Below are positions 1 to 64,000 of a stretch of DNA of 64,000 nucleotides, one piece after another. Each line of letters opens with the position of its first letter. Positions within the stretch are counted from its first letter, which is position 1. The position numbers and the translations under genes are program-made. Origin of the DNA: Gemmatimonadota bacterium (GTDB lineage Bacteria; Gemmatimonadota; Gemmatimonadetes; Gemmatimonadales; GWC2-71-9); the NCBI GenBank assembly GCA_003222115.1, contig QHUL01000050.1, forward strand, positions 17,086-81,085, written 5' to 3'. The notes under the pieces are model-generated. The model was given only the letters and a program-made list of their open reading frames with translations, was not told the origin of the DNA and searched no databases.

Positions 1-2
1 GG

Positions 3-1160
3 CGCCCCACGAAGGATTCGGACCAGGACGGGGTGGTCGATTCCGAGGACAAATGCCCCGACACGCCCGTCGGCGCCAAGGTCGACGAACGGGGCTGCCC
101 CATCGACTCCGACAAGGACGGCGTGCCCGACGGCCTCGACAAGTGTCCCGACACGCCGCCCGGCGCGCACGTCGACGCCACCGGCTGCCCGACCGACGCC
201 GACCAGGATGGCGTGCCCGACGGCCTCGATCAGTGCCCCAACACACCCCCCGGGGTGCACGTCGACGCGACCGGGTGTCCCGTCGATTCCGATCACGACG
301 GCGTGCCCGACGGCATCGACCAGTGCCCCGACACCCCGGCCGGCGCCACGGTCGACGCGAAGGGGTGCCCGAGCGACGCGGACAACGACGGCGTGCCCGA
401 CGGCATCGACCGCTGCCCCAACACACCCATCGGCGCCAAGGTGGACTCGAGCGGCTGCCCCATCGACTCGGATCACGACGGTGTGCCCGACGGCATCGAC
501 CAGTGCTCGGACACGCCGGCCGGCAGCGCGGTGGACTCCACGGGCTGCCCGATCGGCAAGGATTCGGACGGCGACGGCGTGCCGGACTCGGTCGACAAGT
601 GTCCCAACACGCCTGCCGGTACCACGGTGGACGCCACCGGGTGCCCGGTGTCGAACGAGGTCGTGCGCGCCCAGCCCGGCGACGAGGACGGCGACGGGGT
701 GCCCGACACCCTGGACAAGTGCCCGCACACGCCAGCTGGCGCCAAGGTGGACGCGCAGGGCTGCATCATCCTGTTCCAGCCGCAGCCCGCCGGGCCACCG
801 CAGCCCGGCGCGCCGGCGCGCCCCACGCTCATCCTGCTAGGCGTGACCTTCGCGACCGCCCAGTCGGCCCTGAAGCCGCAGTCGTACGTCGTGCTCGACC
901 AGGTCGCCGCGTCGCTCGTCGCGAATCCCGAGATCCAGATCGAGATCGCGGGCTACACCGACAACACCGGCTCCCCCACCCTCAACCGGCGCTTGTCGCA
1001 GGCGCGCGCCGATCGCGTGCGGGCGTACCTCGCGAGCAAAGGCGTGAGTCCCTCGCGGATGATCGCGCGGGGCTACGGCCCGGCGAACCCCATTGCGCCG
1101 AACACCACGGCGGCGGGGCGGGCGCAGAACCGGAGAGTGGAGCTGCACAAGCTGCCGTAG
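3..1160 (+). CDS. OmpA-family outer-membrane protein with tandem thrombospondin type-3 (TSP3) Ca-binding repeats; 5' end lies outside the window
   Basis: The frame is open from the window edge (codons from nt 3 read RPTKDSDQDGVVDSEDKCPDTP), so the start at 33 is not the real one. It has eight ~30-aa units of the form DxDxDGVPDxxDxCPxTPxGxxVDxxGCP. These are followed by an OmpA C-terminal signature (IAGYTDNTGSPTLNRRLSQARADRVRAYL...NRRVEL). Confidence 0.9.
   Translation, partial: RPTKDSDQDGVVDSEDKCPDTPVGAKVDERGCPIDSDKDGVPDGLDKCPDTPPGAHVDATGCPTDADQDGVPDGLDQCPNTPPGVHVDATGCPVDSDHDGVPDGIDQCPDTPAGATVDAKGCPSDADNDGVPDGIDRCPNTPIGAKVDSSGCPIDSDHDGVPDGIDQCSDTPAGSAVDSTGCPIGKDSDGDGVPDSVDKCPNTPAGTTVDATGCPVSNEVVRAQPGDEDGDGVPDTLDKCPHTPAGAKVDAQGCIILFQPQPAGPPQPGAPARPTLILLGVTFATAQSALKPQSYVVLDQVAASLVANPEIQIEIAGYTDNTGSPTLNRRLSQARADRVRAYLASKGVSPSRMIARGYGPANPIAPNTTAAGRAQNRRVELHKLP
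15..764 (+). repeat. About 90-bp tandem coding repeat (8 TSP3 units) inside the OmpA-family gene
   Basis: The DNA block gacggcgtgcccgacggc..gac.agtg.cc..acacgcc recurs with ~90-nt periodicity. The protein units are listed under the CDS entry. Confidence 0.8.
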
Positions 1161-1172
1161 TCAGCCGGATGG

Positions 1173-1204
1173 GCGGATAGGCGGATAGCACTCGCTTATC
1201 CGCC
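1173..1204 (+). repeat. Two tandem octamers GCGGATAG plus a short imperfect hairpin, 13 nt after the OmpA-family stop; possible terminator
   Basis: GCGGATAG occurs at 1173-1180 and again at 1181-1188. GGCGGATAGC (1180-1189) pairs with GCTTATCCGCC (1194-1204) with one bulged A and a 4-nt loop. There is no U-tract. Confidence 0.5.
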
Positions 1205-1252
1205 CGTCGCGCCTCGGGGCCGGCTCCAGTATCTTTCGAGCCCCGAAAGAGC

Positions 1253-3358
1253 ATGGAGCTGTCCCCGATGCGTCCGCTCCACCGCGGCGCTGCCACCGCG
1301 GCCGCGCTGCTGCTATCCGCGTATCCGCCTAACCGCCTAACCGCCCAACGGCCCCTCCAGGCGACGGATTATTACAAGCTCGTCGTGGTTGCGAACCCGG
1401 CGCTCTCTCCCGACGGGCGGCGCGTGGCCTTCGCGGTCACGACGGTGGTCGAAGACAAGGACAAGCGGCACAGCGAGATCTGGATGGCGTCCGCGGACGG
1501 CTCGGGGAAGCCGTACCGCTACACCAGCCCTGCGACCGAGGCGTCGAGCCCGCGCTGGTCGCCGGACGGATCGCTGCTCGCGTTCACGAGCAAGCGCGAG
1601 GGCGCGGACGACGACGCGTGGTTCCTCCGCACCGGCGCCCCGGGCGGCGAAGCCTTTCAGATCGCCGGCGTACACGCGCTGCCCGTGTTCTCGCCGGATG
1701 GCCGGCAGCTCTTGTACGAATGGCGCGGCCCCGAGCCGGACAGCCTGAAGCAGCAGCCATGGCGCGAGCGCGTTTCTCCCGCGGCCATCACCCGCGGGCC
1801 CGATCCCAAGCGGTTCGACGGGCGCCTGTACACGTCTCTCCCCGTCGTCGCAGACGAACGGGGTCTCGTCCCCCCTCGGGAGACACGGCGGCCGCGGCAC
1901 CTCTACGTCGCGCCCCTCGATGGCGGCGACCCGGCCCAGCTCACGACTGGTGAGGTGGCTCAGACCGATCCCGCCTGGTCGCCCGACGGCCGGGCGGTCG
2001 TGTTCGTCCAGGACTCGACGGAGACGGTGGAACTGGATGTGCAGCCGCGGCCCCAGCTCTACGTGCTCACCCTCGCCGACCGGAGCGTGCGGCGGCTCGA
2101 GACGGGATACACGGAAAACGCGTCACCGGCATGGTCGCCGGACGGGAAGTGGATCGCGTTCGAGTGCTCGAAGGGCCGGGGGGAAGAGAACGACGTCTGC
2201 GTCATGCCCGCGGGCGGCGGGGCGGTCCGCAACCTGACGGGTTCCTGGGACCTCGACCCGGGCGGGGTGCAGTGGTCGCGCGACTCGAAGACGGTCTACT
2301 GCTTCGCCGAGACGCGGGGAAACCTGCACCTGTTCGCGGCGGCGGCGGGTGGGGGACCCGTGCGCCAGGTCACGACCGGCGAGCGGCAGCTGCGCGGCTT
2401 TTCCTTCAGCGCCGACGGGAAGTGGCTCACCTACACCGCAAGCGACGTCACCCGCCCGACCGAGTTGTACGTGGCGCCGGCTGCCGGGGGACGGGAGCGG
2501 CGCGTCACCTCATTCAACGACGCCTGGCTCGCGCCGCTCGCCATCATCCCGGCCGATACGTTCTGGTTTGCGGGCACGGGCGGCTTGCGGATCGAGGGGT
2601 GGCTGATGAGACCCTCCGGCTACCAGGCGGGCAAGAAGTACCCCCTCGTGCTGTCCATCCACGGGGGGCCGCACTCGAATTACGGGAACGTGTTCTTCCC
2701 CGAGTTCCAAATGCTCGCCGGGCAGGGGTACTGGATGCTGTTCACGAACCCGCGCGGCTCGAGCGGCTACGGCCATGCCTTCACGTTCGCGACACGCGGC
2801 CGCTGGGGGATGGAGGACTACAGGGATCTCATGCAGGCGGTGGACGTCGTGATCGCGCGGGGGGACGTGGATACGACGAAGCTCGCGGTACTGGGAGGCT
2901 CGTATGGCGGTTTCATGACGAACTGGATCGTGGGGCACACCACCCGCTTCGCGGTGGCGGAGACCGATCGCTCGATCTTCAACTGGTACTCCTGGTACGG
3001 CTCTTCCGACGCGCAGGGCCTCACGGACTACGAGTTCTTCGGCGAGCCGTGGCGCAGCGACTCCCTGTATCGGGCGCTGTCGCCCATGACCTACGCGAAA
3101 GCCATGCGCACTCCGATGCTCATCGTGCACAGCGAGGACGACCGGCGCACGCCCATCACCGACGCCGAGCAGTTGTTCGTGCTGCTGCGCCAGCGCGGCG
3201 TGCCGGCGGAGTTCGTGCGTTATCCGCGCTCGTTCCACGGGCTGTCCCGCACCGGGCCGCCCTGGCTCCTGGTGGACCGGTTGGAGCGGATCCGGACTTG
3301 GTTCGCGCACTGGCTGGGCACGGGCGAGACGCCCTCCGCGGCCGGCGCGCTGCACTAA
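1253..3358 (+). CDS. S9-family serine peptidase (prolyl oligopeptidase / acylaminoacyl-peptidase type) with N-terminal beta-propeller; secreted
   Basis: It has WD40/TolB-like SPDG repeats (LSPDGRRVAF, WSPDGSLLAF, WSPDGRAVVF, WSPDGKWIAF). The nucleophile elbow is GGSYGG, followed by HSEDDRRTP and FHGL. The N-terminus is signal-peptide-like. The start could instead be the ATG at 1268. Confidence 0.9.
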   Translation: MELSPMRPLHRGAATAAALLLSAYPPNRLTAQRPLQATDYYKLVVVANPALSPDGRRVAFAVTTVVEDKDKRHSEIWMASADGSGKPYRYTSPATEASSPRWSPDGSLLAFTSKREGADDDAWFLRTGAPGGEAFQIAGVHALPVFSPDGRQLLYEWRGPEPDSLKQQPWRERVSPAAITRGPDPKRFDGRLYTSLPVVADERGLVPPRETRRPRHLYVAPLDGGDPAQLTTGEVAQTDPAWSPDGRAVVFVQDSTETVELDVQPRPQLYVLTLADRSVRRLETGYTENASPAWSPDGKWIAFECSKGRGEENDVCVMPAGGGAVRNLTGSWDLDPGGVQWSRDSKTVYCFAETRGNLHLFAAAAGGGPVRQVTTGERQLRGFSFSADGKWLTYTASDVTRPTELYVAPAAGGRERRVTSFNDAWLAPLAIIPADTFWFAGTGGLRIEGWLMRPSGYQAGKKYPLVLSIHGGPHSNYGNVFFPEFQMLAGQGYWMLFTNPRGSSGYGHAFTFATRGRWGMEDYRDLMQAVDVVIARGDVDTTKLAVLGGSYGGFMTNWIVGHTTRFAVAETDRSIFNWYSWYGSSDAQGLTDYEFFGEPWRSDSLYRALSPMTYAKAMRTPMLIVHSEDDRRTPITDAEQLFVLLRQRGVPAEFVRYPRSFHGLSRTGPPWLLVDRLERIRTWFAHWLGTGETPSAAGALH
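1324..1355 (+). repeat. Four tandem octamers CTAWCCGC (reverse complement of GCGGWTAG) inside the 5' coding region of the S9 peptidase
   Basis: CTATCCGC GTATCCGC CTAACCGC CTAACCGC occupy 1324-1355. They are translated as LSAYPPNRLT in the predicted signal peptide. Confidence 0.8.
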
Positions 3359-3378
3359 GCCTCGTGACGCATCGATCC

Positions 3379-5715
3379 ATGATCGCGCGCGGGCTCGCCG
3401 CCCTCGCCTGCGCGGCGCTGCTCACCGTTCCAGCCGGGGCGCAGCAGCGGAGACGGCCGGCGCAGCGGCCGGCGCCGCGGATCCCCACGCCGAAATCGGT
3501 GCTCGGCTTCGAGCCCGGCGAAGACCGGAAGCTCGCGGAGTGGCCCCTGCTCGTCCGCTACTATCAGGCGCTCGCCAAAGCGAGCGACCGCCTGCAGTAC
3601 CGCGAGCTCGGGAAGACGACGCTCGGCGCCCCGTTCGTGACGCTCGTGATCTCGAGCCCCCAAAACCTGCGGCGGCTCAATCGCCTGCGCGGCCTCAACG
3701 CCAGGCTCGCCGACCCCCGCACGCTGCGCTCGACCCGCGAAACGGAGGAGGCGCTGCGGGACGGCAAGACCGTCGTCCTCATCACGTCCGGCATCCATTC
3801 GAACGAGGTGGGCGGCCACCTCACCCCCGTGGTGCTCGCCCACCGGCTCGCGACGGACACGAGCGCCGCCACGCGAGCCATCCTGGACAACGTGATCCTG
3901 CTCCTCGTTCCGTCGCTCAACCCGGACGGCGTGACGATCGTCACCCGCTGGTACAATCGGACGCTCGGCACGCCCGCCGAGGGCGCCGAGCCGCCGGAGC
4001 TGTACCACCACTACGCGGGGCACGACAACAACCGCGACTGGTACGCCTTCACCCAGGTGGAGACACGCCTGGCCGTGGACTCGCTGTACAACGTGTGGCA
4101 TCCCCAGATCGTGCAGGACATCCACCAGCAGGACTCGGACGGCTCGCGGCTCTTCCTCCCGCCCTACCTGGATCCCGTGGAGCCGAACGTTGATCCGCTG
4201 CTCGTCGACGGGGTGAACGCGCTGGGGACGGCGGTGGCGTGGGCGCTCTCGGACCAGGGGAAGACGGGCATCGCGATCAACGCGATCTACGACGCCTGGA
4301 CTCCGGCCCGGGCTTACCAGCACTACCACGGCGGCGTGCGGATCCTGTCCGAGGTGGCGAGCGCCGACCTCGCCTCGCCGATCGATGTCGGCTTCGACGA
4401 GCTGCAGGCGCGCGCGCGTGGCTACAACCCGCGGGAGCGCTCCTGGAACTTCACCGCGCCCTGGCCGGGCGGCCGCTGGGCCCTGCGGGACATCGTGAGC
4501 TACCAGACAGAGGCGGCGTACGCCCTGCTCCAGAACGCGGCGCGCGACCGCGACCGCTGGCTCGCGACGTTCCTGACGGTCGGCTGGCACGCGGTGCGCG
4601 GCTGGAAGGGCTGGCCGTACGCGTACGTCATCCCCAAGCAGCGGCAGGACAGCGTGGCACTCGCCGCGCTGCTCGGCATCCTGCACCGCGGCCAGGTCGA
4701 GATCCGCACCGCCCAGCTGCCCTTCACGCTCGGCGGGCAGCGGTTTGCCGCCGGCAGCTACGTCGTGGTCCTGCGCCAACCGTACGCGGCATTCGCCAAG
4801 ACGCTGCTCGAGCCGCAGCACTACCCCGACCTGCGGGTCGCCCCGGGCGGCCCGCCGACTCCGCCGTACGACGTCACGGCCCACACCCTGCCGCTCCTCA
4901 TGGGTGTGGCGGCCGTGCCGGCGCCCGACTCACTGCGCCTGCCGCTGTCGGCCCCGGTCGAGCCGCCGGGCGCGACGCCCGGATACCCGGGTTTCGGTGA
5001 GGGCCAGGCGCCACGCATCGGGTTGTACCGCTCGTACGACGCATCGATGGACGAAGGGTGGACGCGCTGGGTGTTCGACACCTGGAAGGTGCCCTACCAG
5101 CCGCTCGTGGACTCCGTGGTCCGCGCTGGCAAGCTGAAGGAGCAGTTCGACGCCATCCTGCTCCCCGACCAGGAGCCGCGGCAGCTGCTCGATGGCTTGC
5201 CGAAGAGCTACCCCGCGCCCTACCCCGGCGGCCTGGGATCGGAAGGCGCGCGCGCCTTGCGCCAGTTCGTCGAGGACGGTGGCACGCTCATCGCACTCAA
5301 CCAGGCCAGCCGCTTCGTCATGGACCAGCTGCTCCTGCCCGTGCGCAACGTGCTCGAGGGCGTGCCCGACGACGATTTCTACGCGCCGGGCTCCATCTTC
5401 CGGCTGGACGTGGACACGGCGCACGCGGTGGCGAAGGGGACGCCCGCCCACAGCATCGCCTGGTTCGAGAACGGCCCAGCGTTCGAGGTCGTGGACTCGA
5501 CGGCTGTGCGCGTGATCGCCCGTTACCCGGCCGACCCCGACAAGGTGCTCGCCTCAGGCTGGGTGTTGCACCCTGAGAGGGTGGCCGGCCGGGCGGCTCT
5601 GCTCGAAGTGCACCTGGGTTCCGGACGGGTCATCCTGTTCGGCTTCCGGCCCCAGTACCGCGGCCAGAGCATCGCGACCTACCCGTTGCTGTTCAACAGC
5701 TTACAGCTTCGGTGA
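3379..5715 (+). CDS. M14-family zinc carboxypeptidase-like protein; secreted
   Basis: This is the C-terminal 778 aa of track ORF 2131..5715. The ATG at 3379 is followed by a signal peptide (MIARGLAALACAALLTVPAGAQ). It carries the HxxE zinc motif GIHSNEVGG and the run LVPSLNPDG...YAGHDNNRDW. The upstream part of the ORF overlaps the S9 gene in another frame and is Arg/Gly-rich junk. Confidence 0.85.
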   Translation: MIARGLAALACAALLTVPAGAQQRRRPAQRPAPRIPTPKSVLGFEPGEDRKLAEWPLLVRYYQALAKASDRLQYRELGKTTLGAPFVTLVISSPQNLRRLNRLRGLNARLADPRTLRSTRETEEALRDGKTVVLITSGIHSNEVGGHLTPVVLAHRLATDTSAATRAILDNVILLLVPSLNPDGVTIVTRWYNRTLGTPAEGAEPPELYHHYAGHDNNRDWYAFTQVETRLAVDSLYNVWHPQIVQDIHQQDSDGSRLFLPPYLDPVEPNVDPLLVDGVNALGTAVAWALSDQGKTGIAINAIYDAWTPARAYQHYHGGVRILSEVASADLASPIDVGFDELQARARGYNPRERSWNFTAPWPGGRWALRDIVSYQTEAAYALLQNAARDRDRWLATFLTVGWHAVRGWKGWPYAYVIPKQRQDSVALAALLGILHRGQVEIRTAQLPFTLGGQRFAAGSYVVVLRQPYAAFAKTLLEPQHYPDLRVAPGGPPTPPYDVTAHTLPLLMGVAAVPAPDSLRLPLSAPVEPPGATPGYPGFGEGQAPRIGLYRSYDASMDEGWTRWVFDTWKVPYQPLVDSVVRAGKLKEQFDAILLPDQEPRQLLDGLPKSYPAPYPGGLGSEGARALRQFVEDGGTLIALNQASRFVMDQLLLPVRNVLEGVPDDDFYAPGSIFRLDVDTAHAVAKGTPAHSIAWFENGPAFEVVDSTAVRVIARYPADPDKVLASGWVLHPERVAGRAALLEVHLGSGRVILFGFRPQYRGQSIATYPLLFNSLQLR

Positions 5716-5764
5716 CGGCCGCCCTTGTCCCCGGGAGCGGCACTCCCTATCGTGTAGGCCCTTT

Positions 5765-6979
5765 ATGAGATTGGTCCGGCGGCAGGCAAGCGCCCTCTTG
5801 CTCTGGGCCGCGCTCTTCACGAGTCGCGGCCTTTTTGCGCAGGGCATCTTGCCGCCCCGCGACACGGTCGCGGCCGCCGATCAGCTCAAGGTGGCGCTGC
5901 GTCCTCTGGATCTCCGCTACGCGCAGCCGCAGCCCATTCTCGGTCCCGTGCCGGCCTCGATCAAGGCGCTGTACGTCAACGCGTGGGCCTTCGGCTCCTC
6001 CAAGCTGTGGCAGTTGGTACGGCTCGCGGACGAGACCGAGATCAACGCCTTCGTCGTCGACGTGAAGGACGACACCGGTTGCATGCTCTACCCGTCAGCC
6101 GTGCCCACCGCCCAAGAGATCGGCGCGAACGCGTGCGTACGCACCAAGGATGCGCGCGCCCGGCTCGACACTCTCGTGGCGCACGGCATCTACCCGATCG
6201 CGCGGTTCGTCGTCGCGAAGGATCCTCTCCTCGCCGAGCACAAACCCGGGTGGTCGGTGCAGCACCGCGACGGCGGCCTGTGGCGCGACCGGATCGGGAT
6301 GGCATGGGTCGACGCCTACAACGACTCGGTGTGGATCTACGCCGCTCAGCTCGCGCGTGAGGCCGTCAAGCTGGGGTTCCAGGAGGTGCAATTCGACTAC
6401 GTGCGCTTCCCTGACGAGCCGCGCGAGCGTCTCGAGACGGCCGTCTTCCCGGCCCGGCGCCCGGGTCAGTCGCAGCGCGACGCCGTGCGCGCGCACATCA
6501 CCTTGCTCCGGGACCGGCTCAGGCCGCTCGGCGCTCCCGTGACGTTCGACATCTTCGGGCTCACCGCGTCGGCCACGGGCGACCTCGGCATCGGGCAGGT
6601 GTGGGAGGACTTCATCGCCGTGGCGGACGTCGTGCTCCCGATGGTGTACCCGAGTCACTACTACCGTGGCGCCTACGGGTTCGCGCGCCCCAATGCCGAG
6701 CCCTATCGCGTGGTCCGCAACGCGCTGCGCGAGGCGTTGGACCGCTCGCGCCCACGCGGCAGCTCGGCCGAAATCCGTCCCTACCTGCAGGCCTTCACAT
6801 TGGGACGGCGGCTGCCGCGCTACACCCCCTTCGAGATCCGCGAGCAGATCCGCGCGGCGGAAGAGCTGGGCATCACCTCCTGGGTGCTGTGGAACCCCCG
6901 TAGCGTCTACCAGCGCGACTCGCTCCGCCCCAAGCGGCGCCCGAGCGGTCCCGCTCAGCTATCGAGCGGCGGCGAGTAG
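5765..6979 (+). CDS. Putative glycoside hydrolase-like TIM-barrel protein (COG1306 / DUF4015-like); secreted
   Basis: It has a signal peptide (ALLLWAALFTSRGLFAQ) and the motifs VVDVKDDTG, EVQFDYVRFP and VLPMVYPSHY, which I recall as typical of that family. This is a family-level call from memory. Confidence 0.6.
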   Translation: MRLVRRQASALLLWAALFTSRGLFAQGILPPRDTVAAADQLKVALRPLDLRYAQPQPILGPVPASIKALYVNAWAFGSSKLWQLVRLADETEINAFVVDVKDDTGCMLYPSAVPTAQEIGANACVRTKDARARLDTLVAHGIYPIARFVVAKDPLLAEHKPGWSVQHRDGGLWRDRIGMAWVDAYNDSVWIYAAQLAREAVKLGFQEVQFDYVRFPDEPRERLETAVFPARRPGQSQRDAVRAHITLLRDRLRPLGAPVTFDIFGLTASATGDLGIGQVWEDFIAVADVVLPMVYPSHYYRGAYGFARPNAEPYRVVRNALREALDRSRPRGSSAEIRPYLQAFTLGRRLPRYTPFEIREQIRAAEELGITSWVLWNPRSVYQRDSLRPKRRPSGPAQLSSGGE

Positions 6980-6996
6980 CACGATATTCCTAGAAC

Positions 6997-7704
6997 ATGA
7001 ATCGCCTCTTGCCGCTTTGCGCCGCGGCGCTCGTCGCGTGTTCGTCAGACAGCGTCGCCGTCGACCCCGACGCCATCGACGGTGCAGAGAAGGCTGCCGT
7101 CCAAGCGGCCCTCAACGTCGCGCTCAAGGACGACCCCCTCTATCCCACGCTCGCGTTCCTCGTGTTCCCCTTCATCGATCGGGCTTCGCACGTGAGCACG
7201 GTGAACGGGGAGGCGCGCTTCGTGGGGATAGAGCTCGACATCGATGCGGTGCAGGCCGGCACCCCGGTCGTGGCACAGTTCGCGACGCTGCTCGGGTGGC
7301 GCGGCTACTCGTCCACGACGCAGACGATCGACACCGCCTTCGTCTTGATGGGCGCGGGGATCACCCCGCCGCCGGTCGACGATCAGCTGAGCGATCACTT
7401 CTCCCCCGACGCCCCGGGCACCGGCATCGGTTACGTGGTCCAGCAGAACCCGGACGCGAGCCTGCAGGCGTGGCTCTCGTACACCGGCACGCTGCACGTG
7501 ACGAGCAGTTCCTACGGTACGCCCACCACCACGACCTACGGCACCGGGCTCGTGCTCACGGCGAGCCGCGGCACCCTCAAAGGTGACTTCCAGTTCACGG
7601 GGCATCCCATCCCCGTTCCAGGGCCGCCCGACGTGTCCGCCGCCGCGAGCCTCGCGGGCGGGATCCAGGCGCTCAAGCTCCGGATTACGGGAACGGTGCC
7701 CTAG
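6997..7704 (+). CDS. Hypothetical lipoprotein
   Basis: It has a lipobox-type N-terminus (MNRLLPLCAAALVAC-SSD) and coding-like composition. I recognise no family. Confidence 0.6.
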   Translation: MNRLLPLCAAALVACSSDSVAVDPDAIDGAEKAAVQAALNVALKDDPLYPTLAFLVFPFIDRASHVSTVNGEARFVGIELDIDAVQAGTPVVAQFATLLGWRGYSSTTQTIDTAFVLMGAGITPPPVDDQLSDHFSPDAPGTGIGYVVQQNPDASLQAWLSYTGTLHVTSSSYGTPTTTTYGTGLVLTASRGTLKGDFQFTGHPIPVPGPPDVSAAASLAGGIQALKLRITGTVP

Positions 7705-7714
7705 AACTAACACC

Positions 7715-7795
7715 GTGGGGAGTGGGGAGTGGTACGTGACGGTGCCAAAGCGGATATCCAGTGTGCACCGCATCGAACCACTCCCCGCTCCCCAC
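7715..7795. terminator. Long hairpin with arms made of tandem GGGGAGT heptamers, between convergent genes (probable bidirectional terminator)
   Basis: GTGGGGAGTGGGGAGTGG (7715-7732) pairs with CCACTCCCCGCTCCCCAC (7778-7795). That is 17/18 Watson-Crick pairs plus one G-U, with a 45-nt loop. It lies 10 nt after one stop codon and 5 nt before the other. Confidence 0.6.
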
Positions 7796-7800
7796 GCCTT

Positions 7801-9822
7801 TTAAGTCTCTGCGAGGACCTTCCCCGGCTCCCAGGTGGTGATGTAGCCCGCGATGGCCGACGCCGCGACGGTGTAGGGGTTGGCGAGATACAGCTGCCCC
7901 GGACCTGAGCGCCCGGGGAAGTTGCGATTGATCGCGCTGATCGTCACCTCGTCGCGGGTCTTCGAGACCCCGGGGCCCGCGTTGATGCAGGCGCCGCAGG
8001 AGGGCTCGAGGAACGTGGCGCCCACCTGGCGGAACAGCTCCAGATAGCCGTTCTCCTCGCAGTAGCGCTTCACGTCCTGAGAGCCACACTGGATGTAGAA
8101 CCGCACCCACGACGCGACGCGCTCTCCGCGCTCCGCCGCTTCGCGCAGCACCCGGGCGTACATGTCCATGTCCTCTTTCTTGCCCGCCGTGCAGGAGCCG
8201 GCGTAGGCGATGTCCACGCGGATCCGCTGCTCCGCCTCGTCCACGTCGAGGCCGTTCCCCGGATCGCCGGGCAGAGCCATCATCGGCCGCAGGCTGGCGG
8301 CGTCGATCTCGATCACCTCGCAGTAGCGGGCAGCGGGATCGCTCGCCAACCCCTCACACAGCCGCTCCGCCGCGGCGCGCGTCATCCCGCGGTACTCCAT
8401 CAGGTACTCGACCGTCCGCCCGTCGGGCGCGACGTAGCCCGTGAAGCCGCCCACTTCGGCCGTCATGTTGGTCATCGTGGCCCGCTCGTCCACCGACAGC
8501 GACGCGACAGCATCGCCACAGTATTCCATCAGCTTGCCGATCGCCTTGCCGCTTTTCACGTACGGATGGCGCAGGATCTCGAGCATGAAGTCCTTGGCCG
8601 TCACGTTGTCGGGCTTCTTCCCGCGCACCACGACACGCACCGTTTCGGGCACCGTGATCCGGACGTCTTTCGTGATCCAGGAGTTGAAGATGGCGGTCGT
8701 GCCGACGCCGAACGCGACGCAGCCGACCGCGCCCGCATGCGGCGTGTGTGAGTCACTGCCGATGATCACCATGCCCGGCTCGGCGTACCCCTCCAGGATC
8801 TTGGAGTGGCAGATCGCCTCCGAGCCGTGATGCCCCAGGCGCAGTTCGCCGTACAGCTTGATCCCCTGCTTCTCCGCGAAGTCCCGCTGCTTCTTCTCGA
8901 GCTGCAGCGCGACGTCGAGTAGTCCCTCTTTGATGCGCTCGGGTGTCATCGCCTCAGGGAGGAAGGTCAGGTGGTCGCGGAACATCAGGACGGTGGCGGG
9001 GTCGTGGACCGGTTCATCGCGACCCACCAGCTGCTCGAAGAAAATCGCCGCCATGGGCGTCACGTATTCGTGGCTGAACCGCACGTCCGTGACGACGAAC
9101 CCTTCATCCCCCGGCGCGACCGCCGGGACGCCGATCTTGCCCCGGGCGGGATCCACCACCCAGTGCCGGGCCAGGATTTTCTCCCCCAGGGTCATCGGCC
9201 GGGGCGGCGTGCGAGGCGGCGTGAGCACCACCGCTCCCTGCAGGCGCGCTACGTTGAAGTTGAACAGGCCGCCGTACTCGATGATCCCGCGGGTGATCTC
9301 CCCCTCACCTGCGGTGAAGGCCGCCAGCGGGATCGACTCACCGCGCCGCACCCTGTCGATCACCGAGAAATCGGTCGTCGTGAGGATTCCGAGGTTCTGG
9401 CAGTTCTCGCGGTAGATGCGCTCGATGTTCTCCGCTACGACCAGCTTGATCCCCGCGCACAGCTCGGCGTAGGGAGACTGCTCCCGCGAGGATCCCTTGC
9501 CGCGCCGCTTGCCGCTCACCGAGGCGACGAAGCCCCCCCGCTTCACGGACCCCCGGTCCACGGGGAACTCGTCGCGACACTTGAGGCCCAAGTAGGGAAA
9601 GTCGCCCAACGTTTCGTCGTAGTAGTAGCAGATATAGGCGGGAGTGATTTCGTCGGTCGAGATGTCGTCCCGCAGCTTGATGCCGGGTCGCCACTCCAGG
9701 TCCCGGCCCTCGAGCTGGCTCCGCAACTCGACCGGCCCCTCGGTCAGGAACAGGATCCGCCCCTCGAGCCGTACCGATTGGGGAAGCTTGCGGACGGCGC
9801 GCCGCCGCAGTGCCTCGAGCAT
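7801..9822 (-). CDS. Aconitase/isopropylmalate-isomerase family hydro-lyase with permuted domain order (LeuD-like swivel domain first, LeuC-like catalytic domains after)
   Basis: The N-terminal part carries DDISTDEITPA and GKGSSREQSP (swivel domain). The C-terminal part carries GSDSHTPHAG, AYAGSCTAGK and EPSCGACIN (three Fe-S Cys ligands). I chose the ATG at 9822; the GTG at 9885 is the alternative. Confidence 0.8.
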   Translation of the reverse strand: MLEALRRRAVRKLPQSVRLEGRILFLTEGPVELRSQLEGRDLEWRPGIKLRDDISTDEITPAYICYYYDETLGDFPYLGLKCRDEFPVDRGSVKRGGFVASVSGKRRGKGSSREQSPYAELCAGIKLVVAENIERIYRENCQNLGILTTTDFSVIDRVRRGESIPLAAFTAGEGEITRGIIEYGGLFNFNVARLQGAVVLTPPRTPPRPMTLGEKILARHWVVDPARGKIGVPAVAPGDEGFVVTDVRFSHEYVTPMAAIFFEQLVGRDEPVHDPATVLMFRDHLTFLPEAMTPERIKEGLLDVALQLEKKQRDFAEKQGIKLYGELRLGHHGSEAICHSKILEGYAEPGMVIIGSDSHTPHAGAVGCVAFGVGTTAIFNSWITKDVRITVPETVRVVVRGKKPDNVTAKDFMLEILRHPYVKSGKAIGKLMEYCGDAVASLSVDERATMTNMTAEVGGFTGYVAPDGRTVEYLMEYRGMTRAAAERLCEGLASDPAARYCEVIEIDAASLRPMMALPGDPGNGLDVDEAEQRIRVDIAYAGSCTAGKKEDMDMYARVLREAAERGERVASWVRFYIQCGSQDVKRYCEENGYLELFRQVGATFLEPSCGACINAGPGVSKTRDEVTISAINRNFPGRSGPGQLYLANPYTVAASAIAGYITTWEPGKVLAET

Positions 9823-9902
9823 GCCCGAATAATCACCCCTTGCTCGGAGCCGAGCAAGCGGATTTCGTTCACGCCGTTCTACCACCGCCCCGGAGGCTTC
9901 TC

Positions 9903-11537
9903 GTGGTCACGTTCGGTCGTCGTGCGCTCACCCTCGGCCTCGCCCTCGCCTTCCCGCTCGCCCGGCATGCGACCGCGCAGCGCCGCGCCGCGCGCGAGCC
10001 GTCCCTGCCGTCCATCAACACGTGGGCGATCGACGCGCACATCAAGTACCTGGCGGACGACCTGCTCGAGGGTCGCGCCCCGGCGACACGCGGCGGACGG
10101 CTCGCGGCCAAGTACGTTGCGGCGGCGTTCCAGGCCCTCGGGCTCGAGCCCGGAGGTCCGAGCGGCTCCTACTTCCAGCCGGTGGCGCTCGTGGGGATGA
10201 CGCCGCAGCCCACCCTCGCGTGGGGGAAGGGCAGCGACACCGCGACGCCCCGCTACCGCGACGACTTCGTCGCCTGGGCCGAGCGGCCCGAGGATCACAT
10301 CGCCGTCGACGGTGACGTCGTCTTCGTCGGCTACGGCATCCGCGCGTCCGAGTGGCAGTGGGACGATTACAAAGGCGTACCGCTCCGCGGGAAGGTGCTG
10401 CTCATGCTCGTCAACGATCCCGGCCTGCAGGACTCCACGATCTTCAATGGCAAGGCGCTCACCTACTACGGGCGGTGGACCTACAAGCTCGAAGAGGCGG
10501 CCCGCCAGGGGGCCCTGGGCGCGCTGCTTGTCCATACGACCGAGAGCGCCACCTACCCCTGGGAGGTGGTGCGGGGATCGTGGTCCGTGGAGCAGTTCAT
10601 GCTCGACCGCGCGCGGCCGCAAAGCCTCGCATTCGCGGGCTGGGTGCAGCACGACGTGGCGCAGCGCGCCCTCGCCCAAGTGGGACTCGATCTCGACGCC
10701 CTCACGCGAGCCGCCGGCCGCCGCGACTTCCGCCCCGTCTCGACCGGCATCCACGCGGCGCTCGAGATCGCGAGCGCTCTCCGTCACGTGCAGTCGGACA
10801 ACGTCGTTGCCAAGCTCCCGGGGAGCGATGCCCGGCTCGGGGCCGAGGCGGTTCTCTTCACCGCCCACTGGGATCACAAGGGGATCGGCCCGGCCGTGAG
10901 CGGCGACTCGATCTACAACGGCGCCGAGGATAACGCTTCCGGGGTGGCGGCGATGCTGGCCGCGGCGCAGGCCCTGGCCGAGGCCGCGCCGCGCCCCCGC
11001 CGCACCGTCCTCTTCATCGCGACGACGGCCGAAGAGAGCGGCCTGCTCGGCAGCGAGGCGTACGTGCAGGCGCCGCTGTTTCCGCTCGAGCGAACCGCAG
11101 CCGTGCTGAACCTCGACGTCACGAACGTGCGGGGCGCGACGCGCGATATCGACGCGCTCGGCATTGAGCGCTCGACCCTGGGTGACGCATTCCGCGCGGC
11201 GGCGCGCGCCGAGTCGCTCGACGTGCGTCACCTGCCCGACGTGCGCGGCTCCTTCTACCGCTCCGATCACTTCCCCTTCGCCCGCGCTGGCGTGCCCGCG
11301 TTGTCGTTCAAGTCGGGCCTCGACTTCGTGAGCCGCCCCGAGGGGTGGGGCAAGCAGCAGGAGGAGGAGTACAACACCCACCGCTACCACCAGCCCAGCG
11401 ACGAGTATTCGCACAGCTTCCGCTACGAGGGCATGGCGCAACAGGTGCGCGTCGCCGTGCGGGTGGCCGTCGCCGTGGCGAACGCGCCCCAACTACCCCA
11501 GTGGTTGCCAAGCTCCGAGTTCCAGCGGCAGCACTAG
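9903..11537 (+). CDS. M28-family aminopeptidase with PA domain; secreted
   Basis: Motifs seen are HWDHKG, GAEDNASGVA, TAEESGLLGS and SDHFPFARAGVPAL. The GTG at 9903 gives a signal-like start (VVTFGRRALTLGLALAFPLARHATAQ). The ATG at 9810 would overlap the divergent gene. Confidence 0.85.
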   Translation: MVTFGRRALTLGLALAFPLARHATAQRRAAREPSLPSINTWAIDAHIKYLADDLLEGRAPATRGGRLAAKYVAAAFQALGLEPGGPSGSYFQPVALVGMTPQPTLAWGKGSDTATPRYRDDFVAWAERPEDHIAVDGDVVFVGYGIRASEWQWDDYKGVPLRGKVLLMLVNDPGLQDSTIFNGKALTYYGRWTYKLEEAARQGALGALLVHTTESATYPWEVVRGSWSVEQFMLDRARPQSLAFAGWVQHDVAQRALAQVGLDLDALTRAAGRRDFRPVSTGIHAALEIASALRHVQSDNVVAKLPGSDARLGAEAVLFTAHWDHKGIGPAVSGDSIYNGAEDNASGVAAMLAAAQALAEAAPRPRRTVLFIATTAEESGLLGSEAYVQAPLFPLERTAAVLNLDVTNVRGATRDIDALGIERSTLGDAFRAAARAESLDVRHLPDVRGSFYRSDHFPFARAGVPALSFKSGLDFVSRPEGWGKQQEEEYNTHRYHQPSDEYSHSFRYEGMAQQVRVAVRVAVAVANAPQLPQWLPSSEFQRQH

Positions 11538-11684
11538 CCCTCGCGCAAGCCGGCTCGTGCAATAAGTTGCATCGCGCGAGCCTGCTGTAAGCCAACTAGC
11601 AGCAACGGCATACGGCCCCAGCCCAGCAGGCGTGCGAGCCCGTTTGCTTAGCGCGCCCGCCCCGCATAAGTTTGCGCCCGCTTT

Positions 11685-12863
11685 TTGACAGCCACCGCCG
11701 GCCTCACTCAGCGGAGCGAGCACCTGGAACTTCCGACTTCCCATCGGTTGCCGTTGTCCTGGCTGCTCGAGGCGGCGAGCCCTCCGATCCAATATCGCGC
11801 CTACACAGAGGTCGTACCGCAATCCGCGCGCGACCCGGAGCGCCTGGCGGCGCTGCGTGAGGCCCTGCTCGCCTACAAGATCCCCCGTGAAATCCTCCGC
11901 AGGCAGAAGGCGACCGGGCTCTGGGGCACGAACCTGCTGGGTCCTGGGCCGTCCAAGGCGCATGGCTGGACCGAGGTCGGCACCGTCTACCAGTACCGCC
12001 GCCTGCTCGAGCTCGGGTGGCCGCCTGAGGACCGGGCCTTCCGCTTGGCCGACCGGTGGCTATTCCAGATCCTCTCGCGCATCGAGCCCGACGACGCGGA
12101 CCGCGACGTGGCCCAGCGGGCCACAGAGCTGCTCGTCGAGTTCCAGAGGGCTGGAAAGGCCGATCTCGCTCTCGCCCGCTGGGCGCGCCGCATGGGCCGG
12201 GAGGGGGCGGCCTGCGCGCTCGCCCGGCGCGGCCACGAGGAGGACCCCCGGCTGCGGGGCAGTGCACACCGTATCGTGAGCGACATCTCGCAGTTTCTGC
12301 GCAGCGAGCTGGCCGAGAAGCCGTTCAAGAAGGCTCACGGCAAGACCGTCCTCGATCCCGCCGCGACCCCCCCGACCATCTTCGCCGTCGAGATGCTCGC
12401 GTTCCTACCCTCGCTGCAACGCGAGCGCGCGGGCTTCGTGGAGCGATTGGGCCGCTACTTCTCCTCCCCAGCGCCCCGTCGAGCCTTCTACATCCTGGCA
12501 GGGAAGAAGCTGCTCAAGCCCGTGTTCGAGCTGCTCGGCGACCCGATGCGCGCCGACGCGCAGGGGCACATCCGCGACGTGCCGTTGGCCGTCTACTGGA
12601 TCGAGCTCATGGCACGGCTGGGCCTGGTGCGGCAGGCCGCGAGCGCCACCAGGGTGCTCGCCCGTTTGTTCAGCGAGTGCGACCACCAGGGCATCTGGAG
12701 CCCCAAGAGTCTGCGCGCGCTCCCCAAGCCCACGACGCTGCTCACCGCCCACTACTTCCCCCTAGAAGGGCCGGGGAAAAGTCCGGCGCAGCGCCAGACC
12801 GACGTCACCTTTCGCCTCGCCCTGATCGCGAAGCTCATGGGCCTACCCATCGAGGTCATCTAA
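11685..12863 (+). CDS. Hypothetical protein (about 392 aa, helical-repeat-like)
   Basis: This is a long ORF with coding-like composition and no family I can name. The only canonical in-frame start near the 5' end is the TTG at 11685, so the start is uncertain. Confidence 0.55.
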   Translation: MTATAGLTQRSEHLELPTSHRLPLSWLLEAASPPIQYRAYTEVVPQSARDPERLAALREALLAYKIPREILRRQKATGLWGTNLLGPGPSKAHGWTEVGTVYQYRRLLELGWPPEDRAFRLADRWLFQILSRIEPDDADRDVAQRATELLVEFQRAGKADLALARWARRMGREGAACALARRGHEEDPRLRGSAHRIVSDISQFLRSELAEKPFKKAHGKTVLDPAATPPTIFAVEMLAFLPSLQRERAGFVERLGRYFSSPAPRRAFYILAGKKLLKPVFELLGDPMRADAQGHIRDVPLAVYWIELMARLGLVRQAASATRVLARLFSECDHQGIWSPKSLRALPKPTTLLTAHYFPLEGPGKSPAQRQTDVTFRLALIAKLMGLPIEVI

Positions 12864-12895
12864 AGGGGGCCGGTAGTTGTCGCTGACAGCGGAAA

Positions 12896-12915
12896 GTAGT
12901 AGCTTGGGCTACTAC
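12896..12915 (+). promoter_or_regulatory. Perfect 8-bp palindrome abutting the TrmB-family start codon (candidate operator or translation-blocking hairpin)
   Basis: The sequence is GTAGTAGC-ttgg-GCTACTAC, followed by one T and then the ATG at 12917. No Shine-Dalgarno sequence is visible. A second small palindrome, CGCTG-a-CAGCG, lies at 12881-12891. Confidence 0.4.
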
Positions 12916-12916
12916 T

Positions 12917-13579
12917 ATGCCTGCCGATCTTATGCCCTTTGGGTTCACCGCCACAGAGTCCATGGTTTACAGCACCTTGCTCCGCCTCGGCCCGGCCACG
13001 GGTTACGCGGTGGCCCGCGCCGTTCGTCTCGCCCGCGCCAACGCCTACGGGGCCCTGGACGGTCTGGTGAGTCGCGGCGCCGCGGTCAGGATGCCGGGTC
13101 GGCCGACGCGCTATCGCCCCGCTGATCCTCAGGCGCTCCTCGCCCAGATCACCGCCGCGCACGGCGAAGCCCTCGACCGCCTCAGCCGGGCCCTCGCCGA
13201 CGCCGCCCGCTCCACGGAACCCGAGACCAAGACCCTCGCCGGTGCGCGTGCCGTCGCGAACGTGGTGCTGCAGCTCGTCGCCCGGGCCGAGCGTCGGGTC
13301 GAGGGAGTGCTCGCCGCCGAGCTGTGGAGGGCGACCCTGCCGGCGTGGCGGCGCGCGGCGGCTCGGGCCCAGGTCGAGCTCCGGATCGCCGGCGATGCGC
13401 CGACGGAGGCGCCCGAGCTCGTCGTAGGCACCACGCCCCCGGATCATCCCACCGTGCTCGTCATCGACAACACCCAGACGCTCGCCGCCGTCGGTTCGGC
13501 CGACGGGCTCGCGGCGGTGTGGACCTCGCACCCCGCCATCGTGGCCCTCGCGCGCCGTGCCCTTGGGGGCGCGCCGTGA
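12917..13579 (+). CDS. TrmB-family (winged-helix) transcriptional regulator
   Basis: The N-terminus FGFTATESMVYSTLLRLGPATGYAVARAVRLARANAYGALDGLVSRGA matches the TrmB HTH pattern. Confidence 0.75.
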   Translation: MPADLMPFGFTATESMVYSTLLRLGPATGYAVARAVRLARANAYGALDGLVSRGAAVRMPGRPTRYRPADPQALLAQITAAHGEALDRLSRALADAARSTEPETKTLAGARAVANVVLQLVARAERRVEGVLAAELWRATLPAWRRAAARAQVELRIAGDAPTEAPELVVGTTPPDHPTVLVIDNTQTLAAVGSADGLAAVWTSHPAIVALARRALGGAP

Positions 13580-13584
13580 GGCGC

Positions 13585-14434
13585 ATGCCCTGCGTCCTGT
13601 TCGCGCTTGCCCTGGCGTGCCGGGCCGCGCCCCTTCCCGAGGCCGCTCGCTACCCGGCCGGGACAGCGTTCAGCGCGCGCTTCGTCACCGTCGATGGGAC
13701 CCGGATCCGCTATGTCGACGCCGGGACCGGGGCGCCCGTCGTGTTCCTGCACGGCCTTGGCGCATCGCTCTACACGTGGCGCTACACCCTCCAGCCGATC
13801 ATGCACGCGGGGTTTCGCGTCATCGCGTTCGACAACCGGGGATTCGGGGACTCCGACAAGCCGCCTACCGGGTACCGCAACGCCGACTACGAGCGGCTTG
13901 CAATCGCCTTGCTGGACTCGCTCCACGTCCAGGACGCCGTGCTGGTGGGACACTCGATGGGCGGCGCGGTCGCCGCCGAGGTGGCGATCCGCGACCCGCA
14001 GCGCGTGCGCGGCCTCGTGCTCATCGGCGCGGCCGGACTGGGAGCCCGCGAACCCCTGCTATTCAAGCGATCCCGCAAAGGTGACACCCGGGGACGTCGA
14101 TCAGTACTACGCTCCGGTTGCCGACCCGGCCTACGGCACCGCGCTGCGAGCGGTGTTGCGCGAGTTTGACTTCGGCGCCCTGGACGGCCGCCTCGAGCGG
14201 ATCCAGACGGCGACGCTCCTCATCTGGGGCGCCGACGACCGCTGGGTTCCCCTCGGCGCGGGGCGCCGGTTTGCCACCGAGCTGCAGCGCACGGCCTTCG
14301 TGATCGTCCCTCATGCCGGCCATGCGGTCCAGGAAGAGGCCCCCGCAGAGACGACTCGGCTCCTCAGTCGCTTCCTCACGCAGGGCCTACCGCGCGTACC
14401 GGAGAACCTGGCGTCGGGGGCAACAGGACGCTAG
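13585..14434 (+). pseudogene. Alpha/beta-fold hydrolase interrupted by a frameshift, and probably an internal deletion, near 14045-14075
   Basis: The N-terminal half is in frame 1 (track ORF 13324..14169): VVFLHGLGAS...FDNRGFGDSDKP...LVGHSMGG...LVLIGAAGL. The C-terminal half is in frame 2 (track ORF 13607..14434): VTPGDVDQYYAP...ATLLIWGADDRWVP...VPHAGHAVQEE. The nucleophile-to-acid spacing is shorter than usual for the fold. The alternative start GTG at 13576 overlaps the TrmB stop as GTGA. Confidence 0.7.
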
Positions 14435-14438
14435 CTTT

Positions 14439-14458
14439 CCTCAACCGGACGGTTGAGG
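14439..14458 (+). promoter_or_regulatory. Perfect 8-bp stem / 4-nt loop palindrome 10 nt upstream of the TetR start (operator or terminator of the preceding gene)
   Basis: The sequence is CCTCAACC-ggac-GGTTGAGG. No U-tract follows it. Confidence 0.4.
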
Positions 14459-14468
14459 ACCTGACTGC

Positions 14469-15068
14469 GTGCCACCCAAGTTGAGTAATGGTAGGGCGTT
14501 ACGGATCATCGCGGCAGCCCAGGACGAGTTTGCGAGCCAGGGCTACGGTGGGGCGCGGGTTCAGCGGGTTGCGCGCCGCGCCGGGGTAAACAAGCAGCTG
14601 CTGTTCTACTACTACCACTCGAAGCGTGGACTCTTCCAGGCCGTACTTGCGCGCGGCGCGGCGCTGCTCGAGCGAGCTCTCGCCGCCATCGCGCCCCCCT
14701 CCGGACCGCCCCTGGAGCGGCTGCGGCACGCCCTGCGGGCGCAATTCGACTTCCTGGCGTCGCACCCCGAGCTCGTCAGGGTGCTCAGCCAGGCGGCGCG
14801 TTCCGACGCACGCCCCTTCACGCCGGCCATCAAGCGACTCGTCGTGCTGCTGGCGGAGGGGCAGGGCCTGGGTGAGGTGCGGGACGATCTCGATCCCCAC
14901 GTCACCGCGGCGCAAGCACTGGTGCTGATGGTGGCCTACCTGCAGCTCGAGTTGCTGATCGCCGCGAGCGCGGCCCCCCTGGGCGCGGACGAGCCTTCGC
15001 TGCGAGAGCGGTGGAAGGAGGCTGCGGTGGATCTCGTGGTCAACGGCGTGCGCGCCGTCAGTTCTTAG
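14469..15068 (+). CDS. TetR/AcrR-family transcriptional regulator
   Basis: The GTG start is followed by an N-terminal TetR HTH (RIIAAAQDEFASQGYGGARVQRVARRAGVNKQLLFYYYHSKRGLF). Confidence 0.85.
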   Translation: MPPKLSNGRALRIIAAAQDEFASQGYGGARVQRVARRAGVNKQLLFYYYHSKRGLFQAVLARGAALLERALAAIAPPSGPPLERLRHALRAQFDFLASHPELVRVLSQAARSDARPFTPAIKRLVVLLAEGQGLGEVRDDLDPHVTAAQALVLMVAYLQLELLIAASAAPLGADEPSLRERWKEAAVDLVVNGVRAVSS

Positions 15069-17517
15069 AGACCAGACTCGGCTCGACCGGCGCCTCGCCC
15101 TCGAAGACGAGATGCCCCTCCTCGAAGCGGGCGCCGCGCAGGGCCAGGCTCAGCACCTCGCCCAGTTCCTCCACGGCGTGGACGTCCAAGGACTTGCGCA
15201 CGTCTTCCGGAAGGTCCTGCAGGTCGGCCTCGTTCTCCTTCGGCAGGATGATCGTTTGGATCCCCGCCCGTACGGCGCCCAGCACCTTCTCTTTGACGCC
15301 GCCGATCGGCAACACCCGCCCTCGTAGCGTCACTTCCCCGGTCATCGCGATGTCGTGGCGCGCCGCACGCTTGGACAGCGCCGACACGAGCGCCGTGGCC
15401 ATGGTCACGCCGGCCGACGGGCCGTCCTTCGGGATCGCGCCCGCGGGAACGTGGATGTGGATGTCGGTGCGGTTCAGTGCCTCCTCCGGGATGCCGAGCA
15501 GGGCGGCATGCGACTTGGCGTAGGTGAGGGCGGCACGGGCCGATTCCTTCATGACGTCGCCGAGCTGCCCGGTGAGCACCAGCTCGCCCTTGCCCTTCAT
15601 CACGCTCGCCTCGACGAACATGATGTCGCCCCCGACGGGTGTGTAGTACATCCCCGTCGCGACCCCGATCTGGTCCTCGCGCGCCTTGCGCTCGGGGTGG
15701 ACTTTGGGCCGCCCGATGAGGTCGCCCACATCGGCCCGGTCCACCGTCACCCGCTCGACCTCACCGGTCGCGACCTTCCGCGCGACCCGGCGCCCCAGCT
15801 TGCCGATCTCCCGCTCCAACTGGCGGACCCCCGCCTCGCGTGTGTAGCTCGCGATGATCTCCGAGAGGGCCGGCTCCGTGAGCGCGAGCTGGTCGGCGGC
15901 CAGCCCGTTCTCGCGCAGCTGGCGCGGTACCAAGTAGCGCTTGGCGATCTCGAGCTTTTCCCGCTCAGTGTAGCCCGCGAAGTTGACAACCTCCATGCGG
16001 TCCACCAGTGGACCGGGGATGCTCTGGAGGAAGTTCGCCGTCGCGATGAACAGCACTTCGGACAAGTCGAACGGGACGCCGAGATAGTGGTCCGTGAATG
16101 AGTCGTTCTGGGCCGGATCCAGCACCTCGAGGAGCGCCGCGGCCGGGTCTCCCTGAAACGAGATGCCGAGCTTGTCCACCTCGTCGAGCAGGAACACGGG
16201 GTTCTTCGCGCCCGCCTGCTTCATCCCCTGGATGATGCGGCCCGGCATCGCGCCCACGTAGGTGCGGCGATGGCCGCGGATGTCCGCCTCGTCGCGCGCG
16301 CCGCCCAACGAGATGCGCACGTAGGGGCGGCCCATCGCGCGGGCGATCGATTTGGCGATCGAGGTCTTGCCGACCCCCGGTGGGCCGACGAACAGGAGAA
16401 TGTGCCCCTTCTGTTTGTCGTCCTCGTTCCCTTGCGGCCGGCGCCCGTCACCGGGCGCGGGCTCCTTGGGATCCGCCGGCGGAGCTTCGCGCTGCCGTAG
16501 CTGGCGCACCGCCAGGAACTCCAGCACCTGGTCCTTGACGTCCTTCAGCCCGTAGTGGTCCTGCTCGAGGATCTCGGCCGCGCGCTTCAGGTCGAGCGAC
16601 TCGTCGGCCCGCTTGCCCCACGGCAACTCCGCCATGGTCTCCAGGTATGTTCGGATTACCTGGGCCTCCATCGAGTCGCGGTTCGCCCGTTCGAGCCGCT
16701 CGAGCTCGCGCTCCACCTCCTTGCGCGCCGCCTCGGGAAGCTCCAGCCCCGCCAACCGCTTGCGAAGCTCCTCGACCTCGCCGCCCTCGTCCTCCTCGCC
16801 CAGCTCCTTCCGGATCGCCTTCAACTGCTCGCGCAGCAACATCTCGCGCTGCCGCTCGCCCAGCTCCTCCTGGACCTGCGACTTGATCTCCTCCTGAGCG
16901 TCGAGGACGCCGATCTGGCGCTGCATCTGAACGAGCACGCGCCGCAGGCGCTCCTCGACCGCCAGGATCTCGAGCAGTGCCTGGCGCTCGGGGGCCTTCA
17001 CGTCGAGGTAGCCCGCCACGAGGTCGGCGAACCGACCGGCATCAGTGACTCCCTCCAGGACCTGCTTCACCACGTCTTCGGGTAGCCCGGACTTCTGGCC
17101 GAGCTCCGCGGCGCGCTGCCGGGTTTCCCGGTAGAGCGCCACGAACGCCGGGTCTTCCGCATTGAGGGGCGGAAGCTCTTCGGCCTCACGCAGGTCGGCC
17201 TCGAGGTAGCCGTCGGTCTCGCGGTAGTGCAGCGCGACCGCCCGAACGTCGCCATTCAGCACCAGCTGCACGCCGCCGAGCCCGCGCTGCACCTGGCCGA
17301 TCCGCGCGATCGTGCCCATCCCATAGAGGGCGGCCGGCGTTACCCCGTCGACATTCTCCCGTTGGGCAACCGCGAAGACGCGTCGGGACGGATGCTTCAG
17401 CGCCGCCTCGATGGCGCGCAGCGTGGCGGGCCGCCCCGCGCCGATCGGCGCGGTGACACCGGGAAACAGCACCATGTCCCGGAGCGGAAGCACCGGGAGC
17501 GTCAGTCGCTCAGGCAT
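15058..17517 (-). CDS. lon: ATP-dependent Lon protease
   Basis: It has a LON N-domain (LPVLPLRDMVLFPG), Walker A (GPPGVGKTS), and a protease domain with DGPSAGVTMATAL (catalytic Ser) and GGVKEKVL. It is full length at 819 aa. Confidence 0.97.
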   Translation of the reverse strand: MPERLTLPVLPLRDMVLFPGVTAPIGAGRPATLRAIEAALKHPSRRVFAVAQRENVDGVTPAALYGMGTIARIGQVQRGLGGVQLVLNGDVRAVALHYRETDGYLEADLREAEELPPLNAEDPAFVALYRETRQRAAELGQKSGLPEDVVKQVLEGVTDAGRFADLVAGYLDVKAPERQALLEILAVEERLRRVLVQMQRQIGVLDAQEEIKSQVQEELGERQREMLLREQLKAIRKELGEEDEGGEVEELRKRLAGLELPEAARKEVERELERLERANRDSMEAQVIRTYLETMAELPWGKRADESLDLKRAAEILEQDHYGLKDVKDQVLEFLAVRQLRQREAPPADPKEPAPGDGRRPQGNEDDKQKGHILLFVGPPGVGKTSIAKSIARAMGRPYVRISLGGARDEADIRGHRRTYVGAMPGRIIQGMKQAGAKNPVFLLDEVDKLGISFQGDPAAALLEVLDPAQNDSFTDHYLGVPFDLSEVLFIATANFLQSIPGPLVDRMEVVNFAGYTEREKLEIAKRYLVPRQLRENGLAADQLALTEPALSEIIASYTREAGVRQLEREIGKLGRRVARKVATGEVERVTVDRADVGDLIGRPKVHPERKAREDQIGVATGMYYTPVGGDIMFVEASVMKGKGELVLTGQLGDVMKESARAALTYAKSHAALLGIPEEALNRTDIHIHVPAGAIPKDGPSAGVTMATALVSALSKRAARHDIAMTGEVTLRGRVLPIGGVKEKVLGAVRAGIQTIILPKENEADLQDLPEDVRKSLDVHAVEELGEVLSLALRGARFEEGHLVFEGEAPVEPSLVSKN

Positions 17518-17656
17518 TGCGATCTCTCAAGTTGGAGCGGGCGTGTGACACCACGTGCCACACGACACAGCATCGACCGTGCCACTAGAAACGCCGCGGC
17601 GAGGCGTCGCGTTCCGGCCGCAAGCGGTCAATGAGGCAGGCGACTGCCAATGCGCC

Positions 17657-17684
17657 GTCAGCGGTCAGTTGTCAGCCGTCAGCC
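17657..17684 (+). repeat. Four tandem heptamers GTCAGCN in the lon / kinase divergent intergenic region
   Basis: The units are GTCAGCG GTCAGTT GTCAGCC GTCAGCC. The same unit family forms the hairpin at 61594-61638. A degenerate complementary stretch (GCTGAAGCTGATC) lies at 17700-17712. Confidence 0.7.
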
Positions 17685-17813
17685 TGGCGCATCGGAGCCG
17701 CTGAAGCTGATCGCCGCAGGCGCTGTCATGTCTTCTAAGTCCAACCCTTTTTGAAGGTTGCAGGACCGCCCTCGCGCCGCTAAATCTATGCGCGCACCCC
17801 TTCGCGGAACTGC

Positions 17814-19670
17814 ATGGCCGAGGCCGACAATTCTCTGGTGACCCGCCTGCGCAAGGCGCTGGGCAGCTCCTATACGATCGAAGGGGAGATCGGCCGCGGC
17901 GGGATGGGCGTCGTGTACCAAGCGCGAGACGAGCGCCTGAAACGCCAGGTGGCCATCAAGGTGCTCCCGCCTGAGCTCGCCTTCCGCGAGGAGATCCGCA
18001 TCCGGTTCCTGCGCGAGGCGGAGACCGCCGCCCGGCTGTCCCACCCGCACATTGTCCCGATCCACAGCGTCGGCGAAGGGCCGGACGGCCTCGTCTACTT
18101 CGTGATGGCGTACGTCGACGGGGAGTCGCTCGCGGCCCGGCTCAAACGCCGGGGCCGGTTGCCTGCGGAGGAGGCGCGCCGCGTCATGATCGAGACCGCC
18201 GACGCGCTGGGCGCCGCGCACGCGGTCGGTATCATCCACCGCGACGTCAAGCCCGACAATATCCTGCTCGAAGGAAGCCGGGGTCGGGTGGTCGTGACCG
18301 ACTTCGGAATCGCGAAGGCGCTGTCCTCCACCACCGGCTCCGCGACGCTCACGGCGACCGGTGTGGCCATCGGCACGCCGCACTACATGAGCCCCGAGCA
18401 GGCGGCGGGCGACCGGGAAATCGACGGCCGCTCCGACCTCTACAGCCTGGGCGTCGTGTCCTACCAGACGCTCACGGGCGAACTGCCCTTCTCGGCCCCG
18501 ACGGTGCCGGGCATCCTGATGAAGCATATCACGGAGCAGGCGCCCCGCGTGGTCGCGAAACGGCCCGACTGCCCGCCCGATCTCGAGAGCTGCGTGATGC
18601 GTTGTCTCGAGAAGGACCCCGAGGACCGCTGGCCGACCGCCGACGCGCTACGCCGGTCCCTGGAGGCGCGCACCGCGACCGCGTACCAGCCGCGCCGCCC
18701 GCCGGCGGCCGGCACCCGCCGCTACAGCGGCGCCCCCCCGCTGCCGGCGCCGCCGGGCCCGCCCGCGCAGCGCGGCCGTGAGCGGGACCGTCGGCCGAGC
18801 CGCCGAGGGCGCGTCGAGCACCCCGTCCCGCTGGGAGAGGCCGGCGAAGCGGCCATCGTGCGGGAGGCGCGCGCCAGTTTCGTGCGCTGGGCCTCGGTGA
18901 GTGGGTCACTGCTCCTGGTCGATGTCCTCACGGGCCATCACGTGCCCAGCTGGTCGTTGATGGTCGCGGGCTTCATGGCGGCGTTCGGTCTCGTGCCGCG
19001 CTACATCAGGCTCTGGCATGCCGGCTACTCCTGGCGCGACGTGTTGTACCGGCCGTCCGCACCCGACGCGGCCGATGTCCGTCTCGGTCTCGCCACAGGT
19101 GCAAAGCCGGCGGAGCTCCCGCCCGCCACGAGCGGCGAGTTCGGGCGCCAGACGGGCGCGGTCCAGCAGGCTCGCAATGACCGCAAGGCGATCCTCAAGA
19201 TCCTCGAGCGCGTACCCAAGTCGGAGAAGAAGCTGCTGCCGGACGTGGTGCACACGGTGGACGCACTGTTGCACCGTGCCGAGGAGCTCGCCCGCATGCT
19301 CCATACGATGAGCGCGGATGTGGACCAGAGCGCGCTGGCGCGGCTGGATGGGAAGATCGCGGCGACGAAGCAGGAGCGGGAGGGGCCGGAGCGGGAGCGA
19401 CAGCTCGGCCTGCTTGCAAGGCAGCGGCAGACGCTCACCGATCTCGTGACGCGCCGCCAGCTGATCGAGGATCAGATCGAGTCATGTGTCCTGGCGATGC
19501 AGAACGTGCGCTTCGACCTGCTGCGGCTCCGTTCGGCGGGAGTGGCGGCCGTGCTCGACGACCTCACGCAGGCGACCCAACAGGCGCGGGCCCTGTCACG
19601 CGACGTGGACCACGCGATCGCCGCGGCGGGGGAGATCCGGGAGGCGCTGGGGGACCGGCCCAGGGCTTAG
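17814..19670 (+). CDS. Ser/Thr protein kinase with a C-terminal transmembrane segment and coiled-coil domain
   Basis: Hanks kinase motifs are present: GRGGMGVVY, VAIK, HRDVKPDNILL, DFGIAK and GTPHYMSPE. After a Pro/Arg-rich linker there is a hydrophobic segment (LLLVDVL...LMVAGFMAAFGLV) and then a helical tail. Confidence 0.9.
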   Translation: MAEADNSLVTRLRKALGSSYTIEGEIGRGGMGVVYQARDERLKRQVAIKVLPPELAFREEIRIRFLREAETAARLSHPHIVPIHSVGEGPDGLVYFVMAYVDGESLAARLKRRGRLPAEEARRVMIETADALGAAHAVGIIHRDVKPDNILLEGSRGRVVVTDFGIAKALSSTTGSATLTATGVAIGTPHYMSPEQAAGDREIDGRSDLYSLGVVSYQTLTGELPFSAPTVPGILMKHITEQAPRVVAKRPDCPPDLESCVMRCLEKDPEDRWPTADALRRSLEARTATAYQPRRPPAAGTRRYSGAPPLPAPPGPPAQRGRERDRRPSRRGRVEHPVPLGEAGEAAIVREARASFVRWASVSGSLLLVDVLTGHHVPSWSLMVAGFMAAFGLVPRYIRLWHAGYSWRDVLYRPSAPDAADVRLGLATGAKPAELPPATSGEFGRQTGAVQQARNDRKAILKILERVPKSEKKLLPDVVHTVDALLHRAEELARMLHTMSADVDQSALARLDGKIAATKQEREGPERERQLGLLARQRQTLTDLVTRRQLIEDQIESCVLAMQNVRFDLLRLRSAGVAAVLDDLTQATQQARALSRDVDHAIAAAGEIREALGDRPRA

Positions 19671-22600
19671 AGCTTCAGGCCGCGACGGCAGCGCATCACG
19701 AGGTCCGGCCCGTCGTCGCGCTCGATGCCGAAATCGAGCAGCAGCAGGAACTCCTTCACCGCCACGTCGCAGCGTCCCACGCGCAGCGCCGCGAACGCGC
19801 GCAGCTCGTGCAGCGTCGACCAGCCGGGGCGACCGCGCACGGCGTCGGCGAGCAAGCTGTCCGCCGCCTCAGCAGGGCCGGCCTGCACTACGCCGGTCAA
19901 CGCCTCCCCCAACCACGCTCGGGGATAGGGGTGGCGCAGGGTGCCCGGCGCCCCCGTGAACGCAGCCCGCGCCAGGGCTGCGGCCTCCCTCCACCGTTTG
20001 TCCCGCGCGGCCAAGGTCGCGAGCGCCGCCCGTGTCTCCGCGCTATCCGCCCCCCCGGCGAGCGCCCGCGCGAGCAGGCCCCGCGCACGCTCCGCCTGCC
20101 CCCGCTTCGCGGCGACGAGCCCAGCGAGCAGCGCGGCGTCCGCGCTCCGCGGGACGAACCGCGCGAGGGCGGTGTCGGCGAACGTGGTGTCGCCGGCCCC
20201 GAGGCGGATGGCCGCAGCGTGGACCGTCCAGAAGGGATCGTCGGGGCGCTGGCGCCGCGCCGCTTCGACATAACGCCAGGCCGCGAGGTCGCCGCGCCGC
20301 GCGGTCAGCGCCCTGGCGAAGAGCAGCGGCGAGTCATGCGCAGGCGCCGCACCTGCCATGGCGGCGAGCGAGTCGAACACGCCCTGCGTCCCCGTGTCGA
20401 GGAAGCGGCGCGCGGCCACGAATTCGAGCCGCGGCCGGTCGTCCCGATGGACGATCGTGGCCCGCTCGACCAGCCGTGCCACCCCGATCGAGTCGAGCAG
20501 CAGGTGGCCGAAGTACTGGTCCGGCGCGTCCACCGCCAAGTACTCCCGTGCGAGCCCGCTCAGCGCGCCGCCCGGCCCCACCAGCCGCGCCAGCCACGCC
20601 GCATCGTATGTCAGCGGCTTGAGTGAGCCGATGATCAGGACGTCGCCCGGCGAGCTGAACCACACCTCCACGTGCGGGAAGACCGTGCGGATGTTCCGCA
20701 CCACCCCCGCGACGACCGGCACCGGGACCTGATACAACTGCACCCATTGGCAGAAGACGCCGTCGTCCGCGAGGCGCCGGCGCACGATGCGGTAGAACTC
20801 GGGCGTGTAGAGCGTCGCGACCCCGGCCAGCCAGATATTGCTCGGCTCGGACGAGATCACGTCGTAGCGGGCGCGGTCGAGTTGCAGCGCGCTGCGCGCG
20901 TCGTCCACCACGGCCGAGACGCCGGGCCGCGCCAGCACGGTGTCATTGACGTGCTCGAAAAAGCGGCTCATCGCGAGCACCGCAGGCTCGATCTCCACGA
21001 CGCGCACGCGCTGCATGCCCGGCATGTCGGCCAGCACGCGGGCCGTCACGCCGCTGCCGTAGCCGATCACCAGCGCGCTGGTCGCTTGCGGGCGGGCCGC
21101 GACCGGGGCCAGTCCGAGCATGATCTCGGTGTCCATGTCTCCGTGGTCGGAGGCGTCGGCCTTGCCGTTCACCTTCAGGCTCCGGCCCGGGCCGCTCTCC
21201 CACACGGACACGGTGGCGTTGCGGCCCTCACGATAGGCGAGTTGCCGAGCGCCGGGATGGCCGAGGAACGTCGCGACGGCGGCGCGATCCATCGGCTCCC
21301 GCGCGTAGATGGCGGGGCCGAGGTCGATCAGCCGCGTACTCCAGCGGGGGGCGCCGAGCGCCGCGATGAGTCCTGCGCTGGCGAGCACCCCCGCCCCGAG
21401 CACGCGGGTCCGCAGGCTGCGGTGCTGGGCCGAGCCCTCGGCGACGCCGCGGGCCGCGAGCGCCGCGAGCGTGAGCGCCGCCGCGGCGCTCACCACCAGC
21501 CCGAGGCGCAGCGTGACATCGGTCCCCAGGGCCACGACCAGCACGAAGCCGGTGAGCACCGCCCCGGCGATGCTGCCCAAGGTGTTCAGGGCGTAGGCGC
21601 GCCCCACGTCTTCTCCCCGGGCGGTGCCGCCGGCCGCCACGAGATCGGTCAACAGCGGAAAGGTCATCCCCATGCCGATCGCCGGAACCAGCACGACGCC
21701 GCCGATCGCGAGGCCCAGGGCCCCGAGTCGCTGGGAGGCGCCCCACGACTGCGCCTGAAAGACGGCGATGATGTAGCGGGGAAGCAGGCTGAAGAACGCG
21801 AACAGGAGCGCCGCGCCCGCCGCCGTCACACCCTGCGCCAGGGCCGCGTCGGCGGCCGTCTCGGAGGCGGCGGCGGCGCGGCGCGCGACCACCGCGCTGC
21901 CCAGGCCGATCCCCAGCAGGAAGACGAGCAGCACCAGCGTGAAGGCGTACGTCGAGCCTCCCACGATCATCACCAGCACGCGCGTCCACGCGATCTCGTG
22001 CAGCAGCGCGGCGAACGCGGTCACGCCGAGCAGCCCGAGCCCCAGCCTGCGCAGCGTGCGACCAGCCGCCGCGCCCGGCGCCACAGGCCCATCGGCGAGC
22101 ACGGGGACCGGAACGGGGTCGAGCGGGCGCGCCAGCGCGAGCGCCACCGCTCCGAGGCCGAGGTTGACCGCCGCCGTGGCCCAGAGGCTCGCCCGAATGC
22201 CGACGTATTCGATCAGGAAGAAGCCGGCGAGCGCCGTGCCCGCGACGGCGCCCAAGGTGTTGATGCCGTACAGCCAGCCCAGCGACGGCTTCAAGCGGTC
22301 GCGCTCGGTGCCCATGAACGCGCGGGTGAGGACCGGGAGGGTGCCGCCCATCAGCGTGGTCGGGACGAGCAGCACCAGCGCGGCGAGTGCGAACCGCAGC
22401 GCCACGCTCGCCCCCCCGCCGAGGCCGAGCGCCCCGGCCGCACTCACGTAGATGCGGTGCGCCAGCGCGAGCACGAAGGGCGACACGAGGCCGAACACGC
22501 CGATCGCGATCTCGAGCCTGCCGTAGAGTGCCGCAGGCCGCGGGTGGCGGTCGCCGCGCCGGCCGAGCAGCCAGGCGCCGAGCCCGAGCCCGCCCATGTA

Positions 22601-22744
22601 GGCGGCCACGACGGTGGTCACCGACTCGAGGGTCGAGCCGAACGCCTGATAGAGGAGCCGGACCCAGAGGAGCTCATACACGAGCCCGGTGGCCCCGGAG
22701 AGGAAGAACAGGAGGCTGTAGCCGCGGGCGGCGCTAAAACGCAT
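19667..22744 (-). CDS. Fused multi-pass membrane (MFS-like) / spermidine-synthase-like / TPR protein, 1025 aa
   Basis: The N-terminal ~480 aa is polytopic membrane sequence. The middle has an aminopropyltransferase-like fold ([11 protein letters not shown]...VVEIEP...[15 protein letters not shown]). The C-terminus is TPR-like. I recall the family name 'fused MFS/spermidine synthase' from memory. Confidence 0.8.
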
Positions 22745-24854
22745 GCAGCTCGCGCATCGCCTGCGCGAGATCTTCCACCTGCGGTAGGATGTAGTCTTCC
22801 AGCGTGGGTGCGTATCCGACGAACGTGTCGGTGGACGCGAGGCGCTTCACCGGCGCGTCGAGCCACGAGAACGCCTCGTCCGCGACACGCGCCGCGATCT
22901 CGGCGCCGTAGCCCCAGGAGAGCGCGTCCTCGTAGGCGACGAGCACCCGGTTGGTCTTCTGCACCGACCGGGCGATCGCGTCCCAATCGACCGGCGAGAG
23001 GCTCCGCAGATCGATGACTTCGGCCCGCACGCCGTCTCGCTCCTCGAGCTCTTTCGCGGCGACCAGCGCCCGCTGCACGACGGCGCCGTACGTGACGACC
23101 GTGAGATCGCGCCCCTCCTTGACGACCTTGGCCTTGCCGAAGGGGATCATGAAGTTCGGGCCGGGATTGGGCGCCTTGTTGTAGGTCTGGCGATAGAGGT
23201 GCTTGTGCTCGAGGAACAGGACCGGGTCGTCGCAGCGGATCGCGGTGCGGAGCAGGCCGTTCGCGTCGAGGGCGGTGGCGGGGCACACGACGCGCAGCCC
23301 GGGAATGGCGGTGAACACGACGGCGCCCGTCTGCGAGTGGTAGATCGCCCCGCCTTTCAGGTAGCCACCATACGTGACGCGCACCACGACCGGGCAACTG
23401 AAGGCGTTGTGCGAGCGCCACCGCAGCGTGGCGAGCTCGTTGCGCAGCTGGTGGTAGGCCGGCCAGATGTAGTCGAAGAACTGGATCTCCACGACCGGCT
23501 TGAGGCCCCGCGTGGCGAGCCCGATCGCCCGCCCGACGATGTTCGCCTCCGCGAGCGGCGAGTTGTACACCCGCCCGCTCCCGAACTGCCGCTGCAGCCC
23601 CCAGGTGACCTTGAAGACCCCACCCTTCCCCTTCACCTGGCCGAGGTACTGCTCCCGGCTGACGTCGGCCACGTCCTCGCCGAAGAGGAGGATGCGCGGG
23701 TCGCGGGCCATCTCGTCCTTCAGGCAGATGTTCAGGAGGTCCACCATCGTCGTCGGATCCCCCGCGAACTGGGGATCGTCCTCAGTGTCGAACTGCTCCG
23801 AAGTCGGGTCGACATCGGGAGAGTAGACGTACAGCAGCGCCGTCTCGGGCCGGGGCTGGGGGGAGGCGAGGGCCATGTCGGCCGCGACCTCCACCTCCTC
23901 GTCCACCTGCTGCTTGATCGCGTCGACCTCGGGCCCGGTCGCGACTCCCTCCGTCACCAGCCGTTTGGAGAACGTCGCGATGGGATCCCGCTTCGACTCT
24001 TCCTCACGCTCCTTGGGCGGCTTGTACAGCACCTCGTCGTCCGAGAGCGAGTGGGAGTACGGCCGGATGACGTGGGCGTGCACGAGCGCGGGTCCGCGGC
24101 GCTGCCGGCAGTGCGCGACCGCGCGGGTCAGCGCCTCGAAGGACGCGATCGGATCGCAGCCGTCCACTTCCTCGATGAAGAGGTCCGGGAAGTTGGCCAC
24201 GAGCTTCGAGACCGAGGCCCCGGCCGTCTGCACTTCGACCGGCACGGAGATCGCGTACTTGTTGTCTTCGATCAGAAAGAGGACCGGGAGCTTCAGATTG
24301 CTCGCGGTGTTCATCGCCTCCCAGAACTCGCCCTCGCTCGTGGTGCCGTCGCCCCCGGAGCAGTAGACGACTTCGTCGCCGCGAATCGGCTTCTCCGCGA
24401 TGCCGTCGCTGCGATCGTACCGCAGCCAAGCCTCGGCGCAGCCCACCGCCTGCAGCAGCTGGGTCCCCGTGGGACTCGATTGGCTCACGATGTGGAGCGC
24501 CTTGTGACCCCAGTGGGACGGCATCTGGCGGCCACCCGAGTTCGGGTCGTCGGCCGCGGCGACGGCCGAAAGGAGCATCTCCGTCGGCGTCATGCCCAGC
24601 GCGAGGCATAGGGCGCGGTCGCGGTAATAGGGGTAGAACCAGTCGTAGGTGGGGCGCAGCACCCGGCCGGCGGCGACGAGCACCGCCTCGTGCCCGGCGC
24701 CCGAGATCTGGAAGAAGATCTTGTTCTGGCGCTTGAGCTGGATCTCCCGATCGTCGAGACGGCGGGAGAGGTACATGAGGCGGAACATGTCGAGCAGGTC
24801 CGCCTTGGCGAGCGGCTTCGCGGCCTTCGGTTGCGGCTTGGTACGCGTCGACAT
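22734..24854 (-). CDS. Thiamine-diphosphate-dependent 2-oxoacid dehydrogenase E1 component, fused alpha-beta
   Basis: The alpha part carries [31 protein letters not shown] and [15 protein letters not shown]. The beta part carries RILLFGEDV...GGVFKVT and a transketolase-C-like end. Confidence 0.85.
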
Positions 24855-24952
24855 GAGAGCAAAATAGCTGGTTCGGGGGCAAGATGGCGGCCGCGGGAGG
24901 GCCGGTCAATATTTCACCGCGCGAAGGACCCACCCACCACCCGAGGACGAGC

Positions 24953-25432
24953 ATGGACGAGGCCGCGAAGAAGACCGTGCTGCGGAGCTTTCCCTACGGC
25001 CTCTACGTCGTCACCGTCGCGCACGGCGGCGAGGAGCACGGCATGACCGCAAACTGGGTGACGCAAGCCTCGTTCGAGCCGCCCATGGTCGTGGTCGCGG
25101 TCGAGAACACCTCGAAGACGATCGACCTGATCCGCGACGCCCACCATTTCGGCGTCAACGTGCTGCACGAGGGCCAGCGCGAACTGGCCGGCAAGCTGGG
25201 GCGCTCGTCCGCCAACACGCCGCAAAAGCTCAAGGGGATCAAGACCAAGCCCGCCCCGGTCTCGGGCGCGCCCATCCTCACCGAAGCGCTCGGCTGGCTC
25301 GAATGTCGCGTGGTCGCCACGATGCCGAGCGGCGACCATACGCTCGTGCTGGGGGAGGTGGTGGAGGCAGGCGTGGAGCGCGAGGGCGCGGCGCTCACGC
25401 TGCAGGCGGCCGGGTTCAAGTACTCGGGGTGA
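24953..25432 (+). CDS. Flavin reductase-like FMN-binding (split-barrel) protein
   Basis: MDEAAKKTVLRSFPYGLYVVTV...GMTANWVTQASFEPPMVVVAV...GDHTLVLGEVV is typical of the flavin reductase domain. The ATG at 24953 is preferred over the track start at 24884. Confidence 0.8.
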   Translation: MDEAAKKTVLRSFPYGLYVVTVAHGGEEHGMTANWVTQASFEPPMVVVAVENTSKTIDLIRDAHHFGVNVLHEGQRELAGKLGRSSANTPQKLKGIKTKPAPVSGAPILTEALGWLECRVVATMPSGDHTLVLGEVVEAGVEREGAALTLQAAGFKYSG

Positions 25433-25439
25433 ATCAAGT

Positions 25440-25533
25440 GCGGAATGTGGAGTGCGGAATGCGGAATGTCTGAGCGAAGTTCGTGCGGCACGACGTTGCA
25501 TTGCAATTCCGCATTCCGAATTCCGCGTTCCGC
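25440..25533. terminator. Long hairpin whose arms are 4 tandem heptamers (GCGGAAT / ATTCCGC), between convergent genes
   Basis: The left arm is GCGGAAT GTGGAGT GCGGAAT GCGGAAT (25440-25467). The right arm is ATTCCGC ATTCCGA ATTCCGC GTTCCGC (25506-25533). About 24/28 positions are complementary, and the loop contains TTGCATTGCAA. The right arm ends 1 nt before the amidohydrolase stop codon. Confidence 0.6.
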
Positions 25534-25534
25534 A

Positions 25535-27190
25535 TTATTTGTGATACACAACCTTCCCGCCCACGATCGTGTAGCTCACCCTCGCCCGGTCGAGCGAGTC
25601 GGGCGGTACGGTGAACAGGTTACGATCGACCACGACCAGGTCGGCGTAATAACCCGGGGCGAGCGTCCCCCATTTCCCCTCGTTGAAGGTCGCGTAGGCG
25701 TTCCCCTCCGTGTAGCCGCGAAGCGCCTCCCCGACCGTGATCTTCTGCTCGGGCACCCAGCCGTTCGGGTGCTTGCCGTCGAGGGTGCGGCGGGTCACCG
25801 CGGCATAGACGCCCAGGATGGGATCGAGCGGCGCGACGGTCCAGTCCGACCCGAAGCCGAGCTTCGCTCCGGTGTCGAGCAGCGTGCGGAACGCGTAGGT
25901 GGTCTTGATGCGGACCGGTCCAATCCGCCCCTCGACCCAGCGGCCGTCGTCGATCGCGTGGTAGGGCTGCATCGACGCAATCACGCCCAGGCGGCCGAAG
26001 CGGGGGATGTCCTGAGGCCGCAGGTGCTGCGCGTGCTCGACCCGGAAGCGCCGGTCGCGCGCCCCGTGGACCCTGGCGACGCTGTCGTAGATGTCGAGGA
26101 TGATGGCGTTCGCGCGGTCGCCGATGGCGTGCACGGTGACCTGCAGCCCCGCCGAGTCGCCGTTGCCGACCCAGCTGCGAAGGTCCGGCTCGGCATGCTG
26201 CATCAGCCCTGCGTAGCCCGCCGAGTCCGCATAGGGCTCGAAGAAATACGCGGTGCGGGAGCCGGCCGAGCCGTCCACGTACCCCTTGAGCCCGCCGATC
26301 TTGACCCAGTCGTCGCCCAGGCCCGAGCGGCGGATCGTGTCGGCGACCGCGCGCCAGTCGGAGAGATCGAGGTACAAGGCCACGCGCAGGGTCATCCGCC
26401 CGGCTTTCTCCAGCCGCCGATAGCTCGCGCGGTCGGCCCAGGATGCGGACACATGGGAGGTCGCGGTCACGCCCAGCGAGGCGGCATAGGCGAGCGCGCG
26501 CGCCAGCGCGGAGTCGCGCTGCTCGGGGCCCGGTTCCGGGACCGCTTTGCCGATCAGGCCCAACGCCTGGTCCTTGAAGATCCCGATCGGCTCGCCGGTC
26601 CGCGGATCACGCAGGATCTCACCACCGAGGGGCGTGGGCGTATCCTTGGTGACGCCGGCCGCCCTAATCGCGGCGCTGTTGGCGAGCGCCTCGTGCCCAT
26701 CGAGCCGGTCCACGAACACGGGATTGTTCGGGGTCACCGAATCGATCCATTCGCGCCGCGGCAGTGGGGCGCCCTTCCAGAGGGTGTGATCCCAGTCGCC
26801 GCCCGTGATCCATTCACCCGGCTTGAGCTTCTGGGCGTATGCCTTGAGCCGCCGGATGAACTCCTGCGGCGTGGCGGCATCGCGCAGGTCAACGGAGGCG
26901 AGCTGGAAGCCGCCGTTGATGAAGTGGGTGTGCCCGTCCGAGAACCCGGGCATGATGAGCCCGCCCCGCGCGGACAGCACCTGCGTCTCCCCGCCCACGT
27001 AGCGGCGCACCGCCGCAGTGTCACCGACCGCCAGGATCCTCCCGCCCCTGACCGCCACGGCGCCGGGCTGCGGTTCGCCGCTGGAGAGGCCGGTCCAGAC
27101 GACGCCGCCCGTGATGACGAGGTCGGCCTTGCGGCCGCAGGCAGCGAGACACATGAGCAACAGCCCCGGCACGGAGAAGCGTCGCGACAT
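25535..27190 (-). CDS. Amidohydrolase-family (Amidohydro_3-type) metal-dependent hydrolase; lipoprotein signal
   Basis: The N-terminus has a lipobox (LLLMCLAAC). Motifs include PGFSDGHTHF and HAIGD, with a C-terminal YTIVGGKVVY. Confidence 0.8.
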   Translation of the reverse strand: MSRRFSVPGLLLMCLAACGRKADLVITGGVVWTGLSSGEPQPGAVAVRGGRILAVGDTAAVRRYVGGETQVLSARGGLIMPGFSDGHTHFINGGFQLASVDLRDAATPQEFIRRLKAYAQKLKPGEWITGGDWDHTLWKGAPLPRREWIDSVTPNNPVFVDRLDGHEALANSAAIRAAGVTKDTPTPLGGEILRDPRTGEPIGIFKDQALGLIGKAVPEPGPEQRDSALARALAYAASLGVTATSHVSASWADRASYRRLEKAGRMTLRVALYLDLSDWRAVADTIRRSGLGDDWVKIGGLKGYVDGSAGSRTAYFFEPYADSAGYAGLMQHAEPDLRSWVGNGDSAGLQVTVHAIGDRANAIILDIYDSVARVHGARDRRFRVEHAQHLRPQDIPRFGRLGVIASMQPYHAIDDGRWVEGRIGPVRIKTTYAFRTLLDTGAKLGFGSDWTVAPLDPILGVYAAVTRRTLDGKHPNGWVPEQKITVGEALRGYTEGNAYATFNEGKWGTLAPGYYADLVVVDRNLFTVPPDSLDRARVSYTIVGGKVVYHK

Positions 27191-27201
27191 GGCGGGCTCC
27201 C

Positions 27202-27456
27202 TCAGCGCAGTTTGGTGATGCGGCGGATGGTCTCGAGCGCGGCGAGCGGGCCCGGCCCCTGCTCCGGTTTCGCCTCGCCCGGGGCCGCGAGGGCGTCGCG
27301 GATGTCCAAGAGCACCTCGAGCAGGAGCTGTTCCCGCTGATAGGCGGCGTCGAGGTCCGCCATGCGCACGTGGTCTCCGGCCGCGTTGGCACGCTCGTAG
27401 GCTTCGCGGTACACGGATTCCAGGTTGGCGAGAATGCGATCGCGGGCGCGCGGCAT
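27202..27456 (-). CDS. Small hypothetical helical protein (84 aa)
   Basis: Its start codon overlaps the DJ-1 stop by 1 nt (TGATG). Composition is coding-like. I recognise no family. Confidence 0.5.
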   Translation of the reverse strand: MPRARDRILANLESVYREAYERANAAGDHVRMADLDAAYQREQLLLEVLLDIRDALAAPGEAKPEQGPGPLAALETIRRITKLR

Positions 27457-27986
27457 CAGTCCACCGGGCCCTTCCGGAGCGCCGCGATCAGCGCCTTGCA
27501 GAACGCGGGCAGGTCCGCCGGAGTGCGAGACGAGATCAGGTTGCCGTCGACCACGACGGGGGCGTCTTCCCAGATGACTCCGGCATTCTCCATGTCGTCC
27601 TTGATGGCCCGGACGCTGGTCGCCCGCTTGCCCTTGAGGATCTTCGCCGAGATGGGCACCCAGCCCGCGTGACAGATGAACGCGAGCGGCTTCCCGGCCT
27701 GATAGATCTCCCGGGTGATCCGCAGCACCGTGTCGTAGCGCCGCAGCTGATCAGGCGCGAACCCGCCCGGGATCACGAGCCCGTCGAAGCCCGCGGCGCT
27801 CACCTGATCCACGCTCGTGTCCACCGTGATGGGATACCCGCGCTTCCCCTCGTAGGTCTTCTCCCCGAGACCCGCCACCGTGGTAGCGGCGCCTTCCTCC
27901 TCGAGCCGGATCTTCGGGTACCAGAGCTCCAGATCCTCGTACAGCGGGCCCGCGAAGAGCAGGACCTTCTTGCCGTTCAAGCTCAC
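27456..27986 (-). CDS. DJ-1/PfpI-family protein
   Basis: This is the C-terminal 177 codons of track ORF 27456..29045. The GTG at 27986 is preceded by GGAGG and overlaps the upstream stop as GTGA. It has the nucleophile elbow AFICHAGW and the motif VIPGG. Confidence 0.85.
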   Translation of the reverse strand: MSLNGKKVLLFAGPLYEDLELWYPKIRLEEEGAATTVAGLGEKTYEGKRGYPITVDTSVDQVSAAGFDGLVIPGGFAPDQLRRYDTVLRITREIYQAGKPLAFICHAGWVPISAKILKGKRATSVRAIKDDMENAGVIWEDAPVVVDGNLISSRTPADLPAFCKALIAALRKGPVD

Positions 27987-29245
27987 GTCCCCTCCGCCGT
28001 CTTGATGACCAGGCCGCCCGCCACCTTCGGCACGAAGTAAGTGGACTTGGGCGGCATGACCCCGCCGGCGTCCGCCACCGCGAACACCTGGTCCACCCTC
28101 GTGGGATTGAGCAGCACCGCCGCGGCCGCCCGGCCGTTGCGCACGGCGTCGAACGCCGCGTGGGCGTCGGCCGTGTAGGCGAGCGACGGCGTGGCGGTGC
28201 CGGCGCTGAGAATGTACTGCACCACGAGCGCCTCGATGCGCGCCACGTCGAGCCCGCGCACGGCCTCCGTGCGCCCGAGCTCGGGAAGCTTGTCGAGCGG
28301 CGCGTCCCGCTTCAGCACCAAGGTAACGTCGTAGCCGCCGGGAAAGGCCACGATGCACGCCGTTCCCTGGCGCCCCAGTTCCGCCAGCCGCTCGATGCGG
28401 TCGGCGCAGGGTGCCACGCGGCCCACGTCGAACCACTCGCGCCACGCCGGAATCAGCTTCGCGGGATCCCGGCCCGCGCCGAAGATGATGCGGTGCGTCG
28501 GCAGAATCACGAGCCCGGGATCCGTGGCGGCCACGACGAGGGCGAGCACCCGATCGGCCCGCGGGTTCTCCAGCGCGTAGGTGATCGCCGTTTCGTAGCG
28601 ATGGTGGCCGTCGGCGATGTAGAGCGGGTGGCGAGAGGCGGCTGCCGCGAGGCCCTCCGCCTCGGCGCCGGCCGCGACCCAGAGCCGCAGCGCGACGCCG
28701 TCGAGCTCGGCTCGCGCCGCGGGCGGGCGCCGGGCCACCGCGGCCAGCCCCGTCGCGAGCGCGCCGTCGGGATCGGGAGCGAGGAGAAAGATCGCCTCGA
28801 GGTTGGCGCGGGTCGCCCTTAACAGCGCGAGGCGATCGGCCTTGGGCGCGGCGTGCGTCTTCTCGTGCGGCCGCACCCGCCGCGTCTCGAAGCTCTCCGC
28901 CCGCACCGCCGCGAACATCCCGATCCGCGTGCGGCGCTCCCCGCTCGGCAGGGCGAAGTCCTCGGCAACCGCGTATACGGCGTCGGCCGGGTCGGCGCGG
29001 AGCACTCCCTCCCTGCGCCACGCTGCGAGCTGGCTCGCGGCCCACAGGTAGCGATCCTCTCCCGGCGGCGCTTCCGGGAGGGTGAGGCGCACGATATTGT
29101 GAGGGTCCCGCGCGGCAAGCTGCGCGCGCTGTTCCGGCGACAGCACGTCGTAGGGGGGCGCGAGCAGCGCGCTCAGGCGCGACGACGCAGCGAAGCGCTC
29201 ACCCCGGAACGGCGCCGCGAGCGGCGGCAAGTCGGCGTTCACCAC
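27983..29245 (-). CDS. DUF1015-family protein
   Basis: The run APFRGERF...LLAPPYDVLSPEQR...ADGHHRYETA matches my recollection of the DUF1015/COG4198 family. The start is a GTG. Confidence 0.75.
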   Translation of the reverse strand: MVNADLPPLAAPFRGERFAASSRLSALLAPPYDVLSPEQRAQLAARDPHNIVRLTLPEAPPGEDRYLWAASQLAAWRREGVLRADPADAVYAVAEDFALPSGERRTRIGMFAAVRAESFETRRVRPHEKTHAAPKADRLALLRATRANLEAIFLLAPDPDGALATGLAAVARRPPAARAELDGVALRLWVAAGAEAEGLAAAASRHPLYIADGHHRYETAITYALENPRADRVLALVVAATDPGLVILPTHRIIFGAGRDPAKLIPAWREWFDVGRVAPCADRIERLAELGRQGTACIVAFPGGYDVTLVLKRDAPLDKLPELGRTEAVRGLDVARIEALVVQYILSAGTATPSLAYTADAHAAFDAVRNGRAAAAVLLNPTRVDQVFAVADAGGVMPPKSTYFVPKVAGGLVIKTAEGT

Positions 29246-29259
29246 GGAGGAGACTCCCC

Positions 29260-29580
29260 TTGTCCCTGAGCGAAACCCAGCAGCGAGTCGATCGATGGAT
29301 CGGGCAATATAAGGAAGGCTACTTCTCTCCGCTCACCAACCTCGCCCGGCTGACGGAGGAAGTGGGCGAGCTCGCCCGCGAGATCAACCACCGCTTCGGC
29401 GAGAAACCCAAGAAGCATGAGGAGCCCGCGGGCTCCCTCGCCTTGGAGCTGGCCGACATCCTCTTCGTGGTCGTCTGCCTCGCCAATTCCCAGGGGATCG
29501 ATCTGGATCAGGCCTTCGACGCCATGATGGCGAAGGTCAGCGCCCGCGACGCCGACCGCTGGACCAGGAAGGAACGCTGA
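29260..29580 (+). CDS. MazG-like nucleotide pyrophosphohydrolase (small all-alpha NTP-PPase)
   Basis: The run LTEEVGELAREI...LALELADILFVVVCLAN...DLDQAF carries the EExxE/D motifs. The TTG start lies 6 nt after GGAGGAG. Confidence 0.8.
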   Translation: MSLSETQQRVDRWIGQYKEGYFSPLTNLARLTEEVGELAREINHRFGEKPKKHEEPAGSLALELADILFVVVCLANSQGIDLDQAFDAMMAKVSARDADRWTRKER

Positions 29581-30493
29581 CCTCGTCGTAGATGTGCCGG
29601 TACGAAACGAGCCGATCGAGGTCGAACGCGCCCCGCTCCGCGGCCGTGCGCACGCCGCAATCCGGCTCGGCCAGATGGCGGCAATTGTCGAAGCGGCACT
29701 GGTCGAGGAAGCGGCGGAACTCGGGAAAACAGGGGGCGAGCAGCTCCGGGTCGACGCCCCAGGCCCCGACCTCCCGCAGGCCCGGCGTGTCCACCACGTA
29801 GGCGCCCCCCCCACCCCCCCCACCCACCCCACCCGCGGCGAGGGGCACGAGCTGCGCCGCCCGCGTCGTGTGCTTCCCCGTCCCCCACTTCTCGTTGATC
29901 TCGCCGATCCGGAGATTCAAGCCCGGCTGTAGCGCGTTCACGAGACTCGACTTCCCCACCCCCGATTCCCCGGTCAGGACGGAGGCACGGCCCCGCAGCA
30001 GGTCGCGCAGCGCGGGGAGACCCTCGGCCGCCTTGACCGACGTCGGGAGCACCTGATAGCCGGCAGGGCCGTAGCGGCGGCGGAACAGCTCGAGCGCTCC
30101 GCGGTCGAGCTCGAGTTTGTTGAGCACCAGCACCGGGGGGATGCGATTCGCCTCGGCGATCACGAGCAAGCGGTCGAGCATGCGGAAATTCGGCTCGGGA
30201 TCCCGTGCCGCCGCTACCACCACTACCTGGTCCACGTTGGCGGCGATCGGCTGCCGCCGGCCGGGCCCGCGCGTGCCGGACGAGCGGCGCGCGAGCAGCG
30301 AGCGGCGCGGGCGCACACCGGTGATGGCGGCCGGGCCGTCGCCGCGAACCTCCAGCTCGACCACATCCCCCGCGACCACGCGGTCATCGTCTTTGCGCTT
30401 GAGCTTCCCGCGCAGCACCGCCGTCATTTCCCCGCGCTCCGCGTGCACGCGATACGTCGAGCCTGTCCGAGCCAGCACCACGCCCGTGGTCAC
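29537..30493 (-). CDS. rsgA: Ribosome small-subunit-dependent GTPase A
   Basis: It has an OB-fold N-terminus, a circularly permuted GTPase (VLNKLEL, GESGVGKSSLVNAL, DTPG) and a Zn-finger tail (CRFDNCRHLAEPDCGV). It also contains an unusual poly-Gly insert. Confidence 0.92.
   Translation of the reverse strand: MTTGVVLARTGSTYRVHAERGEMTAVLRGKLKRKDDDRVVAGDVVELEVRGDGPAAITGVRPRRSLLARRSSGTRGPGRRQPIAANVDQVVVVAAARDPEPNFRMLDRLLVIAEANRIPPVLVLNKLELDRGALELFRRRYGPAGYQVLPTSVKAAEGLPALRDLLRGRASVLTGESGVGKSSLVNALQPGLNLRIGEINEKWGTGKHTTRAAQLVPLAAGGVGGGGGGGAYVVDTPGLREVGAWGVDPELLAPCFPEFRRFLDQCRFDNCRHLAEPDCGVRTAAERGAFDLDRLVSYRHIYDEVSVPSWSSGRRRGR
29805..29834 (-). repeat. C-rich (+) / G-rich (coding strand) low-complexity tract inside rsgA, encoding GGVGGGGGGG
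   Basis: The + strand reads ccccccccaccccccccacccaccccaccc, which includes two C8 homopolymers. Confidence 0.9.
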
Positions 30494-30789
30494 GCCATTC
30501 CCCCTTCCCGCTTCGCCGTTCCCGCCCTTGCGACGCAGGCGTCGAGATGCGCCTTCACGTCGTGCAGCGTGAGCGCGAGCACCGGGGCGAGCGCGTCCGC
30601 AGGCGTCCGCCCGAAGCCGATGTAATCGGTCTCGAGATGGCCGACGGGGCGGTCACCCGCGTCTGACCACCGGATGAAGAGCAGGGCGGCGCCGTAGCGT
30701 CCGTCCGGGTCCGGCGCATCGTCCACGAACGTGGCGACGGAGTAGGACGAGCCATCCTCACCCCCGAAGGCGGGCGCGCGCTCGTGCAC
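30490..30789 (-). CDS. Small hypothetical protein (about 99 aa; start uncertain) coupled to rsgA
   Basis: This is the tail of track ORF 30490..31428, downstream of the proline dehydrogenase stop. Its stop overlaps the rsgA start as ATGA. The GTG at 30789 is the first canonical start after 30819. Confidence 0.4.
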   Translation of the reverse strand: MHERAPAFGGEDGSSYSVATFVDDAPDPDGRYGAALLFIRWSDAGDRPVGHLETDYIGFGRTPADALAPVLALTLHDVKAHLDACVARAGTAKREGGMA

Positions 30790-30818
30790 CCGTTGATAGC
30801 CGCCGAGGGTGAGGTCCG

Positions 30819-31751
30819 TCAGCTCGCTCGTACGGACTCCTTCACGACGTTGCCGAGCAGGAAGGCGATGTTGGCGGGGCGCTCGGCGAGACGGCGCATG
30901 AGGTAAGGATACCATTGTTCCCCAAAGGGGACGTAGACGCGGACGTTCCACCCCTCGCGCCGCAGCGCGTGCTGCAGGTCGCGCCGTACGCCGTACAGCA
31001 TCTGGAACTCGAAGCGGGCCGGCGCGATGCCTCGCCGGCGCGCGAACGCCTTCGCGTGCGCGATGATCCTGACGTCGTGCGTCGCGATCCCGGGGTAGAT
31101 GCCGCGCTCGAGCAGTTGCTCCATGCAGCGGATGTAGTTCGCATCGACATCGGCTTTCGCCGGGAACGCGACCTCGGGTGGCTCCTTGTACGCCCCCTTG
31201 CAGAGCCGCACCCGGGCCCCCCGGGCGATCATGTCCGCCACGTCGCGCTCGGTGCGCCGCAGATAGGACTGCAGCACCACGCCGACCGCGTTGCCGAACT
31301 CCGGGTGGAAGCGCTCCGTGAAGAGCCGCAGGGTCCTCTCGGTGTAGGCCGAGCCTTCCATATCGATGCGCACGAACGAGTCGTGCTGGCGGGCCCGCGC
31401 GACGATGGCGCGGACGTTGTCGACGCACAGGCCCTCGTCGATGTCGAGCCCCATCTGCGTCAGCTTCACGGACACGTTGCCGTCGGCGCGCGCGCGGTGG
31501 ATGTGATCGAGCGTCTGGAGGTAGACGTCCCGGGCTGCCCGCGCCTCCGCGGCGCCGCCCACCGCCTCGCCCAGGAGATCGAGGCTCGCCGAGATGCCGG
31601 CGGCGTTGAGCCGCTTCAGGGCGGCGACGGCGTCGTCGACCGTTTCTCCGGCGACGAAGCGCGCCGCGAAGCGACGCGCCAGGCCGTTCCCCCGGACGAA
31701 CTTGAAGACGCGGGGTTGCTCGCTGAGCCAGAGGAGGCCGGCGCGCAGCAC
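30819..31751 (-). CDS. Proline dehydrogenase (monofunctional PutA-like)
   Basis: It matches the family over its full length: LSEQPRVFKFV...FVAGETVDDAV...SLDLLGE...VKLTQMG...VRLCKGAY...ATHD...EFQMLYG. The start is a GTG. Confidence 0.88.
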   Translation of the reverse strand: MLRAGLLWLSEQPRVFKFVRGNGLARRFAARFVAGETVDDAVAALKRLNAAGISASLDLLGEAVGGAAEARAARDVYLQTLDHIHRARADGNVSVKLTQMGLDIDEGLCVDNVRAIVARARQHDSFVRIDMEGSAYTERTLRLFTERFHPEFGNAVGVVLQSYLRRTERDVADMIARGARVRLCKGAYKEPPEVAFPAKADVDANYIRCMEQLLERGIYPGIATHDVRIIAHAKAFARRRGIAPARFEFQMLYGVRRDLQHALRREGWNVRVYVPFGEQWYPYLMRRLAERPANIAFLLGNVVKESVRAS

Positions 31752-31771
31752 CGTGGGGCGGGCCCGTGCAG

Positions 31772-33901
31772 TTAGGAGTAGAACCGGCTTCCCCGGCGGG
31801 CCTGTTCTTGCAGCACCTCGCAGGGGGCGAAGCGCGGGCCGTAGCGCTCGGCGAGCCGCTCTAGCTCGGCCACGAGTCGGGCCGCGCCCAGGTCGTCCGC
31901 GTGGCGGAGCGGGCCGCCACGGAACGGCGGGAAACCGAACCCGAAGATCGCCCCGATGTCGCCGTCGCGGGGCGTGCGCACCACGCCGTCGCCGACCGCT
32001 CGCGCGGCCTCGTTCAACATGCCGTCCACGAGGCGCTGCAGGATATCGGCGAGGCGGGGGCCGCCGTTCGGGTGGACGCCGAGGAGCTCATACACCGCGG
32101 GGTCCACGCCCCGTTTCTTGCCGCCCCCGTAGCGATAGAACCCGCGCCCCGATTTGCGCCCCAGCCGGCCCGCCTTGACGAGCGCCGCCACGCCGGCGGT
32201 CGCCTGCAGCCGCTCCCCGAACGCCGCGCCCATCACCTGGCTCACCTTCTCCGCCACGTCGAGCCCCACTTCGTCGAGCAGCGTAACGGGCCCGACCGGG
32301 AACCCGAACCCCACCGCCGCCGCGTCGATCTCCTCGATCGAGGCGCCCTCGGCGAGCAGGTGACCGACCTCGTTCGCATACGGGGCGAGGATGCGGTTCA
32401 CCCAGAACCCCGGGCTGTCCTTCACGACGATGACCGTCTTCCCCAGCCGCCGCCCGAAGCCGACCGCTGTGCTCACGACGCCGGGCGCCGTGCGCGCCGC
32501 GGGTATGACCTCGAGCAGCGGCATCCGGTCGACCGGCGAGAAGAAGTGCATGCCGATCACGCGCTCCGGTCGGCTCGCCGCCTCGGCGATGCGCGCGATG
32601 GGGATCGTCGAGGTATTCGACGCGAACACGGCGTCGTCCCGCGCCGCCGCTTCCACCTCGCGCAGCACCTGCTGCTTCACGCCCAGGTCCTCGAACACCG
32701 CCTCGATGACGAGGTCGGCGCGCCCGAAGCCGGCGTAGCCGTCACCGCCCGAGAGCAGGGCGGCGAGGCGCGCGTACTCGTACTTCGTGATGCGGCGGCG
32801 CCGCAACCGCTCGTCGAGCTGCCCGCGGGCGGCGGCGAGCCCTTGGGCCACGCGGGGCAGGTCCGCGTCCTTCATGCGCACGTCGACGCCCGCCTGCACG
32901 ATCGCCGTGCCCGCGATCCCCGACCCCATGAACCCGGCGCCGACGATCGCGAGCCGCTGCACCGCAGCGGGCGGCGGGGCGGCGGGGATGCCGAAGTCCT
33001 TCTTGAGCTGGGTCGTGGCAAAGAAGATCTGGACGAGCTTGCGGGAGACGTCGGTGACCGCGAGCTGCCCGAACAGCCGGGCCTCGCGTTTCAGCCCCTC
33101 CGCCATGCCGTGCTTCAGTCCGTGCTCGACGGCTTCGAGGGCGGCGAGGGGCGCGGGGTACTGGCCTTTGGTGCGCTCGAGCACCTGCCGCCGCGCCGCG
33201 CGAAACACCAAGCGGCGGCCGAGCGGGTTGCGGTCGAGCAGCCAGCCGAGCATGCCGCCCGGGCGCCGCCGCCTGGGACGCCAGCGGTCGGCGAGGCGCC
33301 GCGCCGCGGCAACGGTGATGTCCTGCAGGATCGCCGGGTGCACCAGCTCGTCCACCATCCCGAGCCGGAACGCCTTGGGCGCCCGCTCGCTCTTGCCGGC
33401 GAGGATGATGTCGAGCGCCGCCCGCGCGCCGATCAGCCGCGGCAGTCGCTGGCAGCCGCCTGCCCCCGGAAGGATGCCGAGCTGGACCTCGGGCAAGCCG
33501 AGCTGCGTCTTGGGGTGGTCCGTGGCGACGCGGTAGTGGCACGCGAGCGCGAACTCGAGTCCTCCGCCGAGACAGGCGCCGTGGATGCCGACGGCGACGG
33601 GCTTCGGGAAGCGCGCGATGCGGTCCATCATCTCCTGCCCCTCGGCCGCGAGCCGCTCGGCCTCGGCGGCGCTCCCGATCGTCACAAACTCCTCGATGTC
33701 CGCGCCCGCGATGAAGTTCTCGGGTTTGCCCGAGAACACGGCGATCGCCCGCACCGCGGGGTCGTGCTCGAGCGCCGTGAAGGTCGCGATGAACTCATCC
33801 TTCACCGCGCGGGAGAACTTGTTGACGGGGGAGTCCTTCAGGTCGAACGTGACGATGGCGACGCCGTCGGCGGGCTCCCAGGTGAGCGCCGGTCCCGGCA
33901 T
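31772..33901 (-). CDS. Fatty-acid oxidation multifunctional enzyme alpha subunit (enoyl-CoA hydratase / 3-hydroxyacyl-CoA dehydrogenase, FadJ/FadB-like)
   Basis: It has a crotonase N-domain (FSGKPENFIAGADI) and a 3-HCDH NAD site (IVGAGFMGSGIA). The ATG at 33901 overlaps the thiolase stop by 1 nt (TGATG). Confidence 0.9.
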   Translation of the reverse strand: MPGPALTWEPADGVAIVTFDLKDSPVNKFSRAVKDEFIATFTALEHDPAVRAIAVFSGKPENFIAGADIEEFVTIGSAAEAERLAAEGQEMMDRIARFPKPVAVGIHGACLGGGLEFALACHYRVATDHPKTQLGLPEVQLGILPGAGGCQRLPRLIGARAALDIILAGKSERAPKAFRLGMVDELVHPAILQDITVAAARRLADRWRPRRRRPGGMLGWLLDRNPLGRRLVFRAARRQVLERTKGQYPAPLAALEAVEHGLKHGMAEGLKREARLFGQLAVTDVSRKLVQIFFATTQLKKDFGIPAAPPPAAVQRLAIVGAGFMGSGIAGTAIVQAGVDVRMKDADLPRVAQGLAAARGQLDERLRRRRITKYEYARLAALLSGGDGYAGFGRADLVIEAVFEDLGVKQQVLREVEAAARDDAVFASNTSTIPIARIAEAASRPERVIGMHFFSPVDRMPLLEVIPAARTAPGVVSTAVGFGRRLGKTVIVVKDSPGFWVNRILAPYANEVGHLLAEGASIEEIDAAAVGFGFPVGPVTLLDEVGLDVAEKVSQVMGAAFGERLQATAGVAALVKAGRLGRKSGRGFYRYGGGKKRGVDPAVYELLGVHPNGGPRLADILQRLVDGMLNEAARAVGDGVVRTPRDGDIGAIFGFGFPPFRGGPLRHADDLGAARLVAELERLAERYGPRFAPCEVLQEQARRGSRFYS

Positions 33902-35160
33902 CAGCGCCGCTCGAGCACGATGGCGGACGCCATCCCGCCCTGCGCGCACACCGAGATGAGCCCAAATTGCACGTCGCGCCGCTTCATCTCGTTCGCAAGC
34001 GTGGTGACGAGCCGGCCACCCGTGGCGCCGAATGGATGCCCGATCGCGATCGAGCCGCCCATCACGTTGATGATGTCCTCATTGATCTCCCAGCCCCGCT
34101 CCTCGAAGCCCTTCAGGTTGGAGAGCACCTGCGCGGCGAACGCCTCGTGGATCTCGATCAGCCCCAGGTCCTTCCACGCGACGCCGGCCCGCTCCAGCGC
34201 CCGGGGCACCGTGAACACCGGCGCCTGCAGCAGTTGCCACCCAGGATCCACCGCGCCGACCGCGTAGGAGCGCACGTAGGCGAGCGGCTCGTACCCCAGG
34301 GCCCGGGCCGCCTCGCCGCTCATCAGGAGCACCGCCGAGGCGCCGTCCGTGAGGGGCGAGGAGTTCGCGGCGGTGACGCTGCCATAGCGGCGGTCGAACA
34401 CGGGCTTGAGCTTGGCCATCTGATCGAGCGACGTGTCGCGCCGGACGCCGTTGTCCTCCGTGACGATCGGGTCGCCCGGACGGCTCGGGAAGACCGGCAC
34501 GATCTCCGCGGTGAGCCGGCCGTCGGCGCCGCCCTGCGCGGCGAGCTGATGGCTGCGCAGGGCCCAGCGGTCCTGGGCCTCGCGGGAGATGCGGTTTTCC
34601 TTGGCCATCTTCTCGGCCGATTGGCCCATCGTTTCGCCGGTGGAGGGCTCGGCGATCGCCGGCGACACGGGGATCAGGTCGCGCGGCCGGATCTTCGCGA
34701 ACACCCTCACACGCTGCAGGGCCGTCTTGGCCTTGCTTGCCTCGACCAGGATGTCGGCGAGGCGGCGCGAGGCCAGGATCGGAATGTCCGAGAGGCTCTC
34801 CACGCCCCCCGCCAGGATCACGTCCGCGTGGCCCAGCACGATCTGGTCGTAGGCGGCCGTGACGGCCTGGTTGGCGGAGGCGCAGGCACGGTTGAGGGAG
34901 TAGGCGGGGATCTCCTTCGGGAACTGGGGCAGCAGGCTCACCTCGCGGCCGACGTTGGGGACGAGGGCCGACGGGACGACCTGGCCCCAGATCACCTGGT
35001 CGACCTCCGCGCCGTCGAGATTCGTGCGGTGCACGAGCTCTCGCGCGGCCAGCCGCGCGAGATCGACGGCGCGCGCTTGCTTCAGCACGCTGCCCGCCCT
35101 GCAGAACGGTGTGCGACATCCGGCCACGACCGCCACGCGACGTCCGTTTCCACCCGGCAT
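33901..35160 (-). CDS. Acetyl-CoA C-acyltransferase (thiolase, FadI/FadA-like)
   Basis: It has the active-site Cys region SLNRACASANQA and the C-terminal motifs GGSIAIGHPFGATG and ISVCAQGGM. The ATG at 35160 is preceded by AGGGAG. Confidence 0.9.
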   Translation of the reverse strand: MPGGNGRRVAVVAGCRTPFCRAGSVLKQARAVDLARLAARELVHRTNLDGAEVDQVIWGQVVPSALVPNVGREVSLLPQFPKEIPAYSLNRACASANQAVTAAYDQIVLGHADVILAGGVESLSDIPILASRRLADILVEASKAKTALQRVRVFAKIRPRDLIPVSPAIAEPSTGETMGQSAEKMAKENRISREAQDRWALRSHQLAAQGGADGRLTAEIVPVFPSRPGDPIVTEDNGVRRDTSLDQMAKLKPVFDRRYGSVTAANSSPLTDGASAVLLMSGEAARALGYEPLAYVRSYAVGAVDPGWQLLQAPVFTVPRALERAGVAWKDLGLIEIHEAFAAQVLSNLKGFEERGWEINEDIINVMGGSIAIGHPFGATGGRLVTTLANEMKRRDVQFGLISVCAQGGMASAIVLERR

Positions 35161-35270
35161 TACATTCTCCCTTCGCGCCCGGTCGAAAGCTAGCATCGGC
35201 TCCGAGGGGAGGGGAGTTGGCGGCCGAGACACCGTTCTCGCATCGCACGCGCGCCCGCGCGCTCGCATCG

Positions 35271-36899
35271 ATGGCCGCTGAGCCCGTCGATGTGCTCGTC
35301 ATCGGCGGCGGGATCACGGGCGCCGGGATCGCGCGCGATGCGGCGCTGCGCGGCCTCCGCACGGCGCTTGTGGACAAGGGCGACTTCGCAGGCGCGACAT
35401 CGTCGCGCTCGTCGCGCCTCATCCACGGCGGTCTCCGCTATCTCGAGCAGTACGACTTCCATCTAGTGCGGGAAGCAAGCCGGGAGCGGCGCCTGCTGCT
35501 CGACCTGGCGCCACACCTCGTACGGCCGCTCGCATTCCTGTTCCCCGTCTACCGCGGGGCGCGGGTGCCGGCCTGGCGGCTGCGGGCGGGGATGTGGCTG
35601 TACGACCTGCTCGCCGCCTTCCGCAACGTGCGCCTGCACCGCTGGCTGGGCCGGCGCGCCGCGCTCAAGGCCGAGCCGGGACTGCGGGAGCGGGGCCTGG
35701 TGGGAGCGGCGGTCTACTACGACGCGCAGACCGACGACGCGCGGCTCGTCCTGGCCGCCATCCGCGGCGCGGCCCAGGCCGGCGCTCTGGTCGCGAACTA
35801 CACCGAGGTGACGAGCCTCGTCCGTCGCGATGGCCGCGTGCGGGGCGCGACGGTGCAGGACGCGCTCACCGGCGAGGCCCGCACCGTGCGTGCCTTGATC
35901 GTGGTGAACGCGACGGGACCCTGGGTGGATGCCCTGCGCCGGCTCGACGACCCGCAGGCCCCGCCGCTGCTCCGGCTCACGAAGGGCGCACACGTCGCCG
36001 TACCCCGCGGGCGGATCGGGAATGCGCACGCGGTGACCCTTACGTCGCCGATCGATGGGCGGGTGATGTTCGTGCTCCCCTGGGGGGACCTGAGCTACGT
36101 CGGGACCACCGACACGGACGACGTCGCCCCGCCCGACGACGTGCGGGCATCCGGGAGCGACGTCGTCTATCTGCTGCGGTCGGCGAACGCGTTCTTTCCG
36201 CAGGCCCGCCTCGCCCCGCACGACGTGATCTGCAGCTGGGCGGGTCTGCGGCCCCTGCTCGCTCCCGAGCGCGAGGTCGCCGCGTCGGCGGTCTCCCGGG
36301 AGCACCGCATCGTCGAGAGCGCCAGCGGCCTGATCACCATCGCCGGCGGCAAGCTCACCACCTTCCGCGTCATGGGGCGCGACATGGTCGACCGCGTGGC
36401 CCGGCGGCTGCACGAGCTCGATGGCCGGCCGATCCCGCGCCGGCCCCCCACCGATCGCGTGCCGCTGCCGGGAGGCGAGACGGCGGATCTCGCCGTGCTC
36501 GTAGAGGCGGCCCGTGCCCGCGAGGTCCCCGAGCCTACGGCGCGCCATCTGGTGCAGGCCTACGGAAGCGAAGCGCCGGCGGTGCTGAACCTCGTGGAGC
36601 GCGACCGCGCCCTCGGGAAGCCGATCATCCCCGGCCGGCCGGAGATCTGGGCCGAAGTGAGGCACGCGGTGGAGCGGGAGATGGCGCTGCGGCTCGGGGA
36701 CGTGCTCATGCGCCGGCTCCACCTCTTCTCAGAGACCCGGGACCAGGCCGTCCCCGCCACGAGTGCCGTCGCGGACCATCTGGGTGAGCTGCTCGGCTGG
36801 GATGCGGCCCGCCGGTCCGAGGAGATCGCCGACTACGCGAAGCAGGTGGCGCAGTCACGGGCGTACCTGAAAGAGGTGGCCAGGCTGAGCAAACCCTGA
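35271..36899 (+). CDS. glpD: FAD-dependent glycerol-3-phosphate dehydrogenase
   Basis: It has DVLVIGGGITGAGIARDAALRGL and SSRSSRLIHGGLRYL, plus a C-terminal GlpD alpha-helical domain. The start may lie further upstream (TTG at 35217). Confidence 0.88.
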   Translation: MAAEPVDVLVIGGGITGAGIARDAALRGLRTALVDKGDFAGATSSRSSRLIHGGLRYLEQYDFHLVREASRERRLLLDLAPHLVRPLAFLFPVYRGARVPAWRLRAGMWLYDLLAAFRNVRLHRWLGRRAALKAEPGLRERGLVGAAVYYDAQTDDARLVLAAIRGAAQAGALVANYTEVTSLVRRDGRVRGATVQDALTGEARTVRALIVVNATGPWVDALRRLDDPQAPPLLRLTKGAHVAVPRGRIGNAHAVTLTSPIDGRVMFVLPWGDLSYVGTTDTDDVAPPDDVRASGSDVVYLLRSANAFFPQARLAPHDVICSWAGLRPLLAPEREVAASAVSREHRIVESASGLITIAGGKLTTFRVMGRDMVDRVARRLHELDGRPIPRRPPTDRVPLPGGETADLAVLVEAARAREVPEPTARHLVQAYGSEAPAVLNLVERDRALGKPIIPGRPEIWAEVRHAVEREMALRLGDVLMRRLHLFSETRDQAVPATSAVADHLGELLGWDAARRSEEIADYAKQVAQSRAYLKEVARLSKP

Positions 36900-37610
36900 T
36901 CACGCGCCCCGCCGCGCTTCGCTCGCGCCGATGGCCTCCCGCAGTGCGGCCCGCGCGAGCAGCCGGGTCGAATCGAGCGCCGGGAGAGGGGCCTCGCCGT
37001 CGCGTACGAGGAGCGGGATCTCGGTGCACCCCAGGACCACGGCATCACAGCCGCGCCGGCCCAGCGCCGCGATCACGTCATGGAAGTACGCCCGCGACGC
37101 CTCGAGGAAGCGGCCGTTCACGAGCTCATCCATAATGATCGCGTCGATGCGCGCGCGCTCCGGAGGCTCCGGGGTCAGGGTCGCGATCCCGGCGGGTTGG
37201 AGCGCCTCGGGGTAGACGGGGCCCTCCATCAAGTACCGCGTGCCCAGGATCCCGAGCCGTCGGAAGCGGCGGCCCTCGGCTTCCCGAGCGACGACCCGGC
37301 CGATGTGGAGCCAGGGGATGGGGGATTCGGGCTCCACGAGCGCGAACGCCTGATGGACCGTGTTGTCCGGGCTGATGGCGAACGCGGCGCCGACCTGCGC
37401 CGCTTTGCGGGCGGACGAGAGCATCAAGTCCGCGACGCCACGCCAGTCGTGGCGGCGGATGTGACGCATGTAGTCGGCCAGGGGATGCGTATGCATCGTG
37501 ACTTCGGGATGGCTGTGCTCCCCCATCACGCGCGCGCCCTCGGTGCAGATCGTGCGATAGCACAGCGCCGCCCCCTCGGCGCTCACCCCCACGATCCCGA
37601 TGTGCTTCAC
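36900..37610 (-). CDS. Asp/Glu/hydantoin-racemase-superfamily protein with an atypical active site (first Cys replaced by Asp)
   Basis: This is the C-terminal 236 aa of track ORF 36900..38621. The GTG at 37610 follows GGGGGAGGG. GAAFAISPDNTVH aligns to the canonical GADFIxxPCNTAH, and the second motif VVLGCTEIPLL is intact. Confidence 0.75.
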   Translation of the reverse strand: MKHIGIVGVSAEGAALCYRTICTEGARVMGEHSHPEVTMHTHPLADYMRHIRRHDWRGVADLMLSSARKAAQVGAAFAISPDNTVHQAFALVEPESPIPWLHIGRVVAREAEGRRFRRLGILGTRYLMEGPVYPEALQPAGIATLTPEPPERARIDAIIMDELVNGRFLEASRAYFHDVIAALGRRGCDAVVLGCTEIPLLVRDGEAPLPALDSTRLLARAALREAIGASEARRGA

Positions 37611-37668
37611 CCCTCCCCCTCCCGCGGGCCCCTTCCCCTCTCCGCCCTCGTCCTCCCCTCTACCCCGT
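37611..37668 (-). other. Polypurine, G-run-rich intercistronic tract (G-quadruplex / multi-SD candidate) upstream of the racemase-like gene
   Basis: The minus strand reads GGGGTAGAGGGGAGGACGAGGGCGGAGAGGGGAAGGGGCCCGCGGGAGGGGGAGGG, followed by the GTG start. Confidence 0.6.
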
Positions 37669-37672
37669 CGTT

Positions 37673-38692
37673 TCACCGCCAACCCCACAGCGACCTTACG
37701 TAGTCGTGCAACACGAGGAACTTCTCGAACAGCACCACGCCCTTGCGCTTCCGGCCGAACTCGCCGAACAGCTCCCGCAGCCGGCCCCGCCGGACGACGT
37801 ACACGCGAAACGTCTCGGCGAAGTCCTCCTGGGGGTGAGTCGCCGCGTAGGCGGTGACGTAGTTCGGCAGGGTCGTCGTCACGTGGCGCATCTCGAAATC
37901 CACCCACTTCGAGTCCGACACGCGGTAGGCCTTCCGCACCTCGCCGAAGGCGCGCCGGAACCGCCCGGTGCGGGTCAGGCGCCAGTTGTGGAACAGGAAC
38001 GAGTGCCCGAGCTCGTGCAGGATGAGTCCGGTGAGCATGGTCCAGGAGATCTCGTCGCGCCGACGTTTCCCCGTCACGTAGCGCCGCTCGATCTCGATCA
38101 CCTTGGGCGAGCTGTGCGTGACGCCCGACACGCCCGGCCGCAGCAGCACGCGATAATGCCAGTCCCTGACCCGCGTCGTCACGAGCAGCCGGCGGGCGCG
38201 CGCGAGTGCCTGGCGGACCAGGTCCTGGCCGGTGGAATCCTCCCCGCACCAGGGACACCAGTTCATCCAGTCGTTTACGCCCTTGTTGCAGTGGGGGCAG
38301 ACGTTCTGGAACTCGTCGTGGCGCCACTTCTCGGGCCGGCCGCACCAGGGGCAGTAGCGCATCGGATACATCACGCCGCCGCCGCAGCCCCAGCGGCAGC
38401 GGCGGTGGAACTTGAATCCCTTCGGCGCCTTGAGCGGCGCGGCGCTCGAGTCCCGGTCGGCGATGTCGCGCCCGCACCACGGGCAATGGGAGAAGCTGTC
38501 CGAGACGACCCAGCCGCAGTAGTAGCACTCGGCCCCGGTCTCCCGCGTGACGTCCCGCCACTCGAGCCGGCGCCCGCAGTCGGAGCAGTACGACCAGAAC
38601 CGATCGAGCTCCGCCCGGCACGTCGGGCAGCGAAGCTCGGGCGTGGGCACCTCGCGGTGCCGGCGGCGCGCGGCCCTAGCGGACCTGGTCAC
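37673..38692 (-). CDS. Multi-zinc-ribbon protein with a C-terminal HExxH putative zinc metallopeptidase domain
   Basis: There are four CxxC...CxxCG ribbons: CPTCRAELDRFWSYCSDCG, CYYCGWVVSDSFSHCPWCG, CRWGCGGGVMYPMRYCPWCG and CPHCNKGVNDWMNWCPWCG. These are followed by LILHELGHSF and HPQEDFAETF. That resembles the 'putative zinc-binding metallopeptidase' family, which normally has a single N-terminal ribbon. Confidence 0.7.
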   Translation of the reverse strand: MTRSARAARRRHREVPTPELRCPTCRAELDRFWSYCSDCGRRLEWRDVTRETGAECYYCGWVVSDSFSHCPWCGRDIADRDSSAAPLKAPKGFKFHRRCRWGCGGGVMYPMRYCPWCGRPEKWRHDEFQNVCPHCNKGVNDWMNWCPWCGEDSTGQDLVRQALARARRLLVTTRVRDWHYRVLLRPGVSGVTHSSPKVIEIERRYVTGKRRRDEISWTMLTGLILHELGHSFLFHNWRLTRTGRFRRAFGEVRKAYRVSDSKWVDFEMRHVTTTLPNYVTAYAATHPQEDFAETFRVYVVRRGRLRELFGEFGRKRKGVVLFEKFLVLHDYVRSLWGWR

Positions 38693-39686
38693 GCTTCATC
38701 GCCTCGTCCACGATGCGCTGGATGAACTCGTCGTACGACAGGCCCGCCTTCTCGGCGGCGTTCGCCATCTCGTGCTCGAACGCGAGGAACGGGTTCGGAT
38801 TCACCTCCAGCACGTATACCTCGTCGTCGTGGGTCAACCGCAGGTCAACCCGTCCGTAGTCCTGCAGCCACAGCGCGTGAAAGGCCGTGGCGCAGAGGTC
38901 CCCGATCTTCGCGGTCAGGTCGTCCGCCAGGCCCTTCGCGAACACGTTCTTGATGCGCTTCCGCTTGCGGTACTCCTCGTCCCATTTCGCCTTGTAGGTG
39001 GCGATGCGCTGCTCCGCTGCCTCCGCCTCGCCGAACGTCATCTCGACGATCGGTAACACCTGCAGCTTGTCGTTGCCGAGCAGGCCGACGTACAGCTCCC
39101 GTCCTTCGATGAGCTCCTCCACGATCGCCGCCTGGTTGAACTTCTCGTGGATGAACTTCACCCGGTCCGCCAGGCTGCCGTCGTCCTCGACCACCGATGC
39201 CTGGGCGATGCCGATCGACGCGTCCTCGAGCAAGGGCTTGACGATCAGCGGGAAGCGGAGCTCCGAAGGCCGCAGCGGCTTCTCGCCGGGGTGGAACTCG
39301 GCGAAGGCAGGGACACGGATGCCGTGGTACGCGAGGATCTTCTTCGTGAGCGATTTGTTGCGCGCGACCAGTAGCCCGGTGGGCGACGAGCCGGTGTAGC
39401 GGTAGCCGTGCATCTCCAGCACCGCGGCGAGCCCATACTCGTGGTGGGCGCGCCCCCGGAACGCCTCGCAGCCGTTGAAGACGAGCTTCGGCTGGAACCC
39501 GGCGAGGCGATCGAGCAGCGGCGGGAGCGCCTCGTGCACGCCCACCATCAACACGTCGTGCCCCTTGGCGACGAGCGCCCGCCCCACGTCGTACTCCGCC
39601 TCCTCGACCTTGGTCTCGATCGCCTTCTTGTAGTCCGCGTCGCTCCAGTCGGGATGCTGGGTGTCGAACAGGACGGCGATCTTCAT
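38676..39686 (-). CDS. ATP-grasp ligase of the D-alanine--D-alanine-ligase-like family (substrate unknown)
   Basis: This is the C-terminal 336 aa of track ORF 38676..40904. The sequence runs MKIAVLFD...KLVFNGCEAF...RYTGSSP...ARNKSLTKKIL...FPLIVKPLLEDASIGI...ELIEGRELYVGLLG...GRVDLRL...YVLEVNPNP. Its ATG overlaps the MFS stop as ATGA. Confidence 0.8.
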   Translation of the reverse strand: MKIAVLFDTQHPDWSDADYKKAIETKVEEAEYDVGRALVAKGHDVLMVGVHEALPPLLDRLAGFQPKLVFNGCEAFRGRAHHEYGLAAVLEMHGYRYTGSSPTGLLVARNKSLTKKILAYHGIRVPAFAEFHPGEKPLRPSELRFPLIVKPLLEDASIGIAQASVVEDDGSLADRVKFIHEKFNQAAIVEELIEGRELYVGLLGNDKLQVLPIVEMTFGEAEAAEQRIATYKAKWDEEYRKRKRIKNVFAKGLADDLTAKIGDLCATAFHALWLQDYGRVDLRLTHDDEVYVLEVNPNPFLAFEHEMANAAEKAGLSYDEFIQRIVDEAMKRDQVR

Positions 39687-41311
39687 GCTTTCACCCGCGC
39701 CATGTCCCGCGCTACCGTCCGCAACGCCACCAGGATGACGAGGCCGCCCACCAGCCCGACCGAGGGCAACAGCAGCATCGCGGGGCGCAACCCGAAGCGG
39801 TCGGACAGGTAACCGACGAGCGGCGGCGCGATGGCGTCGCCCGCGAGGTGGGAGAACAACAGGAAGGCGCCCAGCACCGAGCCGCGCACGGCAGGCGGCA
39901 CCACGTCCAGGATGACGGCCGAGAGCGGGCCGTTGTACCACGTGTAGAGGAAGAACGTCGCGAACAACAGCGGCACGAACCAGCGCAGCCCCTCGACGAG
40001 CAGCAATGCCGCGCACACGGGGCCCCCCAGCACGAACCCGGCTCCCGACACGATCACCCGCCCGCCGGGCCAGCGCCCCAGCAGCCAGTCCCCCACGCGC
40101 CCCCCGAACAGCCCGCCGAGCGCGCCGCCGGCGAGCCCCCAGATCCCGAACTCCCGGCCGACGCGCCCGACGGAGAACCCGTGCACCCGTTCCATGAAGC
40201 TCGGGGCCCACGCGATCAGCCCGTTCACCGCGAACGTCACCAGGGAGCCGCCCACGAACATCCAGATCAGGGTCGGCGTGCGCAGCACCGTGGCGGCGGC
40301 TTGGAGGAAGTCCTCGAACGCGGTCGCCGCCACCACGGTGGCCTCGGTCGTGCGCCGGATGGCGATGGGCACCAATCGCATCACCGTCCACACCACGCCG
40401 ACCGTCACGAAGCCGCCGAACACCGCCGTGTCCACGCCCGACGGAAGGCGCTGGAACAGCGCCATCACACCGCTGACGGCGGCGCCCGCAAGCGTGAGGC
40501 CCGCGAGCGGCAGCGCCGGGCGGACCAGGTTGCGGACGCCGCTGTCGTACCAGCGGGCGAGGGTGGCCCAGACGGACGCCGGCGCCTGCCGCTGGGGCTC
40601 GCGCAGCCGCGAGGCGAGGAGCGCGAGCACGAGCCCCGGTGCGCCCATCGCGATGAACGCGGTGCGCCAGCCGTAGCGCTCCGCCAGCACCCCGCCCAGC
40701 CAGATGCCGAGCACGCCCCCGAACGCCATGCCGACCGAGTAGACCCCGATGGCAAAGGCGCGACGCCGCCCGCGGAAGAATTCCGCGATCAATGCCTGGG
40801 CCGCGGGCCCGTAGCCCGCCTCCCCCACGCCCACCATCGCCCGGCACACGAGGAGTTGCCCGAAGCCCCTCACCGCGGCACCGAGTGCCGTGAACGCGCT
40901 CCACAGCCCCACCCCGAAGGCGATGACCGCGCGACGCGACTTGAGGTCGCCCACGACACCAAGCGGCAGCGCCGCGAGCGACAGCACGATCACGTACGCC
41001 GAGCCCAGCCAGCCGAGCTCGTGGTCGGTCAGCGCGAGCTCGCGCTTCAGCGGCTGGAACAGCGCGAAAACGACGTTGCGGTCGGTGTAGTTGAGGAGGT
41101 TGATCAGCGTCAGCAGCCCGAGGGCGTAGACGGCGTACGCCCTCGACTGCTTGGGGTCGGAGCCGGGCCTAGGGCTGGCGCCCGACAGGCGTCGCCTCCG
41201 CGCGGGCGTCGCGGTCGGCCTTCGCTTCCTGGTACGCCTCGGTGAGCTCGCGGAGCATCTCGTCGCGCTTGTGGTACAGCCGCTTGAGGCGGCGCGGCTT
41301 GCGCTTGGCAA
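39683..41311 (-). CDS. MFS transporter (Spinster-like); start codon unresolved
   Basis: It has 12-TM-like hydrophobic organisation and the run [19 protein letters not shown]...GDLKSRR. The only canonical in-frame start is the TTG at 41311, which gives a 143-nt overlap with the upstream gene. A CTG at 41188 would give a normal N-terminus. Confidence 0.75.
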
Positions 41312-42308
41312 GCGCGTAGGCGGCGAGAATCGGGAAGCCGACCGTGTTGTCCAGGTAGCACACGACGGTATCGGGGAGCTTCTCCGGGTCGACCTTCCCC
41401 CAGCTCACCGCCTCGGAGGGCGTCGCCCCCGACAGTCCGCCGGTGTCGGGGCGGGCGTCCGTCATCTGGAGATAGTAGTCGTGTCCCTTCTCACCGATCC
41501 CCAGCACCTCCTGAATCTGCGGTTCGGTCTGGAGCACGAAGTTCTTGGGACTCCCCCCGCCGATGATCAACACGCCGCTCTTGCCGCCGTGGGTCTTGGC
41601 GTGGAACACGACGGCCGAGGTCTCGTTCACGTCGGCGCTCACGTCGAAGCGGAGCTGCGAGCCCGTCAGTGCCTGCTCCGCCACGTTCATCCCGATCGAG
41701 GAGTCCCCCGGAGAGGAGGTGTAGATCGGCACGCCGCACTCGTGGGCCACGCCCAGCACCGACTTGCGCCCGATCCCCAGGGCCTGCTCGCGCTCGCGCA
41801 CGTAACCGCCCAGCAGGTAGTGGTATTCCGCCGTGCTCATCGGGCGCTGGAACTCGGGTCGCGCCGAGACCTCGCGGATATAGGCGTCGGTGGAGAGCAG
41901 CACCTGGTAGTCGAAGAAGATGTCGTAGATGCGGACGACGCCCTCTTCGCGCAGCTCCACATCGTCCGCGAAGGGCGTGCCCTTGTGCATCGTGAGGCCG
42001 AGCCCGAAGTGGGAGTCGTGATACAGGTTCGCGCCCGTCGATACGATCCAGTCGACGAACCCCGCCTCGATGAGGGGGATCATGGTGGACATGCCGAGCC
42101 CCGCCGGCGTCATCGCACCGGTCAGGCTCATCCCGACCGTGACGTCCTCCGCGAGCATTCGCTCCGCGAACAGGCGACAGCCCTCGGCCAGCCGGCCCGC
42201 GTTGTAAGCCAGGAACGCGTTGTCGACGAGCTCGGTAACCGTTTCCTTGCCAGTGATCGGCCTGGGGTCGATACGCGGGCCGCGCAGGTAGTCCTTGCGT
42301 GTCGTCAT
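41169..42308 (-). CDS. Deoxyhypusine synthase-like / homospermidine synthase-like protein
   Basis: Motifs seen are [35 protein letters not shown] and SEAVSWGK (catalytic-Lys motif). The ATG at 42308 overlaps the LOG stop as ATGA. Confidence 0.85.
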
Positions 42309-43054
42309 CGGCTCTCCACCGCAAAGGATTCGGTGCGGCGGGCGCGCGCCTTGACGCAGCGGCGCACCGCGTCCTCGGGGTCGTCGGTCACGTGAAACAG
42401 CTCCAAGTCCGCCGTGTCGATCTTCCCCTCCCCTGCCACCCGCTCCCGCAGCCATTCCACGAGGCCGGCCCAGTAGGCCTTGCCGAACAGGATGACAGGA
42501 AAATGTTTCACTTTTCCCGTCTGGATGAGCGTCAGCGCTTCGAACAGCTCGTCCATCGTCCCGAAGCCGCCCGGGAAAACGATGAACGCGGTCGAATACT
42601 TCACGAACATCGTCTTGCGCACGAAGAAATAGCGAAAGTTGATCGCGCGCTCAACGTAGGCGTTGATCCCCTGCTCGAACGGCAGCTCGATGTTGCAGCC
42701 GATCGAGAGCCCGTTCCCCTCCTGGCACCCGCGGTTCGCCGCCTCCATGATACCGGGACCGCCCCCCGTGATGACGGGGAACCCCTCGCGGGCAAGCAGA
42801 CGTGCCGTCACGACCGCCCGCTCGTAGAACGGGTCGTCGGCCGGCGTGCGCGCGGAGCCGAAGATCGTGACGGCGTTGTGGACGTCGGCGAGAGTGTCGA
42901 ACCCTTCCACGAACTCGCCCAGGATGCGCAGCACCCGCCACGGGTCCGTGCGTGTGAATCCCCGCCGCTCCGCTTGCGGGGCGGACGTGAGGAGGCGTTC
43001 GTCTTCAGTGACCGGCGCGCGTTGCGAGCCGCTCGAGCGCTGCGACATGGTCAT
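42305..43054 (-). CDS. LOG-family (TIGR00730) Rossmann-fold nucleotide phosphoribohydrolase-like protein
   Basis: Motifs seen are [23 protein letters not shown] and the hallmark [12 protein letters not shown]. Confidence 0.88.
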
Positions 43055-44186
43055 CCTGCACGTTATAGAAGAATGGGGAGAGGCGCACGTGCCCGGGCCG
43101 CGCGTCCGCGACGATCCGCGCCTCGGCGAGCGCGCGCACCTTGGCCGCCGGATCCACCGCGGGGAGCATCACGATCCCGGAGCGCTGCTGCGGGTGCGCC
43201 GCGACCTTGGGCTGGAAGCCTCGCTCACGGGCGCGGGCGATGAGGTCCTCCGCCAGCGCCCCGGTGACCGCTCGGATCGCCGGCACCCCGATCTCATCGA
43301 CGTAGTCGAGCCCGCCGAGCTGAGCGTAGATGGCGGCGAGCGCCGGCGTGCCGAGCTCGAAGCGCCGCGCGTCGTCGTGAAACTCGAGCCGTCGGGGGTC
43401 GAAGGCGAACTGGTCCCGGTGCCCGAACCACCCGGCGACGCCCGGCATCAGGCGGCGCGCCAGGTCCTCCCGCGCGTAGAGGAACACCACCCCCGGGCCG
43501 CCGAGCAGCCACTTGAGGCCGCCCGCGGTGAGGAAGTCGACCCCGCTCGCGTGCACATCCACCGGTACCTGCCCCACCGACTGGTAGGCGTCGATCAGGC
43601 AGAGCGCGCCGCTCGCGTGGGCAGCCTCGGCCACGGCGGCGATATCCTGGATCGCGCCGCTCGTGAAGTAGACGTGGGACGTCGCCACGAGCGCGGTGCG
43701 CTCGTCCACCGCGCGCGCGATCGCTTCCACGGGCACGGTGACCTGATCCGGACTCTCGACCACGACCAGCTCGATCCCGCGCGCCCGCTTGGCGAGCCAC
43801 TGGTAGGCGACGGTGGGGAAGTCGAGCGAAGTGACGACGACCCGGCGGCGCTTGCCATAGTCCAACGCCTCCGCCACCGAGGCGAGCGCAACGGAGATGC
43901 TCGGGCCGAGGGCGATCTCCTCGGGCGTCGCGGCGATCACGCGCGCGTAGCGACGGCGCAACTCCGCCAGCGCGGCCCACCACACGTCGTACCAGGCGGA
44001 CGCCCCTCGCTCCTGCCAGAGATCGAGGAACTCGGCGATGCGCCGGCGAGTCCGCTCCCCCAGCGCGCCCAGCGAGCAGGTATTGAGGTAGATCTTGTCC
44101 CGGAAGATCGGGAACTCGCCCCGATAGTGGGCGAGCGGATGGGCGCCGGCCTGGCGGGTCGCCGTGAGGCCACTTGCGAGCGTCAT
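43005..44186 (-). CDS. Class V aminotransferase-fold PLP-dependent enzyme (kynureninase-like)
   Basis: The sequence runs FPIFRDKIYLNTCSLGAL...LWQERGASAWYDVWW...DAYQSVG...FLTAGGLKWLLGGPG. It overlaps the LOG start by ~50 nt. Confidence 0.75.
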   Translation of the reverse strand: MTLASGLTATRQAGAHPLAHYRGEFPIFRDKIYLNTCSLGALGERTRRRIAEFLDLWQERGASAWYDVWWAALAELRRRYARVIAATPEEIALGPSISVALASVAEALDYGKRRRVVVTSLDFPTVAYQWLAKRARGIELVVVESPDQVTVPVEAIARAVDERTALVATSHVYFTSGAIQDIAAVAEAAHASGALCLIDAYQSVGQVPVDVHASGVDFLTAGGLKWLLGGPGVVFLYAREDLARRLMPGVAGWFGHRDQFAFDPRRLEFHDDARRFELGTPALAAIYAQLGGLDYVDEIGVPAIRAVTGALAEDLIARARERGFQPKVAAHPQQRSGIVMLPAVDPAAKVRALAEARIVADARPGHVRLSPFFYNVQDDHVAALERLATRAGH

Positions 44187-44273
44187 AGGCGGTCAATATA
44201 CAGGACGAGCGGCGCCCTCGACACCGCGCGCGACGCTCGGCCGCGCGACCGCGCGTGTAAATTGCAAGGGGCG

Positions 44274-44540
44274 ATGCGGAACCCTACCAGCTGGCCGTCG
44301 CTGTCCCTGCGTCTCGCGATGCGAGCGCTCGCGCATCCGCGCCTCGCCGTGGATCTGCTGCGACTCGCTTGGAGCTTCCGCGCCCGCGGGTGGTTCCGCC
44401 GCCCGCCGTTTCTCCCGCTGCCGCCCCGCGAGTACCTGCGCTGGCGCATGCTCACCGCGTACGGCGACGAAGCGGCCGTGCCGCCGCTCGAGGACGTGGT
44501 GCGGTTCGCGCGCTGGCGACGGGAAGTGATGCACCTATGA
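44274..44540 (+). CDS. Small hypothetical protein (88 aa) coupled to queG
   Basis: This is the tail of track ORF 42846..44540. It starts at the ATG at 44274, and its stop overlaps the queG ATG as ATGA. It is Arg/Trp-rich. Confidence 0.45.
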   Translation: MRNPTSWPSLSLRLAMRALAHPRLAVDLLRLAWSFRARGWFRRPPFLPLPPREYLRWRMLTAYGDEAAVPPLEDVVRFARWRREVMHL

Positions 44541-45481
44541 ACCCCGTCCGGAACAGCGTCGCGGTAAAGCGTCGAGGAGAAGCGTTGGGTTTCGACGCCA
44601 TCGGCGTCGCTTCACTCGAGCGCAACGCGCACGCGGACGCATTGGACCGCTGGCTCGCCGCGGGGTACGCGGGCACCATGAGCTACCTGCACCGCCAAGC
44701 GGAGCAACGGAAGCTGCCCCACCGCATCATGCCCGAGGCCACGGTGGCCGTGGTGACCCTCACGAGCTACTTCCACGGCGCGGCCGATCCCCGGCCGGCG
44801 GCCCGGGATCACGGAAAGGTCGCCCAGTACGCCTGGGCGGCGGATTATCACGGCGTCGTGGGCCGGCGGCTGGAGCGACTCGCGAGCGCCGTCCGCGAGC
44901 TCGTGCCGGACTCCCGCACCCGCTGCTACGTCGACGCCGGGCCGGTGCCCGAGCGCGAGCTCGCGCAGCGCGCCGGGCTCGGCTGGATCGGCAAGAACAC
45001 GATGCTCATCCACCCCAAGCTCGGCTCCTTCACGTTCATCGGCGTCATCCTCACCGACGCGGCACTCGCTCCCGATGCGCCGTTCGAGGCCGACCGCTGC
45101 GGAACGTGCACCCGCTGCCTGGAAGCCTGCCCGACCGCCGCGTTCCCGGACTCCCGGGTTCTGGACTCGCGCCGCTGCATCTCTTACCTCACGATCGAGC
45201 ATCGCGGCGGCTTCACGGGCACCGAACAGGGGATGGTCGGCGACTGGCTGTTCGGGTGTGACGTCTGCCAGGACGTGTGCCCGTGGAACGTTCGCTTCGC
45301 GACTCCCACGACCGATCCGGAGCTCGCGCCCAGGCCGGAACTCTCCGCACCCGAGCTCGACACGCTGCTCCGGATGGAGCCGGAAGAATTCGACCGCCGC
45401 TTCGGCGACACCGCGTTCGAGCGCGCCGGCTCGGATGGAATGCGTCGCAACGCCGCGGCCGTCTCGACCAACCGCCGATGA
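44537..45481 (+). CDS. queG: Epoxyqueuosine reductase
   Basis: The sequence runs LGFDAIGVASL...YAGTMSYLHRQ...CGTCTRCLEACPTAAF...CISYLTIEH...GCDVCQDVCPWN, which covers two 4Fe-4S motifs. The ATG at 44537 is internal to track ORF 44369..45481. Confidence 0.92.
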   Translation: MNPVRNSVAVKRRGEALGFDAIGVASLERNAHADALDRWLAAGYAGTMSYLHRQAEQRKLPHRIMPEATVAVVTLTSYFHGAADPRPAARDHGKVAQYAWAADYHGVVGRRLERLASAVRELVPDSRTRCYVDAGPVPERELAQRAGLGWIGKNTMLIHPKLGSFTFIGVILTDAALAPDAPFEADRCGTCTRCLEACPTAAFPDSRVLDSRRCISYLTIEHRGGFTGTEQGMVGDWLFGCDVCQDVCPWNVRFATPTTDPELAPRPELSAPELDTLLRMEPEEFDRRFGDTAFERAGSDGMRRNAAAVSTNRR

Positions 45482-45768
45482 GCGACGCACCCCGGCCCCT
45501 GCTCTCGGCCGAGCAGCTCAGCGACATCCGGCACCGCCTGGTGGATGGACTCGCCATGATCGATCCACACCATCGCCTGCTCGGCCGGCCCGTCAGCTAT
45601 CGCGTGCTCGACGGCGAAGTGTTCGAGATAACGTTCCGGGACGTCTCGGGGATCGCCGAAGCGGAGGTGCTCGGCGTGAAGAAGTTGATCGGGGCGCAGT
45701 GCTACTGCACCGTAGCCCCGCAGACGGCGGAGAGCGTCACTGTGCGCTTCGTGGTTCCACTGAAGTAG
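45478..45768 (+). CDS. Small hypothetical protein (96 aa) coupled to queG
   Basis: Its ATG at 45478 overlaps the queG stop as ATGA. This is the tail of track ORF 45277..45768. Confidence 0.45.
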   Translation: MSDAPRPLLSAEQLSDIRHRLVDGLAMIDPHHRLLGRPVSYRVLDGEVFEITFRDVSGIAEAEVLGVKKLIGAQCYCTVAPQTAESVTVRFVVPLK

Positions 45769-45808
45769 CGGATCCCGTCACGACCCTCCACACTGCCTCC
45801 TCGCCTGT

Positions 45809-47014
45809 TCACCTTCTCCCCCCGGCCAGCCGCGCCGCCTCCGGCCGGCTCCTGAGCGCCAGCATCGCCCACACCCCGCACACCGGGCCCAGTGCCAGCA
45901 CGCTCATGCTCCAGCGCCAACCGATGCGACTGGCTACCGCCGGCAAGAGATAGATCGTCACGCAGGTGAGCAGAAACCCGAGACTCGTCTGCAGCGTGAG
46001 CGCCGTGCCGACGTGGTCGGCCGGCGCGAGCTCGCTCACGGCCGTGGAAAACTGGGCCGAGTCGGCCACGACCGTCACGCCCCAGACGAGGAGGAGCGGA
46101 ACCAGCGCCCCAAGCGGGCGCCCGAACATCGCGCCGGCGGCCAGCGCGCACGCGCCCGAGATCACCATGGCGCCACTGGTCACCACCGTGCGCCCCCACC
46201 GGTCGGCGTACCGCCCGCCCAGCCAGCACCCGACCGCTCCACTCCCCACCACCGCGAACGTCAGCAGCGCCGGGAGTGCGCCGCCCGCCGCGCCGCCCCC
46301 GCGCGCCTGCTCGCTCGCCGCGATGAACACGGCCATCCAGGTCCACATCGCGTACAGCTCCCACATGTGTCCGAGGTAGCCGAGGTTCGCGAGCGTGAGC
46401 GCGCGGTCGCGCAGGATCCGGGGCACCGCGCGCCACGTGAACGCGGGCGCGGGCGCCGCATACGGTCCGTCGTGCGGCACCACCAGCACGAGGCCCGCGC
46501 CGACCCACGCGCTCGCCGCGGCGGCACCGAGCACCGCACGCCACATGTCGCCCGGCACGGACCAACGCACCAGGTGCGGCAGCGCCGACCCTACCGTGAG
46601 CGCGCCCACGAGCACGCCGATCGCCCAGCCGCGCGCCTCTCGGAACCAGCCCGCCGTCAGCTTCATGCCGGGCGGATAGACCCCCGCGAGCGCCGCCCCG
46701 GTCAGCAACCGCAACGTGATGGCCAGGCCCGCCGTGGGCGCCAGCGCCACGCCGACCGTCGCGAGCCCCGCGATCACCGCGCACCCGGCGATCAAGCGCC
46801 GCGCGGACCAGCGGTCGCTCAGCGTGAGCACCGCCGACACGAGCGCGCCGGCGACGAAGCCCAGCTGCACGGAGATCGTGAGCCACGCCGTCCCCACCCC
46901 GCCCAGACCCCAGCGCGCCGCCAGGACCGGCGCGACGGCCGACGCGCTGAACCACGGCGCCATCGCGAGCAGCTCCGCGGCCGCGAGCACCGCGAGGACG
47001 CGACGCGGCGTCAA
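45809..47014 (-). CDS. MFS transporter
   Basis: It is a 401-aa polytopic protein with an MFS-like 6+6 TM layout. Its start overlaps the Nif3 stop by 4 nt. Confidence 0.8.
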   Translation of the reverse strand: MTPRRVLAVLAAAELLAMAPWFSASAVAPVLAARWGLGGVGTAWLTISVQLGFVAGALVSAVLTLSDRWSARRLIAGCAVIAGLATVGVALAPTAGLAITLRLLTGAALAGVYPPGMKLTAGWFREARGWAIGVLVGALTVGSALPHLVRWSVPGDMWRAVLGAAAASAWVGAGLVLVVPHDGPYAAPAPAFTWRAVPRILRDRALTLANLGYLGHMWELYAMWTWMAVFIAASEQARGGGAAGGALPALLTFAVVGSGAVGCWLGGRYADRWGRTVVTSGAMVISGACALAAGAMFGRPLGALVPLLLVWGVTVVADSAQFSTAVSELAPADHVGTALTLQTSLGFLLTCVTIYLLPAVASRIGWRWSMSVLALGPVCGVWAMLALRSRPEAARLAGGRR

Positions 47015-47763
47015 AGGCCGGTGGGATGGTCGAGGAACACCCAGGGCAGCCCGAAGCGCTGGTGGAGGTGTTCGGCCAGCGCTTTGACGCCCACCGTCTC
47101 TGTGGCGTAATGACCCGCGTAGAAGACGTTCAGGCCGAGCTCCTCGGCATCCAAGTACGTGTGGTGGGCTCCCTCACCCGTGATGTAGGTGTCCAATCCC
47201 GCCGCCGCAGCCTGGCCGATCAGTGACCCCGCGCCTCCCGTCACGATGCCGACGCGCCCGGTGCGCGCCGGGCCGAACGCCATCAGGCGCGGCGCCGACC
47301 CGAGCAACTCGTGGAGTCGCTCCCGCAGCTGCACCCGCTCCACGTCGAGCTCCCCCCAGACGCCGATCGTGACGCCGTACTCCTCGCCGAACTCGCCCAG
47401 CAGGCGCACCCCCACCTGCCGAGCGAGCACCGCGTTGTTCCCGACCTCCGGGTGCCGATCGAGCGGCAGATGCGCGCTGTAGACGGCGATGTTGCATTGC
47501 AGCAGGCCAGCAACCCGGCGGTAGGCGGGACCGGTCAGGGGACGAGGCCCACCCCAAAAGAGGCCGTGGTGCACCAGCAGCAAGTCGGCCCGCGCCTCGG
47601 CGGCTAGCCGTACGGTCGCCTCACAGAGATCCACGGCGGCTGCGACGCGAGTGATCTCTCCGCCGTTCGCCAGCTGCAGCCCATTGAGCGCCTGCGGGGC
47701 GTCGGGGACCTCTCGGACTCGCAGGTAGTCATCGAGATACGCGGTCACGTCCCCTAGGCGCAT
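47011..47763 (-). CDS. Nif3-like dinuclear metal centre protein (YbgI / GTP cyclohydrolase 1 type 2 family)
   Basis: The sequence runs NGLQL...VDLCEATVRLAAEARADLLLVHHGLFW...AHLPLD...GHYATE. Confidence 0.88.
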   Translation of the reverse strand: MRLGDVTAYLDDYLRVREVPDAPQALNGLQLANGGEITRVAAAVDLCEATVRLAAEARADLLLVHHGLFWGGPRPLTGPAYRRVAGLLQCNIAVYSAHLPLDRHPEVGNNAVLARQVGVRLLGEFGEEYGVTIGVWGELDVERVQLRERLHELLGSAPRLMAFGPARTGRVGIVTGGAGSLIGQAAAAGLDTYITGEGAHHTYLDAEELGLNVFYAGHYATETVGVKALAEHLHQRFGLPWVFLDHPTGL

Positions 47764-47903
47764 CGGAATCCGCAGCGCAGCACGCCGCGTGAGGCGCGCT
47801 TACAGTATAGCGACATTATCGCGGCACATTAGGGACAGTGACAGCCAATTAAGGGGAGATTCCCACATGACCGATTGCGTAACTCACTGCTGCACAGCGG
47901 ACT

Positions 47904-47937
47904 AAAATTTCCACACGCAACTCGGGGCGCCATGTGG
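47904..47937 (-). terminator. Weak intrinsic-terminator candidate after the bactofilin gene
   Basis: The minus strand reads CCACAUG-13 nt-CGUGUGG, a 7-bp stem including one G-U pair, followed by AAAUUUU. It starts 18 nt after the stop codon. Confidence 0.35.
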
Positions 47938-47954
47938 ATATGTGGCCATGGAGC

Positions 47955-48353
47955 TCAGCGGGAGCCCGAGTGCTCCGCTTCCTTCTCCAACGCACCCTCC
48001 CCCATCCGCACCACGCCGTTGATCTCGCCCCCCTCCTGCACCTGCAGGCGCCGCGACGCGAGGTCACCGTGGACGACGCTGGCCGCCTGAATCTCGATCC
48101 GCTCCTCGGCGCGGACACTGCCGCGCACTTCCCCGCCAATGATGGCTTCCTTCGTGATGACGTCCCCCTCTACTTCCCCGCCCTTCGCCACGAGCACCTG
48201 GCGGCCGGCTCGCACCGTGCCCACGACCGTTCCTTCGATCTTCACGACCCCCTCCGCGACGATGTCGCCTTCCACCCGCATGCCGGCCCCGATGATCGAG
48301 AGTCCGGCTTCGGACTCCGGCGCGCCGTGCCCTTTCTCGGTGAAGATCGCCAT
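47955..48353 (-). CDS. Bactofilin (polymer-forming cytoskeletal protein, CcmA/BacA family)
   Basis: The beta-helical repeat pattern is present: SIIGAGMRVEGDIVAEGVVKIEGTVVGTV...VEGDVITKEAIIGGEVRGSVRAEERIEI...VHGDL. Confidence 0.88.
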   Translation of the reverse strand: MAIFTEKGHGAPESEAGLSIIGAGMRVEGDIVAEGVVKIEGTVVGTVRAGRQVLVAKGGEVEGDVITKEAIIGGEVRGSVRAEERIEIQAASVVHGDLASRRLQVQEGGEINGVVRMGEGALEKEAEHSGSR

Positions 48354-48354
48354 G

Positions 48355-49149
48355 TCAATTCTCCTGTTTCACGACAGTGAGAGGGTCGAGCGACCGTCCG
48401 TCACGGCGGATTTCGAAGTGCAGGTGCGGAGCCGTGGATCGCCCCGAGGTTCCGGACAGCGCGATCACCTGCCCTGCCTGCACCGAGTCTCCCTCGCGTA
48501 CCAGCAACCGCGAGGCATGCCCGTACATCGTCTCATACCCTTGGGTATGGCGCAAGAGCACGAACAGGCCGTAGGCGGGATCGATGCCCGCGGCCGTGAC
48601 CATCCCCCCGCCGGCCGCGCGTACCGGCGTGCCCTCGGGCACCGCGATGTCCACGCCCGGATGCGACTCCGCCGCGTCGCCCGGGCGCACCTGGCCTCGT
48701 GTGACGAAGCCGGCCACGTCGAGCGGCCAATGTGAAGGTTGCGACGGCCCGGGTTCGTACCGCGGCGACGCGGCTGGTGAGCGCGCGCGCACCGCGACCG
48801 CGCGCAGCAACTCTACGCCCAGCTTCGCGCTGGTCCGCTCGGGCGGCGCTCTGACCCCGAGCAGCTGGCGCAGGGATTGATAGTTCTCCTCGGCACGATT
48901 CAGGGCCGCGGCGAGCTGCTGCACTTGACCGTTCTCCTCGCGCAATCGCGTCACCTGCCGCTCCAGCCCGGGCACGCGCGCCGCGGCCCGGCTGATGGGC
49001 CCCGCGAAGGCGAAGAACAGGACCACCAGGAGGGCGACCACCAGGGCCCCCCACTTCCCTGCCTCGAACGCCCACACCGGCACCCGATACTGCCGCGAGT
49101 CGAGATCGCCATCCGTGTGAATGACGATCGTCACGCCGCGGTCCTTCAT
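48355..49149 (-). CDS. M23-family (LytM-type) metallopeptidase with an N-terminal membrane anchor and coiled coil
   Basis: Motifs seen are HPGVDIAVPEGTPV and YGHASRLLV...GTSGRSTAPHLHFEI. A TM helix is present (WGALVVALLVVLFFAF). Confidence 0.88.
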   Translation of the reverse strand: MKDRGVTIVIHTDGDLDSRQYRVPVWAFEAGKWGALVVALLVVLFFAFAGPISRAAARVPGLERQVTRLREENGQVQQLAAALNRAEENYQSLRQLLGVRAPPERTSAKLGVELLRAVAVRARSPAASPRYEPGPSQPSHWPLDVAGFVTRGQVRPGDAAESHPGVDIAVPEGTPVRAAGGGMVTAAGIDPAYGLFVLLRHTQGYETMYGHASRLLVREGDSVQAGQVIALSGTSGRSTAPHLHFEIRRDGRSLDPLTVVKQEN

Positions 49150-50033
49150 CCGTCGAACGGGGCTCCGAGGAAGACCTCGAGCAGGCGCGCCAGGTCCTCG
49201 TTCGAGTAGAACGCGACGTGGATCTGGCCTTTCCCTCTCGCGCGCAACGTGACGCGGACGTCGGTGCCGAGCCGGCGGCGCAGCGCCTCTTCGATGCGCC
49301 GCACTTCGGGGACCTGCCCCACTCCCCGCTTGAGCCGCGGGCGCCGCTCCGGTGCGCGCCCTCCGCGCACCCGGTCTTCGACCTCGCGCACCGAGAGCCC
49401 CTGCGCGACCGCCTCCCGCGCGAGCGTCGTCGCGACGCGCGGATCCTCGAGGGCGAGGAGCGCGCGTGCATGACCCACGCTGAGCTCGCCGCCATGGAGC
49501 ATCGCCAGCACCGCCTCAGGCAGCTTCAGCAGCCGGAGCGCGTTGGCCACCGTAGAGCGATCTCGCCCCACGGCGTCCGCCACGTCTTGCTGCGTGAGCT
49601 TGAACTCCGCGATGAGGCGGTCGTAGCCGCGTCCTTCGTCGACGGGCGACAGATCGTCGCGTTGCAGATTCTCGATCAGGGCGAGCGTGAGCACCGTGCG
49701 GTCGTCCACCTCGCGCTTCACCGCCGGCACGCGCTCCCAGCCGAGCGCCTGGCAGGCGCGCAGTCGGCGCTCGCCGGCGATGAGCTCGTACCCGCCGCTC
49801 GCCGCGGTTCGCACCACGACGGGCTGCAGCAGCCCTGCCTGCTGGATCGAAGACTTCAGCTCCTCGAGCGAGGCCGCGTCCACGTCCTGCCGCGGCTGGA
49901 ACGGGTTGGGGCGGATCTCCCGCACGGGCAGGTCGACGAGACTTCCCTCGCGCTCGGCCTCCTCGCGGGTGGGGCCGAGGAGGGCCTCGAGCCCACGGCC
50001 GAGGCGACGGCGTCCTAATGTGGTCTCTGTCAT
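49146..50033 (-). CDS. parB: Chromosome partitioning protein ParB
   Basis: The sequence runs IRPNPFQPR...GLLQPVVV...YELIAGERRLRA...LIENLQRDDLSP, followed by an HTH. Confidence 0.95.
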   Translation of the reverse strand: MTETTLGRRRLGRGLEALLGPTREEAEREGSLVDLPVREIRPNPFQPRQDVDAASLEELKSSIQQAGLLQPVVVRTAASGGYELIAGERRLRACQALGWERVPAVKREVDDRTVLTLALIENLQRDDLSPVDEGRGYDRLIAEFKLTQQDVADAVGRDRSTVANALRLLKLPEAVLAMLHGGELSVGHARALLALEDPRVATTLAREAVAQGLSVREVEDRVRGGRAPERRPRLKRGVGQVPEVRRIEEALRRRLGTDVRVTLRARGKGQIHVAFYSNEDLARLLEVFLGAPFDG

Positions 50034-50851
50034 GCAGGCACCTCCGGCAGCGGTTCAGCAGCAGACGGGGCAGGGGACGGTGCGCGCTCCACCCGGTGGA
50101 TCAGCTCCTGGGCCAGCGCAAGATAGCTCTTCGCGCCCACGGACTGGACGTCATACAACAGGATCGGTTTACCGAAGCTCGGCGCCTCCGCCAGGCGGAC
50201 GTTCCGTGGCACCGTGATATCGAACATCTTCGGCCCGAGGTATTCCTTCGCTTCCTCAGCCACTTGCTTGCAGAGGTTGAGCCGCGCGTCGAACATCGTC
50301 AGCAGCACTCCATCGATGGCGAGCGCCGGGTTGAAATTGCGCTGCACGAGCTTGATTGTGTTGAGAAGCTGGGACAGTCCCTCCAACGCGTAGTACTCGC
50401 ACTGAATCGGGATCACGACGCTATCGGCCGCGACGAGCATGTTGAGCGTGATGAGGCCGAGCGACGGCGGGCAGTCGATGATGACGTAGTGGTACTCCTC
50501 CCGCACGTCGTCGAGCGCCCGCCGCATGCGGGATTCGCGCGCCGATACATTGACGAGCTCGAGCTCCGCCCCCACAAGATCCTGGGTGGCCGGCACGAGA
50601 TCGAGTAACGGGAAGTGCACGTGCGGGAAGCGTGTGCCGGAGAGCGGCCGACCGTCGAGCAGCGCGTCGTAGAGGGAGTGGCGGATGCGATCGCGCTCGA
50701 TACCAACGCCGCTCGTCGAGTTCGCCTGCGGGTCCGCGTCAATCAGGAGCGTCTTGCGCTCCGCCGCCGCGAGGGAGGCGGCGAGGTTCACCGCAGTGGT
50801 GGTCTTGCCGACCCCACCCTTCTGATTGGCGATCGCGACAACTCGGGACAT
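50030..50851 (-). CDS. parA: Chromosome partitioning ATPase ParA/Soj
   Basis: It has the deviant Walker A NQKGGVGKTTT, plus LLIDADPQ and YVIIDCPPSLG. Confidence 0.95.
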   Translation of the reverse strand: MSRVVAIANQKGGVGKTTTAVNLAASLAAAERKTLLIDADPQANSTSGVGIERDRIRHSLYDALLDGRPLSGTRFPHVHFPLLDLVPATQDLVGAELELVNVSARESRMRRALDDVREEYHYVIIDCPPSLGLITLNMLVAADSVVIPIQCEYYALEGLSQLLNTIKLVQRNFNPALAIDGVLLTMFDARLNLCKQVAEEAKEYLGPKMFDITVPRNVRLAEAPSFGKPILLYDVQSVGAKSYLALAQELIHRVERAPSPAPSAAEPLPEVPA

Positions 50852-50943
50852 GCCCTATAACTCATTAGCGGACAATTGGTTACAACAAAACTCGCTAAGT
50901 GGCCTACAAATATAGCGTAAGGGAGGGGGGAAGGAAAGCGGCC

Positions 50944-50959
50944 AGTTTCACGTGAAACA
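50944..50959. promoter_or_regulatory. parS: parS centromere-like site
   Basis: AGTTTCACGTGAAACA matches the consensus TGTTTCACGTGAAACA at 15/16 positions, with a perfect 14-bp palindromic core. It lies 5 nt after the mnmG stop and 93 nt upstream of parA, in an A/T-rich spacer. Confidence 0.85.
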
Positions 50960-50963
50960 CCCT

Positions 50964-52835
50964 CTAGGCCACATGCCTTCGTCGCCAGCGGGCGGACTCC
51001 ACCACGAGATTATGCAGATCGCTCGGCGAGACGCCCGGGATCCGGGCCGCCTGCGCTAGGGAGGTGGGGCGCACCACGTCGAGCTTCTGTCGCGCCTCGG
51101 TCGCCAGACTCACCAGTTCGAGGTACGGCAGATCACCCGGCAGCGCGAACGATGCGAGTTCGGCAAGGCGCCGGGCGGCTTCCCGCTCGCGAACGAGGTA
51201 CCCCTCGTACTTGAGCTCGATCTCGGCCGACCTCACCACGTCAGCCTCGACCCGCGGCTCCGCCCCCGCGGCGCTGAGCAGCGCGCCGAGCGATGCGCCC
51301 GGTCGCTTCACGACCGACGCGATGCGCTCCGGCTCCACGAGTTTCGTTTCGGTCGGCGCGAGCGCCGCCGCCGCCTGCGCGGGAGTGATCGTCGTCTCGC
51401 GAGCGGCCACCAGCAGTCTTTCCTCCTCTCCCAGCCGCGCCTCCGCCACCCGAAGCTCGCTTGCCGTCAGCAGGCCCAGCGTCTCCGCCAGCGGCAGCAG
51501 CCGCCGCAGCGCGTTGTCCTGGCGCAGCAACAGCCGGAACTCCGAGCGCGACGTAAACAACCGATACGGCTCGTCTACGCCTCGCGTCACCAAGTCGTCT
51601 ACGAGGACCCCGATGTAAGCGTCGTCGCGCCCCAGCACCACCGGCTCCTGCCCGCGGATGCGCCGCACCGCGTTGATTCCTGCCACCGCTCCCTGTGCCG
51701 CCGCCTCCTCGTAGCCCGTCGTGCCGTTGATCTGCCCGGCAAACCACAGGTGCTCGAGCGCCTTGGTCTCGAGCCAGGGGGTGAGCTGGGTCGGGGGATA
51801 GTAGTCGTATTCGATCGCGTAGCCTGGCCGCGTCAGCTTCGCCCGCTCGAGGCCCGGCACGGCGTGCAGGAACTCGACCTGCACGTGGACGGGCAGGGAA
51901 GTGGACAGCCCGTTCACGTACAGCTCGGCCGTGTCGAGCCCTTCTGGCTCCAGGAACACCTGGTGACGCTTCGCGTCCGGGAACTTCACGACTTTGTCCT
52001 CGACCGACGGGCAGTAGCGCGGACCGCGTCCGCTAATCGCCCCGCCGTACAACGCCGACTCCTTCAGGTGCCGCTCGATGATCGCCTTCACCGGCTCGCC
52101 AGCCCACGTGATCCAGCAAGGCAGCTGGCGCGGCCGCTCCAGGCGCTGGTAGAACGAGAACCGGTAGTCATCCTGGTCACCGTCTTGCCGTTCCACTTTG
52201 GACCAATCGACGGTGCGCCCGTCCACTCGCGGCGGGGTCCCGGTCTTGAAGCGCGACACTGTAAGTCCAAGTGCGGCAATGTGTTGTGCAATATCGACTG
52301 CCGGTTGATCCCCCGCGCGGCCGGCCGGGATCGTCGTATCTGTGCCGACGTGAATCCGACCGCGCAGGAACGTGCCCGCCGTGATGATCACCGCCCGCGC
52401 AGTGAACCGGCGTCCATCGGTCGTTTCCACTCCTCCCACCTGGTCACCATGGACGACCAGCCGGGCGACCATCCCCTGGGTCAGATCGAGATCGCGGAAG
52501 CCCTCGACCAGCTCCCGTACCGCGCGGCGGTACAGCGTGCGGTCGCATTGCGCGCGCGGCGCCCACACCGCCGGGCCCTTGGAGCGGTTGAGCATGCGAA
52601 ATTGGATCGTCGCGCGGTCGGCGGCGCGACCCATCACACCGCCAAGCGCGTCGACCTCCCGCACCACCGTCCCCTTCGCGATCCCGCCGATCGCGGGATT
52701 GCAGGACATCTGACCGATGGTATCGAGGTTGGACGTGACGACGAGCGTGCGGGCGCCGAGCCGGGCGCACATGATGGCGGCTTCGGTGCCGGCGTGGCCG
52801 GCACCGACGATGAGGACCTCGTAGTCGAAGGGCAT
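50964..52835 (-). CDS. mnmG: tRNA uridine-5-carboxymethylaminomethyl(34) synthesis enzyme MnmG (GidA)
   Basis: It matches the family over its full length: YEVLIVGAGHAGTEAA...SCNPAIGGIAKG...GPRYCPSVEDK...QINGTTGYEEAAAQG. Confidence 0.96.
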   Translation of the reverse strand: MPFDYEVLIVGAGHAGTEAAIMCARLGARTLVVTSNLDTIGQMSCNPAIGGIAKGTVVREVDALGGVMGRAADRATIQFRMLNRSKGPAVWAPRAQCDRTLYRRAVRELVEGFRDLDLTQGMVARLVVHGDQVGGVETTDGRRFTARAVIITAGTFLRGRIHVGTDTTIPAGRAGDQPAVDIAQHIAALGLTVSRFKTGTPPRVDGRTVDWSKVERQDGDQDDYRFSFYQRLERPRQLPCWITWAGEPVKAIIERHLKESALYGGAISGRGPRYCPSVEDKVVKFPDAKRHQVFLEPEGLDTAELYVNGLSTSLPVHVQVEFLHAVPGLERAKLTRPGYAIEYDYYPPTQLTPWLETKALEHLWFAGQINGTTGYEEAAAQGAVAGINAVRRIRGQEPVVLGRDDAYIGVLVDDLVTRGVDEPYRLFTSRSEFRLLLRQDNALRRLLPLAETLGLLTASELRVAEARLGEEERLLVAARETTITPAQAAAALAPTETKLVEPERIASVVKRPGASLGALLSAAGAEPRVEADVVRSAEIELKYEGYLVREREAARRLAELASFALPGDLPYLELVSLATEARQKLDVVRPTSLAQAARIPGVSPSDLHNLVVESARWRRRHVA

Positions 52836-52856
52836 TGAGCAATAGTAGCGTACGCA

Positions 52857-52902
52857 GGCGGTAGTTCGGTAGGACTAGACGGATAGACGGCGAGACGGGT
52901 AG
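52857..52902. repeat. Array of about 6 tandem octamers (consensus RCGGNTAG), ~21 nt upstream of the mnmG start
   Basis: The units are GGCGGTAG TTCGGTAG (GACTAG) ACGGATAG ACGGCGAG ACGGGTAG. The array is the inverted partner of 53386-53417. Confidence 0.75.
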
Positions 52903-52915
52903 CGGTGCCCAGGGT

Positions 52916-53293
52916 CTAGTGGCGAGGTTGTCTCAACGCCGCGTCCCCGATCTTCCGCAACAACCCATAAAGCGTCTTACTTGTCTCCGTGGCAAGCGCC
53001 TCCAGCCGACCATATAGAGCTGGCTCGACGTAACCCAGGTCGCGAGCCATCTCAAGCATCGTTTCGACCTCGGCAAGCGACCCGCGCGCGGTGTCCAGGA
53101 ATCGCCGGTACTCACGAGATCCGTTCTTCGCACTACCCTCGGCGATGTTCAGAGGCACGCTGTAGCAAGCACGCCGCATCTGGCTGGCAAGAGCGTCCTG
53201 CTCGTAGTCGGGGAAGCTCCGCGCGGCTTTGACGCACTCGACAGCGAGGCGTTGAGCATGCTGCCAAGCCTTCAGGGTCCGATAAGGGGGCAC
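52916..53293 (-). CDS. Four-helix-bundle protein (TIGR02436 / 23S rRNA intervening-sequence S23p-type family)
   Basis: The sequence runs YRTLKAWQHAQRLAVECVKAARSFPDYEQDALASQMRRACYSVPLNIAEGSAKNGSREYRRFLDTARGSLAEVETMLEMARDLGYV. The NIAEG and GSxxE motifs are present. The start is a GTG, and the segment is visibly more A/T-rich than its flanks. Confidence 0.85.
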   Translation of the reverse strand: MPPYRTLKAWQHAQRLAVECVKAARSFPDYEQDALASQMRRACYSVPLNIAEGSAKNGSREYRRFLDTARGSLAEVETMLEMARDLGYVEPALYGRLEALATETSKTLYGLLRKIGDAALRQPRH

Positions 53294-53385
53294 GAAGCAA
53301 TACTACCGAGAGAGCCGACGCGGTACGGTACCGTTCTGTTGCGATCCGTATCGCACCTATGCATTCAGCTCCGCCCTAGCAACTG

Positions 53386-53417
53386 CTGCCCGTCTACCCG
53401 CCTACCCGTCTACCCTA
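53386..53417. repeat. Array of 4 tandem octamers CTRCCCGY (reverse complement of RCGGGYAG), overlapping the ABC permease stop codon
   Basis: The units are CTGCCCGT CTACCCGC CTACCCGT CTACCCTA. The permease TAG stop is at 53415-53417. Confidence 0.75.
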
Positions 53418-54674
53418 GCCCGCTCTTATCCACCTCACTAGCTCTTTGATGTTCGGCCGCTTCCCCGTCATGAGTATCCCCACCCGATAAATCCGCGCCG
53501 CCATCCAAGTCACGGCGACGATGCCCGCCGCCAGCAGCCCCAGCGACGCCCCGAGCTCCCCCGCCGGCACCGTGCTCGCCGCCCAGCGCACCGGCATCGC
53601 GATCGGCGCGGTGAACGGAATCAGCGACAACGTCACCGCGTAGGTCGACTCCGGGTTGTTTGTCAGCCCGAACATGGAGACGTAGGCGACGAGCAGCAGG
53701 AACATCACCGGCTGCTGCGCCTGGCGCGCCTCCTGCTCGTTGGAGGACATCGCGCCCACGGCGGCGTACATCGCCGAATAGAGGAAGAACCCGCCCAAGA
53801 AGTAGCTGAGGAACACGCCCAGCGTCGCCGCGGTGAGGTGGGGCATCTGGAACACCTGACGCGCCTCCTCCACACCGCCGAGATCTGCGAGCAGCGCCCG
53901 GCGCTGCGACAGCAATAGCTTCGCGCCGAGGCCCCACAGCACGAACTGGAAGAGCGACACCGCTCCCACACCCAGCACCTTCCCCATCATCAGCTGGAAC
54001 GGCCGCAGCGACGACACCAGCACCTCGACGATGCGGGTCGTCTTCTCCTCGACCACCGAGCCCATCACGTTCACGCCGTAAATCGTGATGACGAGGAAGA
54101 GCACGACCCCCATCACGTAGGCAAGCGCGAACGACTGGGCGGCGCTCTCGCCGGTCGTCGTCGAGCCGGAGATCTTCTTCGTCTCGAGACTGATCCGGAG
54201 CTGGGCACGCCCCACCAGGGCGGGGTCCACCCCCTGGCGCTCGAGACGGGCGGCCATCGCGAGCCGGGCGAGCACGTCCTGCAGCTCGGCGACATCGCGG
54301 AACGACGACACGTTGGACGCACGGTACTCGGCCGTGCCGGTCTCGACCACGGCGTCGGTCAGGATGAGGAAACCGTCCAGCTGCTTCGCGCCCACGAGCT
54401 GCGTGAGCGAGTCCACCACGCCTGCGCCCGCCGGCACGCGGGTCGCGCGAAAGATCTTGCCATGCCGGAGCCCTGCCGCGACCCGCTCCCCGAACGCTCC
54501 CGTGGTGGCGTCCACCACCGCGATACGGCGGGTGCCGCCCGCCCCCGCGAACAGCACCGGCACGACGATCATCGCCCCGAAGAACACGGGGCCGAGCAGT
54601 GCGGAGAACCAGAACCACTTGCTCCGGATCCGCTCCACGAACTCGCGCCGGATGACGGCCCAGATCTTACGCAC
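53415..54674 (-). CDS. ABC-2-type transporter permease (NatB-like)
   Basis: The N-terminus is MRKIWAVIRREFVERIRSKWFWFSALLGPVFF. It has a large extracytoplasmic loop followed by 5 C-terminal TM segments. Confidence 0.8.
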   Translation of the reverse strand: MRKIWAVIRREFVERIRSKWFWFSALLGPVFFGAMIVVPVLFAGAGGTRRIAVVDATTGAFGERVAAGLRHGKIFRATRVPAGAGVVDSLTQLVGAKQLDGFLILTDAVVETGTAEYRASNVSSFRDVAELQDVLARLAMAARLERQGVDPALVGRAQLRISLETKKISGSTTTGESAAQSFALAYVMGVVLFLVITIYGVNVMGSVVEEKTTRIVEVLVSSLRPFQLMMGKVLGVGAVSLFQFVLWGLGAKLLLSQRRALLADLGGVEEARQVFQMPHLTAATLGVFLSYFLGGFFLYSAMYAAVGAMSSNEQEARQAQQPVMFLLLVAYVSMFGLTNNPESTYAVTLSLIPFTAPIAMPVRWAASTVPAGELGASLGLLAAGIVAVTWMAARIYRVGILMTGKRPNIKELVRWIRAG

Positions 54675-55632
54675 GAGGCCCTCCCGGGTGGGGCCGCGCC
54701 TCGGGCGTCGCCGCTTCCGGCCCCACGAGGTCGATGAAGATCTTGTGCAGTGACGGCTCGCTCAGCTCGAACCGCGCCAGCCGAGCTCCGGAACTCACCA
54801 GAGCGGCAAGCAGGCGCTGCGGGTCGGCGTCCGGTGCCAACTCGAGCTCGGCATATTGCCCGTAATCATCCAGCTTCCGCACAACCCGCTTGTCCGCAAA
54901 CAGCTGGGCTGCCGCCCCGGGAGCACCGTCGAACCCGATGACGAGATGGTGTCCGGTTTGTGTCCGCTTGATGTCGGCAACCGCACCGTCCACCAGTTTC
55001 CTGCCGCGGGCGATGATACAGAGCTGATCGCACAGCTTCTCGGCCTGCTCCATGATGTGGGTCGAGAACAGGATCGTGACACCGTCGCGGCGCAGCTCGA
55101 GAACGGCGTCCTTCATGACCTGCGTGTTGACAGGATCGAGCCCGGCGAACGGCTCGTCCAACACCACGAGCTCGGGCTGGTGCAGGATGGTTGAGATGAA
55201 CTGCACCTTCTGCTGCATGCCCTTCGACAGCTCGTCCACCCGGCGCCAGCGCCACGCGCCCAGGCCCAGCCGCTCCAGCCAGGCGGCGGCCTGGGCCCCG
55301 GCCCGCCGCCGCTCCACACCCTTCATCTCGGCGAGGAACACGATCAGGTCCAGCACGCGCATCTTGCGGTACAGCCCCCGCTCCTCGGGCAGGTATCCGA
55401 CGCGCGCGGAGTGTTCCCGGCCCGTGCCGGGCTCGCCGAACAGCCGCACCGACCCCTCGTCAGGCTCGATGATGTCCATGATCATCCGGATCGTGGTCGT
55501 CTTGCCGGCGCCGTTCGGCCCGAGCAAGCCGTAGATCACGCCGCGCGGCACGGACAGGGACAGGCCGTCCACGGCCGTGTGCCCGGCGAACCGCTTGGTG
55601 ACGCGGTCGAGGACGAGAACCGCGGAGCTCAC
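54667..55632 (-). CDS. ABC transporter ATP-binding protein (NatA-like)
   Basis: The GTG at 55632 overlaps the sufU stop as GTGA. It has Walker A GPNGAGKTT, the signature LSKGMQQK and Walker B LVVLDEPF. The upstream part of track ORF 54667..55947 overlaps sufU and I reject it. Confidence 0.88.
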   Translation of the reverse strand: MSSAVLVLDRVTKRFAGHTAVDGLSLSVPRGVIYGLLGPNGAGKTTTIRMIMDIIEPDEGSVRLFGEPGTGREHSARVGYLPEERGLYRKMRVLDLIVFLAEMKGVERRRAGAQAAAWLERLGLGAWRWRRVDELSKGMQQKVQFISTILHQPELVVLDEPFAGLDPVNTQVMKDAVLELRRDGVTILFSTHIMEQAEKLCDQLCIIARGRKLVDGAVADIKRTQTGHHLVIGFDGAPGAAAQLFADKRVVRKLDDYGQYAELELAPDADPQRLLAALVSSGARLARFELSEPSLHKIFIDLVGPEAATPEARPHPGGPRA

Positions 55633-56078
55633 GCGCGGCTCTTGAAGGCGTCCGTCAGCGCGTTCCAGGGAAGCAGCGCGCACTTGATCCGCACCGGGAA
55701 CTTGGCCACCCCGGCCAGCGCCCGGAGGTCGCCGAGCGCCTTGTCCTTGGCGGCGGCGTCGTCGCCCTGCATCATGGCGCTCATCCGCCCGGCGAGCGTG
55801 AGCGCCTGCGGCACCGACTTCTCCTTGAGCAGGTGTGTCATCATCGACGCGGAGGCCTGACTGATGGAGCAGCCCCGGCCCACGAAGCGCACGTCCCGGA
55901 TCACGGCGTCCTCGACCAGGAGCTGGAGGTCGATCTCGTCGCCGCACAGCGGGTTGTTGAGCGACACGGCGTAGGTGGGGTGCTCGAGCGTCCCCTTGTT
56001 GCGGGGGCGCCGGTAGTGGTCGAGGATCAGCTCTTGATAGAGCGCGCTGAGCTTGGGCTCAGGCGGGGACGTATCCAA
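55629..56078 (-). CDS. sufU: SUF-system NifU-family Fe-S scaffold SufU
   Basis: Motifs seen are LYQELILDHYRRPRNKG, NPLCGDEI, GRGCSISQASASMM and RIKCALLPW. Confidence 0.9.
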   Translation of the reverse strand: MDTSPPEPKLSALYQELILDHYRRPRNKGTLEHPTYAVSLNNPLCGDEIDLQLLVEDAVIRDVRFVGRGCSISQASASMMTHLLKEKSVPQALTLAGRMSAMMQGDDAAAKDKALGDLRALAGVAKFPVRIKCALLPWNALTDAFKSRA

Positions 56079-57288
56079 ACAGCGCTCCGGCCTTGACGAG
56101 CGACGTCGCGAGAGCCTCCACGTCCTCCAGGTCGTTGTAGAGATAGAAGGAGGCGCGCGCCGTGGCCGCGACGTTCAGCCGGCGCATCAGCGGCTGCGTG
56201 CAGTGGTGGCCGGCGCGGATGCAGATCCCGTCCTGGTCGAGAATGGTCGCGATGTCGTGCGGATGGACGTCGCCGTACGTGAACGAGACGACGCCGGCCC
56301 GGTGGCCGCGTGGGCCGTACACCACGACGCCGTCGATCTGGGAGAGCCGCTCGATCGCCGCTTTGGCAAGCGCCTGCTCGTGCTCGGCGATCGCGTCCAG
56401 GCCGATCCGCTCCAGGTAGTCGATCGCGGCCGCCAGCCCGACGGCGCCTTCGACGTTGGGCGTCCCGGCCTCGAACTTGTGCGGGATCGTGTTGTACGTG
56501 GAATGATCGTCCCACACCTTGGAGATCATCTCGCCGCCGCCGTGATAGGGCGGCATCACCTCGAGCAGGGCCGGTTTCGCGACGAGCGCGCCCGACCCCA
56601 TCGGCCCGAGCATCTTGTGGCCCGAGCAGGCGTAGAAGTCGCAGTCGAGCGCCTGCACGTCCACCTTGAGGTGCGGCGTGGATTGGGCGCCGTCCACCAC
56701 GACGACCGCCCCCACCGCGTGCGCCAGCCGGATCAGTTGGGCCGCAGGGTTCACGGTCCCGAGCGAGTTCGACACGTACGGGAAGGCCACGATCTTCGGC
56801 TGCCGCTCCAGGGCCTGCCCGAAGTCGGACAGATCAATGCGCCCGTCCTCCGTGATTTCCACCATGCGCAGCGCGGCGCCCTTCTCCTGGCAGAGGATCT
56901 GCCACGGCACCAGGTTCGAGTGGTGGTCCATCGCCGTCACGACCACGGTGTCGCCCTGGCGCAGGTTCGCCCGCCCGTACGCGCCAGCGACCAGGTTGAT
57001 CGCCTCCGTGGTCCCGCGAGTGAACACCACGCCTTCCGGCGCCCAGGCGTTCAGGAATCGCGCGACGCGCTCGCGCGCCGCTTCGTACGCCTCGGTCGCG
57101 CGGATCGCGAGACCGTACGCCCCGCGGTGCACGTTCGCGTTCGTGGTGCGGTAATAATCGAGGATCGCGTCGAGCACCGCCTGCGGCTTCTGTGTCGTAG
57201 CGGCGTTGTCGAGGTAGACGAGACGGTGCCCGTGCTCTTGCCCCTGGAGCAGCGGGAAGTCCGCGCGACAGCGGGCGGCGTCGATCAT
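56059..57288 (-). CDS. sufS: Cysteine desulfurase SufS (class V, group II)
   Basis: The sequence runs RADFPLL...VYLDNAATTQKP...DGAQS...SGHKMLGPMG...RAGHHCTQPL. The ATG at 57288 overlaps the sufD TAA by 1 nt. Confidence 0.93.
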   Translation of the reverse strand: MIDAARCRADFPLLQGQEHGHRLVYLDNAATTQKPQAVLDAILDYYRTTNANVHRGAYGLAIRATEAYEAARERVARFLNAWAPEGVVFTRGTTEAINLVAGAYGRANLRQGDTVVVTAMDHHSNLVPWQILCQEKGAALRMVEITEDGRIDLSDFGQALERQPKIVAFPYVSNSLGTVNPAAQLIRLAHAVGAVVVVDGAQSTPHLKVDVQALDCDFYACSGHKMLGPMGSGALVAKPALLEVMPPYHGGGEMISKVWDDHSTYNTIPHKFEAGTPNVEGAVGLAAAIDYLERIGLDAIAEHEQALAKAAIERLSQIDGVVVYGPRGHRAGVVSFTYGDVHPHDIATILDQDGICIRAGHHCTQPLMRRLNVAATARASFYLYNDLEDVEALATSLVKAGALFGYVPA

Positions 57289-58630
57289 TACGCCCTCCGT
57301 CCCCCGCGCGAGCGGTCGGCCAGGCGGGCCCTCACCACCCGGTCGAGCTCCTCCCGCAGCTCCGTGTGCGCCATCCGGCCCAGGATCTCGGCGGCGAAGC
57401 CGTAGGTCAGCATGCCCGCCGCGGTCTCCGGCGAGAGGCCACGGCTTCGCAGGTAATAGAGGGCTGTCTGGTCGAGCGGGCCCACGGTCGAGCCGTGCGT
57501 GCACTTCACATCGTCGGCGTAGATCTCGAGCTGCGGTTGGCTGTCCGCGCGGGCCTCGGTCGAGAGCAGGAGGTTGTTGTTGGTCTGCTTCGAGTCCGTC
57601 CGCTGGGCGCCCGGCCGCACGATGATCCGGCCGTTGAACACGCCGTGAGCCCGCTCGCCCACGATCCCGTTGAAGAACTCGTGGCTGGCGCAGTGCGGCT
57701 GCGCGTGATCGATCACCGTGTGATGGTCCGAGTGCTGGCTGCCGTGGAGCAGGTAGAACCCGTTCAGGATCAGCTCAGCGCCGCTCCCCGCGAGCACCGT
57801 CTGGACATCGTGGCGGGCGAGCCCCCCGCCCAGGGCGATCGGATGGAGGCGAAGCACGCTGTCCCGGCCCTGGATGGCGTGCGTGGTGGCGACCTGATAG
57901 GCCTGCCGGCTCTCGCGTTGCAGCCGGTAGAGCTCGAGTCGCGCCCCATCGCCGACCGCCACCTCGGTCACGGCGTTAGTCCAGTACACACCATCCGCGA
58001 GCGCGACGTAGCTCTCGACCACCGTCGCTCGCGCCCCGCGCTCCACGACCACGAGGCTCCTCGGGTGCGATACCGTAGGCTCGTCGCCCGCCGTCGCCAC
58101 GAACACGAGCTCGATCGGCCGATCGAACTCCACGCCCGCGGGCACGTACACGAACGCGCCGTCGCACAGGAACGCCGTGTTCAGGGCGGCGAACGGGCTC
58201 GCCTGATAGGGCGCATAGCGCGCCAAATGCTGGCGGGCGAGCTCGGGGTCGCGCTCGAGCGCGGCTGCGAGGCTCTCCGCGCGGACGCCGCGGGAGAGGC
58301 CTGCCACGGCGGACAGGCTCGGCGCGAACGCGCCGTCCACGAACACGACCCGCACCGCCCGCAGCCCGCCCACGCACAGGGGCTCGAGCTGCTGGGCCGT
58401 GACGTGCGCGGTGTCGCGCCCTCGGCTCAACGTGAACGCCGTCTCGGCGATCGGCGCCACGCTCGTGAAGCGCCACTCCTCTTGCTTGGTCGTGGGGAAG
58501 CCCAGCTCGGCGAAACGCGCGATCGCCGCCTCGCGCATCTCCTTGAGCCACGCCGGCGCCCCCGCCGCTCCGTTGCCCGCGAACGTCCTGAAGGCCGCGA
58601 CGTAACGCTCCCTCGTGTCCGCGAGCCGTG

Positions 58631-58634
<4 letters not shown>
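57288..58634 (-). CDS. sufD: Fe-S cluster assembly protein SufD
   Basis: It has a SufD-type N-terminus (PAWLKEMREAAIARFAELGFPTTKQEEWRFT) and a C-terminal beta-helix ending with VKCTHGSTVGPLD...LFYLRSRGL. Confidence 0.92.
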
Positions 58635-59397
<763 letters not shown>

Positions 59398-59401
<4 letters not shown>

Positions 59402-60834
59402 CCGACGCTGCCCTCGAGGCTGATCCCGAGCAGCCGCTGCGCCTCGACGGCGAACTCCATCGGCAGCTCCTTGAAGACTTCCTTGCAGAAGCCGTTCACG
59501 ATCATGTTGACCGCATCCTCCGCGGCGAGGCCGCGCTGCTTGCAGTAGAAGATCTGGTCCTCGCCGATCTTGGAGGTCGACGCCTCGTGCTCCATGATCG
59601 CCGTACTGTTGCGCACGTCGATGTAGGGGAAGGTGTGCGCCCCGCACTGATCTCCGATGAGCATCGAGTCACACTGCGAGTAGTTGCGGGCCCCCTCGGC
59701 GCCCTTCAGGATCTTCACGAGCCCGCGGTAGGTGTTCTGTCCATGACCCGCGGAGATCCCCTTCGACACGATCGTCGAGCGCGTATTCTTCCCCAGGTGG
59801 ATCATCTTCGTGCCCGTGTCCGCCTGCTGGCGGTTGTTGGTCACCGCCACCGAATAGAACTCCCCGGTCGAGTTGTCCCCTTGCAGGATGCATCCCGGGT
59901 ACTTCCAGGTGATCGCGGACCCGGTCTCCACCTGCGTCCAGGAGATCTTCGAGCTCTTGCCCAGACACTTCCCGCGCTTAGTGACGAAGTTGTAGATCCC
60001 GCCGCGGCCCGCTTCGTCGCCCGGGTACCAGTTCTGGATCGTCGAATACTTGATGGTGGCGTTGTCGAGGGCGACGAGCTCGACCACCGCCGCGTGCAGC
60101 TGGTGCTCGTCACGGATCGGCGCCGAGCAGCCCTCGAGGTAGCTCACGGAGCTCCCCTCCTCGGCCACGATGAGCGTGCGCTCGAACTGGCCCGTGGCCG
60201 AGGTGTTGATCCGGAAGTAGGTCGACAGCTCGAGCGGGCAGCGCACCCCCTTCGGGATGTAGGCGAACGAGCCGTCGGTGAACACGGCCGAGTTGAGGGC
60301 GGCGAAGAAGTTGTCGTTGTAGGGCACCACCGAGCCAACGTACTCCCGCACGAGCTCCGGGTGCTCGCGGATCGCCTCCGAGATCGCACAGAAAATGATC
60401 CCCTGCTGCGCGAGGGTCTCCCGGAACGTCGTCGCCACCGAGACGCTGTCGAACACGGCGTCCACCGCGACGCCGGCGAGTCGCTTCCGCTCCTCGAGCG
60501 GCAGCCCCAGCTTCTCGAACGTCTCGAGCAGCTTGGGGTCCACTTGCTCCAGGCTCTCCAGCTGCGGACGCTTCTTCGGCGCCGCGTAGTAACTGATCGC
60601 CTGGTAATCGATCGGCCCATAGCGCACGTTCGCCCAGTGCGGCTCGGGCATCTTCAGCCAGTTGCGGTAGGCCCGGAGCCGCCACTCGAGCATCCACTCC
60701 GGCTCGCCCTTCTTGGCGGAGATCAGCCGGATGACGTCCTCGCTCAAGCCGGGCGGAACGACGTCCGCCTCGATGTCGGTGACGAACCCGTACTTGTAAG
60801 GCTGCAGTACCTGCGCTTCGATCCCGGTGCTCAT
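59398..60834 (-). CDS. sufB: Fe-S cluster assembly protein SufB
   Basis: The sequence runs [10 protein letters not shown]...[11 protein letters not shown]...[10 protein letters not shown]...[16 protein letters not shown]...GFC. The ATG at 60834 overlaps the sufR stop as ATGA. Confidence 0.95.
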
Positions 60835-61520
60835 GTCCGCTCCCCTGGCGCCGGTGTCGCGCCCGCAGTCGCTCCGAAGCTCACGGTGTATTCGCACGCG
60901 TTACAGCCGGCCACGATATGGGTGCGCCGCTCGACCGCGGCCCCGAGGGCGGCCCGCAAGAACCGCTGCTCCGCGGCGCATGCCTCCGGGAACCGCTCCG
61001 CCACCGCCCGGATCGCACAGTTGTGCTCCGCGAGCAGGAACGTGCCGCTCGCGGTGCCCGGCTGCCACTCCGCCATGTAGCCCGCGTCGCTCATCAGGCG
61101 GGCCACCGCCGCGAGCCGCTCCGCGGGTGGGGCGTCCCCGAGCTCGGCCGCGAGTTTGCGAGCGAGCGCGGCATAGTGGTCCGCGAACAGTTCCACCACG
61201 GCGCCGCGCCCGTCTTTCTGCGCGACTCGCCCCAGGAGCTCCGTGAGGGTCTCCTCGTAGCGCTTGGGGAAGATTGCCTCACCCTCGGGGCTGAGGCGGT
61301 AGGCGTACGTGGGGGCGCCCACACCACGCTGCTCGCGGCCGTAGGTGATGAGCGACTCGGTCACGAGCTCTTTCAGGTGATGGCGGATCGCGTTGGCGGA
61401 AACGCCGAGCTTCGCGCCCAGCTCGGTCGCCGTGCGCGGCTGCGAGCGCTTCAGCTCGAGCAGGATATCGCCCCGAAGTCCTTTGTGGACAGCGAGTTGC
61501 GGTAGTGTGTTACGCATCAC
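60831..61520 (-). CDS. sufR: SufR-like winged-helix transcriptional regulator (ArsR/DeoR-like HTH plus C-terminal Cys cluster)
   Basis: The HTH is [37 protein letters not shown]. The C-terminal Cys residues lie in HNCAIRAV...PEACAAE...GCNACEY. It is the first gene of the suf operon. The start is either the GTG at 61520 or the ATG at 61517. Confidence 0.8.
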
Positions 61521-61526
61521 CTGGGA

Positions 61527-61555
61527 ATCCTAAGTGCATTTGTCGGGATTGTCAA
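61527..61555 (-). promoter_or_regulatory. Sigma-70-type promoter of sufR (TTGACA-17 nt-TAGGAT), positioned for a leaderless transcript
   Basis: On the minus strand, TTGACA occupies 61555-61550, then a 17-nt spacer, then TAGGAT at 61532-61527. The GTG/ATG start lies 6-9 nt downstream and no SD is visible. Confidence 0.6.
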
Positions 61556-61593
61556 CTAAACGAAAGGACCTTGGCGTGAATTCGCAAGTGGCT

Positions 61594-61638
61594 GTCAGCC
61601 ATCAGCTTTCGGCTGACGGCTGACGGCTGACCGCTCAG
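61594..61638. terminator. Hairpin built from GTCAGCC / GGCTGAC heptamers, overlapping the stop codon of the MocA-like gene
   Basis: GTCAGCCATCAGC (61594-61606) pairs with GCTGACGGCTGAC within the array GGCTGAC GGCTGAC GGCTGAC CGCTCAG (61611-61638). The stop TGA is at 61635-61637. Confidence 0.55.
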
Positions 61639-62246
61639 TAGATGTCCCGATTCACCTCCCGCACCAAGCGCTCGTAGTCGGCGGGCGTATTGAGGTCGTC
61701 GATGACAGCCGGATCGTCCGCCGCGACGCAGTGGATCCGGTCCGCGTGAGCCTGGAGCACGGCCCGGGCGCCGTGCCGCGTCGCGTCGTTGCTCGACGCG
61801 AGCTCCCGGAAAAGCTCGTGGTCCCAGATCACCGGGTGACCGCGCCGCTCGCCGAACGTCGGGACGACCGCGGCGGCAGCAGTGCGGCGATACGCTTCGA
61901 TCAGCCGCTCGACGGTGGCGACGCGGACGTGAGGGAGGTCCACCGGCCAGACGAGCAGCCCGGACGGTCGCACGGTCTGGAGCGCCCGCAGCGCGGCTCG
62001 CAGCGAGGCGATCGACCCGCCCGCCACGTCGGCGTTTTCGACGACGATGCAGTCGTGCGCCGCCAGTGCAGGACGAATGCGGGGGGCGTCGGGCCCCAGC
62101 ACGACCACGCGGGGCCTGACCTCCAGGGCCTCCAGCGCCTCGAGGATCCGGATCACGAAGGGCTGGCCCCGGAAGTCCAAGAGGGCTTTGGGAGTGCCCA
62201 TGCGCTCCGAGCGCCCGGCCGCTAACACCAGCCCCGCGAGGGACAT
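61635..62246 (-). CDS. MobA/MocA-like nucleotidyltransferase (molybdenum-cofactor cytidylyl/guanylyl-transferase family)
   Basis: This is the C-terminal 203 aa of track ORF 61635..62807. The N-terminus is MSLAGLVLAAGRSERMGTPKALL, and WPVDLP is also present. Confidence 0.75.
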   Translation of the reverse strand: MSLAGLVLAAGRSERMGTPKALLDFRGQPFVIRILEALEALEVRPRVVVLGPDAPRIRPALAAHDCIVVENADVAGGSIASLRAALRALQTVRPSGLLVWPVDLPHVRVATVERLIEAYRRTAAAAVVPTFGERRGHPVIWDHELFRELASSNDATRHGARAVLQAHADRIHCVAADDPAVIDDLNTPADYERLVREVNRDIY

Positions 62247-62306
62247 GAGGGGTCTGTAGGTTACCGTGGGTTGCAGGTCGGTCGCAAATCCCCAAATTGG
62301 CGCCCC

Positions 62307-62852
62307 ATGGCAGTCCGCCGCATTCGCCAACTGGGCGATCCCGTGCTGCGGGCCCGCTGCGAGCGGGTCCACGACCCGATGTCCGCCGCGACGCGGCTCA
62401 TCGCCGACGACCTGCGCGACACGCTGCGCGCCGCGAAGCGGAAATACAGAATGGGCCGGGCGCTCGCGGCCTCCCAAATCGGCGCGCCGGTGCGCATCGT
62501 GTTCGTGGAGGTCGACAAGCAGCGTTGGACGATGATCAACCCCGAGATCACCGACGTGGGGCCCGACGACTTCCTCGTTTGGGACGACTGTTTCTCGTTT
62601 CCCAACCTGCTGGTGCGAGTGACGCGCGCGTACACGGCGACGCTGACGTATACAGACTTGAAGGGGAAGCAGCACACGATGCAGCTCGACGGCCCGATGT
62701 CGGAACTGCTGCAGCACGAGATCGACCACCTGGACGGGATCCTCGCCGTGGACCGGGCGAGCGGCCTCGACCCGTTCGCGTTCCGGACGGAGTGGGAGAA
62801 GCTCCACAGGGACCCGGAGCGCTACAGCCCGCCAAAACCCAGGGAGATCTGA
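62307..62852 (+). CDS. def: Peptide deformylase (divergent motif 2)
   Basis: Motif 1 is GRALAASQIG and motif 3 is QHEIDHLDG. Motif 2 reads DDCFSFP instead of EGCLS. The ATG at 62307 is internal to the track ORF. Confidence 0.8.
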   Translation: MAVRRIRQLGDPVLRARCERVHDPMSAATRLIADDLRDTLRAAKRKYRMGRALAASQIGAPVRIVFVEVDKQRWTMINPEITDVGPDDFLVWDDCFSFPNLLVRVTRAYTATLTYTDLKGKQHTMQLDGPMSELLQHEIDHLDGILAVDRASGLDPFAFRTEWEKLHRDPERYSPPKPREI

Positions 62853-62932
62853 AGGCCGCCGTTGGCAGCCAGTATCGCGACATCATCACATCACCAGGCT
62901 GCGATTCCGTAGCGCCGCCCGCCCGCTAGATT

Positions 62933-64000
<1,068 letters not shown>

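Follow-up and report, generated by a model that had tools for sequence, protein, structure and literature searches.

Two short tandem arrays of octamers on either side of the start of an S9 family peptidase gene in Gemmatimonadota are the arms of a maintained long-range stem of ~21–30 bp, most probably one formed in RNA. The arms remain complementary in distant relatives even where the repeat sequence has changed, which argues for a maintained element, probably one that works in RNA. In the window, that is, the whole stretch of 64,000 nt of DNA that was analysed, the left array (A) occupies positions 1165-1188 on the plus strand and consists of CCGGATGG (1165-1172) followed by two copies of GCGGATAG (1173-1180 and 1181-1188). 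It begins 4 nt past the stop codon (TAG, 1158-1160) of an OmpA-family gene, the 3' part of which, with thrombospondin type 3 repeats, spans positions 1-1160 on the plus strand (Pfam OmpA, 9.3e-22; TSP_3, 2.4e-25). The right array (A'), at 1313-1352 on the plus strand, is built of CTATCCGC (1313-1320), GTATCCGC (1321-1328), two CTAACCGC units (1329-1336 and 1337-1344) and a degenerate CCAACGGC (1345-1352). Both arrays were detected by TRF, with 2.9 copies at 1166-1188 and 5.1 copies at 1313-1353. The inverted-repeat arms returned by a repeat search (1160-1190 and 1311-1341; 31 nt, 84% complementary) rank second-best within a 600 nt span in the whole 64-kb window, whose three best inverted repeats are all made of tandem 7-8-mers; at the locus itself, the repeat search gave no direct repeats flanking the arms. 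A single inverted copy, a' (1192-1208, plus strand; core CTTATCCGCCC at 1195-1205), had been overlooked in a preliminary description of this DNA. That description placed the left array correctly at 1173-1188, whereas its position for the right array, 1324-1355, is ~11 nt too high, and the interval between the arms, given as 135 nt, measures 124 nt (1189-1312). It was right that the inverted repeat encloses the peptidase start, since both candidates, ATG 1253 and ATG 1268, fall in this interval, and the ORF translations agree with its reading of the arrays as LSAYPPNRLTAQ (right array, sense strand) and LSAYPPIRLT (left array, antisense ORF).

The predicted RNA fold of positions 1155-1365 had a minimum free energy (MFE) of −114.6 kcal/mol, compared with −84.7±4.4 kcal/mol for shuffled sequences (z = −6.8; 0 of 200 shuffles were as good). 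The long-range A:A' stem is present in the MFE structure, the pair probabilities for 1166-1190 with 1311-1335 were ~1.0, and holding A' unpaired resulted in a loss of 16 kcal/mol. The stem is composed of 10 + 10 bp with one G/G mismatch, plus flanking pairs, which makes it at least ~20 bp long, and the energy of the A × A' duplex was −45.7 kcal/mol. Array A can also form a local hairpin with a' (1168-1184 with 1192-1208, plus strand; 17 bp, −33.9 kcal/mol), which has no U-tract after it. An inner hairpin at 1209-1273 (plus strand; −43.7 kcal/mol), also missing from the preliminary description, pairs GGAG at 1255-1258 with CUCC at 1224-1227 and covers both ATGs; it is lineage-specific and is not kept in other lineages. 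The pairing anticipated earlier is therefore borne out, with a free energy well below that of shuffled sequences. The further suggestion that pairing sequesters the peptidase start or creates a processing site stands only in part: the start region is enclosed by the stem, but the start is not itself paired within it, because the GGAG and the ATGs are paired by the separate, non-conserved inner hairpin. A scan of 1050-1450 showed no terminator-like site, the A:a' hairpin being followed by GUCGCGCC, and the Rfam 15 covariance models gave nothing meaningful at 1100-1420, even at E ≤ 10; across the window, the only gathering-level match was to the TPP riboswitch. A chance origin of the A/A' inverted repeat was rejected from the comparison of the fold with shuffles and from the window-wide ranking of inverted repeats.

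The orthologous loci, from Gemmatimonadales metagenomes, carry an array at both positions in 17–21 of 66 non-redundant cases. Both arrays were present in 17 loci, neither in 43, only the right one, in decayed form, in 5 and only the left one in 1 (Fisher p = 2e-10, ignoring phylogeny). Loss of the left array thus goes with loss or decay of the right one, and approximately two thirds of the orthologous loci have no arrays. Array-bearing loci are spread throughout the S9 tree, including both of its deepest clades. The long-range stem appeared in the MFE structure of all 17 non-redundant array-bearing loci, with 14–31 pairs, and forbidding it cost 25–43 kcal/mol. The units that form these stems differ between lineages. 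The window has the pair GCGGATAG/CTATCCGC; complementary arms are made of GCGGGTAG and GCGGTTAG on the left with CTACCCGC and CTAACCGC on the right in L006, of GGGCGGTC/CCGACCGC in L007 and L034, of CGGACGGG/CCGTCCGC in L025, of TCGGACGG/CCGTCCGA in L029 and of GTTGGACC/CGGTCCAA in L039. In the L007/L034 lineage, the single inverted copy a' co-varies with the unit as well. Arms were more complementary to their own partner than to arms of other loci in all 5000 permutations, and the values formed blocks by unit type. A consensus fold by RNAalifold from a plain MAFFT alignment of 18 loci contained almost no stem (−3.7 kcal/mol), as the arrays of different loci pair in different registers; the case for covariation consequently rests on the per-locus folds and on the comparison of own-locus with cross-locus complementarity.

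The right arm is also translated, and the peptide it encodes varies across orthologues (LSAYPPNRLTAQ, LTARPPDRLSAQ, LSVSPTVRLSAQ and FIGPTVQRSAAQ) while the 8-nt period and the complementarity are kept. The peptide follows the change of unit, which indicates a constraint on nucleotides and not on protein. This is in agreement with the earlier claim of a DNA-level repeat, and the comparison of orthologous N-termini, proposed at that time, showed no conservation of the amino acids independently of the repeat. Protein-level conservation was rejected as an explanation, since the orthologue peptides change while nucleotide pairing persists. Lineages without arrays have a long, purely intergenic hairpin at the equivalent site past the OmpA stop, suggesting that strong structure after this stop is a constant feature. 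In lineages without arrays, a possible pairing between 9-mer arrays (AGACGCAGC) and the start region ATGCGTCTGC was non-significant relative to shuffles (z of ~ −2 to +1.5) and was therefore discarded, and the 3-kb flanks of 80 orthologous loci, which are almost all coding, contained no further array hairpins.

A and A' are members of a repeat family, defined here, that is enriched in Gemmatimonadota and located at gene boundaries. Membership required a tandem array in which a GCGGNTAG-related 8-mer is repeated at least 2.5 times, a definition that includes both A and A'. GTDB genomes contain at least 119 stretches with arrays of the GCGGNTAG type, and with GCGGNTAGGCGGNTAGGCGG as a query ~49 of 80 among the matches listed were from Gemmatimonadota, with several loci per genome. 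In 37 of 119 family loci, a gene on the same strand as the G-rich array ends no more than 60 nt from where the array starts, in most cases at −24 to +7 nt, and the window locus shares this placement. Elsewhere, most GCGGNTAG arrays are solo, with a partner in 28 of 126; partners were downstream in 28 cases and upstream in 2, and the reversed-sequence control gave 4. The window pair has the family polarity, with A upstream and A' downstream. Five array hairpins are found in the window, each with its own unit (GCGGATAG, ACGGATAG, TGCGGAA, CGGCTGA and GTGGGGA). The GTGGGGA-heptamer hairpin at 7714-7796, the strongest inverted repeat of the window, lies between convergent genes; (TGCGGAA)x4 and (ATTCCGC)x4, 38 nt apart at 25437-25536, fill another gap between convergent genes and abut both stops; and a short-loop hairpin of (CGGCTGA)x3.7 with an adjacent inverted copy (61591-61635) is located just downstream of a minus-strand gene. 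The remaining one consists of inverted ACGGATAG-type arrays (52876-52902 and 53386-53415) around a PF05635 gene at 52920-53290 on the minus strand. Here ACGGATAG and ACGGGTAG with their complements flank 52876-53415, so the preliminary description was justified in assigning the unit that brackets this four-helix-bundle cassette and the unit of A/A' to one family. We found no description of the octamer-array element or of its Gemmatimonadota family in the literature.

Gene conversion or slippage can also make inverted DNA repeats covary, with no selection acting on RNA. Slippage would then cause turnover at gene boundaries, gene conversion or template switching at hairpins during replication would keep the inverted copies alike, complementarity and joint decay would be by-products, and the right arm would persist only because the c-region of the signal peptide is tolerant. 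Such concerted evolution of a DNA-level repeat family, with no locus-specific function, is the chief competitor of the RNA stem and is in our judgment unlikely, with a chance that is nevertheless appreciable. It agrees with the abundance of the family, its enrichment in the phylum, its several loci per genome and its mostly solo arrays. Relatives differ in unit number and in unit variants, roughly two thirds of the orthologous loci seem to manage without arrays, and right-only arrays decay, as expected after the loss of a conversion partner. However, the arms in the window are non-mirror copies, since nothing on the left is the exact complement of the two CTAACCGC units on the right, and in L006 the unit variants follow one another in a different order in each arm; this argues against recent conversion of whole arrays. 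In addition, arms of 24–40 bp placed 120 nt apart are near or below the usual minimum length for homologous recombination. The strict polarity of partners and the repeated occurrence of an array exactly at a stop codon suggest selection on position. On the plus (sense) strand, mismatches in a Watson-Crick-only alignment of the arms were of the G.U type in 16 cases and of the A.C type in 5 (binomial p = 0.013, for events that are non-independent), an excess that counts against this reading. The excess is small, however, comes from related loci and could be confounded by base composition. Where the arms of the window differ from those of L001, among its closest relatives (99% protein identity), the changes are non-compensatory and leave one extra mismatch in the window stem.

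All six PF05635 (23S rRNA-intervening-sequence protein, four-helix bundle; S23p) genes seen lie inside such array brackets, and in L087 two arrays separated by 158 nt enclose what remains of a truncated gene. Both observations are in line with the idea, raised in the preliminary description, that A and A' are what is left of an excised or degraded cassette, namely a deleted S23p cassette once located between them. Nevertheless, a PF05635 gene is found between arrays in only ~3 of 119 array loci, and a tblastn search with two S23p proteins detected no similarity at 1189-1312. Furthermore, orthologous loci without arrays have an intergenic and 5' region to which the enclosed segment can be aligned, including a TAnnTTT box at fixed spacing from the ATG. 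Given a segment orthologous to array-less loci, with no four-helix-bundle similarity and in an old and maintained arrangement, we abandoned this idea as highly improbable. In the 23S rRNA intervening sequence (IVS) of Coxiella, a 28-bp terminal inverted-repeat stem has an S23p ORF inside and is cut within the stem by RNase III, and tandem heptamers are also found inside (PMC4990558). The similarities to the IVS of Coxiella burnetii and Leptospira (PMC4990558) are a ~28 bp inverted-repeat stem around a few hundred nt and, in Gemmatimonadota, the bracketing of every PF05635 gene seen by octamer arrays. In contrast to the IVS, the A/A' element lies between protein-coding genes in a window that contains no rRNA, and not in helix 25 or 45; its segment holds the putative promoter box and the peptidase 5' end and no S23p ORF, which is present at 52876-53415; and its arms are tandem 8-mers with lineage-specific units, one of them translated.

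The peptidase gene (1268-3358, plus strand) likely starts at ATG 1268 (GGAG 9 nt upstream, MRPLHRG...), with ATG 1253 as the alternative, and the upstream OmpA-family gene (ending ...RVELHKLP*) is common to 78 of 81 loci, that is, 80 related loci and the window. Inside the enclosed segment, TATCTTTC at 1230-1237 (plus strand) is a TAnnTTTn box and a putative −10/−7 promoter element of the peptidase gene. Of 68 non-redundant loci, 57 have a TAnnTTT box 24–31 nt before the ATG, with two outliers at 40 and 44 nt; the background expectation is 0.004 per 70 nt. This conserved motif is probably the peptidase promoter. If so, the peptidase's own mRNA would not contain the left arm, and any effect in cis would be limited to read-through transcripts.

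Inverted repeats of 24–31 bp around a short segment with a putative promoter and a start codon are also what would be expected if the arrays were recombination sites, where a flip of the 124-bp segment would detach the promoter box, the ribosome-binding site and the start codon from the peptidase. Gemmatimonadota are in the FCB group, in which invertons are common, and in L176 the four-helix-bundle gene does not have the same orientation with respect to its flanking arrays as in the window. We consider inversion very unlikely at this locus. The segment has the same orientation in the window and in all 80 related loci, with the ATG in frame (the exception is L036, with a 46-nt deletion); assemblies represent the majority orientation, so that rare flipping is possible. 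The ORFs at 1-5715 encode the OmpA-family protein, the S9 peptidase and a large ORF with M14-like sequence (the Pfam check covered OmpA and the S9 peptidase), and no recombinase gene adjoins. Unit sequences also differ among loci of one genome, which means that a single site-specific recombinase could not serve all of them. The A/A' element thus resembles the invertons of Bacteroidota in having short inverted repeats around a promoter-containing segment and differs from them in the missing adjacent recombinase, in the lack of an inverted allele among 81 loci and in units that are not shared within a genome.

We favor, tentatively and at a little under an even chance, an explanation in which the RNA stem acts on read-through transcripts, clamps the peptidase start region and offers a substrate of the RNase III type, thereby insulating the peptidase. 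On read-through from the OmpA-family gene into the peptidase, A in the 3' UTR would pair with A' in the peptidase codons, and closure of A:A' would clamp a segment of ~120 nt with the promoter box, the ribosome-binding site, the start codon and the first half of the signal peptide. In the lineage of the window, the inner hairpin would additionally pair the GGAG and both AUGs within the clamp. The local A:a' hairpin would form first during transcription and compete with the more stable A:A' pairing. A duplex of this length may serve as an RNase III-type substrate, a proposal based on the similar stems that bracket S23p genes in this phylum and on the cutting of inverted-repeat stems in 23S rRNA intervening sequences. 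Read-through RNA would then give no translation of the peptidase and would probably be cut, while RNA from the internal TAnnTTT promoter, which would not carry arm A, would be translated. In this way the element would act as an insulator between the peptidase and a strongly expressed gene upstream of it. Against this explanation, several lineages have a GC hairpin and a T-run between A and the TAnnTTT box that resemble an intrinsic terminator and would reduce read-through. Sites for RNase III in the phage T7 early region, the rpsO-pnp leader and lambda sib retroregulation separate or down-regulate adjacent genes. There, as proposed for A/A', a long duplex in polycistronic or read-through RNA uncouples neighbours; unlike A/A', those stems are unique sequences with short loops outside coding regions.

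The layout of the L029/L032/L076 group, in which the array is followed by a 12-13-bp GC hairpin and then by GGUAGUUUUCU, also fits a different reading, in which pairing occurs in trans. The OmpA mRNA would end at a hairpin after A (A:a' here, the GC hairpin and U-run elsewhere), A would be a single-stranded seed as in 3'-UTR sRNAs, and this tail or a fragment of it would pair with A' of a separate peptidase mRNA, leading to cleavage or to a block of early elongation, with peptidase levels inverse to OmpA mRNA. The conserved box suggests an independent peptidase transcript carrying A' only, A' is mostly unpaired or weakly paired in the fold of such a putative transcript, and the A × A' duplex has the energy of −45.7 kcal/mol given above. 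Nonetheless, the seed in the window is buried within the A:a' hairpin, which is without a U-tract in a region where the scan gave no terminator-like site, and the target, at peptidase codons 16-26 counted from ATG 1268, is beyond the region where pairing usually blocks initiation. To our knowledge, nothing is known of sRNA chaperones or 3'-UTR sRNAs in Gemmatimonadota, which we also counted against this mechanism. Pairing in trans therefore appears improbable.

REP/BIME elements of Enterobacteria and Pseudomonas are imperfect palindromes present in many copies at the borders of genes, frequently in 3' UTRs or between convergent genes, and their proposed role is that of RNA stem-loops by which the upstream mRNA is stabilised or terminated. 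Liang, Rudd and Deutscher reportedly found in 2015 that ribosomes in the course of termination are affected by REPs lying no more than ~15 nt from the stop codon. The arrays are likewise gene-boundary palindromes, and stop-proximal REPs parallel the arrays that abut or supply a stop codon. REPs, however, have ~35 nt of conserved sequence per species and are non-tandem, whereas the array units vary by locus and lineage, the loop can exceed 100 nt and one arm lies in a coding region. The STRR heptamers of heterocystous cyanobacteria, a few fixed heptamers whose function is still unclear, are similar in being 7-8 nt tandem repeats scattered in the intergenic DNA of one phylum; we know of no description of them as co-varying inverted pairs abutting stop codons or as translated signal-peptide segments. 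A MITE differs from A/A' in that the interior of A/A' is locus-specific and orthologous to array-less loci, and no flanking direct repeat was seen.

More speculatively, and with a rather low probability, the family as a whole may be an undescribed and actively renewed "array clamp" system of Gemmatimonadota and some other soil phyla. Tandem units would be installed at stop codons, possibly by the process that moves S23p IVS-like cassettes; with an inverted partner they would form RNase III-type stems of locus-specific sequence that partition transcripts at gene boundaries, and the arms would evolve in concert and be taken repeatedly into signal-peptide coding. If the A/A' stem works in RNA, a phylum-enriched family at exact stop codons and start regions would bear on the definition of gene boundaries, on transcript processing and on annotation in Gemmatimonadota, which are abundant in soil but have hardly been studied by molecular genetics. 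The enigmatic S23p/four-helix-bundle genes, so far discussed mainly as passengers of rRNA IVSs, would be tied to a broader class of inserts that are bracketed by stems and lie in mRNA regions, and this link would make their function open to testing. Such arrays are the source of spurious ORFs, wrong starts and odd "LSAYPPNRLTAQ" peptides in databases.

If the stem at the peptidase locus works in RNA, it would be a clear natural case of one nucleotide stretch under two constraints, in which the structural constraint visibly drove the peptide sequence across lineages. Translation of the right array gives LSAYPPNRLTAQR, which makes up the end of the h-region together with the c-region of the peptidase signal peptide, and the array would have a dual role as a structural arm and as the translated end of the signal peptide, a tolerant segment. 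On the array-clamp reading, arms taken into coding sequence would make up the c-region in the window locus, L110 and L195 and both the n- and c-regions in L180. The idea of an open reading orientation was found to be true only in part, since several unit cycles contain stops: the CTATCCGC and CTACCCGC cycles are stop-free in reading, and those of CTAACCGC, CTGACCGC and CTAGCCGC have one stop per 8 codons, which real arrays avoid via unit variants. For example, GCC-TAA is now GCC-CAA, encoding Ala-Gln at the cleavage site.

In the window (G+C content 69.7%), which derives from a Gemmatimonadales genome, a plus-strand gene of the OmpA family that encodes thrombospondin type 3 repeats, assigned by ORF and Pfam, ends with a TAG at 1158-1160. 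A 90/180-nt tandem periodicity at 54-555 (5.6 copies) was rejected as a non-coding repeat; it reflects the repeated codons of this protein's thrombospondin type 3 modules. Four nucleotides past the stop begins a left array of octamers on the same strand, CCGGATGG GCGGATAG GCGGATAG (1165-1188). The plus-strand ORF that follows encodes an S9 peptidase whose top matches are Gemmatimonadales proteins. Of its candidate starts, ATG 1268 is more likely on sequence grounds than ATG 1253, which opens the ORF: it has GGAG 9 nt upstream, its peptide would begin MRPLHRG and its spacing is that of the orthologues. The right array, CTATCCGC GTATCCGC CTAACCGC CTAACCGC CCAACGGC, lies on the plus strand within the signal-peptide codons of the peptidase, at 1313-1344 or, with its degenerate last unit, 1313-1352. 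The preliminary description had misplaced this array at 1324-1355 and separated the arms by 135 nt, whereas the actual gap is 124 nt; its remaining points hold, including the readings LSAYPPNRLT and LSAYPPIRLT in the translated ORFs. The inverted-repeat arms, 1160-1190 and 1311-1341, are 31 nt long and 84% complementary, and they rank second among inverted repeats no more than 600 nt apart in the whole window. The three best such repeats are each built from tandem 7-8-mers.

The predicted RNA fold of 1155-1365 has an energy of -114.6 kcal/mol, against -84.7 ± 4.4 kcal/mol for shuffles (z = -6.8), so that the proposed pairing exceeds what shuffled sequence gives. The minimum free energy (MFE) structure includes the long-range stem between the two arrays, with a pair probability of ~1 for 1166-1190 with 1311-1335. 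The duplex is predicted at -45.7 kcal/mol, and forcing the right array to be unpaired costs 16 kcal/mol in the predicted fold. Two further hairpins had been overlooked. The first is a local 17-bp hairpin (predicted -33.9 kcal/mol) between the left array and a lone inverted copy at 1195-1205, which would be the first to form during transcription and would compete with the long-range duplex. No U-tract follows it, and a scan found no terminator-like site. The second is nested at 1209-1273 (predicted -43.7 kcal/mol); in it GGAG 1255-1258 is paired with CUCC 1224-1227, and both ATGs fall within the hairpin.

Metagenome contigs scanned with the peptidase yielded 80 orthologous loci with 71-99% protein identity. 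With the window counted, the same OmpA-family gene lies upstream of the peptidase in 78 of 81 loci, and three of the 81 begin too near the peptidase gene for the upstream gene to be judged. Many orthologues have a signal-peptide segment of 8-residue periodicity at the same place, written in other letters (LSAYPPNRLTAQ, LTARPPDRLSAQ, LSVSPTVRLSAQ, LTAGPPVCLSAQ). Its DNA consists of octamer arrays terminating at GCC-CAA/CAG, and every orthologue with such an array has a second one immediately past the OmpA stop. The arms are complementary within each locus while the unit varies by lineage, as in the pairs GCGGATAG/CTATCCGC, GGGCGGTC/CCGACCGC, CGGACGGG/CCGTCCGC, TCGGACGG/CCGTCCGA, GTCGGACTG/CAGTCCGA and GTTGGACC/CGGTCCAA, and in the set GCGGGTAG and GCGGTTAG / CTACCCGC and CTAACCGC. 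Complementarity to the locus's own arm exceeded cross-locus complementarity in 5000/5000 permutations, with blocks by unit type, and the long-range stem was present in the MFE structure of all 17 folded non-redundant array loci (14-31 pairs, with a predicted 25-43 kcal/mol at stake). A chance origin of the paired arrays is excluded.

Because the encoded peptide changes with the unit, the constraint, as read from these sequences, is at the nucleotide level; protein-level conservation is excluded, and the same amino acids kept without the nucleotide repeat, which the preliminary description had named as the contrary case, were not what we found. The in-frame stops expected from a pure unit cycle are avoided through unit variants, for example GCC-CAA in place of GCC-TAA (Ala-Gln at the cleavage site), so that the array really is translated. 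Among 66 non-redundant loci, 21 have both arrays when the periodicity score is required to be ≥10. With the requirement raised to ≥11, 17 have both, 43 neither, five the right only (visibly decayed) and one the left only. A neighbour-joining tree of the peptidase places array-bearing loci in each of its two deepest clades, interleaved with array-less ones, which suggests that the arrays are an old state lost repeatedly, although they may instead have been gained repeatedly. That the arms belong to an inverton is very improbable, since none of the 81 loci showed the inverted allele and no recombinase lies next to the element. One orthologous locus (L036, ~2383-2481) lacks 46 nt that L034 has between the start codon of the peptidase and the right array, so that its ATG is no longer in frame; this may be either a natural null allele or an artefact of assembly.

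The best-conserved non-coding element of the locus is a TAnnTTTn box, TATCTTTC at 1230-1237 (+), conserved among the non-redundant loci. In 57 of 68 the box precedes the ATG by 24-31 nt (40 and 44 nt in two outliers), against a background rate of 0.004 per 70 nt; 10 of the 11 other loci have GTATTTTC where it would stand. The box resembles the -7 promoter motif of Bacteroidota, TAnnTTTG, and is a putative peptidase promoter. If so, the peptidase's own mRNA would have the right arm only, and the cis stem would therefore be confined to read-through RNA. Our preferred reading, held tentatively at a little under an even chance, is that on read-through transcripts the array in the OmpA 3' UTR pairs with that in the signal-peptide codons; the stem would clamp the peptidase start region and serve as an RNase III-type substrate, and the peptidase would be made only from RNA begun at the internal promoter. 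The OmpA 3'-UTR tail could instead pair in trans with the peptidase mRNA, which we consider quite improbable.

In one group of orthologues (L029/L032/L076) the left array is followed by a 12-13-bp GC hairpin and GGUAGUUUUCU, which together look like a terminator. Array-less lineages have a long, wholly intergenic hairpin directly past the OmpA stop, and thus what stays constant across lineages is strong structure at this position. Tandem 9-mers AGACGCAGC occur in the first 40 nt past the stop in array-less L042, L053, L057, L062 and their relatives; these are no more complementary to the peptidase start region ATGCGTCTGC than shuffles are.

Four further hairpins in the window have arms of tandem 7-8-mers. 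The one at 7714-7796, which an inverted-repeat search ranks strongest in the window, has GTGGGGA heptamers in 32-nt arms (84% complementary, 19-nt loop) and abuts both stops of two convergent genes, one ending near 7704 (+) and the other near 7801 (-). At 25437-25536, (TGCGGAA)x4.3 and (ATTCCGC)x4.4 form 29-nt arms that likewise abut both stops of convergent genes, filling the gap from the TGA at 25430-25432 (plus-strand gene) to the TAA at 25537-25539 (minus-strand gene). The others lie at 61591-61635, downstream of a minus-strand gene, and at 52876-53415, where inverted arrays bracket a minus-strand PF05635 gene. A search of 185,579 species genomes for GCGGNTAGGCGGNTAGGCGG matched at least 119 stretches. 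Among the matches listed, Gemmatimonadota account for ~49 of 80, often with several loci per genome. Of the 119 loci matched, 37 have a gene on the same strand whose stop is no more than 60 nt from where the array starts. The stop-to-array distance in these 37 is mostly -24 to +7 nt in steps of 8, which shows that in many cases a TAG of the array itself serves as the stop. Also among the matches listed, 28 of 126 arrays have a complementary array downstream and two upstream (reversed-sequence control, 4); paired arrays lie mostly between convergent genes, with loops of 11 to 500 nt, mostly <160.

Arrays of opposite orientation are located in the 5' UTRs of unrelated genes or in the c-regions of their signal peptides (L110, L180, L195). 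In L180 (~7878-7983, minus strand of the locus as stored), both hairpin arms lie within a Tat-like signal peptide, MKPVRRLDGWAVRRTLTRRGFLAAGLGLLTACPPNRLTAQ; the G-rich arm encodes the basic n-region and the C-rich arm the c-region, and the unit's would-be in-frame TAG is changed to TGG. Outside Gemmatimonadota, long arrays of the GCGGNTAG type, a number of them paired with an inverted array, were also seen in L081 (Chloroflexi MAG), L083 and L137 (Lewinella), L088 and L142 (Thermomicrobiales), L098 (a betaproteobacterium), and L112 and L144 (Vicinamibacterales). The loop of L081 holds a second hairpin made of CACGGAAG units.

All six genes seen for PF05635 (S23p, the four-helix-bundle protein of 23S rRNA intervening sequences) sit inside inverted GCGGNTAG-type array brackets (the window, L176, a remnant in L087, L143, L191 and L192). 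Those of L143, L191 and L192, flanked by convergent genes, seem to represent a single orthologous site. Relative to its arrays, the gene is oriented differently in the window (minus strand) and in L176 (786-1347, plus strand). Such a gene lies between arrays in only ~3 of the 119 array loci matched. An S23p ORF within a terminal inverted-repeat stem is also the layout of the 23S rRNA intervening sequence (IVS); that of Coxiella has a 28-bp stem cleaved by RNase III (PMC4990558). The preliminary description had offered a degraded cassette as an alternative, and a degraded S23p cassette at the OmpA-S9 locus seems most improbable of all, as the segment between the arms is orthologous to that of array-less loci and shows no similarity to S23p.

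DNA-level concerted evolution without local function is unlikely, yet a serious possibility. The case for RNA rather than DNA is thin: it consists of the mismatch bias in the sense-strand arms (16 of G.U type versus five of A.C type, p = 0.013, for observations that are not independent), the family's polarity and its position at stop codons, and the likeness to IVS stems.

RNase III stems, like repetitive palindromes that mark gene boundaries, are already known; for these octamer arrays, neither the literature nor Rfam yielded a description. What looks new is the tandem-octamer build with a unit that drifts while the arms keep complementarity, the placement exactly at stop codons, the use of one arm as translated signal-peptide codons, and the tie to S23p genes outside rRNA. 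Elsewhere in the window, a TPP riboswitch (RF00059; 62933-63029 (+), 70.3 bits, E = 8.5e-12) lies upstream of an ORF starting near 62999, and a C-rich tract of ~30 nt, CCCCCCCCA x3.3, occupies 29805-29834.

Follow-up and report, generated by a model that had tools for sequence, protein, structure and literature searches.

A probable mosaic operon in a soil Gemmatimonadales bacterium combining polyamine genes, a ligase-peptidase pair and a racemase-like gene

Introduction

Several described systems resemble parts of the gene cluster studied here. RimK adds glutamates to the C-terminus of ribosomal protein S6 and RimB takes them off again. Aslfm and Racfm of Enterococcus faecium are a D-aspartate ligase and an aspartate racemase. 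Some ATP-grasp enzymes acylate polyamines, glutathionylspermidine synthetase being an example, and the characterised LOG members of TIGR00730 are nucleotide phosphoribohydrolases. The bacterial homologue of deoxyhypusine synthase (DHS), here called SpeY, belongs to the NCBI homospermidine-biosynthesis family NF001980; its gene clusters are reportedly also a subject of Burnat et al. 2018. In all cases tested SpeY converts two agmatine into N1,N9-bis(guanidino)homospermidine, a precursor of homospermidine (PMC13625781). In the described clusters speY comes with a gene for an arginine decarboxylase (ADC) and one for a partner that is either agmatinase-like or an iminohydrolase (Li et al., J Biol Chem 2026, PMC13625781), and recent work regards the ADC and ureohydrolase partners as the obligate module of SpeY.

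The window analysed here is a stretch of 64,000 nucleotides from a soil Gemmatimonadales bacterium (GCA_003222115.1 QHUL01000050.1:17086-81085). A preliminary description of it had pointed to seven genes at 36900-44186 and had suggested that they form a pathway that makes, trims and exports an amino-acid-polyamine or amino-acid-amine conjugate, or modifies a cell-envelope component.

Organisation of the cluster

The seven open reading frames are all on the minus strand and their junctions overlap or abut, and both this layout and the domain assignments of the preliminary description agree with our ORF and junction coordinates and with the Pfam and NCBIfam matches. The genes of the kynureninase-like PLP enzyme and the LOG protein overlap by 50 nt if LOG starts at ATG 43054 and by 44 nt if it starts at ATG 43048, and an overlap of 38-50 nt is present in all of the 58 loci compared. 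ATGA overlaps join LOG to the DHS-like (speY) gene at 42305-42308 and the MFS gene to the ATP-grasp gene at 39683-39686. The ATP-grasp and peptidase genes share 17 nt (peptidase GTG 38692, ATP-grasp stop 38676), a junction that is overlapping in 63 of 66 loci. On sequence grounds the seven genes are probably one co-transcribed operon; promoter and terminator signals at the cluster were not informative. In other Gemmatimonadota similar overlaps join purD, fpg, the ATP-grasp gene, the peptidase gene and a uvrC-like gene; the tight packing, real as it is, is no peculiarity of this cluster. PADLOC defence models gave no match for the ATP-grasp, peptidase, SpeY, MFS or racemase proteins, and for the PLP enzyme only a generic class V similarity to DndA/SspA.

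The polyamine genes

The kynureninase-like class V PLP enzyme (43005-44186, minus strand, 393 aa; Pfam Aminotran_5, 1.6e-36) carries the PLP-lysine motif GLKW at residues 223-226. Its closest solved structure is the P. fluorescens kynureninase 1qz9 (E 4.5e-32), and it reaches 107 bits against the kynureninase model TIGR01814, under the cut-off of 246.4. We rejected its identification as the housekeeping SufS; the true SufS is encoded at 56059-57504. The LOG-family protein that follows (42305-43054, minus strand, 247-249 aa) passes TIGR00730 with 149.6 bits (cut-off 96.35) and has the motifs GGGPGIM and PGGFGTMDE, the latter at residues 161-169.

The DHS-like gene (41169-42308, minus strand) encodes a protein that scores 552.1 bits against NF001980 (cut-off 450) over profile positions 1-349 of 350, with the catalytic-lysine motif SWGK at residues 302-305 and the NAD-site glycine motif GGGSPKN at residues 250-256. 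Identity is 81-99% across 66 loci, and the SpeY matches listed all show at least 86%. By family score and motifs the protein is a bona fide SpeY, the diagmatine/homospermidine enzyme. Neither an ADC nor a ureohydrolase/iminohydrolase gene was found near speY among the window genes scanned (within ~20 kb, leaving aside the window parts 3.4-5.8, 12.9-15.1 and ~48-53 kb), nor within 10 kb on each side in the three loci of the window's species (L083-L085). These genes may sit elsewhere in the genome. Since SpeY here is without its usual neighbours, its substrate and product in this organism are predicted from family membership only. The preliminary description had allowed that individual genes might prove to be well-characterised orthologues with unrelated functions, and in part this is what we see, the DHS-like protein passing NF001980 and the LOG protein TIGR00730.

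The MFS transporter gene (39683-41188, minus strand, ~501 aa; MFS_1, 1.2e-50) does overlap the end of speY as had been described, but a start at TTG 41311 is less likely than one at a conserved CTG at 41188. The TTG is the sole canonical start for a full-length protein; it implies a 143-nt overlap and is not conserved. The CTG has a GGAGG 6 nt upstream and is present in 57 of 64 related loci, each time preceded by a Shine-Dalgarno-like motif, and the other seven all have an ATG or GTG close by. The true start is most likely CTG 41188, located 20 nt within the 3' end of speY, and because the CTG is conserved and is elsewhere substituted by ATG or GTG, the overlap is most likely one of 20 nt. 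Standard gene callers miss this CTG, and the gene is consequently truncated or misplaced.

The ligase-peptidase pair

The ATP-grasp gene (38676-39686, minus strand) encodes a Ddl-like ligase of 336 aa (Dala_Dala_lig_C, 2.6e-27) whose top sequence and structure matches are D-Ala-D-Ala ligases. It stays under the cut-off in all 25 listed Ddl/Van NCBIfam models (best NF002378, 124.3 versus 243 bits). Alignment to 1iov, in E. coli DdlB numbering, shows the ATP/Mg residues K144, K215, R255, D257, E270 and N272 conserved, together with the replacements S150A, Y216W, G276F, S281H and L282E. With the cut-offs failed and the D-Ala-binding residues replaced, we rejected a D-Ala-D-Ala ligase. An intact ATP/Mg site beside a remodelled acceptor site predicts instead that an amide bond is formed on some other substrate. 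RimK models give this protein 16-29 bits, below cut-off, and no cluster protein had a GSP_synth or CHAP Pfam match at E <= 0.01.

Its partner (37673-38692, minus strand, 339 aa; Pfam DZR and Peptidase_Mx) is a four-zinc-ribbon gluzincin peptidase that scores 44.1 bits against Peptidase_Mx (PF15887, gathering cut-off 27). Eight CxxC pairs make up the zinc-ribbon array at residues 22-149 (38246-38629, minus strand), with 16 conserved Cys, and are followed by HELGH at residues 226-230 and EDFAE at residues 289-293; all 22 of 22 key residues, these two motifs included, are invariant among 86 sequences. The protein has no signal peptide. An AF2 model (pLDDT 87.5) gave a weak Foldseek match, to the lethal factor of anthrax. 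The zinc-ribbon array recurs in unrelated low-GC proteins, joined there to a Prok-JAB or Peptidase_C39 domain, and this occurrence in other phyla suggests a targeting module with exchangeable peptide- or isopeptide-cleaving heads. None of the distant zinc-ribbon-array proteins has an ATP-grasp neighbour.

The two genes are found together in over 400 species-level genomes, and the 80 examined are Gemmatimonadota except for one contig labelled Krumholzibacteriia. Among close full-length relatives, the pair appears only in Gemmatimonadota. In distant members of the phylum it is still overlapping, with 59-67% identity for the peptidase and 52% for the ATP-grasp protein, and it stands in three other contexts: purD-fpg-[pair]-uvrC-like (L081, L082, L093 and L095), next to an MS channel gene (L094), and next to amidase/DUF genes (L101). 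No DHS, LOG, PLP or MFS gene was found within 7-10 kb of the pair in these contexts. The pair is an uncharacterised module.

The racemase homologue and its insertion site

The last gene (36900-37610, minus strand) encodes an Asp/Glu-racemase-superfamily protein of 236 aa that passes TIGR00035 with 120.5 bits (cut-off 93.1). Its first catalytic Cys is replaced by Asp (SPDNT for xCNT), and GCTE is kept. Automatic gene callers choose a GTG further upstream; the start at GTG 37610 is backed by locus L007, which has the same VKH(I/V)G start. As the preliminary description had noted, a G-rich polypurine tract of 62 nt (37611-37672, minus strand; 85% purine, 63% G) sets the gene off from the peptidase gene, and it carries the Shine-Dalgarno of the racemase. 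L007 has no such spacer, and there the stop of the peptidase gene and the start of the racemase gene share a GTGA; from this comparison the spacer looks to be a lineage-specific insertion.

The racemase homologue occurs only in L001 and L007, two of the 80 genome loci, and in the window's species, whose nearest relative is L001. Its stop codon abuts that of the convergent glpD. Across loci the gap between peptidase and glpD can be as short as 8 nt or as long as 7.2 kb, and the genes in it are unrelated; by this comparison of loci the position is an insertion hotspot. The analogy with D-aspartate ligation in Enterococcus, which had been drawn for the racemase and ATP-grasp genes, does not survive the restriction to three lineages, the hotspot site and the missing Cys.

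Conservation and gene loss among relatives

Around 90 related genomes were compared, among them 80 Gemmatimonadales genome loci with 71-98% peptidase identity. Loci were sampled through the peptidase, and part of its apparent constancy follows from that choice. The order PLP-LOG-SpeY-MFS-ATP-grasp-peptidase is kept in at least 57 species-level relatives, in a frame of queG, the six genes, a variable region and glpD-fadA-fadB, with patchy losses. The neighbourhood search called for by the preliminary description thus did find the order beyond this genome, but the unrelated flanks queG and glpD-fadA-fadB are conserved as well as the cluster is. Conservation no stronger than that of unrelated flanks is ordinary synteny.

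The ATP-grasp gene is missing in 10 of 73 informative loci, and a neighbour-joining tree places at least four independent losses within the clade; in these ten genomes the peptidase retains all 16 Cys and HExxH...E. The MFS gene is missing in 3 of 57 loci (L026, L028 and L074) and survives as a remnant alone in L047, and the PLP gene is likewise missing in 3 of 57 (L011, L026 and L074), each having been lost at least once within the clade. The PLP, MFS, ATP-grasp and racemase genes have each been gained or lost singly, which argues against a single pathway.

Interpretation of the operon

We think it probable that this is a mosaic operon whose three parts each have an evolutionary history of their own, and that it represents no single pathway. 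The first part would be a polyamine unit of the PLP enzyme, LOG, SpeY and the MFS transporter. Its combination of a polyamine enzyme with an exporter-like MFS was seen correctly at the outset; translation of the MFS gene would be coupled to that of speY through the conserved CTG, and the transporter most likely carries the SpeY polyamine, its precursor or its product across the membrane. The second part, a two-gene module moving and persisting together, would comprise the ATP-grasp ligase and the zinc-ribbon gluzincin. The ligase would form an amide bond, though not that of D-Ala-D-Ala, on another substrate, and the peptidase, targeted by its zinc ribbons, would act on something in the cytoplasm by cleaving a peptide or amide bond. 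A single event in the ancestor of the clade would have brought this pair next to the polyamine genes. The third part, the racemase-like gene, would be a recent insertion at the variable end of the operon.

The six-gene order with its overlapping junctions in at least 57 species-level genomes counts against a mosaic, and is compatible with a functional link formed after the arrival of the pair.

It is possible, as a tentative refinement of the second part, that the pair is a cytoplasmic add-and-remove system acting on a macromolecule in the manner of RimK/RimB, and that its adjacency to polyamine genes is incidental. Overlap and conservation in four contexts, a peptidase with 16 conserved Cys and without signal peptide, and the fusion of its array to JAB or C39 in other phyla are consistent with such a system. 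Against it are the ten genomes that keep an intact peptidase without adjacent ligase, the distant array proteins that have no ATP-grasp neighbour, and the ligase itself, which is Ddl-like (typically acting on small molecules) and below cut-off for RimK.

The single pathway proposed originally, in which SpeY makes a polyamine, the ATP-grasp enzyme attaches an amino acid to it, perhaps one in the D form supplied by the racemase, and the conjugate is trimmed or recycled by the peptidase and exported by the MFS, now seems unlikely. Co-directional genes with overlapping junctions, the six-gene order in most of the 66 loci, the remodelled acceptor site relative to Ddl and the existence of polyamine-acylating ATP-grasp enzymes such as glutathionylspermidine synthetase would all suit it. 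However, the pair is autonomous elsewhere, in three contexts with no polyamine genes nearby; at least four losses of the ATP-grasp gene left SpeY, LOG and an intact peptidase in place; the racemase, lacking one catalytic Cys, is in three lineages only; unrelated flanks are just as syntenic; and GSP_synth and CHAP domains are absent. It does stand that the gene set matches no described pathway.

More speculatively, and with little weight attached, the pair may be an undescribed tag-and-untag system directed by the array and recruited here to SpeY, attaching an amine derived from diagmatine or homospermidine to a target in the cell or to a metabolite and removing it again, with the MFS handling the free compound. 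A peptidoglycan-precursor system of Ddl/VanX type, making and hydrolysing a D-Ala-D-X dipeptide, is very improbable: a ligase with D-Ala-D-Ala ligases as top matches does stand beside a zinc peptidase, but the Ddl and Van models all remain far under cut-off, S150, Y216, G276, S281 and L282 are all replaced, the zinc-ribbon gluzincin is unrelated to VanX and weakly matches anthrax lethal factor, and no mur or fts genes are nearby.

In compact, high-GC Gemmatimonadota, where housekeeping purD and fpg are packed likewise, overlaps and clade-wide order are by themselves no sign of a shared pathway. The leads that we see are the conserved, uncharacterised ligase-peptidase pair, with an array that recurs on JAB and C39 peptidases; SpeY in a non-canonical setting of LOG, kynureninase-like enzyme and CTG-initiated MFS, away from ADC/ureohydrolase partners; and the conserved non-canonical CTG start itself, overlooked by standard gene callers.

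Comparison with known systems

Like Ddl/DdpX and VanA/VanX, the locus has a Ddl-fold ATP-grasp gene beside a zinc hydrolase gene, but the ligase fails the Ddl/Van cut-offs, its D-Ala-binding residues are replaced, and the peptidase, a gluzincin with four zinc ribbons, is not of VanX type. With Aslfm/Racfm it shares an operon containing both ATP-grasp and Asp/Glu-racemase-superfamily genes in the window's genome, whereas here the racemase homologue is lineage-specific, has Asp for one catalytic Cys and is not co-conserved with the ligase. The likeness to glutathionylspermidine synthetase/amidase is one of concept, an ATP-grasp enzyme making and a hydrolase breaking an amide bond near polyamine genes; GSP_synth and CHAP are lacking here, and the pair has further sites that are not near polyamine genes. 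RimK/RimB is likewise a jointly encoded pair of cytoplasmic enzymes, a ligase and a peptidase, but the ligase here is outside the RimK family, the peptidase is a zincin as against a retropepsin-like enzyme, and it sometimes survives without the ligase. Next to a speY on a Sphingomonas plasmid stands the usual type III PLP decarboxylase gene, and LOG is absent. With the SpeY homospermidine clusters in general, the locus shares a protein passing the NF001980 cut-off, with the lysine of SWGK and the NAD-site motif, but it differs in the neighbours of speY, which are LOG, a kynureninase-like enzyme and a CTG-coupled MFS transporter.

Organization of the cluster

The seven genes lie on the minus strand of a window with a G+C content of about 70%, with the convergent plus-strand glpD at one end, stopping at 36899, and the divergent queG side past 44186 at the other. 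Starting from queG, they encode a kynureninase-like class V PLP enzyme (43005-44186), a LOG protein (42305-43054), the deoxyhypusine synthase (DHS) homologue SpeY (41169-42308), an MFS transporter (ending at 39683, with a probable CTG start at 41188), a Ddl-like ATP-grasp protein (38676-39686), a zinc-ribbon/HExxH peptidase (37673-38692) and a protein of the Asp/Glu racemase superfamily (36900-37610). ORF coordinates and junction sequences bear out the tight or overlapping junctions of the preliminary description: the PLP enzyme and LOG genes overlap by 50 nt (or 44 nt), LOG/DHS and MFS/ATP-grasp overlap as ATGA, the ATP-grasp and peptidase genes share 17 nt, and a 62-nt spacer, 85% purine, lies 5' of the racemase gene. 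The glpD stop (TGA, plus strand) directly abuts the racemase gene stop (TGA, minus strand) at 36897-36902 with a spacer of 0, and these convergent genes thus have no room for separate terminators. A promoter and terminator scan gave signals at background level, and PADLOC and Rfam searches returned nothing relevant.

The overlap of the MFS gene with the end of the SpeY gene was confirmed, although conservation favours a start at CTG 41188 and not at TTG 41311. The latter is the sole canonical start giving a full-length MFS protein in the window and it is not conserved in relatives, where the frame usually opens just 65-86 nt ahead of the stop codon of SpeY; within this frame, 42/64 loci have no ATG, GTG or TTG ahead of the first conserved transmembrane segment. 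The CTG is kept in 57/64 loci, where it starts 14-26 nt (mostly 20) upstream of the point at which the SpeY stop codon ends and every time follows a Shine-Dalgarno-like motif; in all 7/7 loci lacking it, an ATG or GTG lies nearby (Fisher p = 2.7e-4, indicative only since the genomes are related to each other). In the window this codon (41186-41188, minus strand) has a GGAGG 6 nt upstream and places 20 nt of the MFS gene within the 3' end of SpeY. The MFS gene, which gene callers shorten to 436 aa or lengthen to TTG 41311, appears from these sequence comparisons to use a conserved CTG as its non-canonical start.

A 612 aa database entry (P0271) has a SpeY part 100% identical to that of the window and runs in frame into the MFS protein (…ATPVGR|), which implies a 1-nt indel variant or an assembly error at the junction (~41169-41190). 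This entry raised the possibility of a SpeY-MFS fusion by programmed frameshift; this we rejected, preferring a CTG start together with an indel variant, because the CTG, the Shine-Dalgarno motif and the compensating ATG/GTG pattern account for the data.

Conservation and loss within the clade

More than 400 relatives of the peptidase were found in species-representative genomes, and the best 80 of these all belong to Gemmatimonadales/Gemmatimonadota MAGs except for one probably mis-binned contig; one locus (L001, QHUR01000033.1) is near-identical to the window. Among 1.8 billion proteins (50% clustering) only 35 representatives were recovered at E 1e-30, nearly all of them fragments or frameshifted forms of the same Gemmatimonadota protein. 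Thirteen window proteins were then compared by tblastn with the 80 loci, most of which have the order queG-PLP-LOG-SpeY-MFS-ATPgrasp-Pep-glpD-fadA-fadB (peptidase identity 71-98%), as does locus L100 (69%). Flanking unrelated genes hold their position as well as the cluster genes do, so that the adjacency of the latter reflects general synteny, and the make-up of the cluster differs between loci.

The ATP-grasp gene is missing from 10/73 informative loci, with losses in at least four separate places on a neighbour-joining peptidase tree; the MFS and peptidase genes then mostly overlap cleanly by 4 nt, and the peptidase retains 16/16 cysteines and the HExxH...E residues in every ATP-grasp-less genome. 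The MFS gene (a remnant of which is found in L047) and the PLP enzyme gene are each missing from 3/57 loci, and in L074 LOG-SpeY-Pep stand alone between queG and glpD. The LOG/PLP overlap, of 38-50 nt, is kept in 58/58 loci. All 120 listed matches to SpeY are at least 86% identical and consequently give no view outside the clade.

The racemase-like gene is limited, among the loci examined, to L001, L007 and the window's own species. Its product passes TIGR00035 with the first catalytic Cys replaced by Asp (SPDNT) and GCTE kept, so the label "atypical" was apt; the analogy with D-Asp ligation in Enterococcus faecium finds no support, given the restricted distribution and the replaced Cys. The peptidase-glpD interval (36900-37672 in the window) varies in length between 8 nt and 7.2 kb across L001-L080 and holds unrelated genes that differ by genome, which indicates an insertion hotspot; among the products encoded there are Tat-signal and other secreted proteins, a Nudix-like protein and a methyltransferase. 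A GTGA overlap joins the peptidase stop to the racemase start in L007, and the G-rich 62-nt tract is thus a later insertion in the window's lineage.

The ATP-grasp/peptidase pair

Peptidase homologues of 59-67% identity were found outside the clade, immediately downstream of an orthologous ATP-grasp gene (52% identity), with an overlap of 8-20 nt in L081, L082, L093, L094, L095 and L101. Four of these loci (L081, L082, L093, L095) have the context M48-purD-fpg-[pair]-uvrC-like, L094 has unknown genes and a mechanosensitive channel, and L101 a divergent amidase and DUF genes. No DHS, LOG, PLP enzyme or MFS gene lies within 7-10 kb of the pair in any of them. Such differing contexts without polyamine genes mark the pair as a two-gene unit in its own right, placed beside the polyamine genes on one occasion. 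The genes of the purD-fpg context overlap each other as well; overlap is therefore a property of these genomes and no evidence of a shared pathway. In the same four loci (~4900-10100 in locus coordinates) the pair has fpg, for a DNA glycosylase, on one side and a uvrC_M/GIY-YIG-like gene on the other, each gene overlapping the next. A link of the peptidase to DNA repair is conceivable, though these neighbours are absent in L094 and L101. The plasmid collection and viral contigs gave no match to the peptidase, and literature searches found no description of the pair or of Peptidase_Mx.

The ATP-grasp protein fails all Ddl/Van models. Its alignment to E. coli DdlB, in which the ATP/Mg residues are kept and S150, Y216, G276, S281 and L282 are replaced, points to what is probably an active ligase, though not for D-Ala-D-Ala. 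In the peptidase, eight CxxC pairs make up four zinc ribbons, and the gluzincin domain behind them carries HELGH and EDFAE. The AF2 model of the protein is confident (pLDDT 87.5, pTM 0.81, from a 99-sequence alignment) and Foldseek matches to the PDB were weak throughout, with anthrax lethal factor the best, which is consistent with a zincin fold without a close solved relative. Ligase and peptidase may share one target or amide bond.

The zinc-ribbon array (~150 aa; peptidase residues 22-149, window 38246-38629) is also seen in a few rare proteins of low GC and similar length (P0170, P0189, P0203, P0212, P0222, P0226, P0232), fused to Prok-JAB, Peptidase_C39 or another Peptidase_Mx domain, and in P0393/P0394 it is fused to Ser/Thr kinases. 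Its presence on differing hydrolase domains suggests that a common targeting module is combined with interchangeable catalytic heads. A profile search with ten non-Gemmatimonadota array proteins gave seven matches, on short contigs, and the recovered contexts (those of P0170 and P0391; loci L096, solitary, and L097, among small ORFs) lack an ATP-grasp gene. When P0189, a distant relative of zincin type, was used to scan metagenomes, one real locus was obtained, L086, also without ATP-grasp; there (L086:66-8987) three genes for dynamin-family GTPases, one for a coiled-coil protein and two small unknown ORFs precede P0189, perhaps as an unrelated locus for membrane remodelling or conflict.

A probable mosaic operon and its polyamine part

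The preliminary description read the seven genes as a likely single pathway to an amino-acid-polyamine or amine conjugate, or for modifying a component of the cell envelope. This reading is supported only in part: a polyamine enzyme with a coupled MFS gene is indeed present, but the pair is also found with no polyamine genes nearby and the racemase is accessory. Most likely the cluster is a mosaic operon, in which SpeY and its coupled MFS transporter, with LOG and the kynureninase-like enzyme, would form a polyamine part, the ATP-grasp/zinc-ribbon gluzincin pair, with close relatives confined to Gemmatimonadota, a second, and the racemase-like gene an accessory third. There is a residual, unlikely possibility, to which none of these analyses lends support, that the pair was recruited in the window's clade to modify or use the SpeY product.

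LOG passes TIGR00730 and has the PGGxGTxxE motif. The PLP enzyme is nearest to kynureninase 1qz9, yet far under the kynureninase cut-off; the true housekeeping SufS is located elsewhere in the window (56059-57504), in a suf operon with SufB/D paralogues. NIF3 and bactofilin genes were seen in the ~47000-53000 and 55600-61500 regions, which by correspondence with L083, from the window's own species, also hold an M23 peptidase, parB, parA and mnmG (gidA), suggesting closeness to the replication origin. A 1025-aa protein (19667-22744, minus strand) has a spermine/spermidine-synthase domain (PF01564, residues 542-694) and, ~20 kb from the SpeY gene, is possibly a second polyamine enzyme in the neighbourhood.

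With 552 bits, SpeY is well above the cut-off of 450 for NF001980 ("homospermidine biosynthesis protein"), and its SWGK lysine is retained. All bacterial SpeY tested convert two agmatines to N1,N9-bis(guanidino)homospermidine, from which homospermidine is formed by a ureohydrolase, or by an iminohydrolase and an amidohydrolase (Li et al. 2026, PMC13625781). From family membership and this published biochemistry, the window SpeY would make diagmatine or homospermidine, and the MFS protein may transport the product. Viral contigs gave no match to SpeY, and the plasmid collection only cyanobacterial and Sphingomonas relatives (30-33% identity) in ordinary contexts, with no LOG nearby. In published clusters speY usually adjoins genes for ADC and a ureohydrolase or iminohydrolase-type hydrolase (PMC13625781), whereas the window genes that were scanned include no such partner. 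The speY gene on a Sphingomonas plasmid has the usual decarboxylase neighbour and lacks LOG.

Follow-up and report, generated by a model that had tools for sequence, protein, structure and literature searches.

Between the genes of an ABC-2 family permease and of mnmG (gidA), the 64,000-nucleotide stretch of Gemmatimonadota DNA that was analysed (the window) carries a 561 bp cassette (52857-53417), in which a small four-helix-bundle (4HB) gene is enclosed by two arms of tandem octamers. The features of the locus are collected in Table 1. The permease stop codon TAG (53417-53415) adjoins the 5′ arm directly; on the minus strand it is followed by GG-TAGACGGG-TAGGCGGG-TAGACGGG-CAGCAG. The 3′ arm starts after the 4HB stop codon and ends 21 nt before the mnmG ATG (52835). 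With a GC content of 0.59-0.62 against 0.70 for the window, the enclosed segment is more A/T-rich than its surroundings, as described in the initial annotation. No Rfam match was obtained for 52700-53600.

Table 1. Features of the permease-mnmG interval and its flanking genes (window coordinates)
Feature	Position	Strand	Sequence, evidence or remarks
ABC-2 family permease gene	53415..54674	minus	PF12698, E=1.6e-44; upstream host gene
5′ arm	53374..53417	minus	TAG-GG-TAGACGGG-TAGGCGGG-TAGACGGG-CAGCAGTTGCTAGGG; tandem octamers with AGACG core; purine-rich on the ORF sense strand
Hairpin in the interval between 5′ arm and ORF	53317..53357	minus	folds and counts on alignment A1
-10-like element, TAGTAT	53300..53305	minus	6 nt ahead of the GTG start of the 4HB ORF
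125-aa four-helix-bundle gene (23S_rRNA_IVP / S23p / Avd-like family)	52916..53293	minus	profile and PDB matches
3′ arm	52857..52914	minus	CCCTGGGCACCG-CTACCCGT-CTCGCCGT-CTATCCGT-CTAGTC-CTACCGAA-CTACCGCC; complement type with CGTCT core; pyrimidine-rich
-10-like element, TACTAT	52842..52847	minus	6 nt ahead of the mnmG ATG
mnmG (gidA)	50964..52835	minus	PF01134, E=2e-154; downstream host gene, followed by parA and parB

Arms, leader and protein of the cassette

Period-8 arrays were detected with Tandem Repeats Finder at 52876-52902 and 53389-53415 (3.4 copies apiece), and a repeat finder returned an inverted repeat of 39 nt with 77 % complementarity. Together with the PF05635 and TIGR02436 matches given below, these arrays bear out the initial description of a 4HB ORF between inverted tandem-octamer arrays. 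The arms also pair better than shuffled controls, as had been proposed: the arm duplex has an energy of -64.2 kcal/mol against -39.5±4.3 kcal/mol in 500 dinucleotide shuffles (z -5.8; 0/500), and local alignment of one arm with the reverse complement of the other gave z 6.8. In a fold of 586 nt of minus-strand RNA the arms were paired in the MFE structure and likewise in the centroid, in agreement with the same proposal; the whole-molecule fold of the cassette was not significant (z only -1.0), and the arm-only duplex test was used in place of a whole-cassette z-score. The word RCGGNTAG is not enriched across the window (15 matches, 12.8 expected), so the signal lies in the arrangement of the octamers and not in the word count.

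Inverted arms with the AGACG/CGTCT core at 8 nt spacing were found at 73 of 73 distinct related junctions (z 2.7-41, above 10 in most). Across alleles there are 3.15 copies of AGACG per arm region, compared with 0.23 in shuffles, and 8 nt is the commonest spacing; no AGACG array was found outside the cassette in the window, in the flanks of the relatives or in 1.4 Mb of distant loci. This core is kept across alleles and the remainder of the octamer turns over; at its variable positions the two arms of one cassette match each other (84 % Watson-Crick, median 47 columns). Gene conversion between arms could produce a match of this kind. Among arm mismatches G·U is not significantly commoner than A·C (121 vs 105, p=0.32), so the arms possibly have a mainly DNA-level role, as terminal repeats or protein-binding sites, and pairing of the sense-strand RNA is not demonstrably the property under selection. 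The conserved core points to sequence-specific recognition, a feature that a plain RNase III stem would not require. In 13 of 15 cassettes the purine-rich arm lies 5′ of the ORF on its sense strand. Resemblance of the core to GAGACG (BsmBI-like) and to the MetJ met-box (AGACGTCT) was taken as an analogy, nothing supporting identity. A replication-origin or DnaA-box reading of the arrays, considered in view of the mnmG-parAB neighbourhood, was rejected: the window contains no skew switch, and the motif does not resemble the known DnaA boxes.

The hairpin between 5′ arm and ORF is weaker in the window allele; many other alleles form a 10-14 bp stem between an A-tract and a T-tract. RNAalifold returned no consensus for the leader alignment, and the hairpin statistics are counts on a helix that was afterwards specified manually. 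For this helix 67 % of the cells in alignment A1 are paired (58 % when shuffled, 38-45 % when slid), the covariation score is 0.344 vs 0.222 (0/500), and G·U pairs number 89 against 55 A·C. In the same alignment the TAnnnT ahead of the 4HB start is nearly invariant, and in the relatives a similar TAnnnT precedes several operon-leading genes, mnmG among them. Consensus scans of the window for promoters (sigma-70) and terminators gave no match. TAGTAT suggests a cassette-internal promoter and a leaderless or near-leaderless 4HB mRNA. A direct repeat of 21 nt (52830-52850 and 53288-53308) arises because the TAnnnT-N6-start architecture precedes both the 4HB ORF and mnmG; it was rejected as a target-site duplication, the same architecture being present at other genes also. 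Since a -10-like element and a conserved hairpin lie between the arms, transcripts with both arms are perhaps rare, and the two arms may usually be found on different transcripts.

Profile searches placed the 125-aa protein in PF05635 (E=2.3e-32, 111.8 bits; cut-off 33.8) and TIGR02436 (E=8e-31, 106.4 bits; cut-off 24), and it matches the solved structure PDB 2GSC (XCC0516) with E=1.6e-18. The motif G..R...S...N..E, quoted for the 4HB family in PMC3936711, is present in the NIAEG region (...QMRRACYSVPLNIAEG...) and aligns with 2GSC. From the homology to this structure the protein is expected to form a homopentameric toroid. Judging by a dN/dS of ∼0.10 among cassette alleles (dS ∼2, saturated), it is under purifying selection. 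A second 4HB copy, for which the initial annotation had recommended a search, was found neither in the window nor in 20 kb flanks.

Conservation and exchange at the permease-mnmG junction

The 4HB gene is held by 84 of 84 complete permease-mnmG junctions of related Gemmatimonadales, with identities down to 69 %; the junctions were all retrieved through the ORF, and the sample therefore consists of ORF-bearing relatives, with no empty site among them. A recent selfish insertion at this site, as first considered, does not agree with this distribution. The permease neighbour is kept at those related junctions that are long enough to show it, and long contigs have the synteny sufBCD-sufS/U - ABC - 4HB - mnmG - parAB. 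The exact protein of the window was found on 22 contigs in the same context, with a single orientation in 10 of 10 inspected. A scan of the genome collection based on the permease returned one close relative (L011), in which the cassette is present, and 79 distant loci, mostly of Bacteroidota, without a 4HB gene. Transposases, recombinases and reverse transcriptases are absent from the Pfam families listed within ±10 kb in four relatives. In this Gemmatimonadales clade, fixation of the cassette at the permease-mnmG site probably goes back to the common ancestor.

Whole alleles differ in genomes that are otherwise nearly the same. Between the window and one relative (L118) the flanks are 98-100 % identical and the cassettes 30-78 %; seven more pairs combine flanks of at least 95 % identity with ORFs of 63-71 % identity, in opposite orientation in five of them. 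The converse case (ORF 96 % identical, flanks 76-80 %) was also observed. Exchange breakpoints differ from pair to pair and are located in the flanking genes, not at the arm ends, so movement at this locus is attributed to ordinary recombination. The cassette evolves as a unit, whole alleles being exchanged between otherwise near-identical genomes.

The ORF is direct at 72 of the 84 junctions and inverted at 12, the latter spanning at least three allele groups (L102; the L126/L130/L135 group; L167). In every pair of opposite-orientation cassettes the ORF identity is 81 % or lower, so the flips are ancient and not dynamic.

The same layout in other bacteria and in known systems

The XCC0516 orthologues of Xanthomonadales separate accB from accC and are enclosed by arms of GGGAATC / GATTCCC heptamers. 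Plasmid-borne homologues of cyanobacteria, Azospirillum and Gemmatirosa have arms of lineage-specific 7-8-mers, scoring above all control windows, at 12 of 14 loci; the bond between ORF and arrays that was assumed in the initial annotation holds at these twelve and fails at the other two, which lack complementary arms and both adjoin a transposase gene. Units of gene plus arms were found in unrelated operons (accB/accC, cas6/cas4, cas10/cmr3, RNR beta/alpha, parA/parB). Two Nostoc plasmids with near-identical operons provided empty and filled sites: arms and ORF are present or absent together, the arms are the exact termini of the inserted unit, the empty sites are free of arrays, and no target-site duplication is visible at the junctions. 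An ORF-less inverted pair of the cassette-arm repeat was found at Dokdonella accC-prmA. The layout of gene and repeat arms occurs in three bacterial phyla in this sampling and thus looks like a widespread small genetic cassette, of which no published description was found.

Kinship of the window cassette with the ORF-bearing intervening sequences (IVS) of 23S rRNA (Coxiella burnetii, Leptospira; S23p ORF), as proposed initially, is well supported. The ORF belongs to the same family (PF05635), the size is comparable (561 bp vs 428 nt for the Coxiella IVS), and the complementary termini can form a long stem around the ORF; recurrence of the layout in other phyla and the inserted unit of the Nostoc plasmids add to this. 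The Coxiella IVS has a 28-bp terminal stem that is cut by RNase III and, in its 5′ region, tandem GACAGAT heptamers of varying copy number (PMC4990558). Tandem short repeats are common to both elements, with 7-nt units in the 5′ region of the Coxiella IVS and 8-mers in the window, where both arms, unlike those of 23S IVSs, consist of tandem units with a conserved core. The window cassette further differs in lying between protein-coding genes and not in rRNA helix 25 or 45, in having its own promoter-like element, and in its ORF, on which purifying selection is clear; in Coxiella the ORF is in decay. RNase III excision is known for the 23S IVSs and is putative for the window cassette.

Solved members of the 4HB family, Avd (PDB 4DWL; accessory protein of diversity-generating retroelements) and XCC0516 (PDB 2GSC), are homopentamers, and the Avd pentamer grips an RNA stem-loop with all five protomers (bioRxiv 10.1101/2023.10.23.563531). 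Unlike a diversity-generating retroelement, the cassette has no reverse transcriptase family listed within ±10 kb (four relatives), and the repeats beside it are tandem units of 8 nt instead of a TR/VR pair. In the Xanthomonadales cassette the arms are exactly the GGGAATC repeat of Xanthomonas. Like the STRR-type heptamer repeats of cyanobacteria, this repeat consists of tandem 7-nt units, mostly in ∼4 copies, is intergenic and often forms convergent pairs; in X. campestris convergent (inverted) pairs occur at 70 of 186 sites (PMC4692102). GGGAATC and STRR-type heptamers have been described as possible G-quadruplex elements, without a link to any gene; unlike both, the unit in the window has 8 nt and, within the sequence examined, was restricted to the cassette.

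As in REP/REPIN elements with their RAYT, a single-copy gene is placed inside inverted copies of a short repeat, and ORF-less inverted pairs occur elsewhere (Dokdonella accC-prmA; genome-wide pairs in Xanthomonas). Unlike RAYT, the 4HB protein has no known catalytic domain; unlike REP/REPIN, the repeats are tandem arrays and not single palindromes, and mobilisation of the 4HB cassette is putative. Terminal inverted repeats at the exact insertion ends, with empty and filled sites in the Nostoc plasmids, recall MITEs and small insertion sequences. The cassette differs from these in having no transposase listed nearby and no visible target-site duplication, in being single-copy in the genome region, and in its exchange at permease-mnmG via flanking homology.

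Interpretation and competing explanations

We consider it probable that 52857-53417 is a resident IVS-type 4HB cassette, which was inserted as a unit, is swapped by recombination in its flanks, and has arms that pair or are recognised. The unit is built, in this order, of a 5′ arm of N-AGACG-NN 8-mers, the hairpin, the -10-like element, the 125-aa PF05635 gene and the complementary 3′ arm, the arms serving as terminal inverted repeats. Whole cassettes of this build have entered intergenic positions and, in other bacteria, 23S rRNA; in the clade of the window they now evolve in that recombination in the flanking genes replaces the entire cassette and, rarely, in that it is inverted. In a transcript reading through from the permease, the arms would form a ∼40-bp imperfect duplex that loops out the ORF, a stem of the kind that RNase III cuts in rRNA IVSs. 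As AGACG is kept every 8 nt while the rest of the arm turns over, the arms would also be read sequence-specifically, and the most economical candidate reader is the encoded 4HB protein, which is expected to be pentameric (compare its homologue Avd).

Alternatively, the arms may matter as DNA only, a possibility to which we give appreciable but clearly lower weight. As a pair of inverted site arrays, with AGACG every 8 bp, they would then be bound specifically by the 4HB pentamer or by some host factor and would act like transposon ends or like the tandem 7-8-bp operator/centromere arrays of ribbon-helix-helix proteins; RNA pairing would be a by-product. Several observations agree with such a role: the core persists while the other octamer positions turn over, arm mismatches are not biased towards G·U relative to A·C, the arms coincide exactly with the ends of the Nostoc insertion, and the repeat is lineage-specific. 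Precedents are the MetJ met-boxes (AGACGTCT, 8 bp, 2-5 in tandem) and the omega-protein heptads; arrays of this type can be protein operators. Binding sites alone would not need the 84 % Watson-Crick match between arms at the variable octamer positions, and the polarity of the purine-rich arm in 13 of 15 cassettes is more easily explained at the RNA level. Moreover, the homologous arms in 23S rRNA do act as an RNA stem (PMC4990558). This explanation overlaps that of the resident cassette; the sole difference is whether RNA pairing matters.

A transcript separator or insulator evolved by the host between the suf-ABC and mnmG-parAB operons, in which the 4HB protein would be a normal regulator of the host and mobile elements would play no part, is unlikely. 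It would account for the fixed position across the clade, for purifying selection on the protein, for the A-/T-tract hairpin between arm and ORF and for the -10-like element of mnmG itself, but not for units of gene plus arms in unrelated operons of other phyla or for their presence and absence in near-identical Nostoc operons; deeply diverged alleles and both orientations in otherwise near-identical genomes would be unexpected of a simple insulator.

Reversal of the ORF between similar arms at 12 of 84 junctions, in at least three allele groups, could also be taken for an inverton, that is, a phase-variable segment switching 4HB expression or mnmG read-through. This is very improbable: both orientations occur only among cassettes that are no more than 81 % identical, which makes the flips ancient, and one orientation was found in the 10 inspected of the 22 exact-protein contigs. 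The families listed within ±10 kb include neither invertases nor recombinases, and the promoter-like element is part of the segment and is turned together with the ORF.

It is barely credible that the arms are generic repeat hairpins of the genome (e.g. slipped-repeat terminators) beside an unrelated small gene by chance: the window does hold three other ORF-less inverted 7-8-mer array hairpins (1166-1353, 25437-25536, 61590-61635), but their units are different, the testable one (61.6 kb) is absent from relatives, AGACG arms are restricted to the cassette and kept throughout the clade, the association of gene and arms in three phyla beats within-locus controls, and the empty Nostoc sites carry no arrays. 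Assignment of these three hairpins to an AGACG repeat family was rejected, the units differing and the 61.6-kb hairpin being lineage-specific.

The function of S23p/4HB proteins and the origin of rRNA IVSs are questions ∼30 years old; the window locus and its relatives tie both together with the meaning of the heptamer repeats of cyanobacteria and xanthomonads. A broader idea, which we put forward tentatively and hold to be rather doubtful, is that PF05635 genes with their arms are the autonomous members of a widespread but unrecognised family of small mobile cassettes that includes the 23S IVSs as its rRNA-borne members, that ORF-less arrays are non-autonomous derivatives, and that each 4HB protein recognises its own repeat. 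If this were true, Xanthomonas GGGAATC, the cyanobacterial STRR-type heptamers and the three other array hairpins of the window would be ORF-less derivatives, and the pentameric 4HB protein would read its own lineage-specific repeat, ∼four to five units per arm, like RAYT with REPINs.

Conserved operons split by small genes are flagged by these loci as a frequent blind spot of annotation. The 4HB gene is nearly always accompanied by inverted arrays of a lineage-specific 7-8-mer, and the cassette inserts as a unit within essential operons (accBC, cas operons, RNR, par, and here ABC-mnmG), where it can stay at one site for a very long time while whole alleles swap between otherwise identical genomes.

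Cassette anatomy and sequences around the ORF

The segment at 52857-53417 is probably a resident cassette of the type found as intervening sequences (IVSs) of 23S rRNA, its arms (inverted tandem-repeat arrays) being its own terminal inverted repeats; this reading is the best supported. The initial annotation had described octamer arrays bracketing a four-helix-bundle (4HB) ORF between a permease gene and mnmG, in a segment richer in A/T than its surroundings, and was correct on each count. Both arrays were called by Tandem Repeats Finder (period 8, 3.4 copies each) and were paired by the repeat finder as a 39-nt inverted repeat with 77% complementarity. The ORF matched PF05635 ("23S rRNA-intervening sequence protein"; E=2.3e-32) and TIGR02436 ("four helix bundle protein"; E=8e-31), and its product matched the solved structure 2GSC of XCC0516 (E=1.6e-18). 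GC content was 59-62% in the cassette segment and 70% in the window.

Features of the cassette region and other repeats in the window
Feature	Position	Strand	Description
ABC-2 permease gene	53415-54674	minus	PF12698, E=1.6e-44; stop codon TAG
5' arm		minus	GG-TAGACGGG-TAGGCGGG-TAGACGGG-CAGCAG; directly abuts permease TAG
4HB ORF	52916-53293	minus	125 aa, GTG start; begins ~80 nt beyond 5' arm
3' arm		minus	CTACCCGT-CTCGCCGT-CTATCCGT-CTAGTC-CTACCGAA-CTACCGCC; follows 4HB stop codon, ends 21 nt ahead of mnmG start
mnmG start	52835	minus
Asp-rich coding tandem repeat	54-555		90 nt x5.6 (alternatively 180 nt x2.8); …DSDHDGVPDGIDQCPDTP…
Inverted octamer arrays	1166-1188 / 1313-1353		GCGGATAG / CTATCCGC-CTAACCGC, 125 nt apart; fold z -5.9; left arm directly after stop codon, right arm within 5' end of next long ORF
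Inverted heptamer arrays	25437-25468 / 25506-25536		TGCGGAA x4 / ATTCCGC x4, 37-nt loop, between convergent genes; fold -65 kcal/mol, z -7.7; no ORF enclosed
C-tract	29805-29834		CCCCCCCCA x3.3, in or beside minus-strand ORF
Heptamer hairpin	61590-61635		GTCAGCC / GGCTGAC, 3-nt loop, just past stop codon

The arms also paired better than shuffled controls (duplex of -64.2 kcal/mol versus -39.5±4.3 kcal/mol in 500 dinucleotide shuffles; 0/500). When the 586-nt minus-strand RNA was folded, the MFE and centroid structures alike had the arms paired, with a whole-molecule z-score of just -1.0. The octamer word was not over-represented window-wide; the arrangement of the arrays, unlike the word count, is far from chance.

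In nearly every allele the element TAnnnT precedes the 4HB start codon by 6-9 nt; the window reads TAGTAT-TGCTTC-GTG. A like architecture precedes mnmG (TACTAT-TGCTCA-ATG) and several operon-leading genes in relatives, and accounts for a 21-nt direct repeat ahead of the 4HB and mnmG starts. It suggests a cassette-internal promoter that would give a leaderless mRNA; a sigma-70 consensus scan returned no match for this predicted promoter. Several operon-leading genes lack a Shine-Dalgarno-like sequence and have TAnnnT 6-10 nt ahead of their start (relatives' loci L091, L094 and L100; window 52836-52848 and 53294-53306), and one such gene of the clade is preceded by a complete promoter, TTGACA-17-TAGGAT, whose end is 9 nt from the ATG, a pattern suggesting that leaderless mRNAs may be frequent in the clade.

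The 5' arm and TAnnnT are separated by a hairpin, which in many alleles has a stem of 10-14 bp bordered by A- and T-tracts; Rfam gave no family match in the cassette region. In a 50-allele alignment, 67% of cells were paired (58% when shuffled, 38-45% with slid partners), the covariation score was 0.344 versus 0.222 (0/500), and both sides had changed in 12 of 13 pairs. On the ORF sense strand G·U exceeded A·C (89 versus 55; p=0.006, for sequences that are not independent).

Conservation and exchange in Gemmatimonadales

The exact 4HB protein was found on 22 short metagenome contigs, and all ten inspected (10/10) shared the context and arrays of the window. Homologues with 73-98% identity are numerous and, where the source names them, belong to Gemmatimonadales or Gemmatimonadetes. 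Long contigs keep the order suf genes, ABC ATPase, ABC-2 permease, 4HB, mnmG, parA, parB, and in those of relatives no transposase, recombinase or reverse-transcriptase families were listed within ±10 kb. No second 4HB copy was present in the window or 20-kb flanks. After a metagenome scan had added 80 loci, 4HB stood between the permease gene and mnmG in 84/84 two-side-complete junctions (4HB at least 69% identical to that of the window), all retrieved through the ORF, so that an empty permease-mnmG site could not show up in the sample. The cassette at this site is old and fixed; the selfish insertion entertained in the initial annotation, if taken as recent, is wrong for this locus. Between L091 (5875-7588) and L094 (5999-7655), sufU-like (NifU_N) and cysteine desulfurase genes stand in swapped order.

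An inverted repeat surrounded the ORF in 73/73 distinct junctions (z versus shuffles 2.7-41, mostly >10), and 67 distinct arm pairs gave a median of 47 aligned columns with 84% Watson-Crick pairs. The arm unit varies by allele group (TAGACGGG, GAGACGCC, CAGACGCA and others), and the pentamer AGACG (CGTCT on the opposite arm) is kept in all groups despite this turnover. Its frequency is 3.15 per arm region (0.23 in shuffles), with at least two copies in 116 of 131 regions and a dominant spacing of 8 nt; AGACG-type arrays were absent elsewhere in the 64-kb window, the relatives' 20-kb flanks and 1.4 Mb of distant loci. Arm mismatches showed no bias (G·U 121 versus A·C 105; p=0.32), so pairing of the sense-strand RNA is not demonstrably what selection keeps. 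Both the absent bias and the conserved core fit the main rival explanation, that the arms act on DNA only, as protein-binding arrays, which is compatible with an IVS-type cassette.

Whole-cassette allele exchange was evident in pairs of loci. Between the window and a relative (L118), the permease gene and mnmG are 98-100% identical, and the stretch from ~36 nt before the permease stop to ~15 nt before the mnmG ATG just 30-78%. Seven more pairs join flanks of at least 95% identity to ORFs of 63-71%; in the converse case the ORFs are 96% and the flanks 76-80% identical. These alignments show the cassette as a unit of exchange in evolution, and because breakpoints vary by pair, lying in flanking genes or within arrays, they favour homologous recombination over precise site-specific integration. 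Between alleles dS is ~2 (saturated) and dN/dS ~0.10, which indicates ancient alleles and a functional protein under purifying selection.

Both orientations occur: in 12/84 junctions the ORF points the opposite way from the genes on either side, its long 5' side then facing mnmG. An inverton would account for these, yet is poorly supported: ORF identity in opposite-orientation pairs never exceeds 81%, so that inversion or opposite-way re-insertion is rare and old, not a switch. A purely host-evolved insulator is likewise poorly supported, as is chance.

Recurrence of the layout in three phyla

A search with a 2GSC sequence fragment yielded orthologues of the crystallised protein XCC0516 from Xanthomonas, Stenotrophomonas, Dokdonella and Dyella; in 4/4 genera the 4HB gene splits the operon between accB and accC (L181-L187, about 2485-2935). 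The arms are inverted tandem heptamer arrays of GGGAATC: CCGGGAATCGGGAATGGAGAATCGGGAATCG on the 5' side overlaps the start codon of the 4HB gene, and CCCATTCCCCATTCTCGATTCCCTATTCCC on the 3' side ends at the accC ATG. This repeat is known genome-wide in Xanthomonas (186 sites, mostly of four units, with 70 convergent pairs) and has been discussed as a possible G-quadruplex, XCC0516 going unmentioned (PMC4692102).

A tblastn search of plasmids with the window 4HB protein gave 23 records, of which 14 were fetched. Inverted tandem 7-8-mer arrays surround the ORF in 12/14 loci, each outscoring every control window of its own locus; the two without such arms both adjoin a transposase gene. Repeat units are GAGGGCAG (Gemmatirosa), GGACAGA (Azospirillum), GGTGACA (Anabaena sp. 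90), TAGGGAG (Nostoc edaphicum), GGAGTCA (Nostoc punctiforme), GGGAAAA (Nostoc ATCC 53789) and TTAGCTG (Calothrix), and the host gene pairs are cas6/cas4, cas10/cmr3, ribonucleotide reductase beta/alpha and parA/parB. In 13/15 independent cassettes, purines predominate in the 5' arm when it is read on the ORF sense strand. At the sequence level, the gene-plus-arms layout recurs in three phyla.

Three cyanobacterial plasmids (L192, L193, L200) carry cassettes within CRISPR-Cas operons (cas6/cas4, cas10/cmr3), and arrays of the cassette's own unit recur at the operon's next intergenic gaps (e.g., L193 2596-2625, L192 2546-2722); 23S_rRNA_IVP genes in cas loci were noted earlier, repeats unmentioned (PMC3936711).

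Two Nostoc plasmids share an operon (85-94% nucleotide identity) with unrelated 4HB cassettes at two adjacent stop/start junctions (L197 2941-3362, where the 3' arm overlaps the final 4HB codons; L201 2931-3437). The reciprocal sites are empty and array-free (TAG-GTT-ATG or TAA-TTT-ATG only), hence arrays and ORF arrive as one unit whose ends are the array ends; no target-site duplication was visible at these junctions.

ORF-less arrays were also observed. In Dokdonella an inverted GGGAATG pair, the cassette's unit, lies in the accC-prmA gap (L183/L184 4298-4390; 4 + 4 copies, 38-nt loop), a position where Dyella has a hairpin of unrelated sequence. In the window, the hairpin of the heptamer arrays between convergent genes might represent either a 4HB-cassette relative without an ORF or a terminator acting in both directions. 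L091, L094 and L100 lack the GTCAGCC hairpin in their orthologous intergenic region, so it is lineage-specific. The Asp-rich repeat is reminiscent of the thrombospondin type-3-like repeats in OmpA-type proteins.

Relation to known systems

The IVS analogy of the initial annotation is apt. The Coxiella 23S IVS (428 nt) encodes S23p, ends in a 28-bp stem that RNase III cleaves, and carries three to four tandem GACAGAT heptamers ahead of the ORF, their copy number varying by strain; descent from a transposon is a long-standing suspicion (PMC4990558). As in rRNA IVSs, read-through RNA of the cassette may fold its arms into an RNase III substrate. The 4HB gene may have a leaderless promoter of its own. 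The family member Avd, from diversity-generating retroelements, forms a pentamer, and each of its five protomers touches the same RNA stem-loop (bioRxiv 10.1101/2023.10.23.563531); the conserved core and lineage-specific units suggest that the encoded, presumably pentameric 4HB protein may recognise the repeats.

The locus exemplifies an architecture that crosses phyla; a full-text literature search of incomplete coverage found no prior description and no paper tying the 4HB family to tandem-repeat arms outside rRNA, which is absence of evidence only. With it, what the S23p/4HB family does and how heptamer/octamer tandem-repeat hairpins arose become directly testable.
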